DNA of 64,000 nucleotides from positions 62,001 to 126,000 of the forward strand of contig KE561300.1 in the NCBI GenBank assembly GCA_000442015.1. The letters are read 5' to 3'. The notes beneath the pieces are model-generated. The model was not told the origin of the DNA and ran no database searches. It worked only from the letters and a program-made list of their open reading frames with translations. The DNA is from Rozella allomycis CSF55 (lineage: Eukaryota). A program made the translations under genes and the position numbers. Below are positions 1-64,000 of this stretch, one piece after another. Every line of letters starts with the position of its first letter. Positions within the stretch are counted from its first letter, which is position 1.

Positions 1-1338
1 GCAAGATGAATGAGCAAGTGACGAGTTGTTGTTTGTCAGCGTTGCTTTGTTGTGCTTATTGTAGAGTTGAATCCTTTGAAAGATTTATTGAATTTTCAGT
101 TTCAATGTTTCTTTCAATTTATTCAAGTTTTCCAGTTAATCATTTAATAAATGATATTACAAGTGAAATTATTTCATTATTGTCTCAAGTAATAAATAAA
201 ATTATTATTAGAAATAAAAGAATGAAAAATTTAGATTACTTTTTGAAAAATCGTTAATAAATGCAACAGAAACACTTTGTAATGGAAATGATGAAGAAAA
301 ATCATCAATTATTCAATTTTTGAGTTGTCTTGTTGATTGTATTGATGAATTATCATTGGATTCTCCTTATGTTTTAATTATTCCAAATATTTGTTCTTGT
401 TTTGTTAATTCAAATGATTTAAACCTTCAACAAGTAAATTTCCAAATCTATTTTTAGAATTAGGCAGCACAAAAATTAATTTCTTTAATAATTTCTAAAA
501 ACAAGAAAATTATTTCTTCGTATTCTTTAATTATTCAACAAAGTTTATTAAATTGTCTTTCAAATGGCTATTTTGATTCTCAATTGTTTATTAAAACTCT
601 CTACAATGTTAAACATGAAAATCCAATCAATTTTCTTTCAAATTTAATTCCAATTTTATTCAACAAAATTTCTTCTTTTGATCCTTCAAGCCAAAAATTC
701 ATTTTTACAATTTCTATTTTAATTCATCTTATTCATCTTTATGATCAATCTCTAGAAATTATCTTTAATCTAAATTTTGATCTTTTTCTTAAATCTTGGA
801 TCAATTCGTTTTCTGAAATTCAATCAGAAAATTACATGGGTAGAATCTCTATTCTTTCTCTATGTAAACTATTAAATCTCAACAATCCATCTATCATGAA
901 TTTCAACGTTCTAAAAGAAATTCAATCTCAAAGCAATAACAAAATTATCACAAGAAGCAAATCCAAATCTTGTAATACATTTTCATTCTTTTCATTCTAG
1001 TGACAAAAGAATTCATTTCTATCCCTTTTGTTGTTAGAGCCGTTGAATTGTTAATAGACTCTCTCAACACCATTCAATCTCTTAATAACAACAAACAAAA
1101 TTCATTCGAACAAGATGAAAACAGTGATGACACCGATTGGGAAGATGACGATGAATGCACCCCAGATCATCAGTCTCTCTTGGGTGCTTTCAATTCTCTT
1201 CCAACTGTAGAAGAATTGGCTTTTGATGTCATTGAAAATGATCCCTCTGCTAACATTGATCTCATCTCTACTATACATCAAACTATCAACATGTGCACTC
1301 ACAATTATCCCATTGTCAATCAATACCTTGAAAAATAA
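1..1338 (+). CDS. Importin-9/Kap114-like karyopherin, 3' part (5' truncated by window edge, multi-exon)
   Basis: HEAT-like Leu/Ile-rich exons, then IITRSKSK, FISIPFVVRAVELLIDSL and an acidic DWEDDDE loop as in importin-9 C-termini. Confidence 0.65.
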
Positions 1339-1430
1339 ATTAAAATTTCTTTGAAATAGGTTTTTTTATCATTTATTATGCTACAAACATTTAAGTGAAT
1401 CTATCAAGGGAATTTCAGAATAATTTCTTA

Positions 1431-2795
1431 ATGAACAATGCAGGTTTATTCAAAAACAACATTAAAAAAATTCTACAAAAACCATTATTCGGATCAGAAT
1501 ATATTCTAAACGGTTGGGCAAAACAAGTTCGAAAGCAAAAGACAAATTTATTCTTTCAACTATCAGACGGTTCTAATTTGCATGGCCTTTCCTGTCTCAC
1601 AAAACCAACCAATCAAATAACAAACGGCTGTTCCATGCTAGTCAAAGGAAACCTTCAATCACATCCAACTCTAGGAACACCTGAACTACTTGTAAATGAA
1701 TTCTCAATTCTCGGCAACTCTGACGTAATTTCCATAATAACTAACAATAGGAAACATATCCAATCCAGAAACGAAGAATGACAATCGACGAGCTAAGAAA
1801 CTCTCTCGTACATTTCAAACCCCGGACATCGATCGGTCTAGCATACACGAAACTGAACCACCATCTCACAAAATCAATCCACGACGCATTCGCGAAACTA
1901 GATTTCACACAAATATACACACCATTAATCACATCAATGGACTGCGAAGGCGCCGGAGAAACATTTTCATTGGGCTCGCAGCTAAATTGTAACGCCAATC
2001 TGACAGTATCGGGGCAACTGCATCTGGAAATATTTGCAAATTGCATGGCCAAAGTGTACACTTTCGGGTCAACGTTTAGGGCAGAGAAGAGTCACACTAA
2101 TAGGCATCTGGCGGAATTCAGGATGGTGGAAGGCGAAATGGCTTTTCTTGATGATGTTGGAGAATTGATGGATTATATAGAATTCATTGTGCGGGAATCT
2201 GTCAATGATGTGTTTGGGAAATGCAGCGATGAGTTGAAGGTTCTACATGAGTTTAATCGGGCAGAGAGTGGGCTGGATCATTTGATGAAAAATTTTCATA
2301 GAATATCTTACAAGGAGGCTATAAAGATATTGCAAAAAGAGTATAGGGATATTGAGTTTGGATCAGATCTGTCGCGAGAACATGAATTGTACCTTACAAA
2401 TGTTCACTTTAATCATTCCCCTGTATTTGTATATAATTATCCGAAATCGTTGAAACCCTTTTATATGCGACAGGTTGACGATGATAGTTCTCTTGTATCC
2501 TGCTGTGATCTACTGGTTCCACATGTCGGTGAAATTGTTGGCGGCTCCTTGAGGGAAGAGCGATATTCAAATCTACTAGCAAATATACACGGTAAGTCCA
2601 ACTAAAATATGTTTTATAGAAAAGGGCATGGATCCAAAAAAGCTGGACTGGTATCTAGACCTCCGAAAGTATGGAACAACTAGACACGGTGGATTCGGAC
2701 TAGGCTATGAAAGACTATTGCAGTGGATCAGTGCGAGCCAAAATATCAAAGATTGTGTCTTTTTCCCTCGCTCTAATGGACATTGTCCAATATAG
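1431..2795 (+). CDS. NARS2: Asparaginyl-tRNA synthetase, probably mitochondrial (3 exons)
   Basis: OB fold (GWAKQVRKQK..F..LSDGS), LTVSGQLHLE, TFRAEKSHTNRHLAEFRMVE, KPFYM, GEIVGGSLREER, final exon HGGFGLGYERLL; introns ~1725-1750 and ~2592-2619. Confidence 0.9.
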
Positions 2796-2857
2796 ATTAT
2801 TAATAAACGATTGGCCAATATTCCAATTTTCATTTGTCAAATTTCAAAATAACAACA

Positions 2858-5800
2858 ATGGACTCATTATTTAAGAAAATAGGCCAAAAACTTGACAGAA
2901 CCAGTTTGGTGAAATCATCGAATCCGGGGATCCCAGATTCACCGACGAAATCGTCAATGTCTGATGGGTTTCCGTCCATGTCAATTCCAAATCTCACGAC
3001 AACGACGTATGGCAGTGTGGCGAGTGTCAAGAGTGCCTTTTCGCCTGGATCTCTAGACGGTATAATATTCATGAAATTGAGAATAGGCGACGAGCTGATA
3101 TCGCCGATTAGTTTGAGTGCCGGGCCGCCGGACGATGAAACATTGAACCAGTTATTTGAAAAGCTTATGGTAACGATTTGATGGGAGGAGTAGAGGATTC
3201 GATGGGGTTTGAGGAAGGGAAGAGGGTTGCGATGAGACTGATTAGCAAGGATGCCAAGTGGACGATGCTGCAGTCTCAAATGAGCCGGGATACAAAGGAA
3301 GTATTGTGAATTATGAGGTGTTATAAAGGGGAAAAACAAGCAGGATGGGAAAGTGGACAAGACGTCTCCCGAGTATTATGTCAAGAATCTATTTGATCCG
3401 AGCAGGGTCCATCTAAAAGTTTTGGCGGCGTTGAGAGTATCACTGACTAATCAGCCTATCAGGTAATAAAGGGAATGTAACTAATGACAGTTGGGTGCAG
3501 TCTTATATTGAGTTGAATGGATTGCCGGTGCTGTTGAATATCTTGAATTGTATTCATGCGAAAAGACAAATGTATGTATATTGAAAGTGTGTGATAGGGA
3601 TGCAAATGATTTGAATGCCGAGTTTGAATCATTGAGAGCGTTGAAGGCATTTATGAACAATAAGCATGGGATAAAGGAAGCATTTAGAAATGAGCAAACA
3701 ATGTGTACTGTTGCTTTATCAATAGATTCTCCTAATTTAGCGAGCAGAAAACTTGCGCTTGAGCTTTTGGCTGTATTTTGCTATGTAGATCCGCCGAATG
3801 GACATTTGATGGTTGTGAAAGCGATGGATGACTTGCAAATGAACCGAAAGGAGGATTCAAGATTTTCTATTATGTGTTCGTCGATTCAGGAGATAATTGA
3901 GCAGCATGATAAGAATACAGAGAGGGATGTGATTGAGTATTTTATAACGAGCATGATCTTTGTGAATGCGGTTATTTCAACGCCAGAAGAGTTGGACTAC
4001 CGAATGCATCTTAGAAATCAGTTTGTGCAAGCTGGATTGTTGAATATTGTCGATGTAAGTGATTGAAATGGGTTTGGAAAGGAATTGCGGTTGACTGGGA
4101 ATGAGTATTTGGCTAAACAGTTTGATGCGTTTGAGATGGAGATGGATGAGGATTATGAAGAATTTGTGATTATGAGGGATAATTTGAGAATTGATTTTAC
4201 GGATATCAGAGAGATTTCAGAGAGTTTGATTGAAGCTAGTGAAGGGACAAGAGCGAGTGGTCATTTGTTGTCAATGTTTCAGCATTTGATTTTGATTCGC
4301 AATGAGCCTGGAATTAGGTAAATTTAAGTAATTTAAAGAAATAAATAAAGGGCTAATTATTTTAGATTGATTGATGGGATAATTGCACAGATTGTATTGG
4401 ATGGGAAAGGCATTGATCCAGATTTCACAAGTCGGTTTAATATTTCATTGGAGAGTCTTTTTGAAAAGTTGTCAGTAGATGAGAGATCAATTGGAAGTGA
4501 AAAGATTGAAGAAGAAGTTAAAAAGAGAACAATGAAACTTTTAAGAGAAAAAGAAGAATTAGAAATTTTATTGAAAGGTTTTAAAATGTTTTAATTAAAA
4601 TAGAAAAAAATAAAGATTTTGACTTTTTAACAATTTTACAAAAAGAATTGAAAGAATATGAAAAACTATTTGAAAAAGAAGATTTAAATTTTATAGAAAA
4701 CTTTAAAGTAAAAGTATCAAAGATTAAAAGAAAAGAAAAATCAAATTAATTTTGTAGCTTGTCCCGAGAATGCGGATGTTAAAGTTCCTCAATCTTATTT
4801 TGATGAAATGGAAAAACTTAGATTAGAAAATAAAAGATTAAAAGATTTGAAAAGAGAAGAATTAAATAGTAAACAAATTTATCTTTTGAAAAAGAATAGA
4901 TGATGACACCAAGGAAAGTAACTCTGACAAGGAAAGTAACTCTAACAAAGAAAGTAACCCTAACAAGGAAAGTAACTCTATTTTGTTGTAATGAAAGGTT
5001 CAAAGTCAACAATGCCTTCTATACCAATAAGTAAAATGTTATTCTTGTTTATTTAGGTAATGCTCCACCACCGCCTCCTCCACCAATACCTGGCAGTAAA
5101 TTCATTGCGTGAATTATACGTAGGTATCCCATTACCACCTCCAGCACCAATTATTGGACCACCACCTAATATCCCTGGGATACCCCCACCTCCTCCACTA
5201 GGAATACCTCCACCTCCTCCACTAGGACTACCCCCACCCCCTCCACCTTTAAATATCCCAGGTGCTCCGCCACCCCCAGGAATGCCAGGACCTCCTGCGC
5301 CACCACTAGGAGGCAAACAAAGTCAAATGAAAACCAAAAAGCAATATTTTCCATCAAAGAAATTAAAACAAGTGAATTGGGAAAAGCTACCAGAGACTGT
5401 TGTGAATAAAAGTATTTGGAGTAAATTGAATGATGAAGCGTGGGAACACAAACTGGATCTATTTTCACTTGAAGAAAAGTTTTTCATGAAAAATGTGGCA
5501 AGTAGAAAAATAAATTTAAATAAATTGAGAAATTAAAGAAGAAGTTTCAAAACCTTCAACTATTCTAGTTTTAGATTCCAAAAGAGCTTATAATATAAAT
5601 ATAATGCTTGGAAGAATAAAATACACTTTTGTTGAATTAAAAGAAGCAATCTTCAAAGTAGATGAAAATATTTTAACGGAACAACTTGTAAAACAATTTC
5701 TAAATTTCATTCCAACAGAAGAAGAAGTAAATTTCATTCTTGAATTCAAACAGAAAACTTCTCTACAAGAATTCAAAGATAAAACTGACAATTTAGGAAA

Positions 5801-6882
5801 AGCTGAATTATTCTTTCTTGAAATGCTTCAAGTTGAACATTATGAAGCTAGATTAAGAGCAATGGCATTCAAATATTCATTTCTAGAAAGATTTCATGAT
5901 CTTCAACAAGTAAATCTTTATTAATTATTTTATAGGAAATTGAATCTGTTATCGTTGCAGCCAAAGCATTAAAATCAAGCGTTTCTTTAAATAGCATTCT
6001 TGAAGTAATCAATTAAACTAAAAATAAAAGATTATTTTGTTAATTGGAAATTACATGAACAGCGGAAGTTTTAGGGGAAGCGCTTCGGGGTTCAAAATTT
6101 CAAGTCTAAATAAACTAATGGATACAAAATCATTTGACAACAAGACAACGTTGCTTCACTTCATTGTAGAAACAATCGACAATAAATATCCCTTGCTAAC
6201 TAAATTCGTTGATGACATTAAAGAAGTCTCAAATGCTAGCAGAGTCAACATTCAATCGGTTGAATCAGATCTAAATTTATTGAAAAAAGATATAGATGAA
6301 ACAAACTCAAATCTAATCTTGATTCAAAATTCTTCAAGTCATTCATTTTCAAATATAGATCAATTTGAAAAAGTAATGAAGAGGTACCTGGAAAAGGCTT
6401 CACATGATTTCTCTCAATTAGAATCTCAGTTCAAGGAAATGAACGACCTTTACAAGGAAATATTAAACCATTTCGGTGAAGATCCTTCAAAAACTACATG
6501 CGAAGAATTCTTTTCAGTCTTTAAACTATTTTCTTCAAACTTTGATGTACATTACACCTTTAAATGATTTAGAAAATATTAATCGATGTTAGACGGGACA
6601 AGGAAATGGAATCACAAAATGACAAGAAAAAGAAAGCAGATGATAATTCTCTCAAAAAGTCAAGGCCTAACAGACTCGGAATTCCTGATATTAGCGAATG
6701 TAATTACAATTAAAGTTTATTAAACAGCTGGAGGTGATCAAAAGGGTGTTATGGATTCGCTACTGGAATCACTCAAAAAAGGTGATGGAATCGATATTCA
6801 AGCACGAAGAGAACGGAGAATGAGAACTACTAGCATTACTGAGAAAACAAAAGAAATTATAGCTAAAACTATCGAATTGTAA
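2858..6882 (+). CDS. Diaphanous-related formin (GBD/FH3, poly-Pro FH1, FH2, DAD), multi-exon
   Basis: FH3 LRALKAFMNNKHG; poly-Pro 5060-5310; FH2 KLKQVNWEKL, GNYMNSGSFRGSASGFKISSLNKL; DAD-like GVMDSLLESLKKG near 6745-6785. Confidence 0.92.
4910..4980 (+). repeat. 18-bp tandem repeat x4 (CAAGGAAAGTAACTCTRA; KESNSD-like) in formin linker
   Basis: Four near-identical units read directly. Confidence 0.9.
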
Positions 6883-6949
6883 TAAATTTCATTTTAACAA
6901 TTTTGATCTTGATGGACCTGATAAATAGTAAAATTGAGTCTCCTACAAG

Positions 6950-7021
6950 TCCGCATTGGTCTAGTGGCTAGGATTTTGCGCTTTCACCGCAAAGGCCGGG
7001 GTTCGATTCCCCGATGCGGAA
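6950..7021 (+). tRNA. tRNA-Glu(TTC)
   Basis: Acceptor stem TCCGCAT/ATGCGGA, A box TGGTCTAGTGG, anticodon arm TTGCG-CTTTCAC-CGCAA, B box GGTTCGATTCC, oligo-T Pol III terminator just downstream. Confidence 0.97.
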
Positions 7022-7165
7022 TACTTTTCATTTTTTTAGCAATTGGAAATTAATGTTTTTTAAAAGCCAATTAAGCTATTTGCTTTTTATTGTTCTAGTT
7101 ACATTAACATTTGTAAGAAAACCATTCTCGAAATTTCATTATTTCAATATTGGACACAGGTTCCA

Positions 7166-7510
7166 ATGTTAGATTTTGAAGGCAACAATAGCTTCTCTCC
7201 CCTAGACTACATCAAAGAGCATGTCAAGACAAGCGAAGATGCTGAAAAGTTACTGGATCAGTTGAACGCAAACTTGGCCCAAGTGGAATCGAGAATCAAA
7301 GAATACGTTTCTTCTGAGCATTTGTTGTTGCTGAGCAATGCTCTGGGCAAAAAGCCCACCAAAGATTTACTCGATAAATCCTTTGAGACGTTGGAACAAG
7401 TTGAAAAGCTAAAGACTATTGCCGTGTATCCGTTTGAAAATATTAAATCACAGCATAGACTTTTGAAGCATTTGAATGCTATAATTTTTTATTTGAAAGC
7501 TGGTGGATAA
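7166..7510 (+). CDS. Short coiled-coil protein resembling the N-terminal domain of COG5 (CATCHR-type tether subunit)
   Basis: FSPLDY...LDQLNANLAQVESRIKEYVSSEHLLLLSNA pattern; only ~114 aa, possibly one extra small exon. Confidence 0.45.
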   Translation: MLDFEGNNSFSPLDYIKEHVKTSEDAEKLLDQLNANLAQVESRIKEYVSSEHLLLLSNALGKKPTKDLLDKSFETLEQVEKLKTIAVYPFENIKSQHRLLKHLNAIIFYLKAGG

Positions 7511-7650
7511 TATTATTGTTAGTGTTTAAGGCTTTTAGGCGGGTTGGATATTTTAGAGCAAATTTAATAAACTAGCGTGAAATTCTCTATTTTATGTTAA
7601 TTATCGGACGAGAGTATTTTAGGCACTCGTGAAATTGAATTTGGTAACTA

Positions 7651-8936
7651 ATGATAAAGCCAGGCCTATTGAGGAAATTATTGCTAACTTTTAGTTTGAC
7701 ATTATTGGTTTACTTTCTAATATTAAATAACAAGTCTTCCATTGCTATCACTAATTCTTCTGATTCATTGAAGAACACAAAGTCCGTCGTTCTAGGAGGT
7801 GATCATTTGACACCCATTACTTTCAGTGTTACTGCAGTTTACTATTTAAAAATGACAAAAATGTGGGATTTAATTATCTTCAATGAAGAAAGACAAAAAT
7901 ATCTATACCAAAGGCATATGGCAAAAATGAAAGAAAACGAGGAGCGATTAAAGAAGAATAGAGGTTACAGGGTATCCAGAAGCAAAGAAAATCCTATAAC
8001 TATATACTCGGTCAATGGGAATATGGTAATGAATGAATATGAAATTAATAGAAATGGCCCCATCTTTTCCAGTCACAAGATAAGCTTATTGAATGTTCTA
8101 TTCCATGCCAATTTAAAATAAGCGAATGCTCTGAAACTGCCGATGTTATATTGTCCATGACGGATTCCCACGATTACCAAAAGAAACATTCAAGACAAGC
8201 GCGAGCTGTCATAAGCTTAGAACCCGATCTGATTGATAGCACCGATATGCTTGATAAAATGGATATAATTATCGGTTTCCCTAAGTATGCAGAAATACCG
8301 ATAAACTATTTTTATGGAATGAAAGGTGATAAACCAATGGAAGAGTTGATGGGTCTAAATGCTGAGATAACTTTACCAGTTTGGCCTGATTATAAATCAA
8401 AGGCTATCGCGTCAACATTTATAAGCAATTGTTGGGCTTGGCAGAGAAATAAATATGTTGAAGATTTGCAAGCAGCTGGAGTTACAATCGACCATTTTGG
8501 TGGGTGTACGTTTGGAAAACAACGGGCTAGTGCGAGTAACGAAAAGGCAAAAGAACAAGCCAATTATCCATTTATCTTGGCTTTTGAAAACAGTTTAAAA
8601 GATGATTATTTCACGGAAAAGTATTTTCAGGGGCTTCAAACGTCAAAATCTATAATGATTTATCTTGGCTCAAAAAGAATTGAAGACTATGCTCCAACTA
8701 ATGAACTTTATTATATTCATGCATTGGATTATTCGCCAATAGAACTAGCATCGTACATGAACTACCTTTTGGAAAATCAAGAAGAATTCATGAAATATTT
8801 AACGTGGAAAAAGAAGGGGGAAATATTAAAGTCATTTAAAGAGTTGGAAAAGTATGATTTCACAAACACTGAAAAATGGATTTGTAGGACATGCGAACAT
8901 TATCACAAATTCTATGACTTTACGGAAAACAAATAA
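7651..8936 (+). CDS. GT10 alpha-1,3/1,4-fucosyltransferase, type II membrane
   Basis: N-terminal TM; intron 8026-8051 joins the two ORFs; FISNC, IDHFGGC and GT10 motif YPFILAFENSLKDDYFTEKY. Confidence 0.88.
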
Positions 8937-8950
8937 ATTTGAATATTTTA

Positions 8951-10526
8951 TTAAGCTCCTGAATGTTCAACTGGAGTGGTTTCTAGCTTTCCATTTTTGA
9001 TTATCGTCTTGAATTGCTCAGGCACAGGCTTTTCAATTAAATCATCATCATCATTAGCTCCTGGGAGAGAAACATTAAGTTCGCTACATTTAGCAGATAA
9101 TATTTCAGTGTCCAGCGACGTTCTACTCAGATATATTTGGCACCCGTCAGTTTTGTCCACAGATATTGTTGGACTATCATAAAAAACCAAAGAAATTACC
9201 ATTTTCCAAGTATTTGAATTTGCATTCCTTTAGAATTTACAATCTCGACGGTAGAAACAATTTGATCGGCAACAATGGCAACCTTTTTACAGTTTACAGC
9301 GCTGATCGCATTCACCTTGTTCTTGACTTGAATTACTGAATTGGAACAATTATAAATATTTATAACATTTTTGATTTCGGTCTCCGAAATGATGATGTTT
9401 TCATTTCCAATCTGATTTTCCTACATAGACAATATCCTTTTGACTTACAATAAACCATTTATTGCCTTCCAGTTCGATTCTTGCAGGCTTAGTAGTCTCA
9501 TTTATTTTAGGGCTTAAACTCTCGTTTTGCTTATTTTCAGCTTTGACTACTGAAGTAGATCTTAAGTTTGGATTTTTGTGTGTCATTTCAGATTTATCCA
9601 CTTTCCTTAACCCTTTAGTGACCAAGTCACCTTTATTCAATTCAGCAAAAAGATTGGTCATATCCGGGGCATTATTGTTTGAGGGCGCTGGCGCTGAGAA
9701 AATTGGAACAGGTCCTGGTGGAGGTGGCGGTGGTCCAGGGGCAACTTTCGTTTCTTTCTTACCAAAATCTTCGATCTTTGCCTCATCTCCTTTTGCATTC
9801 CAAACCAATCCAGTAGTGTGATGTGCTTTAACATATTTATGAAGTGCATCCAATACATTCAAAAAGCAAGAAGCCCATTCTACTTGCATCTTATCACTAT
9901 TTTTAATTCAATGACATTATTTACACATCCTTGTATTCTTTCATTATCCTATTTGAATAGAATTGAGCACTTTCTCTCATATCCTTGATATAACTTGCAG
10001 GAGTTGGTTCCTGTCACAATTTATCAAACTATTTACCACTACAAACCATCCAACAGCAGGAAAACCTTCTGCTACGCATGATAGGTGGTTGAAGAACTTT
10101 GATGGGCGATTAGAGTCCTTTATTTCTGTGACTTGTTTTGCTAGCTCCATTACAGGCTTAGTCAATGCCCCCATAAAGCTATTTATAGACAGTGGCTTCC
10201 TATGTCTAGATGCGTATAATATAATTTTTCTTGTTTCCTCAATGGCTTGATAGAATAGGTTTGTCAAAGGTTAGCAATGACGGACTATTTACCTGTTGAA
10301 TAACTAGATCATTTGTAGCGCTTGATATTTCCATAAACTTTTGAATATTTTCTGTAATAAATACATCAAACTCCTTCACAGACTGGGATAACTCTTCATC
10401 TTGAGGAACACGAGATTCTTCACTGTTTGTGGCGTTTGTTTTCAATCCTGTTAATCCTTCTAAGCGAGCAGTAGCTGCCTCTAATCTCTTTATAAGCAAC
10501 TGAAGCTGTTGATCAGACTGGGACAT
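8951..10526 (-). CDS. SRV2: Adenylyl cyclase-associated protein CAP/Srv2
   Basis: LIKRLEAATARLE N-terminus, poly-Pro, WH2-like GLRKVDKSEMTHKNP, C-terminal EKPVPEQF..EHSGA. Confidence 0.95.
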
Positions 10527-10646
10527 AACAATAGATGAACCAGGGTAGTGTAAATAATGTGGAATTAATTCTTATTAAATTATCTCTAATTAACGTCTAA
10601 TAATATATCCCAATTACTTTATTAAATTTTGAATTTTTCGTTTACA

Positions 10647-11200
10647 ATGTTTTTGTCGATCATGCGCTCAAATTATTCGACATCAGCTGTACACACACTA
10701 ACTATTACATTAATAGGCCAAAACCATTTTTAATCTTGGGAAAATTAATCATGTGGCGATTGCTACAAAGGATGTTACAAAAGTATCATCATTTTATTCT
10801 GATGTTCTCGGAGCGAAGATTTCCAAGCCCATGGTAAACAAATCCATTTAGGTTTAGACAGAAACTTCCAGAACATGGAGTAAAAACTGTTTTTGTGGAG
10901 TTGGGTGAGTCCAAAATTGAACTACTGGAACCTTTAGGAAATGATTCCCCCATTGCCGGTTTCTTATCGAAAAAGCCAGATGGTGGAATGCATCATATTT
11001 GTATCGAAGTAAGATAAAGTCACGACTTAAAGTTGGTGGATGATATTGGCGCTGCTATGAAGAAGCTTAAGACACATAGAATAAGGCTTTTAAGTGATGA
11101 ACCCAAAATCGGGGCACATGGAAAGCCGGTGGTATTTTTACATCCAAAAGACACCGGTGGCGTGCTAATGGAGCTGGAACAAGCTAATAAACAACAGTAA
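10647..11200 (+). CDS. MCEE: Methylmalonyl-CoA epimerase (VOC fold) with probable mitochondrial presequence; missed by the ORF track
   Basis: Spliced translation LGKINHVAIA..LPEHGVKTVFVELGESKIELLEPLG..GGMHHICIE..PKIGAHGKPVVFLHPKDTGGVLMELEQ. Confidence 0.93.
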
Positions 11201-11222
11201 AACTTTATTTCATTTTGAAGAA

Positions 11223-13286
11223 TCATTGATTTGGTTTTTCTCGTAACAGTTCCATAATTCTTAATCTACTTATCTTTCTATCGTATTCTTGATTCCGTTT
11301 CAATGTACCTCGCGTAACTATTCTTGAGCAGCCTATTTTGAATTTAAGATGACGAAATACCAGTAACAGGACAAACCAGTCCATTCGGATTGTGAACCAA
11401 AGCACTATTAACCCCCTCGCTAGAGTACGTATGCCCGCAAGAATTTGTCATTGCTTCTCTTATAGTCATTGTAGTGTAAGGGCATCTGGTTACAAGTGTA
11501 GATCCTTCTAACATTAGGTCGTCTTCATTTCTATCTTCGTTTTCTGTGAGTTTGATCTTTTGTTCCAGTAATTGCTAAAACATCTTGATTTATAGTTATT
11601 ACATTGCATTCAATTTCAAATGTTATCAAGGGATCGATGTTAAATGCCTCAGGCTTTACTTCAACAATCTTTTTAGAAAGTTGTTTTAAGTTCATGTGAT
11701 CGTCTGTATGCATCTGTGATATTTCTCTTTTTTGTAGCTGTGTTATTTTTTGCAACTCAAGGACTTCTTTAAACATTAAATAGCATTCTTTAATTTCTTT
11801 AGTCTCCCCTGCGGCACATAAATCTAAAGCCATCTCTTTAAAGATAGAAGGATCCAGGAGATGCTCCAAATCTTCAACTGAAGAATTAAATATTGTTCCT
11901 GTTCTTTGAACTTGACTTCGTAATGCCGAACTCATTTCAAAGCCACACCAAAAGATAAAAATGTTCTACAAGCATTCATATTTATTTAATTTAAAAAATT
12001 TAGAAGCGGATTCAAATGCCTTTTTTCTTTCAGAGAAACATGGAAATAATTGAAAGACATGAGGCATGTTTTCATACATTTCTAATGTATATTGCCCCAG
12101 CGGTGAATTATCATTATCTTTTGTCAGCTTTGCATGAAATTCGATTATTTCATCATGCAATATCTCTATGGATCCACATTGCTACAGTTCAATTTATTCG
12201 GCTATCTCTTACTATAAGCATTGGTGGCAAACCGCGTAGGGTGTCTGCAAAAAGAGGAGATACGTATGGATGCTCTAAAAGATCTTTTCCGTACAAATAC
12301 GCGGGGCTCATTTCTTTCATTTGACTGAACTCAACCAGATAGTCGCTGTTGGCATTTCTAGACCAGCTTTCAGACGAGCAAGTAAGATCCACCTGAATAA
12401 ATATAATGTTAATAATTCATATACCCACGGTGACATTACATATACAGATTTCGGAAGAGGGAATTTGTGATCTCTTAAATACAAGCAAAGTGCCTTTTTT
12501 TACACATCTTTACGTCTTACAATTGACAAACAACCACCAGCGCTATCTCCAGCAATATGGATTTGAGATGCTTTATATCCTTTATCATGAATTAGATTAA
12601 AATAGACATTAACGGCATCTTGTAAAGCACATGGGAAAGCATGCTCGGGAGTCAACCGATAGTCGACGGCTTTTTAAGTTATTTTATTTTAAGTTACAGC
12701 ATAAATCGAATCCGGTGTAGTCGACAAGTTTATATGTAACAGGTCTATGAAACGCTGATGAACATAGGCAAAATGCACCACCATGTAAATACAATATCAC
12801 ATTATTCTTCTCTCCATCCTTTTTCAATTTAAGCCATTCAACATGTATTTGCTGCTCATCTATCTCATTTCTTTCAACGTCAACAATTGGCGTGGTACTC
12901 GCCAAAGACGCCAAAGAATCACTTGACATTTTAATTGATGGTGATTTATCATTAGAGAGCCCGAGTTTCCAATATTTATTCATATTGTTTACAGGTATAA
13001 TTTCTGTATATACTAAGATTCTGCGAGGCACCTTAAAGCGGATCATTTCCCATGTTGATCTAGCCAACAATAATTCCTCATGCTTCATTGCAACAACTTT
13101 TCTTAGAATTGTTCTTAAGCATTCAATTGTATATTCTGTGCCAAAAGACCAGGTAGAATGTTGCCTGCCACATCTTTTCCGACGAAGGGCAACTTTGAAT
13201 AGGCTTGTCCAAAATGACGGAGCCAGTTTTGAATTTATCTTAATGAAATTATAAATCTTTGAGATTCGGGTAGGAACTCTTCCCAT
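11223..13286 (-). CDS. Alpha/beta hydrolase, HSL/GDXG family, with C-terminal extension (3' end approximate)
   Basis: LYLHGGAF, DYRLTPEHAFP, AGDSAGG (~12535-12558), HPYVSPLFA..GLPPMLI, MPHVFQLF. Confidence 0.85.
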
Positions 13287-13404
13287 AACGAGTGGCTACT
13301 GATTTACCAAATCGAAATGGCTTAGTATCCTATAAAAAAATCAAAATATAGACAAATTTATTGAAAAAAATAACTACTATAGGTTCTAGTAATTTATTTG
13401 TATT

Positions 13405-15105
13405 TTAGCTTTTGACACCGTAAAATCGGCGGTATACTTGAATATATTGATCTGCAGACGAAAATGGCTTCAGCCAAGAGAAACCAAGCGCATACCAAAT
13501 ATTTGAAACAATCCATTCTTCTTTAGAAATGTCGTTTAAATGATTCCACAAATTCAGGAATTCAGATATTGCTTCCCAAGGGTCATTACCGTACTTGAAT
13601 GTGTTGAAATTTACAGAAGATATTTTGTATGGATTGATCCAACAATTTGATTCCGTGGAATTGGATACAGAGAGAAGAATGGGGATACACCTGTTAGCCC
13701 GTCTCTGGAAGAATTTGTTTCCGTTATTTCTAAATCTTTGGTCAATTGTTTTCCTTAAAAGTAAAAATTCATTTAAACCTCCAGCCATAGTAGAAATAAT
13801 GACATGTCCAAAATATAGAGCCTCTAGAGCAACCAAACCAAACGCTTCAGTCACGGAGCCTACGATTGACAAGTCACAAGCTGCTCTTATAGAAGATCCG
13901 TAATCGTCTTGAATACTTTTATCTAATATCAATAATGAATGAGCATAATGTAATTCTATTTGACTCTTTAATTTTTCAATATCTATGTCGTGAAATTGTT
14001 GCCCCATAATTATAAAGAAAATTTTAATATCATTTAATTCATTATGCTGCGCAATTCTTTTAATCAAGCCAAAAAAGTGATCAGCGCCTTTCTCCTTACT
14101 GATTCTGCCTACAAAGAGCATCCAAACTTCATTACGTAGGGATTCCTTTGGCATAACACTTATATGCACCAAATATTCACGAATACTCTTGCGAATGTGT
14201 AATATTTTGAAAAACTCGAAAGGCTTAATTGGATATCGAACCTTCATTTTGTTATTAAAGAACGGGCTCAAAGAGTCTGCCGTGTTGCCAATTTTTATTA
14301 CCTCTAGACAGTTTGGTATGACAACGACTTTTTCCAGTGAATTCGCTATCTTTTTTATCATATGTCTAATGTTGAAGGTAAATGAGTTGACCGCATCGTC
14401 CAATAGTCGTCTTTGTGTATCAGTTGAGACTGTGGTGATCGTGTTGGCATGCGACAGTCCAAATACTGAAGGTTTGAATTGTGACAGAAACCATATTCTG
14501 GGATTTATTAAATCTTTGAAAAATATTCTCAAATCTTGAATTTCCAAGGAATAATCGAATTCAAAGGTGCAGTCGTGGACAGTGTACACAAAAGGCACCC
14601 ACATATAATATTTTATGAGCCCTACTAATGCATTTGTTGAGCCATGAGCATTAATTATTAAATTATACTGTTTGCCGAGAACTTTAGCGAATTCAATTGC
14701 GGTTTTTACAAAGAATAGATCTTTCCAGTCATTTGTCAAATAAATCTGCTTTTCTGGATCTCCGTATATTTCATTCTCGTTTGAAGCATAATATGATATA
14801 TTAAAGGGGAACTTATTGCCTTGACCAGCCAGAAAAAGTACAACATCGCCATCCTTTATCCTCCAAATGGGCACAGATATCGTTGTATACGAAATATTAA
14901 CATTTACATGACATTCTAAACTAATATCAGTATATCGAGTTTTTAAAAATGAATAAAATGGAATCAAAACAGAAATTTTTAGAGTCGAGGCGGCAATGGA
15001 TTGAGCATTAGCTAGAGCAGTTATGAGAGTCCCCATTCCCCCAAATTTCGCCTTTCCATATTCCTTCGAAATATGCAATACTAAATTTGGTTTATATAAT
15101 GTCAT
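13405..15105 (-). CDS. Intronless GT-B glycosyltransferase, starch/glycogen-synthase-like (GT5/GT4)
   Basis: EYGKAKFGGMG (KxGG motif), VYTVHD, ITTVS, VIPN, FVGRISKEKG, S.TEAFGLVALEAL. Confidence 0.82.
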   Translation of the reverse strand: MTLYKPNLVLHISKEYGKAKFGGMGTLITALANAQSIAASTLKISVLIPFYSFLKTRYTDISLECHVNVNISYTTISVPIWRIKDGDVVLFLAGQGNKFPFNISYYASNENEIYGDPEKQIYLTNDWKDLFFVKTAIEFAKVLGKQYNLIINAHGSTNALVGLIKYYMWVPFVYTVHDCTFEFDYSLEIQDLRIFFKDLINPRIWFLSQFKPSVFGLSHANTITTVSTDTQRRLLDDAVNSFTFNIRHMIKKIANSLEKVVVIPNCLEVIKIGNTADSLSPFFNNKMKVRYPIKPFEFFKILHIRKSIREYLVHISVMPKESLRNEVWMLFVGRISKEKGADHFFGLIKRIAQHNELNDIKIFFIIMGQQFHDIDIEKLKSQIELHYAHSLLILDKSIQDDYGSSIRAACDLSIVGSVTEAFGLVALEALYFGHVIISTMAGGLNEFLLLRKTIDQRFRNNGNKFFQRRANRCIPILLSVSNSTESNCWINPYKISSVNFNTFKYGNDPWEAISEFLNLWNHLNDISKEEWIVSNIWYALGFSWLKPFSSADQYIQVYRRFYGVKS

Positions 15106-15273
15106 GCCAACCCGTGTTACAAAGTTGTGCGGTACAAGAAATTCAATTGGGACGCCTATGCATTTAAAGTTCTTTTATTACTGGTATAATTTGTGTAAAG
15201 AATATTCAAAATTATGAAGATGTATATAACAATCAACCGCACACCCGCCATTTCAGAAATTAGAAATTTGGAT

Positions 15274-15904
15274 TTAACAATAAATATTGCATTCTTCACA
15301 AAAGCATGTAAAGTAAAACTCCCCTTCATAATCTGTTGATAATTGTAGTTTCATCGTGCCATCGTAATGGAATCTATTCAGTCTGGTTCATAAAACATTA
15401 ATAATTTACCTATGGTCGCTAATAGACTGTTTTATATTATGAATCAATTGCATGTCATTAGGTAACCCCGCTTGGGGAACTTCCAGCTTAATATATATCT
15501 TGCACACTTCACATGAAGCCGTATTTGTAAAATGATTCAAGCTCATTCCATGTGAATGATCAAAAAGGCACGGAATTAGTTTTGTATCGGCAGTATTAGA
15601 TTCTTCCAATGTTAAAAAGTCTGACTCTTCTAATTCTTCCTTTGCACAAAGTCTCCTCATGAAATCTTCATGTTCTTCTCTTTCCACTTGAAAAATAGCA
15701 TTCATCATTTCCTATCTTCTTTTTCAAATGTCATTTTACGTCAGATCTTTTATTCTCTAATCTTTTCTCAGTATTTTTGAGTGTTGGAAATCTGTGTTTT
15801 CGGTTAATGTTATGTGACGCCTCTTTAATGTTTAATCTTCTGGGAGATGAGTGTGACGTTGTCTGGATAGTCTTCACTGCCTTTATTGGTGAAGTAAATG
15901 GCAT
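15274..15904 (-). CDS. RPA-interacting protein (RIP/RPAIN)-like, Cys-rich C-terminus
   Basis: Basic N-terminus, acidic middle, C..CEVC..H..CEEC tail across 3 exons. Confidence 0.45.
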
Positions 15905-16010
15905 CTTGACGCTGAAATTTCTTGAATTATAGAATTCTAGGGCAACCAACTTTAAAGATTTGCTAACTTAAATTAGTAAATGTGTATTTAAAATTTTCCA
16001 GGTAATTTAT

Positions 16011-16300
16011 TTAGTTTGAAATTTTCTCCAGAGCCTCCATTAAGACAACAGAATTTCCTCGTAAGACCTTTGTTGTATGTGTATATTATTTACCACCATC
16101 CCAAGAGTGTTGGTTTCTGTGTTACTGACTTCCTCAACTGCCTCATCGAGGACTAAATTCATAAAGGGGTCGAAACCACGTAAAACGCCTTTTACTCTTC
16201 TTTTTCCGTTGACTTCTAATAAGAGGCGTTTATCTAAATATCTGTTTTATAAAACCTGTGAATATTACTTTTTTAATTCTGGATTTGGAATACGAGGCAT
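16011..16300 (-). CDS. SNRPG: Small nuclear ribonucleoprotein G (Sm G); missed by the ORF track
   Basis: Spliced [64 protein letters not shown]. Confidence 0.93.
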
Positions 16301-16364
16301 CGAGTGTGGCTAGGATGAAATTTTTGGTATATTTCAAGCTAAAAGAATTTAAATTATATTTATT

Positions 16365-18308
16365 TTATTCCGATATAATAAGATTGTTTTTACAATAAGG
16401 ACAAGTTACATTCCAAGTCAAAATTTCTTCCTCGCACGAATCGCAATAGTACCTTCGAACCAACGACAGTTTACTATGTTCTGGTTCATTGTATTTCTGA
16501 ATGATAGGTTCAGGAGTTGTCAAAACGCCATCTCTTAATTTTGATATCTGAATCAAGGTAATTTGCTTATATTACACGCGAAACTTCATAGTTGATTGCA
16601 TCTATCCATAAATTCATATTTTCGAAATTCCGAGCTTGAAATAGATAAGAATCTTTTTTTGAAAGGTTTAATCGAAATACGAATGGACGTTTTGTGTAAT
16701 CATTTGCTATTTCAGCGTTAGATTTTAGGCTTAAACAGTAACATAAAGGCTTCGAGAACTATTAAGTTGAGAAATTACGTGATTACCAGTGAAGTCTTTT
16801 TTAGAATTAATTTCCCATTTGCCAGAGTTACGTTGAATTCATACCATCGTCTATCTGCACATCGTAGCCCATTTTCCAAGTCTCTTTTTCTTGAAAGTTT
16901 TCCCGATCTTGTGATTTGCTCTGTATCAGTTTTTTGTGACTCGTTTGGAGCTTTATTTGTAGCTAGCGATACTGAATTTTGAGTAGCAATGCTAGGGGTT
17001 AAAGAATCGACACTGAAATGCTTGTTTACATTGAGGGTATTGTGACCGTCTGATACGCTATGCTTATGCTTTCTCCGTAATTTTGTATTTGGAATATGTT
17101 CCAAACTCAATGAGCGAACATTTTGTATTAAACTGCCAAGCACATTAGACTCTTTTTTATTTGGCTCTATATTTAATGACGTTTTGTAAGATTCATCTTC
17201 AAATATATGATAAAATTCATTCAAATAATTATCTTGGGCTAAAATTTTCTGTATTTTTTCATCTTCTATAAATGTGTAGCACGACAATTGATACAACTTA
17301 ATTTCAGATAGAATGAAGGAGAGCTGTTATTATGCATTTACATATTTTACGCGTTGTTTCTTTTCATCTACGTTTCCATTTTCGTTGACATTCGATTGGG
17401 GTACCTTTTTAATAGTTTCAATCAAATAGGTTATGTCACTCAGGTAAAGACCTTTAATATTATGTAAGTCTTAAGGTTACCAAGATATGGAATGCAAGGT
17501 GGTTTGGTATTTAATAATCTTTCTCTATACGCCTTGTTATTATCCTTCATGGACATAATTTCTAATAATCTCTCATATAGTACTTGATCTTTTCTTGGAA
17601 TCATCTAATTCTTAGAAAAGAAACCATTTTACCGCCCAAGTTTTTTGCAATCTATATATGGGTGTACTTTCCAAGGCAGATAAAACACACTTCAAAGAAT
17701 TATAGTCATTAATTTCAACCAAAAACTATTTAAGTTGCATTATGAAGGCTACTTTAGCAACACGAATGAAATAGATCAATTTGTTTAGTCTTCGCTTTGT
17801 AGATTCTACTCCCAAAATCTCTTTTACAATCCAACACGCAATCTAAAATATACCGTTATTGAATCTAATACTTGATTAAATCTTTGAGTCATCATAACAA
17901 TGTTAGGAGCCTTTTTATGCTTCTCATTTGGATTTGTCCAACTCACGCTTTGAAACTCATCAATACCTATTCTAACAAATAGTTTGCAATCCATCAGTGC
18001 CATTTGCTCCTTTTGTGTGAAAAAAATATTTTTACAGCGAAATGTTGCGGATCTACTTGAAGAATATCACTGGCATGGTCATCGATGATGTCGATATTTA
18101 CAGAGGATGCGTTTTTGCTATTTTTGACAACTGAATTACTTGAAAAGTCATCACTAGTTAATTGAGATGAAAGGCTCGAGCTAGATTTGCTAGCTATATG
18201 TTTTTCAGGGGATGAGATCTTTTGATAATACTTTGATGAAAACTATAAAAATGCAAGAATGAAATTTACTGTGGTGCTATTTTCATCTCCTGAAATTGAA
18301 AAAGACAT
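16365..18308 (-). CDS. CDC25-type RasGEF with C-terminal PH domain (RalGPS-like architecture) and terminal CxxC-CxxC
   Basis: FAEQMALMD..W....KHKKAPNIVMMTQRFNQ, PPCIPYLGLYLSD; PH SGKLSRKRD..RRW..FQARNFENMNLWIDAIN; no REM domain. Confidence 0.8.
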
Positions 18309-18399
18309 TAAAAGCCGTTATAACAATAAACAAATTGACATGGCAACTTGAGAAATAACAATTACATCAATCTAAGCCACTGTACAACGTTAGATTTCG

Positions 18400-18678
18400 A
18401 TGAAAAGATTAATGTATGCGTCTTAAAAAACATTTATTTAGTGTTGCGTTTAAAGAGGAGACAGGAAAAGACATACTCGACAACTTTAAGGATGAAATTA
18501 CAAAACTAGGCGGTAATATTCTACAAGAATATAGTATATTTCCTGGTTTCGCAATTGAATTAAGAGAAGAGAATGCCAGTAATAATATTATAATCAGAAA
18601 ATAGCAATTTTTCAAAATTTCACCCATATCGAGTCCATTGAAGAAGACTCGATAGTGCACACTATGAAACCTCAATGA
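18400..18678 (+). CDS. Peptidase inhibitor I9 (subtilisin propeptide-like) small protein
   Basis: Spliced MKRLIVAFKE..EITKLGGNILQEYSIFPGFAIEL..HIESIEEDSIVHTM. Confidence 0.8.
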
Positions 18679-18714
18679 TTAATATTGTTATAATATTAAA
18701 CAGTGTTTATTTAT

Positions 18715-20623
18715 TTAATAAAATGGATTTAATGGGCCATTTTGATTTTGAGCCTTTGTTTGGTTATTTGCAGAATTTAAGGGAGCCATTAAGTTTGCAA
18801 AAGGATCATTATTTTGAGGTTGTTGATTTGACCTACTAGTTTAAGTAAATTTACTATATAATTACGGTGTCTGATTCGAATTATATGCACTGCTTGAAGT
18901 AGAATATGAATCTATCTGGGTGAAGAGAAAGTGGTTACTAAAAGGTTGAGATGTGAATCCATTGTTTAATGAAGTGCTCGTTGGAATTGGCGCTTGGAAG
19001 GTATTTAAATTATTTTGAGTCTGAAATGGATTTGAATTAAATTGTGGCGCTGCAGGAGCTTGCATTTTTGTGCTTTGAAAATTACTCAAACCTGCAGAGG
19101 GTGCAATAGATGTACTTTGAAAACTATTCGACGCTGTGATCGAAGTGGTTTCGAAAGTATTCAAAGGTGTTGATATCCCGAACGGCGTAGCATTCATGAA
19201 TGCATTGGGTAAGCTGTCGTTTTGTTGTTGAGTTTTAAAATTGTTAAGCGAATTTTGAGGATTTTGAAACGATGCAAATTGTTGGCTTTGTGACGCAGCT
19301 GCGGGAGTTGCTGTAAAACTGTTAACCGAATTTGGCGCTCTTTGAAAAGATGAAAATTGTTGATTTTGTGAGACTGTTGCTGATGTTGCCGCTTGTGCGT
19401 TAAAACTTTGGCCAAAAGGATTGCTAAACGAATTATTCTCTTGACCGGAAAATGAACTGGTTTGATTGAAAGGATTCTCAAATTGGGTCATTTGATTAAA
19501 TTGGTTTTGACTAACATTGTTGGTAGCTTGGCCCAGTTGATTATTCGTTGTTGATGTTTGATTGTAAAGGGACAAAATGTCTCTAGTTACCCCTACATTG
19601 GAATTATTCCACTGATTTCCCAGAGTTGATGCCTGAAATGGATTTTCTGAGAATACTTGCATAGATGGGCTTTGAAAAGTATTTGCGGATTCAGCTTGAA
19701 AAGGATTTGATTCCTGTTGGGCTCCGCCAAAATCTAAGCTCAGAAGATCTTGCTGAACAAAATTAGATTTTTGCGCTGTGTTTGAAGGTGCCAATTTTTC
19801 ATTTTTGGCATTTTGTTCAGCCAGAAAAGAAACAACTTCATCCATTTTTCCATTTAATCTTTTATAAGTTTGTAAATTTAAATTTTCATCCGCAAATCCC
19901 ATATTTTTAAGTTGGTTAAGTGCATTTCTTTCTGCAGGTGTTACAGTATTACTGTTGGATGAATTATTAGCTACCAAAACATCTAAAGCTGCTGCCACAT
20001 TCCCATTCGTTTGTTTTAATGCTTCTAAACATAAATTATTGTCCGTAAATCCCATCTCATTTAATTTCCTAATTTCTGATGAATACTGGCCATATGAAGA
20101 TGAAGTCGTTGTATTCAATTGAGTGGAATTTACAGGTCTTGAATTGATACTATCTGTCCCGAAAAGTTTTCTTTCATATTTATCTCTGATGTAATGCTCA
20201 AGAGCACTATAATTGACTTAATCATTATTTACTAGTCACTTGTTGGTGCTGGATGCCTCTCGGGATGCGGGCAATAAATAGCATTCATTTTACTGTTTCC
20301 TTTTTCTTGAATACTCTTTATAAAGAAATACAAATTCTTATTTACTTTGATCTGTTCTTCAGTCCATGTGTCAAGTGTTATTGATTTTATTTTACTAATA
20401 TGAGTTCCAAGTTTCCTGTGAATTCCACCGCATCTAATACATAAAAATACACCAAGATTCCAAGACGCCCAACGAGTACCTCTAAATTATTACTTTTACT
20501 TTTACCTCTAGTGTTGCAATCTGCACAATATTTGTTGGCCTCGTCATTCATCATCTCTTGTAATATTTTTTCGTGTTTTTCATGTAGCTTCTTTTTCTCC
20601 TTTTCACTCAAAGTACTCCCCAT
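18715..20623 (-). CDS. ArfGAP (SMAP/Age2/Gts1-like) with two UBA domains and NPF-rich tail
   Basis: [41 protein letters not shown] and LKNMGF; clathrin-box-like DLLSLD; several NPF motifs. Confidence 0.9.
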
Positions 20624-20742
20624 CTTTGCTTCCAAAGTTGAAAATTCTAAATTTCCGAAAGTCAATTTAAAATCCAATAATAGCATAGCACTACTTTTAT
20701 AAAATACAGTTTATTTAATTAGTCAAAGTTCTTATCATTCAT

Positions 20743-20991
20743 TTATTTATCAGGGTAAATACAAGCCTTTGTCAATTTTCGAAAAAATGATACGAGTCCA
20801 AAATATGGGAACTTTAAAATGATTAGGAATCTGTCTTTTATATCTGATATTGAATTGTGGTAGTTTGTTAATTCTATATCAGAATTATCAATGGCTAAAA
20901 GGGAACTGGTGTCGTCGTGACAAGCCGTTTTGTATCGAAATGCATTGGGCAGTCTCTCGTATTGTAATGATTTCGGGGAATATAACATCAT
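20743..20991 (-). CDS. Possible small orphan protein (82 aa)
   Basis: ATG-started ORF filling an otherwise empty gap, with AATAAA downstream; no recognisable motif. Confidence 0.25.
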   Translation of the reverse strand: MMLYSPKSLQYERLPNAFRYKTACHDDTSSLLAIDNSDIELTNYHNSISDIKDRFLIILKFPYFGLVSFFRKLTKACIYPDK

Positions 20992-21063
20992 AATATCTTA
21001 TTGCCAGACAGGTCAATTGATAAGAGGCGCAGTATTAAATTGGGATATGAGTTCCATGGCAAC

Positions 21064-22131
21064 ATGAAAATCGAAAATGCTATTCCGATAGATGTCAATG
21101 ACATTAAATTTGATTCTAAAACACCAAAAACCTTAATTATAGTTGGATCTTTGAATTCTATACCATTTCAAAAGTCAAAAGTACTATCCAAAGTACGTCA
21201 TATGTATATGTATAAAACAGATACTAATTGATACTTTCCCTGAATGTTTTAATTTAAAAATTGAAGAAATGACGCCTTTTGAATGGCAAATCTACAAGTC
21301 ATCAGTAGTCCACGTAAAATTGACGCCGCGTATTCAATAGTCGATCCCTAAACTAAATGTGCATTCTGAAGCTATTGTATTTTACGATAACGAGTATTTG
21401 GCAGTTGCTGAATTTGTAGAGATCGTTGATAAACAATACGGAATAACTGATTCCAGGCCGGAGACTCTTTACAAGGCAATGTCTAATGCAGCTATGACCA
21501 ACTATTATAATTTAAAGGAAGTAAACAAAGTTTCTAATTCCATACTTAGAATACCATTGTTTCTTTGGAGATGAAATCGGGAGAAGAAAATATAGGGAAG
21601 CTCACTTTAGAATTATTTGACAAGATATGTCCAAAGACTATTCAAAACTTCAAAAATTTCATCAAAGGATGCTCCATACCTTCAATAGCTCCTGAAATAC
21701 TTAAATACTCTGGAACTCTAATCCATCGTGTTTCCAAAAATGCATTTATACAAGGCGGAGGTATGTCAACATATTACACTGGCAAAGACATTATAAGTTC
21801 TGGTGGTAACAACAATTTATCCAGCTTCGGAAATTTATTTGAGGGTAATGATGTAATTTCAATTGATAAAGATGAAAATTTCATTGGCAAGCATAATCAG
21901 AGGGGAATAATTTCTATGGCAAACTGTGGTCCGCATTCGAATGGAAGTCAATTCATTATCGATTTGAAAAGTCAGCCATCCTTTGATAAAAGATACGTTG
22001 TATTTGGTAGAATAATAGATGGATGTGAAACTTTGGAGAAAGTAGAAAATGTTAAGGTGGATGATTATGAGCGGCCAATCATAAATTTAGCCATTGGAAA
22101 CACTGAAATAGTATATGAATGCAATAAATAA
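21064..22131 (+). CDS. PPIL6/RSP12-like cyclophilin with N-terminal extension
   Basis: ELFDKICPKTIQNF, IHRVSKNAFIQGG, GIISMANCGPHSNGSQF, FDKRYVVFG; N-terminal IVGSLNSIPFQKSK as in PPIL6. Confidence 0.75.
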
Positions 22132-22195
22132 TGATACCTATTTTTAGGATTTGTTCCCAAATATGACCTAAATTTTCCACAACCCCTTTTGTATC

Positions 22196-22996
22196 ATGTA
22201 CCTCTTCGATTATACTTCCACGGTGACACAAGGTATTTGCAATGAATTGTGGTCTTTTCCAAACGCATATGACGACATAGTGACCTTTACTTTAGAAGGC
22301 AGTATTAGTTTCCTTACCCTAGTTATTTTGATAAGTTGCTGGTATTTCGTATACAAGAGAAACACACTTAATCCTATCAACTACATCTTGATCTTACAAA
22401 TTGCATCATCATTAGTATACTTAATCTCCCTGATAATTTTCAAGTTTTCTTTGTGCTCCTCAGCGTTTGGAATTTTGTCATTTGTTCCTGCGATAAACTT
22501 GATTCTTTTCTTCAAGGATGCTTCTTTCCATAGCTATCATAACTTTATAACGACTTGTGTCGTTATAATATTGGGGTTTGTGACTGGAATTTTATCATTC
22601 CCTTTAGATAAAATTGCATATAGTACCACAATTTCATTGATTGCTTGGTTGGTTGCAGCATCAACATTTTTCATGTACATACTCTCAGTTAGAGCCAATG
22701 AAGATGATAAAATGATTGTATCGAAAAGAAATTTTAGACTCCTTATACTGATATTGCTTGCATATTTTATGAAAGCAATCGGAACCAACGTTTATTGGGC
22801 ATTTGATGCAAACATTTACACGTTTCCCTTGTTTATGGCCACAGAATTTTTGAGTTGCTTGTTTCTTGGCAGTTATGTTATATGTCAAAGTGATATTGTG
22901 AGATATGAACCGCTCAACTGCAGGTGGTGGATTGCCATTATAGTCATTTCTCTCGCCATTACGTCGTTGGTTTTTGGATTGATGCGTTTTCTCTAA
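22196..22996 (+). CDS. Intronless orphan polytopic membrane protein (~7-8 TM)
   Basis: 266-aa ORF with regularly spaced hydrophobic segments. Confidence 0.65.
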   Translation: MYLFDYTSTVTQGICNELWSFPNAYDDIVTFTLEGSISFLTLVILISCWYFVYKRNTLNPINYILILQIASSLVYLISLIIFKFSLCSSAFGILSFVPAINLILFFKDASFHSYHNFITTCVVIILGFVTGILSFPLDKIAYSTTISLIAWLVAASTFFMYILSVRANEDDKMIVSKRNFRLLILILLAYFMKAIGTNVYWAFDANIYTFPLFMATEFLSCLFLGSYVICQSDIVRYEPLNCRWWIAIIVISLAITSLVFGLMRFL

Positions 22997-23069
22997 GCAT
23001 AAAGTTAAATAAATTGTTTATCTTTATTTTTTAAGTTCAATTATATTTGTTTATCTTTATTGTTTGTTG

Positions 23070-24460
23070 ATGCCCTCGAATTTGATCTCTTCTGAAACTG
23101 TATATTCATTTGAGCATTATATTGAGTCTAATGATTTAACATCCTTATTTACCCAAATAGGTACAGAAATAGCACAATCACAACCTGAAAATCTAATTCA
23201 ACATCTTATTGATTATCTTTCAGCTGAGAAAAGTAACAAAAATGTATCTATTATCAAAGAACAAACAATACTGTTTTTCTGCGCTCCAATACAGGAAAGA
23301 GCTAGAATCGCCCAGACGGTAGCGAAACTAACCGGATTGCCTTTATTATCCCCATCCGTTATTGTTCAAAATGCTTATGATAGTGGTGACTCTGCAGCAT
23401 TTCAGGCTATGGGATACATCAATGATGGCAAATTAATACCAGATGAACTACTGAATATGTTGATGAAACCTATCTTAAAAGAAACCAAGAAGCATGGTGG
23501 ATTATTGTTTAATTTTCCACTAACTCGACAGCAAATTATGATTTTAAAAAGGGAAAAAGTTTATCCAGACAAATTGGGTAAATATATACCGTTGAATCAA
23601 CAGTTTTTATCACCACGTCAAATTCAAAGGATATGAACATTGATTGCCATACGTTGAACGAGTTTAATATCTTGTCTGAAATGGTTTCAAACAACTATGC
23701 CAAGAGCATTCAAAGGCATTTCGATGTAGATGTCATTGATAATCTCGGATTATTACCGAACAATGATGTCTTGGATGGATCTCTTCTTTCCAATGTCCTT
23801 GATTTTATATATGAAAAGGAGTTTAGAACATTTTCTCATCCTTTTAAGTTATTTCTATGCACCAGCGATAATTCAAAATCAATGGAACTAAAATGTGAAA
23901 GTATAGGAATACGTTTAGCATCCAAACATAACTTGGTTTTAAGTAAATCTTAAAATATTAAAGTTTTAGTAACGGCAAAAACTCTTATTGAATATGGCAT
24001 ACACAATTCAATGATTCAAGAGGTTGAAGGAATAGAGATAGAAATTGATCAATGTAAAGCGTATATTAAATATAGAACAAGTGTCTTCCGTGAAAATTTC
24101 AGAGTTATTACATCATAGACTTTTAGAAAAAGACGCTAGACAAAAAGGGTTCGTTGTTTGTGGTCTACCCAAAAATGAGCTTGATTCAAAAGCTTTCGTA
24201 AACAAAGGCATATACCCAACAAAGTATCTTTATTACGTTGAATTTTCAGGATATTTTACTTTACATGTTTAGATCAAAGAATATCCAAGCCATGGTCACA
24301 ATACTTAGATACTAAGTCCAATAATTTGGATACTAAGTTTGAAGCGCTACTTGAATCGTTTGGGGACAGATTTATACGTGAAATACCAAAGAAATTATCA
24401 TCGGAAGACGTTGCGGATTTTGTAGAATTTGAGCTTAATAAACAATCTACTGCCTATTAA
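23070..24460 (+). CDS. Adenylate kinase 8-like protein (Dpy30/RIIa-like N-terminus plus two degenerate AK domains)
   Basis: YIESNDLTSLF..QPENLIQHLIDYL; GKLIPDELL; GGLLFNFPLTRQQ; RLLEKDARQKGFVVCGLPKN. Confidence 0.65.
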
Positions 24461-24615
24461 AATTTTTTGTAAAAAGGTCGAAGATATTATATGAGGTATA
24501 GTTAAATCAAATCCAATCATGAATTCTTCTGCATATACCTTTATAGCATTCTTCAAAGTCAATTTTAAAAATGACTATAAACTTTTCTAAACCTTATTTT
24601 TCTTGAAATTTCAAT

Positions 24616-25515
24616 ATGCACAGGGCCCTGTACAACGTCGCCGAATATCTTTCTCCAGTATTAAAAACCTCGAGATTTGAAGAAATTGGTGTAATCACTC
24701 CTGATGAGGTAAATTTTATTGGTAGGGCTAATAGTTTGTCTCGGCGGGCGACTTTCTCGTGCGAAAATGTCCAACTTGGCAATGGTAATTAATCAATTTG
24801 AATTCAATAGGGGATCCACTCACAATAAATTTAAATCGTATTTGCCCAAAGAAAAGAGCTACCTGGTCACTAGAAATGTTCCATGCTTCAAGAGAATACA
24901 TGAAATGAATGACCATATTGTAGAATTGGGGATTGAAGACGATGAATGGACTTTAACCGAATCAAATGCATCAAACGGTACGTTATGTAAAATTTAATGT
25001 TTAGAAACCAAGATTCCTGATCTAAACCAGATGAATGAAGATGATATCAACGACAAAGAAAATAAAGGCATAAATGGGCAATGCGTTATTGACTTTAGCA
25101 CTAATAAAAATGTTTTAAAAACCCGTACGTACACGATATACATTACGTATGACAAATTCTATCAATCGCCTAGAATTTGGTTGCAAGGATACAATGAGGT
25201 AACTTTCAAGGAAGTAAAAAATAGGATGGACAGCCGCTAATAAAATCAGAAGTTTTCGAAGATATTTCTCAGGAACATGCGCTTAAGACTGTTACATTTG
25301 AAATGCACCCTTTTCTTGGGATTCCAATGGCTACCATTCATCCATGTAGACACGCTGAAGTAATGAAAAAACTTATTGATTTGGCTTCTGAAACAAATTC
25401 TTTAATCCGAGCAGACCAGTAATGTTTAAATCAAAATAGAAGAAGATATTTGGTGCTATTCTTGAAATTCATATCTTCCGTTTTACCAACAATTGAATAT
25501 GACTACACAATGTGA
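24616..25515 (+). CDS. ATG3: Autophagy E2-like enzyme Atg3
   Basis: [51 protein letters not shown]; catalytic [22 protein letters not shown]. Confidence 0.95.
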
Positions 25516-25517
25516 AT

Positions 25518-27403
<1,886 letters not shown>

Positions 27404-27445
27404 ATTTGAAGCCTGTATAAAATAAGATAGCAACCAAATATTTAT

Positions 27446-29062
27446 TTACATGTACAACATGGAAGAGCATAATTCTAAATCTTTCAAAACTTTGGCTATT
27501 GATGCTGCAATAGAAGATTCGTTTCCAAGGGATATAAATTTATGAAACTGAACAAATTCTTTCAATAAAACATCAATTCCGTCAATGCACTTTGCAGCTA
27601 ATATATCTAAATTATTTCTCACAATATTCAATACTGTGTAAACATTGAAATTTTGATGGGGAATTACGAACCAGGCAACCCAACAATAAAGCGATGTACG
27701 CGGCCGTGACGTTGTTGTCAGTCTGATATAATACAAAGCTAAAGTGAATACCTCGTTCTCTTTAGATACTATAAAAATATACATATTGGTTAGTTCATTA
27801 ATGAAATCATCATTCCCTTTGCCAATACGATGAAGTGCATACCTGATATGGAATCGGCGTGACCCAAGGAAGAAGAAGACACATTTATCATAACACCAAG
27901 AGAATGCACAAAGATATCATATAATAAAGCGTCTTTTTCGTTCTGACTATAATACAAAAATGATGAAAGGCACGAACACATTAAAGTGGGGATTAATGGT
28001 GCAGCATCAAAGGTTGCAATTGTTGATAAGTTTATAAAAATGGTTAGAATACTATTCCACATCAGTAGAGACGATGTTTCTTTATCTTTGTCTGTAATTT
28101 GAAATATCAAATTTAATCGATCTAGAAGGAAGAGAGATAATCCGTCAACTTCAATCAATTTCTTGGGATAATCAAGAGAGAGTCTTTGAATAGCTTGTAA
28201 ATAAATAATTTGCTCATCTTTAAAATCCTTAAAATTTTCAATAAATTGAATAACAAAACTGGAAATCTCTGGGGTTTTTAGTTCAATTTCCCTAAAAGCG
28301 GAAAATTTTCTAATAATTTTATAGCAAGTTTCATTGGCAAGCATAGAAGACAGAATAAACATGGCCTCCTCTTTGAATTGTCCTTCAAAAAAATCTACTT
28401 TTATGGATTCTTCGCAGGAAAGCCAATCAATTATTATATAAAGGGTTTCTTCTATATCAGAGATCAAAATCAAATTTCGAAGATCTTTTGCTAGATATGA
28501 CAAAACTACCAATAAACAATTTTCAATGTTTTTATTCTTGACCAGCCTCATCATATGAATTAATAAGGTATTAGTTTTATCATGTATTCTAAGTTTCATC
28601 CCAAACTTTGGTGTTTTTCTTATCAGTTTTATTAATTCCATGCAACTAATTGACCATGGCAAAAACTCATGTACCAATCAACCTGTACAGCACTGGAACT
28701 TTTTTGATCCAGACCATCTAGTATATAATCAATTTCTTCAGAGAATCTATTTGCTTTCCCCTTGTTCAGAAAAGAATTAATTTTGCTGATTTTGATGTTC
28801 TGAATGTCAAAAATAAGTAATGGTTTACGTCTTCGTCTATAACGTCAGGATCTTTATTTAAAAACGAAAAATCTGACAAATCACGTTCTTTAGCAAAAGT
28901 TAAATTGTGTCTTTCGTAAGTTTTTGAACTTGACCTCTTCAAGATACCTGGTTCATCAACACTGTCTGTCGTTTTCTGGTAAAGGGTGTCTGAATTTTTT
29001 GTTCTTGCCAGAGATTTATTTTTTGAAACATTTTTGTAAGTTTTTAAAGGCTGTTGCTTCAT
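27446..29062 (-). CDS. Wings apart-like cohesin release factor (Wapl/Rad61-like)
   Basis: KGKANRFSEEIDYILDGL motif followed by ARM-like helical domain. Confidence 0.65.
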
Positions 29063-29105
29063 ATCTATAAATCAATGAAGTCCGAAATTTCTGAAATCAT
29101 AGTGC

Positions 29106-29883
29106 ATGAGCGACTCTGAGCCATTAAAAGTCGATTGTTCTTCATGTCGAAAATGGAGAGAGAAATATTTAGCAAGAAATAAAGAACTAAATGAATTGAA
29201 GTCACTAAAAAATGGAGGACATGACAATCTGTACTCACAAGTAAGCGTGTATATATTACTTGTATAAAAGGAAAATCATGATAACTTGGCAAAGGAAGTG
29301 GAAAGGTTAAAGAAAGAAAGGGGCAAAATATGGATGGACTTGGAGCGTGAAGAAGAATTAATAACAAATAACTTGCAAAAGAAGATGGAAAAGCTTGAAA
29401 AAGAAAAAGAAGAGTTGGAAACAAAGCTTTCTAGCGCTACTGTGAGCATGAAAAACAGCGTCGATGATTTTACCGTATTCAGGTCCAGTGGTAACCATTT
29501 TAGCACATATTTAACAGATGAAAGCTCGAGAGTAGAAGAATTAGAAAATGAAATCAAATTATTGAGAAATGAAAACTATTTACTAAAGCTAAAATTGGCT
29601 AGGGAAGAAGAAATGGTTTCCGAGCTTCATCAAGAAAAAGAAGAATTAGCTGTTGCTCTTGAAGCAGACGAGGAGCTGTAAGAAATATACTCCATATCGA
29701 AATAGGTTTTTTAACACTGCCACATCGCCAAACCCAAATGGCCGGCATCGAAGGCAGCGCACTCTTTCATCGAACTCTACTACATCTTCTCTGATTGTCA
29801 CCTCTCCAGTAAAGAGAACAAGAACTCAAAGTGCTGAACGCGGGCTATCTGCCAAATGGGTAAAACACTTGTGGCTAAGTTAG
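29106..29883 (+). CDS. CCDC6 (DUF2046)-like coiled-coil protein (3' end uncertain)
   Basis: LEREEELITNNLQKKMEKLEKEKEEL; LEADEE..FFN. Confidence 0.6.
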
Positions 29884-29924
29884 CTAGTACAACAAGCGAT
29901 CCTCCTCAGCCAGTGGAAATTAAT

Positions 29925-30686
29925 ATGAAACCTTCAAATTTTTACGCAATTTTCCATAATATAAAATGCCCTTCTTCATATGTGTTGTATCATCCACTTA
30001 TTGCTTCTGTTCCAGATGAGGATCCTATTTTTTTCATATCTTTTTCACAGTCTTTTTTTCACATAAGCTCTATATGCAAAAGACTCAGTATTAAAAAGAA
30101 TTTGACTATTGCGACACTCTTCCCGACAGCTATTGCTTCTGCTTCCCATGTTTTGATTCCACTAGAAAACGTTTGCCAGGCATTCGATGCGGCAAAAGAA
30201 TTTATTGAAAAACATTCGAATCCCGTAGTTATAGTTGAAGATATTTCAAGCCTAGTTGTGTTGGGAAAAGGTTCAAAGGAATTAGCTGGTAAAGTTAGCA
30301 CTTTGTGGCATCTTGTTCAGGAAAAAGTAACGATTATTTATATCTGTAACTAATAGAATGGAAACATGATTGTTTCATGTGATTCTTCAGCTGATTTTAC
30401 GGATTCTTGCGATCTTGTCGAGCGGCTCATGTCTTGTAGCGAATTGTATCTCTGTCTTCGACCTCTTACAAGTGGAACAAGTTCCGAAATTGAAGGCCAA
30501 GTATGTACATTTCTTACATTTCAATAGTTAATTTTGGCTAAAGGTGGGAGATACGTATGCAGTGATACTCCATTTCTACACGAGTCTAAAATGAATTTGC
30601 ATTTTGGATCTATGTATCATTTTCGATGGAATGACACACTTGGGCTTCAGTGCTTTAATAAGGGACTCTCAAAGCAAACTATCTAA
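29925..30686 (+). CDS. Elongator subunit 6-like (RecA-like fold)
   Basis: FFISFSQSFFHISSICKRLS; VIVEDISSL; LRPLTSGTSSEIEGQL. Confidence 0.7.
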
Positions 30687-30701
30687 AGAATAAAGGTTCA
30701 T

Positions 30702-32212
30702 TTATTTATCATATTTTTTGTACTGTTCTATTAAATTTTGTATGTTATCCAGGGCAGAGTTGAAATGATCGTTTTCCATAAACTCGAGATAATGATATAA
30801 ATGTGCTTTTCTTCGATAAAGTTTCAAAAATCTTGATTCAATACCTTCAAAAGTGGATGCAATTGACGTATTGTTAGATATAGACAAAACTGTACGCTCC
30901 TATCTATTAAAATCAGTTAAAGTACTGAGAGTAGAGATGGATTCGAGCAATGGCCAACCTTCCATCCATCTTGATTCCAATCTACAAATCTCAGCTGTCT
31001 CTTTAGCTTGTCTATGCTGCGGCGAATATCAGTCAAAGTAAAGTTGCCTCTACAGATAACAGCGGAAGCCAAATATCTTATTTAGTACAATACCAAAAAT
31101 TACGTGTGAGCTTTGGGATTTGTGTCTACTAACATAAACTCTCGTTGGAATAAGTCATTGAATAGTTGATCCGTCCTGAAATAGCAGAGATTTAAAAATT
31201 ACCTCAATGGCTGTAGCTTGGCAGGTTTGAAGAGTGGCGCCATGCTAGTCAAAAGGAAATGCAATTTTGGGAATGGGACAAGATTGGAGGATATTTCATT
31301 TAAATCGACGTTTAGTTCCCCATTAAATCTCATTGAACAAGTAAGATTTAGGAGGAGATTTGCGACGATAGAATTCATGTCGTCAAAGGTTGCCCTCTTG
31401 TCTTTCTTCTGTGGACCAGCAAGCGTATTCTTTGCGTCTTTTATTGAATTCATTTTATCACAAATTGAAAGAAGGCATTTATTTTCTATTGGAAAAACAC
31501 AATCAGCATAATTCACCAATGTGTCTAGGCATAGCAAACTAGATATATGAAAAGAATAGGTGATACCTATTATATGGGCTTGTAATTACAACGTCTTCAA
31601 CTGATGGAAATACGCTGACACACATTCTCATCACATCAGGATATTCATTCGCTAATGTTTGGCATATAAATGATCCCAATCCTGACCCAGTGCCACCTGA
31701 AATAGATTGAAGCAGGAAAAATGACTGTAGAGAATCACAATGCTCCGCTTGTATTCTCACTTGATTCAAAATAGATTCCTTGTATCGATGCCCATATTCA
31801 TGATATCCTTGAGCCCAATTATTTCCACTGCCAGACACATCCGATACCAATTGCTGAGTATCGAAGATTTCCCGTATAGGATTTTTGTTTAATTGATTGA
31901 CAATGACCCCTTCTTCCATATCTACTAGAAGAGCCTTTTATAAAGTTGCAGAAAGGAATACTCTGGCTTTTAGTTGATTTATCCTGCTTTGTGGAGGCAG
32001 AGGTTTTCCATTCTTTTCGTTTCTAAAAAAGGTACACATTTCATCATCGTAAATTCCTGAAGGGTTGAAATGGGCGTGTTCTTGTAAAGCCAATTCCCAG
32101 AACCGTGTTCCGATCTACTAAAGATTGCAGAATTTAATACCTGATTTCCACACTGACCAACTTTTACAGTGGATATAATCTAATTACCTTGGACAAAAAT
32201 GGATTCTGCCAT
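30702..32212 (-). CDS. TUBE1: Epsilon-tubulin
   Basis: MAESIFVQVGQCGNQIG; DMEEGV; SDVSGSGNNWA; GGTGSGLG; DVVITSPYN; LYRRKAHLYHY. Confidence 0.93.
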
Positions 32213-32243
32213 AAAAATTGAGAATTGAAATTTCAGAAAGTAA

Positions 32244-33993
32244 ATGTTGACGTTGGTCAATCTATTATTCTTGCCGGTCAAGGTATGTCAAAAGGCGGCA
32301 ACCGCTTACCTGGATTTCATTGACTTTTGGTGCAGAGTAATTGATTATTTGTAATCTAATAGGTGTTTTTTGTGTCGATTTATCCGACTACCAGGAAAGC
32401 AAATAAATTGCTTTATGACATGGCAGAGGCGAAAAATTATAATGAATGGTTCAGAATAGCCAAAGAGTATGAAAGGTAATTGGGATGGATGTTCATGATA
32501 AAGAATGTCCGGGGTGATTGAGTGGCAAAGAAATCCAAAGTCTTCGTACTATGATTCAGATATGATTGCAAACAAGCTCCATTATTTAAAAAAGATAGAG
32601 CATAGTTCGGATTCATCATTGCTTTTGTTTCATTTGAGAGCCGGGATGATTAGAAATTTGGGGGGTATTGTTGATCCACATTTGTATTCCAATTGTTATA
32701 CGGGCTCCAAAATATTGATTCATGATTATTTGAAAGAAGCTGTAAAAATAATTAAGCACTTAATGGATGATTTGGGCAACAATGCAAATACAATGAAAAG
32801 GGAATTTCTTACTGATACAATAAAGGCGTATGGAAGGACAGCTTTATTTCTTATTGGGGGTGTAGGGTTCGGAACGACTCATTTAGGCGTCGTCAAAGCA
32901 ATGCTCGAAAAAAGGCTTCTGCCCAGAGTGATTTGTGGATCAGCTGTGGGTGCTGTAGTTGCATCATTAGTTTGTGTGTTAGATGATGAAGAATTATTGG
33001 AATTACTTAATGAAGTGAACATTGACTTGAGTGCATTTGAAAAGATAGGAAGTAAAGGAAGTTTAAGAAGAAAAATTGTGAGATTTCTGAAACATGGTAA
33101 ACATTTTTTAATGAATTAATAGGTTATTTGTTTGATGTGAACATTCTTGAAGAATGCATTAGAGCGAACATTGGGGACATCACATTTTATGAAGCATATT
33201 CCAGAACTGGAAGGGAATTGAATATTGTCGTTCAATCATCAAGAAAGCATGAAGTTCCTTTAATATTAAGCCATTTAACAGCTCCTGATGTAGTGATTTG
33301 GTCTGCTGCTTCTGCCAGTTGTGCGATCCCTGGTTTGTATGATTCAGTTCCATTGTTATGCAAAGATGCCAAAGGAAATTTAAGTCATTGGCATGCTACA
33401 GGTATTAAATGGTTAGATTCTTCTTTCCAAACGTAATAATTATCATAAAAGGTTTTTATAGGGAAAAGACAATTGTTAGATTGTCAGAATTGTTTAATGT
33501 TAATCACATCATCGTTTCACAAGCTAATCCTTATATTGTTCCATTTCTTCAACCAACTTATTGCAATAAAAATGGTAACCTTTTTCTTTTCCTCGTGACA
33601 GGCATTCTATTTTTCATATTGAAATTTGGAATGGAAGAATTTAGGCACAGATGGTATCAATTAAAAGAAATTGGATTCTTACCAAACTTTATTTTAAATT
33701 TACAAAAAGTGTTTAGAGGCGCCATCAGAGGTGACGTCACTATTGTCCCTTCTTTTTCAAAATTTGATTATCTTCATTTGCTAGAAAATCCAACAGTTGA
33801 TTCAATAAAAGATGGAATCTTAAAAGGCGAAAAGGCAACCTGGCCTTTATTGGCTAGCATTGAAGCTAGATGCCTCATTGAATTTACATTGCAAGAATTT
33901 TACGACAAGATGTCAAAAGCTAAATCACAGAAACAAGTTCAGGTTGATCCTGCTGCTTTTTCTGCCAAAAAACGAACAAAATCATTTCATTAA
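32244..33993 (+). CDS. Patatin-domain triacylglycerol lipase family (Tgl3-like)
   Basis: YGRTALFLIGG; LLPRVICGSAVG; TAPDVVIWSAASASCA; LSELFNVNHIIVSQANP. Confidence 0.88.
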
Positions 33994-34040
33994 ATGTATT
34001 AAATTAAAATTAACAAAAACACCATTTTATTTCCGCTATT

Positions 34041-34580
34041 TTAATTTCTATCGGTATTTGCATTATTGTTTAGCATTGGCGCTGATGCATTATCAGGCCC
34101 TTCACCCTCATGCCAAGTGAGCGGCAAACCCATTCCCGCTCTTGTCTTCACTGCCTTTCTAGTCTTTTGCACAGTGAAAATCTATATCCACAATATTTAA
34201 TATGATACCTTGATAATTAGAGATGTGATTACCAAAACTAGAGCAAAATAGAATGCAGGATCTGTAAATCCAGTGATGTTGATTGCCAACCACGCAATAT
34301 CTACGATAACACTGGAAGCTGAGAGATAATAAAACTTTGAATTAAATTTAATGGTATTACGTATTTAATTGGCTCAGAAGAGTCTAAATGATGCACCGAG
34401 AAAATCCCAAACAAGTATAATGCTAAATTGTAACTTGATATTGACTGTTGTCCTATTGATGCTGCTAAATACAGGCACTATTGGAAGAAGGTGAATTTTG
34501 TTTACCGAATGGACAAACAGCCAGTGTTCTAACGCCATTGAGAAATTTACAATGGAGTGAGACATCGCGCCTTTAAACAT
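34041..34580 (-). CDS. AGTRAP-like small multi-TM protein (4 exons; missed by the ORF track)
   Basis: Spliced HWLF..SYNLALYLFGIFSVHHLDSSEPIKYF..SVIVDIAWL..FALVLVITSLIIKIF..KTRAG resembles the AGTRAP pattern. Confidence 0.55.
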
Positions 34581-34832
34581 TATTCTAATTTTTGATAGAA
34601 TATTTAATCGAGCAATTAATAAATCATAAATCATTAAAAAACCCATATTTTACCCTCATTGTTGTTTCTCATTTCAAGATAATGTTTTACATCAGGCCGA
34701 GTTTTAAACTTTAAAGCCATGAATAAAATTTAAGCTGAAATGAATTTTTATTTTGATCATTCTATTATCACAAGAATAGTTAATATCAAGCGATGTATTC
34801 CGATCGACCCTTGCAATTTCTACTTTCATAAT

Positions 34833-36555
<1,723 letters not shown>

Positions 36556-36662
36556 ATAAAACTTCTTTTCCTTTAGTTAGATACCTATAATTAGCTGTTT
36601 CATCCCAAACATAGAATCAGTCCCTATAAAACCAGCTTTTATCCCCCTTTTCGCAACAACAA

Positions 36663-37826
36663 ATGTTCAAAAAAGTTTTGCTTGTAACTGTCTTGGCATC
36701 CATGGCTATTGTAAATGCTAACCCGCAAGATGCAAAGGCATATAATAGTGGAAGTCCTTCTTCTACTACTCCCGCTACTTCTGCAAATAATAATACTAAA
36801 GACACTTCCACGACATCAAAGCCCGCTAAAGACTACAATACTTCTTCAAATGAAAACAACTCTGGCTCTGGTTCAGGTTCAGGTTCTAGTTCAGGCTCAA
36901 ATTCTGGTTCAAGTTCCAGTTCTGGTTCGGGTTCAGACTCAAGCTCAGGTTCCAGTTCTGGTTCTAGCTCAAATTCCGGTGGCTCTAGTTCTAGCTCTGG
37001 CTCTTCTGGTGGTTCTTCATCATCATCAAAGTCAGGTGGTAAAAAACGAAGATCCCACAGGCGTAGATCAAGAGGAGGCTCGAGTCAACACGGAGAGCAA
37101 GAGTCAAATGAATCTGCATCAAACGGCAACTCCCAATCCGGAGGTTCTCACGGACATTGGGGGCGAAACTCGGGAAAAAGTTCAAGAGATTATTCTGGAG
37201 GTTCCAACAGTAGTGGGGGATCTTCAGGTGCTGGTGAAAATAGCTCCGCATCTGAGGGTGGATCTAATAGCAGCAGCTCCAATCACGGAAATTCAGGCGG
37301 ACATGGCGGCTCAAATACTGCAGGTAGCTCGTATGGTGGGTTAAGCGAGTCAAATTCTGGATTTGGTGGATTTAATAATGGAGGCCACGGCAAATCTATG
37401 ACAGATGTCTTATCTGGTTTTGGAGGCTCCAGTCATAATGGTTCCTCTTCAGGAAAAGGTTATGAATCTTCAAGTCACGGAAAAGGTCGGGGTGGCAAGG
37501 GAGGAAATTCTTCGGGTTATGGACTGACCAATCAAGGCGATGATGAGTCGAGTCATGGTTCCTACTTTGGTAACGGTGGCGCCAAAGGCGGTAGGTCATC
37601 AGGACACGGAGGAGGTTTCGGCAAAGGTAATGGCTCTTCTTGGACAGGTAATTCATCCAATAATGGTGGGGGTTCTAAAGGGGGTTCAAGTGCTAATGGC
37701 GGTGCAGATTGTGACAAAGGATCGTTTGGCCAATACGATGTAAAATCAAATTCATGGAGTTTAAATGCTTCAGCTAGTGTAATTTTAGCAGCTGTCTCCT
37801 ACTGTATTTACAATAGTGTTCTTTAA
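36663..37826 (+). CDS. Secreted Ser/Gly/Asn-rich low-complexity protein with putative GPI signal
   Basis: Signal peptide [21 protein letters not shown] repeats; hydrophobic C-terminus; intronless. Confidence 0.8.
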
Positions 37827-37859
37827 TAAAGCCATTTTTACGAAATTTCAAATTGTTTG

Positions 37860-38903
37860 ATGGTTCTTGAATCAACCTTTTTAGTGTAAATATATGTCCC
37901 TAATATGTTATAGCTTGGACAACAGTGAATGGATGAGAAATGGAGATTATTTTCCTAATCGGTTTGATGCCCAAAAGGACGGTGTTCAACTTGTTTTTAA
38001 TGCAAAATTTCAGGGTCACCAAGAAAACACTGTGGGTGTATTGGCTATGGCTGGTAAAGCGTAAGAAAAAATATTAAGATGTGAATAAGTCCTGAAGTTC
38101 TTGTAACTTGCACGAACACAAGGGGTCAAGTTTTAAATGCACTTCATGAAATGAAAGTGGGTGGCAAGATTCATTTTGCCCACGGAATACAAATAGCTCA
38201 AGTAATATTTGCAACATGTTTTGTTCTAGCTAGCTTTAAAACATCGTTTGAATAAGAATCAAAGCCAAAGAATTGTTGCTTTTGTAGGTAGTCCCATAAC
38301 TGATACAGAAGAAGAATTAATTAAGCTTGGAAAAAAATTAAAGAAAAATGGAGTAGCCGTTGACGTCGTAAATTTCGGCGAGGAAAACGAGAACAACCAA
38401 ATTCTTGTTTCATTTATTAACAATGTTAATTCAAATGACAATAGGTAAAGTATTCATTTAATGGTTATTATAAGCCATTTAGTGACAATTCCACCTGGGA
38501 CCCACCAACTTAGTGACATGCTTGTTGCAACTCCGATCGTTTCCTCAGATGGCGTCATCCCATCCAATCCAAATGATTTTGAATTCGGAATTGATCCATC
38601 CCTTGACCCAGAACTTGCATTGGTAATTTAATGGATCATAAATTGTGTTAGGCCCTTAGAATATCGATGGAAGAGGAAAGAGCTAGACAAAATCAGCAAG
38701 AAGGCGGCCCATACATAGATCAACCTATGGAGACTGATGAAGATGAAGAACTTAGAAGAGCATTAGCTATGTCCATGCAAGATGCTACATCCGCAGAACA
38801 AGATATGACATCAATGCTACAAGACCTTCCTGGATTGGACCAAAATGATCCGAGAGTTAAAGATGCTTTGAATCCAAACAAATCACCCAAAAAAGATAAA
38901 TAA
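37860..38903 (+). CDS. RPN10: 26S proteasome subunit Rpn10/PSMD4
   Basis: MVLESTFLVLDNSEWMRNGDY; QRIVAFVGSP; DPSLDPELALALRISMEEERARQ; second UIM. Confidence 0.96.
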
Positions 38904-38947
38904 AATTGTTCCTATCCCATTTTATTAATTAATCGAGTGATCTGGTT

Positions 38948-39598
38948 TTAAAGTAGCGAGCATGACTTTTTCTTTTTCAACTTTACAATTAAAGCAGCTC
39001 GAGTTGCTTCTTCAAACACTTCGCGCACGCCCTCATTATTTTTAGCTGAACATTCCAGATATTTCACAGCTCCAATATTGGTAGCAATTTCTCTTGCCTT
39101 TTCATACGAAACTGGTTCTTGGCCATTCTTCGCTAGATCACTGATTGTTTTGGGATCATTTCTTAAGTCCATTTTGCAACCCACTAATATATATGGAAGT
39201 CCCTGACAGAAATGTATGACTTCAGTGACCCACTAATTATTGAGAAATCATACCAATTTTACTTTTTCCACTACATTAGACAATGAATCAGGTGAATCTA
39301 CAGCGTAACATATTAATATGACATGTGATTCTGGGTAACTTAATGGACGCAGCCGGTCATAGTCCTCTTGTCCTGCCGTATCCCAAAGCGCTAATTCAAC
39401 ATGCTTTCCATCTACTTCTACATCTGTCACGTAGTTCTCGAAAACGGTGGGTACATATTTCTAATGGCTTCCAGAAATCAAGTTTACCGTTGGAAATTCT
39501 TTTTTACAATATACAATCAACAAACATGTTTTCCCACAGGCACCATCCCCTACAATGACTAATTTTCGTCTGATCTTTCCTTCTTCGTCTCTTGGCAT
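38948..39598 (-). CDS. RHO1: Rho1/RhoA GTPase
   Basis: [53 protein letters not shown]. Confidence 0.95.
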
Positions 39599-39674
39599 AT
39601 CTAGTGGCACAGCCCTAATTTGATATTTGTCAACAAAGAAATACAATTTCAAACAAAAAGTCAAATATAGTTTA

Positions 39675-40662
39675 TTAACATTGTTTTATGGTTTTTCCGT
39701 GATTTCTATGCTCATATACAAAATTGCAGAAGAACCAGACTTCTTTTTCCCAGTCTAAAAATAGCTTGACCTGGATATATCTCAATGGAGCATCACCCCA
39801 TCTATGTGTAAATATCCGCTTAGTATCGTCAACAGCTTTAAAGAATTCTTCCATTTGGGGTGTTTTAAATCTTTTTATGTCAACAATTTCAAAGTTATTG
39901 TAAAATTGTGGGCACCCGTAGTCTTTTCGTTTGTCGGGACCAGGTATGTACAAATTATTCGTTTTTGCTAGAGTTTCATGACTTTTAATGTAATTATCGA
40001 CAAAATCCATTAATCCTTTATGAAAAATAAGATGTTTGAATACCTTCAATCACGAATGGCATTTCATCAGTAATCAATCTATAGGCGTAAGATTTGTTAT
40101 TGAAATTCATAAATTCAAACGGGTCTTCTAAAATTGGTGAGTGTATGAATGAATCTGTGTCTAAACGAAGATAATAGTCAAATTGCTTCACAATATCCTC
40201 ATACAAGATTTCATAAAACCAAAACCGAATCATCTTTTTATAACCATGTGCCCCTACCCATGCTACTTCTTTATCTTTTGTAAGATCTATATTTTCCGGC
40301 AGTTTCATATGCTTCAATACCAATTTGATATCTAAGCCGAGCTGAACTCCGAAATCCTGAAGCTTTTGCAAGCCGCTTTCTGAATAGGAATCATAAAAGA
40401 GGATGACGGGGTATTTCTTATTGTTTCCCGGAAGAAAATTCTTCTGAAGTAGCGTTAGACTTTCTCTCAATTGATCTTCTCGATTTTCTTGTATCAGATA
40501 TACAATGCATCCTGTTTTAGGTTTCGCAACTGATTTTGATGTAGCCATATCACTTTTTTCACTGGTTTTGTCATTTTGGTTCTTGAAGTGTAAGAGTATT
40601 AATAGCATGGATGCAGCGCACAAGATCATCAAAAGGTTTCGTTGATCTCTAACTTTTACCAT
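39675..40662 (-). CDS. GT15 (Kre2/Mnt1-like) alpha-1,2-mannosyltransferase
   Basis: N-terminal [34 protein letters not shown]; one short intron ~40016-40043. Confidence 0.88.
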
Positions 40663-40799
40663 TCGACTTTTAGTTGCTAGCTACTTTGCAAACATAAACA
40701 AATGTTATGGAAATGGAAATAGAAACATAAAACGTTACCAAATCTTGTCATTTATTATATGTACAAAGTGATATTTGTGCTAGTTCTTATCCTTTACAA

Positions 40800-41159
40800 T
40801 TATAATCTATTTCTTTTAGAAGGTGGTTCGTTTGAATAATTCGTATTCATATCATTACTAGGAGTCCAATTAGACACCGACATTGTTTGTGATGGTGATT
40901 GGTGCCAAAGTGTTCTTGCTTCGGCTTTCTTCCTCCTTTGATAAATAAAGTCATTTAAGCTATCTAATAAATCCTTTTCGGATCGTTCTGGCTGTTGCAA
41001 ATAGTTGGATATGAGGTTATCGAGATCCTTCAAGCAAAGTTTGTATCCGTTATCAAAAGAGCGCCTTTCAGATTGCACTGAATGTGTGTATAAATTTGAT
41101 ACGGCCTGAGCTGCATTACGAAAGGCTGTTGTTAAATGTTCAGTGTCCGTCGGTAACAT
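40800..41159 (-). CDS. HAPSTR1/C16orf72-like small nuclear protein
   Basis: LTTAFRNAAQAVSNLY..FDNGY..CLKDL and C-terminal PPSKRNRL NLS-like end. Confidence 0.6.
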   Translation of the reverse strand: MLPTDTEHLTTAFRNAAQAVSNLYTHSVQSERRSFDNGYKLCLKDLDNLISNYLQQPERSEKDLLDSLNDFIYQRRKKAEARTLWHQSPSQTMSVSNWTPSNDMNTNYSNEPPSKRNRL

Positions 41160-41237
41160 AAACTCCAAGCCACAGTCACCATAAGCTCATTGTTTTGGGG
41201 AAACAGACAAATTTAATTTAAAAGGTAATTTCAGAAT

Positions 41238-41365
41238 AAGGCCATTAAGTTCTGCGAGATTATCTAAGTAATCTTTGTAGCGATTCCCTGGCCTAATAGA
41301 AACTGTCTTTATTAGAACTGGTGCATCCGTTTAGTGAGGTATTGGCGTCAAAAAGTCTTACAATT
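41238..41365 (+). ncRNA. Box H/ACA snoRNA candidate
   Basis: Hairpin GGCCA..TGGCC with internal loop, H box ATAGAA (41296), weaker second hairpin, ACA at 41360 plus 3 nt. Confidence 0.6.
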
Positions 41366-41772
41366 CATTTAATTTGAGATAATACTTATGAAGATTCGAC
41401 TGTATTATAAACTTTAAACATATGTCAGTTATGCTAGTCTGTTTTAACTTTTACACCTGACTTGGTGCACACAGACCCTTTTGGCATTGAAAAATGTGTG
41501 TGTACATAAAAATAAAATTCATTTGTTTTACATAACATGCGCAAGGTTTTACACTTCTTTACATTATCGATTCAATTTCAGTCTCTGATATTCTGATTGT
41601 CTTTATGGCGAGTCAACGGCACGCTTTGCCTAGTTTTCATTGCTGGATATTTCAAATCTTACCGATTGAATTTAAAAGTACCGATAGAAACTAGAGATTT
41701 GTAATGTACGATGTGTGGCGCAGTCTTGGACTGACATTCAGGTAACGACAGCCTTACCAACAGTCAAATCAC

Positions 41773-43948
41773 ATGGGTGTTCATGATCTATGGAAGTTGC
41801 TTGAAGGCTGCTCGAAAAGTATAAACCCGGAAGATCTAAAAGATAGAAAACTGGCCATAGATATCCTTTTTGTTAATTAATTTTTCGACAGTTGTAGTAA
41901 TCCTTGATTCCAAATACCAGTATATGGATGCACCAGTTTGCCAAGGTTGCAGTGTCAAAGCAGCTGAACCAGGACTTTTATATCCAGAGCTTTGCGAAAA
42001 GGCTGTGTAAAATCATGTATTATGGCATTAAGCCTGTGTTTGTGTTTGATGGCGGTGTGCCGTTGTTGAAAAAGGAGACTGTTAGGAAGAGAGGGCGGAA
42101 GGAAGACAGGGATGAAATTAGCTTGATTGCTAAACGGTTGCTGAGGGATCGTTCAAAGTAATGGTGGGTTGGATAGAGTATTAGGTTTGGTTGGAGTAGT
42201 TTAAAAGAAGAGAGTGGTGTTGAAAAGGAAAATGATGTCGTGATTGAAAAGGAAAATGATGTCGCGATGGAAAAGGTAGAATCTGATAGGGAAGAGTGGG
42301 GTGATACGTTTAAGAATGAAGATAATTATCAATTCTATATAGAAGAGAGAGCAGAAATATTGCTTTCGGTTAAAGATAATGTAAGCTGTTTTATTGAGAT
42401 GTAGTAGCCGCTGAACTTTGCAGGCACTCAGATTTCCATGCTCAGTGAGAGACAGAGGGAAAAGGATGAAAAGGAGGAAAGGAGTAATGTGAGAAGAATA
42501 GCATCAAAGGCAAATCAGAGTTACATGATGTGGGAGTATGAAGAATTGAAGGATCCTTCGAGAATGATGACCAACTCTGTTGAACTAAAGGAGGAAGAAG
42601 AAAAGGTTGAAGATTTTGTTAAAGTTGAGGAAACCATTGAAGATATTTTTGCTTCAACGGATGATGAAGAAGAAAAGATTGAGATTTTTAATGAGAGGAA
42701 AGATGATGAGAGGAAAGATTACAAGAGAGATGAGGAATTCAAAACATTGGAGAGATATCAGTTAGTAGCTACAGAAGATTTAGGAGATGAAAAGCAAAAT
42801 GCCAAGAAAATTGTTGAAGAGGAAAAGGATTTAAGTGTAAAGAAGATAGTTGAAGAACAAAAGGCAATTTGTGTAAAACAAGAATATGATGAAGAATCTT
42901 CATTTGTAAATAAAGAAGCCATTAATGAAAGCAATGAAATAAATTCTACTTTGAATAAAGATATTGAAGTTGAAATAGATTATCCAAAAGAGAAAGAGAA
43001 ACAAGAGGAATCAGATTCTGATGTGAGTGATGAATCAGAAGAAGATGAAATTAAAAACAAACTAGTTGAAGTCCGTGAGAATGAATTAGTTGACAGTAAT
43101 GAAAATAGAATTAGTGAGAATGAATTAGCTGAGGTAGTTCAAATCCATCATGAAGATAAAGTCCCATTTTCAGAAAAGGAAGCACCAATGATTTCTAGGA
43201 TAGATCCAGAATTATCTAGTGATATTCAAGTAAATAAAATTAATAAATTTGAAAGAAATTATTACAATTATTTGGTGTTCCATATTTGATTGCTCCAATG
43301 GAAGCAGAAGCGCAATGTGCCTTTTTGGAAATGAATTCACTTGTTGATGGGATTGTAACAGACGATAACGATGTGTTTTTATTTGGCGGTGAAAATATTT
43401 TGAGACATTTTTTCTCCAATTCTAATTCAGAATTATTAAACTATAAAATGTCTTCAATAAGAGAAAAGACTGGCTGGTCAAGAAATGAGTTGATTGATTT
43501 AGCTTTATTGTTGGGAGGTGATTATTGTAATGGTTTAAAGGGAATTGGAAAAGTTAAAGCAAAAGAAATTTTAAATCATTTTCAATCTATTGAATGTTTT
43601 GTTGAATGGTTTCTAAATGGATCAGATGAGAATGTTCCATCTTCAATTATTAAACTACGAAATAAAATTATTCTTCCTGATGACTTTAACGACTATAAAG
43701 TGCGTGATGCGTATTTAAATCCAACTGTAGACCAATCAATGGAACCCTTTCAATGGGGTTCTCCAGACTTTGATGAGATTGCAAAGTAAACATTTTAAAC
43801 TTTAAATTAAAGATTTTTAAACAAAAAGACTAGTCTTTCAATTGAAAAGGCCATGGACTTTTTATCTCCTTTAATTCAGAGAATCAACGAGGGTAAAAAT
43901 AGTGAGAATAGTGGGAATAAAATAACAGACTACTTTGAGAAAAAGTAA
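41773..43948 (+). CDS. RAD2: XPG/Rad2 family endonuclease
   Basis: MGVHDLWKLL..LAID/TSIW; IKPVFVFDG; APMEAEAQCA; TDDNDVFLFG; LLGGDY; PIP-like KITDYF. Confidence 0.9.
41861..41913 (+). other. U12-type (minor spliceosome) intron, AT-AA termini
   Basis: 5' ATATCCTTTT, branch-like TCCTTGAT at 41901-41908; removal restores LAI-D-TSIW. Confidence 0.8.
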
Positions 43949-44041
43949 AAGGAAATTCAAAAGGAAATATCAATGAATCAAAGAAAGTTAAATAGAATAG
44001 AAATAAATAATTTGCTTTAATAATTACTTGCCACTTTTTAT

Positions 44042-46316
44042 TCAATTGTCTAATTCAATTTGAAGTTTGTTGACTTTATCATTTAAATCTTCAATCAGAG
44101 AATGCCTAGAATACAAAATTAAATTTTTTACTGTTTCGTTAACTGATCATGAATCTTTCTTGTTTGAATTGCAATTGAATCTTTCTTCAAAGGAGGGAAA
44201 AGTTTAATTCTTTCAAATTGGCTCTTTAAAGTGCTAAATTTGTTTCTCAATTCAATCATCATTTTCGAATGTCTTGAAATGTCATTCATCAATTCTCTCT
44301 CTTCACTCGATATCGTTGAATTCTTTCTATGCAACAACGACGCGTGAACATTATCAGCTCTTCTGCTCAAACTATCAAATTTTATCAAAATATTCTTAAT
44401 TCTTTCTTCTTGCTCAACTGCCGCCTTTATTGATTCATCAAATCGACCACGCAACTCTTTAGCATTAATTTCCACCTTCTTCTTCACTTGCTGCACTCTT
44501 TCTATCTGATCAACAGTCGCTGTGTTTATTTCCAATATATATTTCACATACACCCTTCTCAACTCATTCAATGTCTCTGTCAGTTCATTCAAGTATTCTT
44601 CATCAACTGGAGTCCCATTTTTAGTTTTAACATTCAAATTAAACTTAGGCAATGGATAATCCTTGACAAAACTCTTAAATTGTCTTCTAGTCGCTGGCTT
44701 AAAAAAATTGGTTAATTAATACAGTGAAAAGAAAACCCAAAGTTTGAAAAGCCATTTATATTGTGTTTGGATGACGCTACGGGAACAGGTACAGGCACAC
44801 AAGACGACCCTTTTGGTATTTTGATGACACCGCATTCATTATTGCAAAACTACGAGAGAATTAAAGAGAAAAAATTACCTTTAGTTCGTCATGTCGATGA
44901 TACATACAAAGTTACGTATTACGTATCTCNGTTCAAATCCAAATCAAATTGCTCTTCAAGTCTTTTAAAATCAAGTTTTTCATCAGTAAAAAGTAACAGA
45001 TTCTTACCAACAACATCAATCCCACACACTCTTTTATTCTCATTCAACAATACTAGCTTGGATTGTATATCAAATCCCTCATCCGATTCAAGCGCCTCCA
45101 GCAAACTATCCATCCATCCAAAACAGACTTGGTAAATGCTACTTTCAAATGCAATTATTAAACTATCATTAAACACAACACCCTGGACATATTCAGAATT
45201 TTTTGAAAGGTCAATCGTCTCCAACAAACTCATCACAGGATATTCAGGTGTTTTATCTATTGAAAAATAACAAGAAACGAAATCAGGATGCGCACAAACA
45301 TCAACAATTCCATTTCTCAATACTCTACAGAGAATAGGAAATCCATCAAACTGAACGCTGTAAATATCAACAGCCTCCAACTCATCTTCATCCAACTCTT
45401 GCGGGAAAAGAAACGGGCCCTGAACTTTGGGCTTTGAATCTTCATCATAGTAGAATTTATACACATTGCCATTCTTTCCATCCAAAATTCTCGATATCGT
45501 ATCCCTGTCCGCCATCGTTAATGCCCTCGTCTCCAATAGTCCAACAACGTCGTCTCCAAGTCTCCTACAGTTAATTCAAAACCATATCACTACATGCAGG
45601 TTGGGATGAACGGCGCAAGTAGATAAATATCGCCATTCTCTTGCAGCAAGTAGAGTGCGGCAACATTCCAAGGCGATGTCTGGCATTCAGCTCCAAAACA
45701 AAATGACACGTATTTGCTCCCAAAAGATGAAAATGATGATGGCGATTTGAGATGCTCAGAGGAGCCCAACACTTGAGAATATACTGGGCATTTAACACTT
45801 TTGGCTACATTGTACATTCTAAAATCCCAAAATCTTCTTTTTACTTTAAATGCCCTCTTTCTGTCAGAATAACCAAAAATTCATCATTGGCACCCAACGG
45901 ATGCCAATCGTACTTTACAATCCTGTCACTCTTCATCTTCTCAACAAACACAGGATCTATTTCATACGATCTATAATTCCTTTAACAAATCCTACCTACT
46001 TTGGCGTACAAAACAGCTCATTAATTCTTGTCAAATCAGGGACCTGCATCACAATAATCTTCTTCTTGCACCGCAGCGCTAACAACATGGATTTCGACAG
46101 TTTCAAATCCTCTACTACATGGTCGATAACACTACTCCTCAATTCAACGTGGTTTTGAGATGCGCTTTTCATGTCACAAGCGAATACTCGGGATCCAACA
46201 GCGTACACCATGGTCGACCCGCAAACGGCAATGTTTCGCTTTGGTAAGATATATTTTCGATCATAAATATGCGAGTTTTCTGTGTTGAAGGATGAAATAA
46301 AGTCAGAAATTTCCAT
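44042..46316 (-). CDS. Nucleoporin Nup82/Nup88-like (beta-propeller plus coiled coil), interrupted at 44700-44930
   Basis: WHPLGANDEFLVILT; LYLLQENGDIYLLAPFIP; PKVQGPFLFP; C-terminal coiled coil. Confidence 0.75.
44728..44929 (+). mobile_element. MULE/Mutator-like transposase fragment abutting an assembly N
   Basis: KPFILCLDD..GTGTQDDPFGILMT..LL..PLVRHVDDTYKV resembles the GxGxxxDPF..LHxDxTYK segment around the first catalytic Asp. Confidence 0.55.
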
Positions 46317-46580
46317 AAAATGGATGCGTCGGAAATGTCTTTTGTAAAACAATTTGTCATAAACACAATAATTGAGATACTTCTTTGGAAAGGTATCACC
46401 ATATCTGGCTCTTCATTTTTGTTTGCCAAAGTTTTTTTAGTTTTGACGTTGGAATTGGGGCATGGGCATTTTATTTATGACGTTTAGACTTTAGTTGATA
46501 GAAAATAGATTTGAATTTTATTGTATGCAGTTGAACATGATATTCTGAATTTTCATATAAAGGTGTTATTTGTACACACA

Positions 46581-47844
46581 ATGACATCAAACGATAATAC
46601 GTCTTTATCCCCCATGCCATTGATCGGTAGCTCTCGGCATCATGTTCCAGCGTCAACAGCTACTCAAACCAAGGAGCTTGCTAAATCAATGGGCTTTATC
46701 AATCTGTTTCTGATCACACTCCCATTTGCTATCATAGGCGGTGCAGTAAAATGGCCTCCAACAATTGTCTTCATCCTAAATTTCATCGCCATTGTCCCAT
46801 TGGCAAAACTACTTGGCATCGCCACCGAAGAAATAGCATTTAGAACAAGTCAATCAATTGGTGGTTTATTAAACGCATCTTTTGGAAACGCAGTAGAAAT
46901 GATTTTGTCTATTGTTGCGTTGAAAGAAGGTTTGATAAGAGTTGTACAAGCATCACTGTTGGGAAGCATCCTCTCAAATTTGTTGCTTGTGTTAGGATTT
47001 TGTTTCGTAGCGGGCGGGCTGAAACACAAGGAGCAGAGATTTAATATGACTGCAGCACAGACTTCTTCATCCTTGATGACAATGTCCGTCATGTCGTTGT
47101 TGGTCCCGGCTGCTATGATGGCTAGCTCCCCTGCCATTGAAATCCCGGAAAATAACAATTCTCTACTGGCATTATCTCACGGGACTGCTATAATATTGCT
47201 GTGTTTATATATTTTATACCTAATTTTTCAACTCCGCACCCATGTTCATTTGTATGCAGATGATGAAGGCGATGAAGAAGAGGAACCAATTCTGTCGGTT
47301 CCTTATGCCATATCATTACTAGTTATTGTAACTATTCTTGTTTCTGTGTGTGCCGAATTTCTAGTGGGGTCAATCGAGGTGGTGTCATCTTCTTGGGGAT
47401 TAAGTGAAACATTTATAGGGCTTATACTACTTCCTATAGGTAATTTAAGATTCTTTATATTACATAGTTGGCAATGCAGGTAAAACAACGTTTTTTGAAC
47501 TAAATCTTAGCTGAACACGTTACGGCTGTCACAGTGGCGATGAAAAATAAAATGAATCTCGCCATTGGAGTAGCTATAGGCTCATCCATGCAAATCGCCC
47601 TGTTTGTGACTCCATTTTTAGTAATTGTCGGCTGGTTTATGGGGCAAAATCTCACTCTCTTCTTTCACACTTTTGAAACTTCAGTTATGTTTATTTCAGT
47701 ATTGATTGTTAACTATTTAATACAAGACGGAACCAGTAATTGGTTGGAGGGTAACTTAAGAATTCAACTTTAAAAGGTGCCATGCTCTTAGCATCTTATG
47801 GTATTATAGGTTTAGCGATTTTCAACTACCAAGCACCAGCTTAG
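46581..47844 (+). CDS. VCX1: Vacuolar Ca2+/H+ exchanger (CAX)
   Basis: [54 protein letters not shown]. Confidence 0.93.
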
Positions 47845-48033
47845 GCTGTTTAGTGTATGCAACAAAGCTTAATAAAGTGGTTTACATCTCTTAGATATTG
47901 ATGCAATGACGCCTCTGATTGCGAGCATTTTTTTCCTATGATCGGTTTCATAACATTAAAATTTAAAATCTAATACATACTTTAAGAATGATATCGTATT
48001 CTTTTAACGTTATTTTGATTGAATAGCGCAGAT

Positions 48034-48399
48034 TTAATGATTGCTACAAGGCGCACATCGCCCGAAAGTGGGAATTACAACCTTCACATGACCGTTAGAG
48101 TGAGCAAGTCGAATAGAATCATTGTTTTTATCGCTTGGATTAACTCTAAAATCGTCAAGTAAAATTTTAACCGTATCTGCATGACCGTTCTTTGCAGCCG
48201 ACCTAACAGCATAATTGTTACCTGCAGATGGATTTACTCTATAATCTGAAAGCAAAAGGTTAAAAAGATCCAAGTAACCGTGTTCGGAAGAACTCCGAAT
48301 AGCTGCATTATCCTGTGCACTTGGATCAACTCTGACATTGCAAACACTTTTATAGCGAAAAACTTGGAATATTGGTGCTGTTTCATGATATTTAATCAT
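48034..48399 (-). pseudogene. Ankyrin-repeat remnant (RVDPS.xDN.AIR type)
   Basis: About 2.5 ANK repeats then frame breakdown; no convincing N-terminus. Confidence 0.55.
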
Positions 48400-49012
48400 T
48401 ATTAAATCATGGTTTATTATTTGAGTATATTATCGACTGTTGCCTGTAATTGTAATTTGCATTTTCGCGAACGAATGGTACTTTGATGGCATCAGTGATG
48501 GAGATCACTAACTATAGGTCCAACCACGTATCTAGAAGTAGAGGACAATTTAAAAGACAAGGATTAAGCAATTTTGCAGCGGAGTCAATGAATGTGCGTT
48601 ATCAGACTCCGGTGCAAAAATATCCCCTTAATTTTATAGTCTTTTCTGATCAGCTTCGAGTTGTGGTTTTGTTAAGAAACTTACCAAACGAAAATCTTTG
48701 TCTTTTTCAATAAAACGACAAACCTTCTTCCAAAGATATTCAGTTTGAGTTCACGAGGTGTATTCGAGTCAGTCATCAACCCTCCCAGGCAATGATATCA
48801 TTTTCTCCGCAAGTGTTTCCTAATCTGCTCGAGCTTAATCCTTAATACTACCTAAGTGTTCAATCCCATTTGTAGCCACCCAAGTTCATTGCATCCAAAA
48901 AATAGATAATTATTCATAGGTCACTCTGGAATTAAATTGAGAAACCCAATAAAACTGGTTTAAATCTCGTTTATTATAATGGATTATTCCTGAAGCTCTA
49001 TAACATCTACAT

Positions 49013-49495
49013 TTATACTGGAATATTTATATATCCGAACACTTTTTCTAAAGGCTACTTATATCGTAAATATATTATATACTGCTAAAATATTGCCTAC
49101 GATTGGTAATCTTCTCAGGAAACTGAACACCATCGGAAAAAAGTCTCCAAATAAATTAATGAATCCAAAAAGTTCTATAAGGATCCCAAATACTGCAAAT
49201 TTGAAAAACACTAGCAATATTCCAAACAAAAAGCACGCTGTTCCTTTCCATTTATTCTTCTGCAAGAAAAACGACGATGTTTTCTTTGGTCCAATAATCA
49301 AAACGATTCCAATCAAAAATAATAACTATTTTTAAACAATTATCAGCCTACGTTTCCTATTGCTAGTAAGCCTGAATCAAAAAGAAGAATCACTCCCAGA
49401 AACATAAAAAATACACCAAAAGCTGTCAACCCCACTCCTATTTCTATATCTTAGAGCAATTATTTTGATTTACTTTGAGCTTCGCTGAGGAACAT
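49013..49495 (-). CDS. GOT1: Golgi transport protein Got1
   Basis: [45 protein letters not shown]; ends IPV*. Confidence 0.92.
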
Positions 49496-49500
49496 GGCTT

Positions 49501-50795
<1,295 letters not shown>

Positions 50796-51057
50796 ATAAA
50801 TCCTTGACACTCTTTTGCACTGAAAATATTTTTCCCATAAAAGCGAGATTTCTTCTAATACTAAGTACATTTATCTGCTGTAACCAAACTTGTAACCATA
50901 CAAAATACCTAGAGATTTAAAATATTGATATTCTAAATCTCTCATTTACATATTCTGTAGAGATTGAAATGTCTAGTTTGAGGCTCAACATCGAGATACT
51001 CGTATTGCGCTATAGGAATGACAAATATGTACTAGTTTTAATCAAAATATTTTATTT

Positions 51058-52475
51058 TCATATCTTAACTTTTACATCATCCAAACTTTGGTTTCTAAAA
51101 ATATCGACTAGAATTTCAAAAGTCGGCCGTTTCGATGCATCATTATCCCAACACAGGGTTATCATATCACAAAGAGCTTTGGTATATTCATTAGAATTAT
51201 AAATTTCTTTCGGGATTACTGGTCGTACACCTACTAAATGGCAAGAAATTCGGTTACCATTCTTTACTTTGGAAAATATTTCTTTATATTCAGCATTCTT
51301 TGGCCATGCTGATTTCCCGAGCATTGTTTCATAAATAGTAACGCCGTAAGAGTATACATCACTCTTCTTATCCAATTCTATCACTTCACTCCTCCTGATT
51401 GATATCTTTGTTAACATCTCTAGTACTGAAACTACAATTATTTTACCTCTGGGCTGGCATAATTCACGCTAAATCCCATGTTCATAGGTTTTCTTAAGCC
51501 ATAAATTGTCTTATCTCCGCCCAACACTGCAGTGAATCCAAAATCACTAATGGCGCAAACAAAATTTCCGTCTTTTTTTATTTCCATCAAAACATTCGCT
51601 TTAATATTTTTATGCAACTCCTACCTGGTTTTAAATCTTGATGGACCATTCCATTAGAATGCATAAACGCCATTCCTTTTGCTATCTGTGCGGCAATCTT
51701 GGTGACAACTAGAATACTCATTTGGTCAAAATTTTCTTTTAGAAACCGCGAAAGACTTGTTTGATAGTATTTCATTATTATAGTTGCTGGACGGAGAGAA
51801 TATCCGTATAGATTTATAACGTTTTCATTTCCCTGAAGAGCACTAATTAAGATAAAATCAAATTACTACTGCATAATTGCTATCTCAAAACGAAAATCAG
51901 AATTATCACCGCTCGTCATGACTTTGACAGCGACATTTTGGGGTTTGCCAAATGCCTCATAGAAATGCATGTCTTTGAACTTGGCCAGATACACATTCGC
52001 TGTTCCTCCAGATCCAAGTTTATTTGTTTTGTCAATATCGAGAGCGTTTAGCGGAATTTCTAGATATCCAGGAACCGAAATACCGGCATCTATTAATGAA
52101 TAATGACTTTCGAGGGTTACTTAGATTTGAGATGGTAAAGGTCTTTTCATTATTCCCAATTTCCCTTGATGGGGACATCATGTACATTGGGGTGTTCATA
52201 ATTTGTTGACCAGAGGGAGTTGCGTTGGAATGCACACTCTTACGAGAAAACGTTAGTGAATTTGGATTCGGACCTCGGTGCCGCTTAATTAATTTGTATA
52301 TTCCATAGAAAATTAATATGACTATAAGCATCGCACCGATGCCAATTGTTGTTCCTATTCCAATTGTAGCACCAATACTGTGTCCAGAAAGAAAATATCC
52401 TCCAGATGTACCTTGATTATTTTGTGCTAATATAATTCTGGCAAAAATAACCAAAATGAAAGAAAATATGCACAT
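51058..52475 (-). CDS. Single-pass receptor-like protein kinase (TKL-like) with very short ectodomain
   Basis: Signal peptide, TM, LGSGGTANVY, VAVK, HQDLKP, DFG, YASPE, KSDVYSYG, CW..RPTF. Confidence 0.85.
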
Positions 52476-52773
52476 TTGTAGTTCTATGACAACGGCCCAT
52501 TAAAAAGCGATTTTTTAAAAACGTCAATCGAAAATATGAAAATTGAAATTGCCTATATATAACTTTGAAACATTTAAAAAATTCCGTAGCTCGAAAAAAG
52601 GATCATCTGACATTTGACAATATCATATATTTTAAGTTCTTATCGCCTTACTAGAAGACAAAGATCCATCAAGTTATGTCTTTTTGGGGAAATCGAAATA
52701 TTATATACAATCAAGAATATGTCAACGTGATCCACACAATTGGAAATCTTGCCCAATCTGGAACCCTGGCAAG

Positions 52774-54155
52774 ATGAAATTATTTTGTGTCTTTTTAATA
52801 GCAAGTATAACTTGCTATTCACGTTTGATCACTTTGCCTTGGGAGATCGATGCGAGAATATTTGATTTCCTGTCTGCAAAAGAAAAGTTTAAGCGACTTC
52901 AAAGAGAGCCATATAGTGCTAAATACAAGGATTTATTTAAAATTATTTCAAAGTGTGGAATCTATATGATGCAAAAAGATCCGATGTCAAAAGTTGAATT
53001 TAAACTTGATGGGTCGAACGTAGATATTAGTTGCTTTGATGACACAGATCCGGCACTAGTTACTTTTTTCTTGGACGCATTTAAATTGAAAATTGATGTT
53101 CACTATGAACACATTAATGATTATGTGACAAAGTCACATGTCATTGGGATATACCGATTTGATGGATCTTTGCGCATGACTATTAATGATGAAAGCATGC
53201 TAACATTCTCGGAGAACAAGGATTCTTTAGTAGGAATATCAAAGCTGTTTGTTGATATTAAAACCAAGCAAATCACCCAAAGTATGTTGGACTCTATCGG
53301 TGAAGTGTTGCAACTATCACAGTCGGTGAAGCATTTAGTGATAGGTAACCTTGAAAACTTCATGAACATCAATAATTTTAATTTTTGCAAATTATTGGAC
53401 TCATTCAAAAATCTTGAATCCCTGACAATGATCCATTTTGAATTAAGACCATTTCAACTTGAATATCTCTCGAACAATATTCTTTCATTGGGAAAATTAA
53501 AGACTCTGAAAATTGCCATAAGTTATAAACATGGGTACTCGGTCAATGGAAGGAATGTGATGCAGATTGTGGCAGACAATCTAAAAAATGTTGAAGAACT
53601 GCATATTGATTACTTAGGACAAGCTGGAGATGTAGATTTGGTATATTTTTTTAACAAAATTGCACAGTCTAATGTAAAAAGGCTTTTAATTCACGGATTC
53701 TTTAACATTCCAAACGATCAAGCGATGATAATTTCCCGAAGCTATGGAAATCTACGAGAATTAAGATTCAACTTATACTACGGTAATGTAAGACGAATAG
53801 GAAATCTTATATTTTACTTAAATGAATTTAATATTGAAACGTTGGAAATTCCAATGCTGGGATTAAAGTGAGCTGGCGTTGGGTAGCTACGCACACAAAC
53901 ACTGTTAAACATTTGATAATTGATAACGCTTACATAACACTTCAAGATATGCATGACTTTCTGTCAAAAGTTTCTCCAAGGCTAGAATTTCTTGATCTTT
54001 TGAAAACACACTTTGCCATTGGAGTTAATGGCATTAATCATTTTACAAAACTTTTGTTGAGAACAAATATTAAATATCTAAAGTTGACTACTTTGGATGA
54101 CAACGTTTTGAAGAAGCTAAAGGGGAATTTAAAAAACAAAATTGTGCTGTTATAG
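52774..54155 (+). CDS. Signal peptide + F-box-like + LRR (RNI-like) protein; apparent frameshift near 53865
   Basis: MKLFCVFLIASITCYS then LITLPWEIDARIFDFLS; LxxLxL repeats continue in overlapping ORF 53868-54155. Confidence 0.65.
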
Positions 54156-54225
54156 CATCAATAAATTACGCATTGCATTCATAAAAAAACGATTTATACA
54201 AAACTGATTATATTTTATTTCGAGC

Positions 54226-55443
54226 CTACTTTTTTCTATTACTCAAACTTTTCAATGCCTTCAAGACTTCATCAATAGATGGCCGCTCATCGGGATACTT
54301 GCTAGTCATATCCTCGATTAGTTCGTTAAACTTGCGAGAATTCCATCTGCTTATTCTCTTCTGCATGCTAGCAAAGGATTTTCCAAGAGAATAAATATCT
54401 TCACTGAAATCAGGCAGATACTCGCACTTCTTTCTTGTAACTTCAGGAGCTACGTAAGCTTTAGTGTATCCAGATCTGTGTGAGCAAACATCATGAATAA
54501 AAGTGAAGGAGCCCAAATCAATCATATATACTCTGTAATCGCCATTCTCATCAACTTCATAGACGAAATTCTGTGGTTTGATATCGCGGACAACAAACTT
54601 TGCCAGATGCATTTCGCGCAAGGCAGTCGCCATCTGCACATAAATAGACTTTATAGCTTGAGATCCGACATCACTGAGCGTATAAAGGTCGCCTCTCGGG
54701 AAATACTTGCAAACTGTGAACACTTGCCTGTCGCGATGGTCTGCTGCGAGTCCGTACATGGGCGCGACATATTCAACCAAATTAAGGCGCTCTAATTTCT
54801 TGTATGTTTTGTATTCAGACACTGATTTCTTAAATACTATTTTATAGTTGGCTATTTTGCAGAGCATCACTTCGGGGTGTTTTTCAAACATGATTTCTAA
54901 CGAGGTGCAGTCGCTTTGACGTAAATTCTTGTTGGTAGAGAAAAACTCGTGATCGGTTAGATACTTTTGTCTTGTACGGTCCCATCGGATATCGTAATAA
55001 ATGTGGGTGAATGAATTCTTGTTGGAAATTGTTGTAATGTGCAGATCATTTAGCAATAGTGCAGTTTTTGCAAATGATAGGAATTTTTTGTTTCGTCCTG
55101 GATTTTCCAGTGGTATATTAATTAAAATCAAGGCGTCGTTTTCATAAGTTGCTTCGTGGGCTATTACACTATCTTCGGACACTTTGATTAGGTAATTTCT
55201 TCCAGTATATTGCAAAAGATCGACATTGAATTCGGTAACAACTTGAACAATGGAGCCTTGATCTGAAGAATCGACATCTTTAACTTGGTCAATGACGGAG
55301 CTAACGTGTGAATTATTTATCGTTGTTTTCGTTACAGTTGTCTCGTCAGCGTATAAGAGACTGTTCGATATGATAAAATAGACAACTGATATTCCCAAGG
55401 CAATACTTATGAAAGCTAGAACATAAATGGTGGACTTTTTCAT
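54226..55443 (-). CDS. Intronless protein kinase with N-terminal signal anchor
   Basis: Hydrophobic N-terminus; VVRDIKPQNF, IDLGS, GYTKAYVAPE, DIYSLG, ERPS; no clear GxGxxG. Confidence 0.82.
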   Translation of the reverse strand: MKKSTIYVLAFISIALGISVVYFIISNSLLYADETTVTKTTINNSHVSSVIDQVKDVDSSDQGSIVQVVTEFNVDLLQYTGRNYLIKVSEDSVIAHEATYENDALILINIPLENPGRNKKFLSFAKTALLLNDLHITTISNKNSFTHIYYDIRWDRTRQKYLTDHEFFSTNKNLRQSDCTSLEIMFEKHPEVMLCKIANYKIVFKKSVSEYKTYKKLERLNLVEYVAPMYGLAADHRDRQVFTVCKYFPRGDLYTLSDVGSQAIKSIYVQMATALREMHLAKFVVRDIKPQNFVYEVDENGDYRVYMIDLGSFTFIHDVCSHRSGYTKAYVAPEVTRKKCEYLPDFSEDIYSLGKSFASMQKRISRWNSRKFNELIEDMTSKYPDERPSIDEVLKALKSLSNRKK

Positions 55444-55599
55444 GGCTGAGGTGGCTTATACCAAAAATTGAAACTAAGATTTAGAAGAATTACCAAAAAT
55501 GTGACACTTTTAAGAAGATTTATTACTTTCTTGTCCTTCTGATGTTATTTCATGTAGTTTTGATTTCAACTTTGATAGAATGACTTTGATTTGATCTTC
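55332..55599 (+). repeat. Direct duplicate of 56298-56563 (kinase 5' end + promoter + MSH4 3' end)
   Basis: Aligned by eye; near-identical, e.g. GGACTTTTTCATGGCTGAGGTGGCTTATACCAAAAA. Confidence 0.95.
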
Positions 55600-55771
55600 A
55601 AGTAAATGGACCACACGCACTAGCGCGGAAAAGCTGGAAGAACATGGAACTATTGGGAGCTCATTTGAAACTCCCTGAAAAACTTTAATAGCCTCTATTA
55701 ATCTACCAGTTTTGCTTCAGCCGCTAATTGCCACGATCTATCAAATAAATTATACATTCATACTTGGCCGG
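55600..55771 (-). pseudogene. Duplicated fragment of the POLA2 gene (~59963-60135) including an intron
   Basis: Shared AGTAAATGGACCACACGCA..GCTCATTTGAAACTCCCTGAAAAACT..CATTCATACTTGGCCGG. Confidence 0.93.
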
Positions 55772-55803
55772 TTTTCCCCGGCCACGGGCCAAGTATGAAT
55801 GTA
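55753..55803. repeat. 17-bp perfect inverted repeat (fold-back) at duplication junction
   Basis: TACATTCATACTTGGCC (55753-55769) / GGCCAAGTATGAATGTA (55787-55803). Confidence 0.92.
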
Positions 55804-56229
55804 GTCAGCTCAAATATTCGCGAAGTTTTCACTTCGGTTGCCTCTTGCCATGCGCGATTATTTTACGTTTAATATAATAAAAATAAAATAATATCAATTA
55901 TGAATTTGTCTTATTTATTTAGTGAATGATGGTTCTGTCCCGGTTTTCTCATTATCATTATTCACTCATTAGTCATTTAGTCATTATGATGAATTCTCAA
56001 GTAGTTGTTCTTATAAGATCAATTTCAAGTCCGATTAAGGAAGAATTGATACATTATTCATGGAATAAAAAAAGGGTAATTACTAAGTTTAGAAGAAGCA
56101 TTTCGGGTCAGCCGGTCAATATATAGAATGACTATTCATATTACAAAAACTATTATATTTTGTTTTTTTTAATTTTATTAGAATAACTCCCCGTCCAGTT
56201 AACGAGCATTGCGAGACTTGTCTATGGGT

Positions 56230-56409
56230 TTAAGACTTAAGTTCTATTCCGCTAAGATCAATAATCGGTTCAGTCGTTTCATCAGTGTATAAGTCAATTA
56301 CGGTTGTTTCGTCAGCGTATAAGAGGCTATTCGAGATGATTAAATATAGAACTGAAATTCCCAAGGTAATACTTATGAAAGCTAGAACAAAAATGGTGGA
56401 CTTTTTCAT
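56230..56409 (-). CDS. 59-aa single-TM microprotein or truncated paralogue of the kinase at 54226-55443
   Basis: MKKSTIFVLAFISITLGISVLYLIISNSLLYADETTVIDLYTDETTEPIIDLSGIELKS*; below the ORF-track cut-off. Confidence 0.55.
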   Translation of the reverse strand: MKKSTIFVLAFISITLGISVLYLIISNSLLYADETTVIDLYTDETTEPIIDLSGIELKS

Positions 56410-56476
56410 GGCTGAGGTGGCTTATACCAAAAAATTATTTCGAAGAATTGGTAGAATTACCAAAAATGTGACACTT

Positions 56477-59054
56477 TTAAGAAGATTTATTACTTTCTTG
56501 TCCTTCTGATATTTCATGTAGTTTTGATTTCAACTTTGATAGAATGACTTTGATTTGATCTTCCTCTAAATTGGAGTGAACTAAATTTAGCGAGCTGCTA
56601 CAAATCTTTCAGAGTGAAATGGTGAAATTACTTTGAAAATTCTATTCATTTTGATACTTGGTCTGATTCATTTTCAGATTGTATTCTATTTAGCTAGATG
56701 ATTGAAGGGGTATTGAGTTACGATGTTTAAAACTTTATTTGAATAATTTATTAATGGGATTGGGAGATTACAATTTCTAGCCAAGACTAGGCCATAATCT
56801 TTGAGTTCATTTAAACCCATTTGCATTTCATAGTAGAATTTGAAAGAATTGTTTTCAGTGAGTTGAGATTTTAGATGAAAAGAATTGACGTTTGGATAAA
56901 GAGAAAGGGACTCTGCAACTTGTAAGAAATGAGTGACGAAAAAAGAGAAACACTTTTTGAAAAGAAGAGATTAAAATTACTCTTTTTTTAATTAAATGAT
57001 TACAGATTGAAAAGGCGATTGCGGTTCCATCTCTTAAGCTTGTTCCTCTGCCCAATTCATCCATAATGATTAAAGAGTTTTCAGAGAGATTTTCAAGGAT
57101 GAAACTAGTTTCAGTCATTTCCATCATAAAAGTTGAAGTGTTTGATTTAGAATTGTCATCGTTGCATAATCTTGTGAATATTTTATCCATAATTTTAAAG
57201 TGGGCAGATTTGCAAGGGACAAAAGAACCAATCTGAGAAAGAATTTGTAACAAGGCAATTTGACGAATGTAAGTAGATTTGCCGCTCATGTTTGGGCCAG
57301 TTATAATATGAAAATTTAAATTGTCATTTGCATAAACTTGATTTGGAATGAATAAGGGGTTTGAATAAGATTTAAGAGGATGTTTACAATCTTTTAAAGC
57401 TAAAATATTACAAAAGTTTGGTCTAACACAATCATTTGAAATTGCATAATTCGCTAAAGATTGAAGAGTATCAATTATTGCTATAGATTCACTTACTAGA
57501 TACAAATCTTCAATGTATTTATAAACTTGTTCAAATACTTGAGATATTATTTGATTAGAAATTAAATAAATTTCATTTAAACTTTCATTAATTCTTTCAT
57601 TTAGTTTAATTAATTCAATTGTTGTACAAATAAATTCCTTTTTCTTTTTCTGAAAATTCAGAAATAGATCTGGAATATTTTCTTTTTCGTATCTTAAAGG
57701 AACAGAAATTTGATAACAATTAAAAGAAAAGTTTATTTTCAATTCAATTCCAAATTCTTCTGAATATTTCTTTATCAAATTATAAACATCATCTGTTATT
57801 TCTTTATACGCAATTCTAGCTACATCCAACAATCCATTATTCCCTGCTTTTATTGCATAAACTCTTTGATTTCTTGCATTAATCCCTCCCCTTTCAAATC
57901 TCACTTCTTCATTAACAATCCCATTTATTATTTCATACAAATCTTTCAAATTATCTGTTTTCAAATTATTCAAAATATTTTCTAAATCTATATTTAGATT
58001 ACACCCCTGCAATAGATGTGATAGATTGAAAATTTGAACAAGAAAAGATTTCAACATTAACAAATTATTAATATTTCTTTCAGCTTGCTTAACTGAATTT
58101 CTTTTATCCTTTTTAATAAACGCCCCTATTAGTTTGTCAATATCAATCATTCCATTCAACGCTTCATTCACAAAATTAAACTGTTCCTTTGTTTATTTCA
58201 TTCATTCTCTACTTGATTCATCAATAAATCCTCCAAACAATTCAATCTTCCATTGATCCACATAGGATCTTTACTCGGCTGCAGAATCATCATTCTCAAC
58301 AATCTTCCTAAACATTCTCATTCATATTTGTTTATTACTTCCCATCCCAGTATAGCACTTATTCAACATTGAATACAAACTAATCCCATTCTTACTATCC
58401 AACGACTTGACCAACTCCAAATCTCTACTCACATTATAATCCAACATCATCACATCTTCACACACTCTATACTGAAACCTTATCGTATGGCTTGCGAAAA
58501 AAACTTCATTATGCTCTTCCAACGTTCTACCTAAAGCAATGTCCTCCACATTACTTGAACAACGCCGACAATGCAGACAAGCAATAATACTTGCTTTCCA
58601 AATTCATCGTATTCCCCTTCATCTTTATCCCATACTGTCTCACATACTGCAACCCTTCATTATAGAAAATCAAATAACATTACCTGACATGTCATTGTAA
58701 AACTTTCTTGGGACAAACAATGGCGCCGATCCTGTATTCTCTTTAATAAACATGTCAATCTTATTATTATCAGATGTATCAGGTATCAATGTCTACGATT
58801 TCCTTCACTGATCCACCTCACCTGGTTCGACGTGTAGATATTCAACTGCTGCATAGTGCGCACATACAACGGAGTATCAGGATACTTTAACATTCAACTC
58901 ATCTTATTACCTGCAACATGTAGCAATCACATGTACTAGGGTCAAATGCGACCATACCTACCTCTGTAGCTACTCCCCTAGACTCGCAAACACTCGTTAT
59001 AAACCGGCGCTCTAAATTAGTAGTGACGGGCGTAGGCGCACATAGACTGGTCAT
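56477..59054 (-). CDS. MSH4: Meiotic MutS homologue 4
   Basis: ESRGVATEVGM; ITGPNMSGKSTYIRQIA; TSTFMMEMTE; MDELGRGTS; no mismatch-binding domain I. Confidence 0.9.
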
Positions 59055-59158
59055 GACCAGTGGATGGTTGACCCTGGCTAAAACTTTGAAATTTAACAAG
59101 CAATTTCAGAAAAATATGTAAGACATTTAAAAAATCTTTTATTTAAGTTGTTATATGA

Positions 59159-60924
59159 TTATAATTTTAGTATTTCTGCCTTTACTCTTTGACAAAATTC
59201 TTCTTCACCAGGTTTTACTGAAAACCTCGCAAAAGTACCTCCAACTTGACTCTTACAAAGAGGACCAGGATTTATAAATACCGTGGTTCCAATAATCTAT
59301 AATTCATTTAAACATTATGTACCTTGACAAATGCTTTTAATTGTGACTTTAGAATTACAATATGCGGAGTTTCAGGTAACGTCAACTCGTTAAATTTTGT
59401 AACTTCGAAATCAATGTCTTCAGTGGGATACATTGGATAGAGTCTTCTTAGTATTTTATTGAATCCTTACGATCTTTGCTGCACAAGAGAGTGACATAGA
59501 GCCTCAATATTATTCTTAATCCCCTTTCTAAAACAATTCTTGTTCAAATGAAACAAGGAATCAGCAGAACACAAGGCAATGTTCACTGACTCAACTTGAA
59601 TCATCGATGGGTTCGAAACTGTATCAAATTTCTTTTGGAATCGCAAATAACTGTTTACGTCAGTTGAAAAAGGTGGCTGAGGAAATATAGGATTATTCAC
59701 GGCATCTAGAGTAGATGGAACCAAGATAATCTTCATGTCTAAATTTAATGATTGTATTTCATTCAAAATGTTTTCAAAATTTTCATTTAGTGACCCTTGA
59801 AATCTTCCAGAGAAAATTGAGGGATGCTCGATATTCACAAAGGGTCCCATCTAAAGGTATAAATATATTTAATCAAGTTTACTAGAATGCAAAAATGAAC
59901 AGGATGTTGTTTGACGCTACTAAGAACAGAATAAAGCCATTCAAAATGAAGGTCCTTGTCAAAAGTAAATGGACCACACGCAACCAGGGCTGAAAAACTG
60001 GATGAAAAAGGAACCATTGGAAGCTCATTTGAAACTCCCTGAAAAACTGTAATAGCCTCTATTAATCTACCAGTTTTGTTGTAGCCGCTAATTGCCACGA
60101 TCTATCAACTAAATTAAACATTCATACTTGGCCGGGGAAAAGCATCATGCTTTCTTTTATATTTTTGATATCAATTTGAACACGCATTCCTCCAAACTCT
60201 CGACTGGTTTCAAGGAAAAGCGTCTTCTCATTAAGTTTCGAATCAAAGTCTGAACATAGCATTCCAACCACTGTTATTTCATCATCGCTAACAATATTTA
60301 ATTCACTATATTCAGAAATTTGATTTTTCTCTTTAATTAATCTTGCAATTTCATTAATTCTATCATTGATCGCTTATTCATAAAACTAGAATTATTTACC
60401 ATCGGCTACATCATCTTCCTTCATAGACATGAATCTATAATTTGGAATGTTTTGAATTTTTTTAATTTCAACGTATTTTTTTTCAAATATACAATCAGCG
60501 TTTAGATTCAGAGCATCCTCAGATTTGGTTCTAAAATTATCTTGTGAGATTCTTACGTGACATCTTTCGTTTGTATAGTTTTTGCCTGTGTTTCTAGATT
60601 CTTAACTTTTTCAGCCAGTGTCTTTCTGTTCAATAAGCCAGCCTTTGCAGGTGTGGTTTTGGTTGCAGCATGCTTCTCCTTGATCAGCTGTTCTCTAAAT
60701 TGCTTTAAAAGATCTTCTGAAAAGATTGTTGCATTGACCTTTATAGAAAACGCATCCAACTTGTTGATAAAATCGTCATCGGTTAAACCAAAAAATTCTA
60801 TCGCAGATTGACCTGAGCTTGATCCAAATTTAAATATATTACAGAGAGAAGGAAGAGTCGATTCATCTTCAACTTTTAAGTGTACCTCGTTGCGTATTCT
60901 CTCCAAAAGATTACTCACAGTCAT
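59159..60924 (-). CDS. POL12: DNA polymerase alpha subunit B (Pol12/POLA2)
   Basis: FPGQIVAISGYNKTG; VACGPFT; MGPFVNIEHP; ILVPSTLD..FPQPP; QRSLYP. Confidence 0.88.
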
Positions 60925-60957
60925 TTATGAATTTTTCAATTTAAAAATTAGGTAAAC

Positions 60958-62073
60958 ATGACAAAAGATTACTATGAAATTTTACAGATTAATAGAAATG
61001 CATCATTGGAAGATGTCCAAAGATCTTTCAGAGAATTATCTCTAAAGTTCCATCCTGATAAATCTAAGCGATCTGACAATGTTGACAAATTCAAAGATGT
61101 TGCAGAAGCGTATGATGTATTGTCAGATTGTAAAAACAATCATTAGTTTTGATAGCAAAAACTCGAGCTGTGTTTGACCAGTATGGGGAAGAAGGCTTAA
61201 AGAATGGTATTCCATCCCATCCAGGTAAATAAATTACCAATATTTAAATAGGATTTGATGGATATAAGGGTGGTTACGAATTGCACGGATCACCAGAAGA
61301 AGTGTTTCAAAAGTTTTTTGGGTGCAAAAATCCATTTCAAGGTTTTAACTGTTAATATTTATAAAAAAGACTTTTTTGAAGAAGGGCCAAAGTTTGCTTC
61401 GGGATTTGGAGGATTGCATGGAATGAACCAATCAATAGAGCCGCCTATTTAGCAAAATCCGGTGCAGCAACCTTTAGAGTTGACACTGGAAGAACTATAT
61501 CACGGGGCGACAAAGAAAATTAAGATTCAGAAGAAAGTAGAATAAGAAGTTATACCTATTTAGGTTCTTGATAAGAATACTGGACTCGCAGGGCAAATAG
61601 AGAAAATCCTGACCATAAATGTTAAGAAGGGATGGAAGACTGGAACTAAGGTTGTTTTCCCAAAAGAGGGTGACCAAGATAGAAACATTATCCCGGGTAC
61701 TTGGTTAAGGTTTGGGTTATTTAGCTGATCTTGTCTTTGTGGTGGCAGAAAAGCCGCATGCGCTATTCACCAGACAAGGAAACAATCTGCGTTTTAAAGC
61801 AAAGGTATCTCTTCATGATGCTTTAATTGGAACAGTTCTTGAAATCGAGACTCTTGATAACAGACATTTACACATTCCTGTCATTGGAATAGTAGAGTAT
61901 GCATTATATAAGCATTTTAAAGTTCAAAGAGTGAAAAAATAGTTAAAGGTGAAGGCATGCCGATTTCGAACAAGGAAAATGAAAAAGGAGATCTCATTAT
62001 AAACTTTGAAATTGAATTCCCAAAGTATTTGAATGATGAACAAAAACAATACATTCATAAAGCGCTTAAATAA
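60958..62073 (+). CDS. Type II Hsp40, DNAJB13/RSP16-like
   Basis: J domain with [49 protein letters not shown]. Confidence 0.8.
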
Positions 62074-62177
62074 AATTTACCACTTCGAATTTTAGTAATA
62101 TTGTAATTTTCATCAGATCTAATGCCATTTTTAGATCGACATTATTTTAGCTTCGTACCCCTGCAGTTTCATTTGAA

Positions 62178-64000
62178 ATGGCTACGACCGTACCTACGGG
62201 AGCTTTATCGTCCTTGACTTTGTCTGACCTTCCAAAACGCCCTGATTATGGAAAGGTGGGTAAAAAGATACGTTTGAGAGCAAATATGCTAAAGGTAGTA
62301 ATTTGTAAATAAGGCATAATAGATCCCTTCTTTTACCAATGGTACTATTTATCACTATGACGTGAACTTTGTTGGAGTTAGAAGTGGTGAAAGGTAAACT
62401 TTTAGGTGGTCATCGACGGTAGGCGTATTTTTACTGAATTTCTTGCCCAATTTAAAGAGATTCATTTAAAGGGGATTAGTGTAGCGTTTGACGGAAAGAA
62501 AAATTTATATACTTCTGCTAAAATTAATCGAATTTCTGGTAGACAGCCTTTGGTTGTTGAGTTTACAATTCAGGATGGCGCTAGGAAAAAAGATTTTAAG
62601 ATTGAGATAAAACATGCAGCTGATGTAAACATGGCTGTACTCCATCAATTTTTTGAGAAGAGAATTGGAATGGTTCCCCAAGAATGCATTCAAGCATTGG
62701 ACGTTATCATTAAACAAGGTCCATCAGTTAGTGGAAGATACACTTTGATAGGTTCATCAATGTACATGAGAGAGAATCCAGCTTCGTTAGGTAGTTGCAT
62801 CGAAGTGTGGCCAGGGATATTTTTATCTGTGAGAGCAACACAAAGTGGACTTGTTTTGAATGCTGATACTGCAAACAATGCTTTTCTTGAGCCGTTGATG
62901 ATATTAGATTGTGCTGCTAAAGTTGTTGGAGCAAGAAGTGCGTCTGATTTGAATTGCAAGTGGCATCCTGATGATATTAAAGAACTTGAGCGAAAATGGA
63001 GAGGAACACAAGTTCAAGTGACTCATTCCAATATTCCAAGAAAATACAAAATATTCGGGATAAAAAATATGTCTGTTAGAGAAATCAAGTAATTCTGTGT
63101 ACTTGTAAAAATATAGATTTAAGATGGAAGATGGAACGAATGTGTCTGTCTATGATTATTTTCAAAATCATTATAATAAGAAATTGGAATTTGATAAATG
63201 TCCTTGTTTAGCTGTTGGGCCTGAAGGCAAAACATTTCTTCCAATGGAAGTTTGTAAAATTGTGCAAGGGCAGCAGTAACAATACCTACAATTATCTTGT
63301 TTAGATATCGCAAAAAGTTAAATGAAGAACAAACGACGAATATGCTTGCTTTTGCTACTTTGAAACCAGAGGCTAGATTTAATCGCATTAGGACCAACAT
63401 GGCGCCAATGGTTGCAAACATGTCTGAAAATCTGAAAGGATTTGGAATAAATCTGTCTAATCAATTCTTGGAATGCGAAGGCAGAGTTTTAGATCCACCT
63501 GTTGTTCATTTTGGTGCAAATTCAACTTCAAGACCATCAGGAGGTGTTTGGAACATGAAAGACAAAAAATTGAATAGCACTGGAGCAGTTGAAAGTTGGG
63601 CTGTCGTTTCGTTTGATAATCGCTCTCGTCCAGATAAAATTTATGAATGGTTGGATGAATTTGGCAAAGTTGCTAGAAGTATGGGAATGGATGTTAAGTC
63701 AAGCAAGCCTCCTGTTCTCTCTGGTCGTCCAAATGAAGTTAAGAATGTCTTAAGAAAAGCCATTGATGATGCTGAGAGAATGTTCAAGAAGCCTTGTCAA
63801 TTTCTTCTTTGCATAATGCCACCCAGTGGTGTTTATGAAGATGTCAAAAAAATTATGGACTGTGAATTTGGTAAAGTGTCTCAATGCATGAAAGGAAAAC
63901 ATATTGGTAGACCAAATGGTTCTTACATGGCCAATCTTTTGCTCAAAATCAATTCTAAAATGGGCGGGGTAAATTTCCACTTGGACAAGGGTGTACCTTT
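62178..64000 (+). CDS. Argonaute (runs off window end)
   Basis: RPDYGKVGKKIRLRAN; AFDGKKNLY; QALDVII; FLPMEVCKIVQGQ; GRVLDPP; YEDVKK..SQCM; LLKINSKMGGVN. Confidence 0.95.

What the first reader, a model, noticed from the sequence alone, without database searches (positions are those of the whole stretch)
41861..41913. Minor-spliceosome (U12-type) intron with rare AT-AA ends in RAD2/XPG
Seen: exon 1 ends LAI-G, followed by ATATCCTTTT (canonical U12 donor) and TCCTTGAT (U12 branch-like). Only an acceptor at ...CCAA (41913) restores the catalytic D-T-S-I-W; the nearby AC, AT and AG acceptors all frameshift. At 53 nt the intron is roughly twice as long as the neighbouring U2 introns, and its branch A is only ~7 nt from the 3' end. 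Known: animal XPG/ERCC5 carries U12 introns (as I recall, one in this N-terminal region), and most fungi lost the minor spliceosome. Inference: this compact genome retains a working minor spliceosome with relaxed 3' site geometry.
Basis: partly seen in the sequence, partly recalled or inferred. Interest (0 to 1): 0.8.

Follow-up and report, generated by a model that had tools for sequence, protein, structure and literature searches.

The report
U12-type intron in Rozella XPG gene
The DNA-repair gene XPG/RAD2 of the early-diverging fungal parasite Rozella allomycis is interrupted by a 53-base intron bearing the sequence marks of the rare 'minor' splicing machinery, and the public gene model misses this intron and so loses the start of the protein.

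Summary
The window is Rozella allomycis CSF55. Its XPG/RAD2 gene starts at ATG 41773, and exon 1 has 88 coding bases. Bases 41861-41913 (53 nt) open with ATATCCTTT, the U12-type 5' splice-site consensus. TCCTTGAT, the U12 branch-site consensus, lies at 41901-41908.

Only removal of these 53 nt joins Pfam XPG_N positions 1-33 to 33-98 and gives LAI-D-TSIW. Seven other tested models (AT-AC, AT-AG, AT-AT, three GT-AG, unspliced) either hit a stop or drop conserved residues. Neither motif is enriched in the window, but their joint chance occurrence at a homology-forced intron is about 3e-7.

The four annotated U2 introns of the gene are 26-27 nt. The public protein begins at Met 42015, 63 residues short. 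A plant contig and a fungus-like contig carry a GT-AG intron at the same phase-1 position in the Asp codon. Human and mouse ERCC5 carry a U12-type AT-AT/AT-AC intron.

Not tested: splicing itself, and the minor snRNAs and proteins. No genome is held and no usable RNA run was found. The branch A lies only 6-7 nt from the productive 3' site, outside the published 11-13 nt optimum. Verdict: a credible unannotated U12-type AT-AA intron, a new member of a known kind.

The parts
41773..41860 (+). Exon 1 of XPG/RAD2 (88 coding nt; MGVHDLWKLLEGCSKSINPEDLKDRKLAI plus the first base of the Asp codon). It is absent from the public protein model.
   Evidence: sequence. Pfam XPG_N profile 1-33, E 4.5e-5, 24.3 bits against a cut-off of 22; public P0001 starts downstream.
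41861..41913 (+). Candidate U12-type intron, 53 nt, AT-AA ends, phase 1 inside the catalytic Asp codon. Three further placements, shifted +1 to +3, give the same mRNA.
   Evidence: Only this excision gives an open 110-aa N-terminus that aligns at residues 1-106 with 86 of 86 homologues (median 95.7 bits).
41861..41869 (+). 5' splice-site motif ATATCCTTT, a match to the U12-type consensus /RTATCCTT.
   Evidence: It is 1 of 8 RTATCCTT sites in the window. The other 7 show no long sense-strand ORF ending at the motif, and several lie antisense to long ORFs.
41901..41908 (+). Branch-site motif TCCTTGAT (consensus TCCTTRAY). The presumed branch A is 41907, 6 nt before the last intron base.
41914..42157 (+). 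Exon 2. It begins AT ACC AGT ATA TGG, which completes Asp and then reads TSIW, and carries the rest of XPG_N. The public model starts inside it, at Met 42015.
   Evidence: XPG_N profile 33-98, E 2.3e-15.
42158..42184 (+). U2-type intron, 27 nt, GTAA..AG.
   Evidence: mapping of the public protein P0001 onto the window.
42185..42380 (+). Exon 3.
42381..42407 (+). U2-type intron, 27 nt, GTAA..AG.
42408..43229 (+). Exon 4 (acidic spacer region).
43230..43255 (+). U2-type intron, 26 nt, GTAA..AG.
43256..43785 (+). Exon 5 (XPG_I nuclease domain).
   Evidence: XPG_I, E 1e-25.
43786..43812 (+). U2-type intron, 27 nt, GTAA..AG.
43813..43948 (+). Exon 6, with stop TAA at 43946-43948.

Best explanation
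Bases 41861-41913 are a genuine U12-type (minor-spliceosome) intron of the AT-AA subtype. It sits in phase 1 inside the catalytic Asp codon of the Rozella allomycis XPG/RAD2 gene.

Inferred mechanism:
1. U11 recognises ATATCCTTT at the 5' end, and U6atac later takes its place.
2. U12 pairs with TCCTTGAT and bulges A41907.
3. The 2'-OH of A41907 attacks the G41860|A41861 bond.
4. Exon 1 is then joined to A41914. This rebuilds GAT (Asp) and the motif LAI-D-TSIW.

The result is a protein of about 671 aa, whose first 63 residues are missing from the public 608-aa model.

Shown here: the motifs, their position, the frame logic, the homology across the junction, and the same intron position in two other eukaryotes.

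Inferred, not shown: that the intron is spliced at all, that the AA site is used, and that Rozella encodes U11/U12/U4atac/U6atac and the minor-specific proteins.
For: 1. Organism and gene. The public 608-aa protein P0001, 'XPG-I domain-containing protein [Rozella allomycis CSF55]', maps onto the window without mismatch apart from its four introns.

2. Pfam XPG_N is split exactly at the intron. Exon 1 residues 1-31 match profile positions 1-33. The exon 2 frame matches profile positions 33-98 from its Thr onward.

3. Splice models scored against 86 intact homologue N-termini. AT-AA (53 nt) gives a 110-aa open frame, a median of 95.7 bits and a span of 1-106. AT-AC (57), AT-AG (60), AT-AT (55), GT-AG (26 and 20) and the unspliced form all stop after 33-60 aa and score 30.8 bits or less. 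GT-AG (125) scores 68.9 bits but deletes residues 9-31.

4. Of 120 XPG hits, 89 carry LAxD-x-SIW, always with exactly one residue between D and SIW (A 68, S 12, V 6, I 3). No other spacing was seen. D-T-SIW keeps that spacing.

5. The 5' splice site matches 9 of 9 positions, and the branch site fits TCCTTRAY. [quoted passage not shown]

6. The joint chance of both motifs at a forced intron is about 3e-7 (my arithmetic).

7. AT-AA is a documented U12 subtype: 8 of 66 non-canonical U12 introns in Sheth 2006 Table 2, and the commonest non-canonical ending in animals and plants (Larue & Roy 2023).

8. ERCC5 carries a U12-type intron, AT-AT in human and AT-AC in mouse.

9. The intron position is old. 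L079 is 89% identical to a Brassicales UVH3. L047 is 58-62% identical to Sorochytrium and Ambispora XPG. Both have exon 1 of exactly 88 coding nt and a phase-1 intron in the same Asp codon, of the GT-AG type.

10. Among the XPG hits, four public models from early-diverging fungi (three Glomeromycota, the phylum in which Larue & Roy report R. irregularis rich in minor introns, and one chytrid) fail at or just after this site. Ambispora leptoticha P0012 reads LAID-ILTLKQT-MRDKEG, and its D-I-L is what reading into G|ATATCCTT would give. A. gerdemannii P0118 is scrambled there. Rhizophagus P0008 and Gorgonomyces P0009 begin at the MRD(K/P) that lies about 12 residues further on.

11. The rest of the gene is intact, with four cleanly spliced tiny U2 introns.
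Against: - No transcript evidence of any kind was obtained.
- No minor snRNA lies in the 64 kb window, and the rest of the genome could not be searched. The machinery is therefore unshown.
- The productive AA site is only 6-7 nt from the branch A, whereas the published optimum is 11-13 nt. A canonical AC at 10 nt and an AG at 13 nt lie just downstream and would both shift the frame. By textbook rules the non-productive AT-AC intron of 57 nt is the better-looking U12 intron.
- No second U12-type candidate exists in the window. The other 7 RTATCCTT sites are antisense or not at ORF ends, and the relaxed scan found only in-ORF motifs.
- The two same-position introns recovered from other organisms are U2-type, not U12-type.
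- Thr after the Asp was not seen in any of the 89 homologues.
- The assembly at this spot could not be checked against DNA reads.
Confidence: 0.7

Rival explanations
1. The intron is a real U12-type intron, but the minor spliceosome mainly uses the better-spaced AC (41917) or AG (41920). Most transcripts are then frameshifted. Full-length XPG comes from a minority AT-AA product, or the cell makes only the N-terminally truncated protein from Met 42015.
For: The AC lies 10 nt and the AG 13 nt from the branch A, at or near the 11-13 nt optimum. U12-type 3' site choice is described as error-prone. The public model starts at Met 42015.
Against: Exon 1 is an intact, Pfam-significant XPG_N start. That is hard to explain if it is never joined in frame. 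The truncated protein would lack the first catalytic Asp and about 62 other residues of XPG_N. AC or AG use gives stops after 44-45 aa.
Confidence: 0.12
2. The intron is a relic. Rozella has lost the minor spliceosome, as its microsporidian relatives have. The intron is no longer removed, and the gene is decaying or works only from the downstream Met.
For: No snRNA or minor-specific protein was shown here. The paper searches found nothing on U12 splicing in Rozella. The lineage is reduced and parasitic.
Against: Both U12 motifs are letter-perfect to the consensus and exon 1 is open and conserved. After loss of the machinery these would drift or the intron would convert to GT-AG, as in L047 and L079. 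The rest of the gene is intact. Rozella is intron-rich, at 2.5 introns per kb (Lim 2021, passages), unlike microsporidia.
Confidence: 0.07
3. It is an assembly or sequencing error. The true locus holds an ordinary 26-nt GT-AG intron (41872-41897) or another canonical structure, and the U12 look is accidental.
For: GT(41872)-AG(41897) is 26 nt, the modal size of Rozella U2 introns, and is frame-compatible. No DNA reads could be laid on the region.
Against: That model leaves TAA in frame and inserts 9 residues between D and TSIW, where 89 of 89 motif-bearing homologues have fixed spacing. Its donor, GTTAAT, differs from the GTAA of all four annotated introns. An accident would have to create both U12 motifs at the right places, at about 3e-7.
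Confidence: 0.05
4. The intron is removed, but by the major (U2-dependent) spliceosome acting on non-canonical ends.
For: U2-dependent AT-AC introns are reported to exist (Sheth 2006 abstract, search listing). Rozella's major spliceosome already handles extreme 26-27 nt introns.
Against: The 5' end matches the U12 consensus at 9 of 9 positions rather than the local U2 pattern GTAA. The 3' region holds a U12 branch box and no AG. At 53 nt it is off the 26-29 nt U2 mode.
Confidence: 0.05

Closest known systems
U12-type introns with non-canonical AT-AA ends in animals and plants (Sheth et al. 2006; Larue & Roy 2023)
   Same: It has the /ATATCCTT 5' site, a TCCTTRAY branch box close to the 3' end, no polypyrimidine tract and an AA terminus. 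AT-AA accounts for 8 of 66 non-canonical U12 introns in Sheth's Table 2 and is the commonest non-canonical ending in both kingdoms. The host gene is a DNA-repair gene, a class enriched for U12 introns.
   Different: It is only 53 nt long. The branch A is 6-7 nt from the 3' site, against an optimum of 11-13 nt. The host is a rozellid fungus. Splicing and machinery are unshown.
The U12-type intron of vertebrate ERCC5/XPG (human AT-AT, mouse AT-AC; Sheth et al. 2006, Table 3)
   Same: The gene is orthologous, the intron is of the AT-A(N) U12 class, and the 3' terminal base varies between species.
   Different: Whether it is the same intron position was not verified, because the gene-structure paper is not held.
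Minor introns of early-diverging fungi (Rhizophagus irregularis n=205, Basidiobolus meristosporus n=249, Spizellomyces, Neocallimastigomycetes; Larue & Roy 2023)
   Same: These are fungal lineages outside Dikarya that keep U12 introns. Public XPG models of Glomeromycota and of a chytrid fail at or just after this site.
   Different: Rozella and Cryptomycota are not mentioned in the main text of that survey, and its supplements could not be opened. That survey reads introns from annotations, and the public Rozella model does not contain this intron.
Very short minor introns of Blastocystis (mean just under 42 bp, median 39 bp, 77% AT-AC; Larue & Roy 2023)
   Same: It is a compact genome with very short minor introns.
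   Different: It belongs to a different supergroup, and most of its minor introns end in the canonical AC.
U2-type intron at the same position in other eukaryotes (loci L079 plant-like, L047 fungus-like)
   Same: Exon 1 has 88 coding nt and the intron is in phase 1 in the same Asp codon.
   Different: These introns are GT-AG, 78 and 65 nt long, with no U12 motifs. They are either converted forms or the ancestral state.

Membership tests
U12-type (minor-spliceosome) intron | 5' splice site matching /RTATCCTT at the first intron base | tested here: met
   ATATCCTTT lies at 41861-41869, exactly at the boundary that homology demands.
U12-type (minor-spliceosome) intron | Branch-point box TCCTTRAY near the 3' end | tested here: met
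   TCCTTGAT lies at 41901-41908.
U12-type (minor-spliceosome) intron | Short branch-to-3'-site distance (optimum 11-13 nt). The review calls this an important recognition factor, not a defining feature. | tested here: inconclusive
   The productive AA site is 6-7 nt from A41907, which is shorter than the optimum. The AC at 10 nt and the AG at 13 nt fit the optimum but shift the frame.
U12-type (minor-spliceosome) intron | No polypyrimidine tract before the 3' site | tested here: met
   Only TCCAA separates the branch box from the 3' end.
U12-type (minor-spliceosome) intron | Terminal dinucleotides of a documented U12 subtype | tested here: met
   The ends are AT-AA. This subtype is documented in human, mouse and Arabidopsis and is the commonest non-canonical type.
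U12-type (minor-spliceosome) intron | The intron is actually excised at these boundaries in RNA | not testable with these tools
U12-type (minor-spliceosome) intron | The organism encodes U11, U12, U4atac and U6atac snRNAs and minor-specific proteins | not testable with these tools
   No genome is held for the window. The 64 kb window holds only a tRNA. No in-session query sequence for the minor-specific proteins was available.
U12-type (minor-spliceosome) intron | A U12-type intron at the orthologous position in other species | tested here: inconclusive
   ERCC5 has a U12-type intron, but its position was not verified. The same-position introns in L047 and L079 are U2-type. The Ambispora protein P0012 reads D-I-L into the site, but no DNA was available.
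XPG/RAD2 (FEN1-superfamily structure-specific nuclease) | XPG_N and XPG_I domains separated by a long spacer | tested here: met
   XPG_N scores E 2.3e-15 (exon 2) and 4.5e-5 (exon 1), and XPG_I scores E 1e-25. The best hits are RAD2/ERCC5/UVH3 proteins.

The most novel reading that the evidence does not exclude
Rozella allomycis, sister lineage of the nearly intron-free Microsporidia, keeps a working minor spliceosome that has adapted to a tiny-intron genome. It splices a 53-nt AT-AA intron whose branch adenosine is only 6-7 nt from the 3' site, and it passes over a canonical AC and an AG at textbook spacing. That would mean the distance rule for U12 3'-site choice is not fixed. It would also mean this intron is an ancestral U12 intron of XPG, kept at the same phase-1 Asp codon since before fungi and animals split, while plants and other fungi converted it to U2 type. 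Annotation-based surveys would then undercount minor introns in such genomes.
Probability: 0.4. Interest if true: 0.65.

Novelty: new member of a known kind. Interest (0 to 1): 0.5.

Why it matters
- It corrects a public gene model. The Rozella XPG protein gains 63 N-terminal residues, including the first catalytic Asp.
- If splicing is confirmed, it places a working minor spliceosome in Rozellomycota, next to Microsporidia. That would date the loss of minor splicing in that clade to after the split.
- It offers a natural test of how the minor spliceosome chooses its 3' site. A productive AA lies at 6-7 nt from the branch A, and frameshifting AC and AG sites lie at 10 and 13 nt.
- It points to the same unannotated intron in Glomeromycota and a chytrid. 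It also shows that GT-AG-only annotation hides minor introns from surveys that read annotations.
- It is not a new kind of element.

Tried and rejected
- Whole-genome search for U12 and laying of the genome: no genome is held for this window.
- Rfam scans of the window at gathering and at E<=1: only a tRNA and one chance miRNA-like hit, and no snRNA.
- Sequencing runs: no RNA holder was listed. The one RNA run offered, a metatranscriptome with the same species label, had a word share of 0.00. Laid on 26000-45999 it gave 14 short, partial, 90-99% matches and nothing on the gene. This says nothing either way about expression.
- Earlier findings of this scan: nothing for this genome, these words or look-alike stretches.
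- Second U12 intron in the window. The other 7 RTATCCTT sites show no long sense-strand ORF ending at the motif; 9432 and 9979 are antisense to the CAP gene. 9432 is also the reverse complement of part of a minus-strand U2 intron. The relaxed donor plus branch scan returned only motifs inside continuous ORFs, apart from 41861. 27917(-) lies in coding sequence next to a normal 26-nt U2 intron. GTATCC at 58885(-) is an AG|TATCC exon start.
- Metagenome scan for XPG N-domains. 587 stretches matched, 451 were confirmed and the best 80 were kept. Of these 80, 78 read straight through the site (mostly Dikarya) and 2 have a U2-type intron there. No rozellid relative and no U12-type orthologue was recovered.
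- Search for short ORF fragments related to exon 2. The 6 hits were Batrachochytrium and unnamed organisms. All were intron-less at the site and none was a close relative.
- Literature. Rozella + 'minor spliceosome' gave 1 paper, on Polycomb, which I did not open. Rozella + U12 gave 0. 'Minor introns' + Rozella allomycis gave 0. The mixed search listed no paper holding both a Rozella/Cryptomycota term and a U12 term (30 of 632 listed). Three Rozella/intron papers do not discuss U12 or minor splicing; one cites a minor-spliceosome paper in its reference list. Larue & Roy's main text has no 'Rozell', 'Cryptomycota' or 'Microsporidia'. Its supplements and the introns.info database may list Rozella and could not be seen.
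- Emmert 2001 on XPG gene structure is not held, so the position of the human U12 intron is unverified.
- A variable-gap pattern search failed on syntax. I used instead.
- Minor-spliceosome proteins in the Rozella proteome: no in-session query sequence existed, so this was not attempted.
Full report
**What the window is.** The 178-aa XPG_I frame at 43253-43789 is 99% identical to a 608-aa public protein, P0001, named 'XPG-I domain-containing protein [Rozella allomycis CSF55]'. P0001 maps onto the window without mismatch apart from its introns. The window has about 35% G+C. It also carries a class II tRNA synthetase, a formin, a GT10 fucosyltransferase, CAP, a GT5 glucan synthase, a cyclophilin, a patatin-like lipase, an ATPase alpha/beta subunit, a Na/Ca exchanger, an M24 peptidase, a kinase and a MutS homologue. 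No whole genome is held for it.

**The observation.** One search shows the ATG at 41773. Exon 1 has 88 coding bases ending ...CTG GCC ATA G at 41860. Then come ATATCCTTTTTG (from 41861), TCCTTGAT (41901-41908)...TTCCAA (ending at 41913) and AT ACC AGT ATA TGG. Exon 1 reads into a stop at 41878-41880, and the exon 2 frame opens only at 41901. Pfam XPG_N matches exon 1 residues 1-31 to profile positions 1-33 (E 4.5e-5, above the curated cut-off). It matches the exon 2 frame, from its Thr, to profile positions 33-98 (E 2.3e-15). The domain is therefore cut in two exactly here, with nothing missing and nothing added if 53 nt are removed. Bases 41861-41863 repeat at 41914-41916, so four placements of the 53-nt excision give the same mRNA. 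'AT-AA' is the placement that aligns with the /ATATCCTT consensus.

**Alternatives at the same spot.** In one search I built eight splice models by slicing the window. I scored the resulting N-termini by blastp against the 86 homologue N-termini that have an intact start and motif.
- AT-AA (53 nt): 110 aa open, aligned at residues 1-106 with 86 of 86 homologues, median 95.7 bits.
- AT-AC (57), AT-AG (60), AT-AT with the donor fixed at 41861 (55), GT-AG 41872-41897 (26), GT-AG 41872-41891 (20) and unspliced: all stop after 33-60 residues and score 30.8 bits or less.
- GT-AG 41796-41920 (125): 68.9 bits, but it deletes residues 9-31.

The 26-nt GT-AG option deserves mention. It has the modal size of Rozella introns and restores the frame. 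However, it leaves TAA 41898-41900 in frame and would insert nine residues. Among the 120 XPG hits, 89 carry LAxD-x-SIW, always with exactly one residue between D and SIW (A 68, S 12, V 6, I 3) and never another spacing. Rozella's D-T-SIW keeps that spacing, although Thr itself was not seen in those 89.

**Is it more than chance?** RTATCCTT occurs 8 times in the window against 5.71 +/- 2.28 expected. TCCTTRAY occurs 11 times against 12.82 +/- 3.48 expected. The motifs as such are not enriched. The other seven RTATCCTT sites show no long sense-strand ORF ending at the motif, and several lie antisense to long ORFs; one is the reverse complement of part of a minus-strand U2 intron. The significance lies in co-location. 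The intron's boundaries are fixed by homology alone. Using the window's own motif frequencies, the chance that one of its four placements starts with RTATCCTT and that TCCTTRAY lies within about 16 positions of its 3' end is about 3e-7 (my arithmetic).

**The neighbouring introns.** Mapping P0001 gives four introns of 27, 27, 26 and 27 nt, all GTAA..AG. A crude scan for GT..AG segments that bridge two long open frames gave 71 candidate regions. Of these, 30 are 26-29 nt long; the longer ones are mostly noise. Further single examples are a 26-nt intron at 27842-27817(-) and one at 58912-58887(-). The 53-nt interruption is thus twice the normal size, starts differently (ATATCC rather than GTAA) and has no AG at its end.

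**The public model.** P0001 begins MYYGIKPVFVFDGG, at Met 42015 inside exon 2. Exon 1 (88 nt) plus 41914-42014 (101 nt) add 189 nt, or 63 codons, in frame. The full protein would therefore be about 671 aa. The published model lacks the first catalytic Asp, which is what a GT-AG-only gene caller would produce.

**Comparative evidence.** I aligned exon 2 with eleven homologue N-termini and used the alignment to scan JGI/ENA metagenome contigs. That gave 587 matched stretches, 451 confirmed, and the best 80 kept. Of the 80 loci, 78 read straight through LA(I/V)D-xSIW (mostly Dikarya; the basidiomycete-like ones have an intron further upstream). Two have an intron at exactly this point.
- L079 is 89% identical to a Brassicales UVH3. 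Its exon 1 has 88 coding nt ending ...GCC ATC G, followed by GTAAAC...TTTGCAG (78 nt) and then AT GCG AGT ATA TGG.
- L047 has 59% G+C and is 58-62% identical to Sorochytrium and Ambispora XPG. Its exon 1 has 88 coding nt ending ...GCT GTT G, followed by GTACGA...TGTGTAG (65 nt) and then AT GCG AGT ATT TGG.

The phase-1 position in the Asp codon is therefore shared by a plant, an early-diverging-fungus-like organism and Rozella, but in the first two the intron is U2-type.

At the protein level, among the hits, four public XPG models from early-diverging fungi (three Glomeromycota and one chytrid) fail at or just after this site. Ambispora leptoticha P0012 reads LAID-ILTLKQT-MRDKEG. Its D-I-L is what one gets by reading on into G|ATATCCTT, as in Rozella's own unspliced frame (LAIDILF). 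A. gerdemannii P0118 is scrambled there. Rhizophagus P0008 and Gorgonomyces P0009 begin at the MRD(K/P) that lies about 12 residues further on. This is a lead, not proof, because I could not fetch their DNA.

**Literature.**
- Sheth et al. 2006 (tables seen) list ERCC5 among non-canonical U12-type introns, AT-AT in human and AT-AC in mouse. They count 8 AT-AA among 66 non-canonical U12 introns.
- Turunen et al. 2013 (passages) state four relevant points. [quoted passage not shown] Non-canonical termini can support U12 splicing. The optimum branch-to-3' distance is 11-13 nt. 3' site choice is error-prone, and U12 introns are enriched in DNA repair genes.
- Larue & Roy 2023 (passages) report several relevant results. 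AT-AA is the commonest non-canonical minor ending in animals and plants. Minor introns are absent from Dikarya but numerous in Rhizophagus (205) and Basidiobolus (249), and present in Spizellomyces and Neocallimastigomycetes. Blastocystis minor introns have a median length of 39 bp. Introns under 30 bp were excluded. Their main text does not mention Rozella, Cryptomycota or Microsporidia. Their supplements and database, which may list Rozella, were not available to me.
- Searches for Rozella with U12 or minor-intron terms found nothing relevant. Three Rozella/intron papers do not discuss U12 or minor splicing. Lim et al. 2021 give 2.5 introns per kb for Rozella.

**What it most likely is and how it works.** By sequence class this is a U12-type intron. 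The inferred path is as follows. U11, and later U6atac, binds ATATCCTTT. U12 pairs with TCCTTGAT and bulges A41907. The branch forms at G41860|A41861. Exon 1 is then joined to A41914, which rebuilds the Asp codon. The sequence, the frame logic and the homology are shown. The chemistry, the machinery and the choice of the AA site are inferred.

The odd point is geometry. The productive 3' site is 6-7 nt from the branch A. An AC at 10 nt and an AG at 13 nt follow at once, and both shift the frame. Either the Rozella minor spliceosome works with a shorter spacing, in keeping with a genome whose major introns are 26-29 nt, or a share of the transcripts is mis-spliced and lost. Only junction reads can tell these apart.

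**Rivals.**
- Mostly non-productive AC/AG use (0.12).
- A relic intron in a genome that has lost the machinery (0.07). The letter-perfect motifs and the intact exon 1 argue against this.
- Assembly error hiding an ordinary intron (0.05). The in-frame stop, the fixed D-x-SIW spacing and the improbability of both motifs arising by accident argue against this.
- Removal by the major spliceosome (0.05).

**Verdict.** The feature is a new, unannotated member of a known kind in a lineage where I found no report of it. Interest is moderate: it corrects a gene model, bears on when minor splicing was lost near Microsporidia, and offers a natural test of U12 3'-site choice.

Noticed in passing
window 42015 (start of public model) versus 41773 (ATG proposed here): The public Rozella allomycis XPG protein (608 aa) starts at an internal Met. 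It lacks 63 N-terminal residues, including the first catalytic Asp, apparently because the non-GT-AG intron was not modelled.
   Followed up: yes
P0012, P0118 (Ambispora), P0008 (Rhizophagus), P0009 (Gorgonomyces): N-termini: The public XPG models of three Glomeromycota and one chytrid are scrambled at this intron position or begin about 12 residues after it. P0012 reads D-I-L into the site, as if the donor were G|ATATCCTT. This suggests the same unannotated U12-type intron in those genomes.
   Followed up: partly
whole window, e.g. 42158-42184, 43230-43255, 27842-27817(-), 58912-58887(-), 9448-9421(-): Rozella's ordinary introns are tiny. The four in XPG are 26-27 nt, and 30 of 71 ORF-bridging GT..AG candidates are 26-29 nt. 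Nearly all start GTA.
   Followed up: partly
L047:488-552 and L079:373-450: A fungus-like and a plant metagenome contig have a GT-AG intron in phase 1 of the same Asp codon after an 88-nt first coding exon. The intron position is shared across kingdoms.
   Followed up: yes
window 13405-15174 (-): A long open frame (589 aa) has the GT5 starch/glycogen-synthase catalytic domain plus a GT1 domain, that is, a GT5-type glucan synthase.
   Followed up: no
window 56855-59105 (-): A MutS homologue (domains III, IV and V) is split by 26-nt introns. I checked it because MSH3 carries a U12 AT-AA intron in human, but no U12-like donor was found here. Its subfamily was not determined.
   Followed up: partly
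window 6950-7021 (+): A single tRNA gene (Rfam 62.7 bits) lies directly after the formin gene.
   Followed up: no
window about 44900-44930: There is a single N in the assembly, inside overlapping open frames on both strands downstream of XPG.
   Followed up: no
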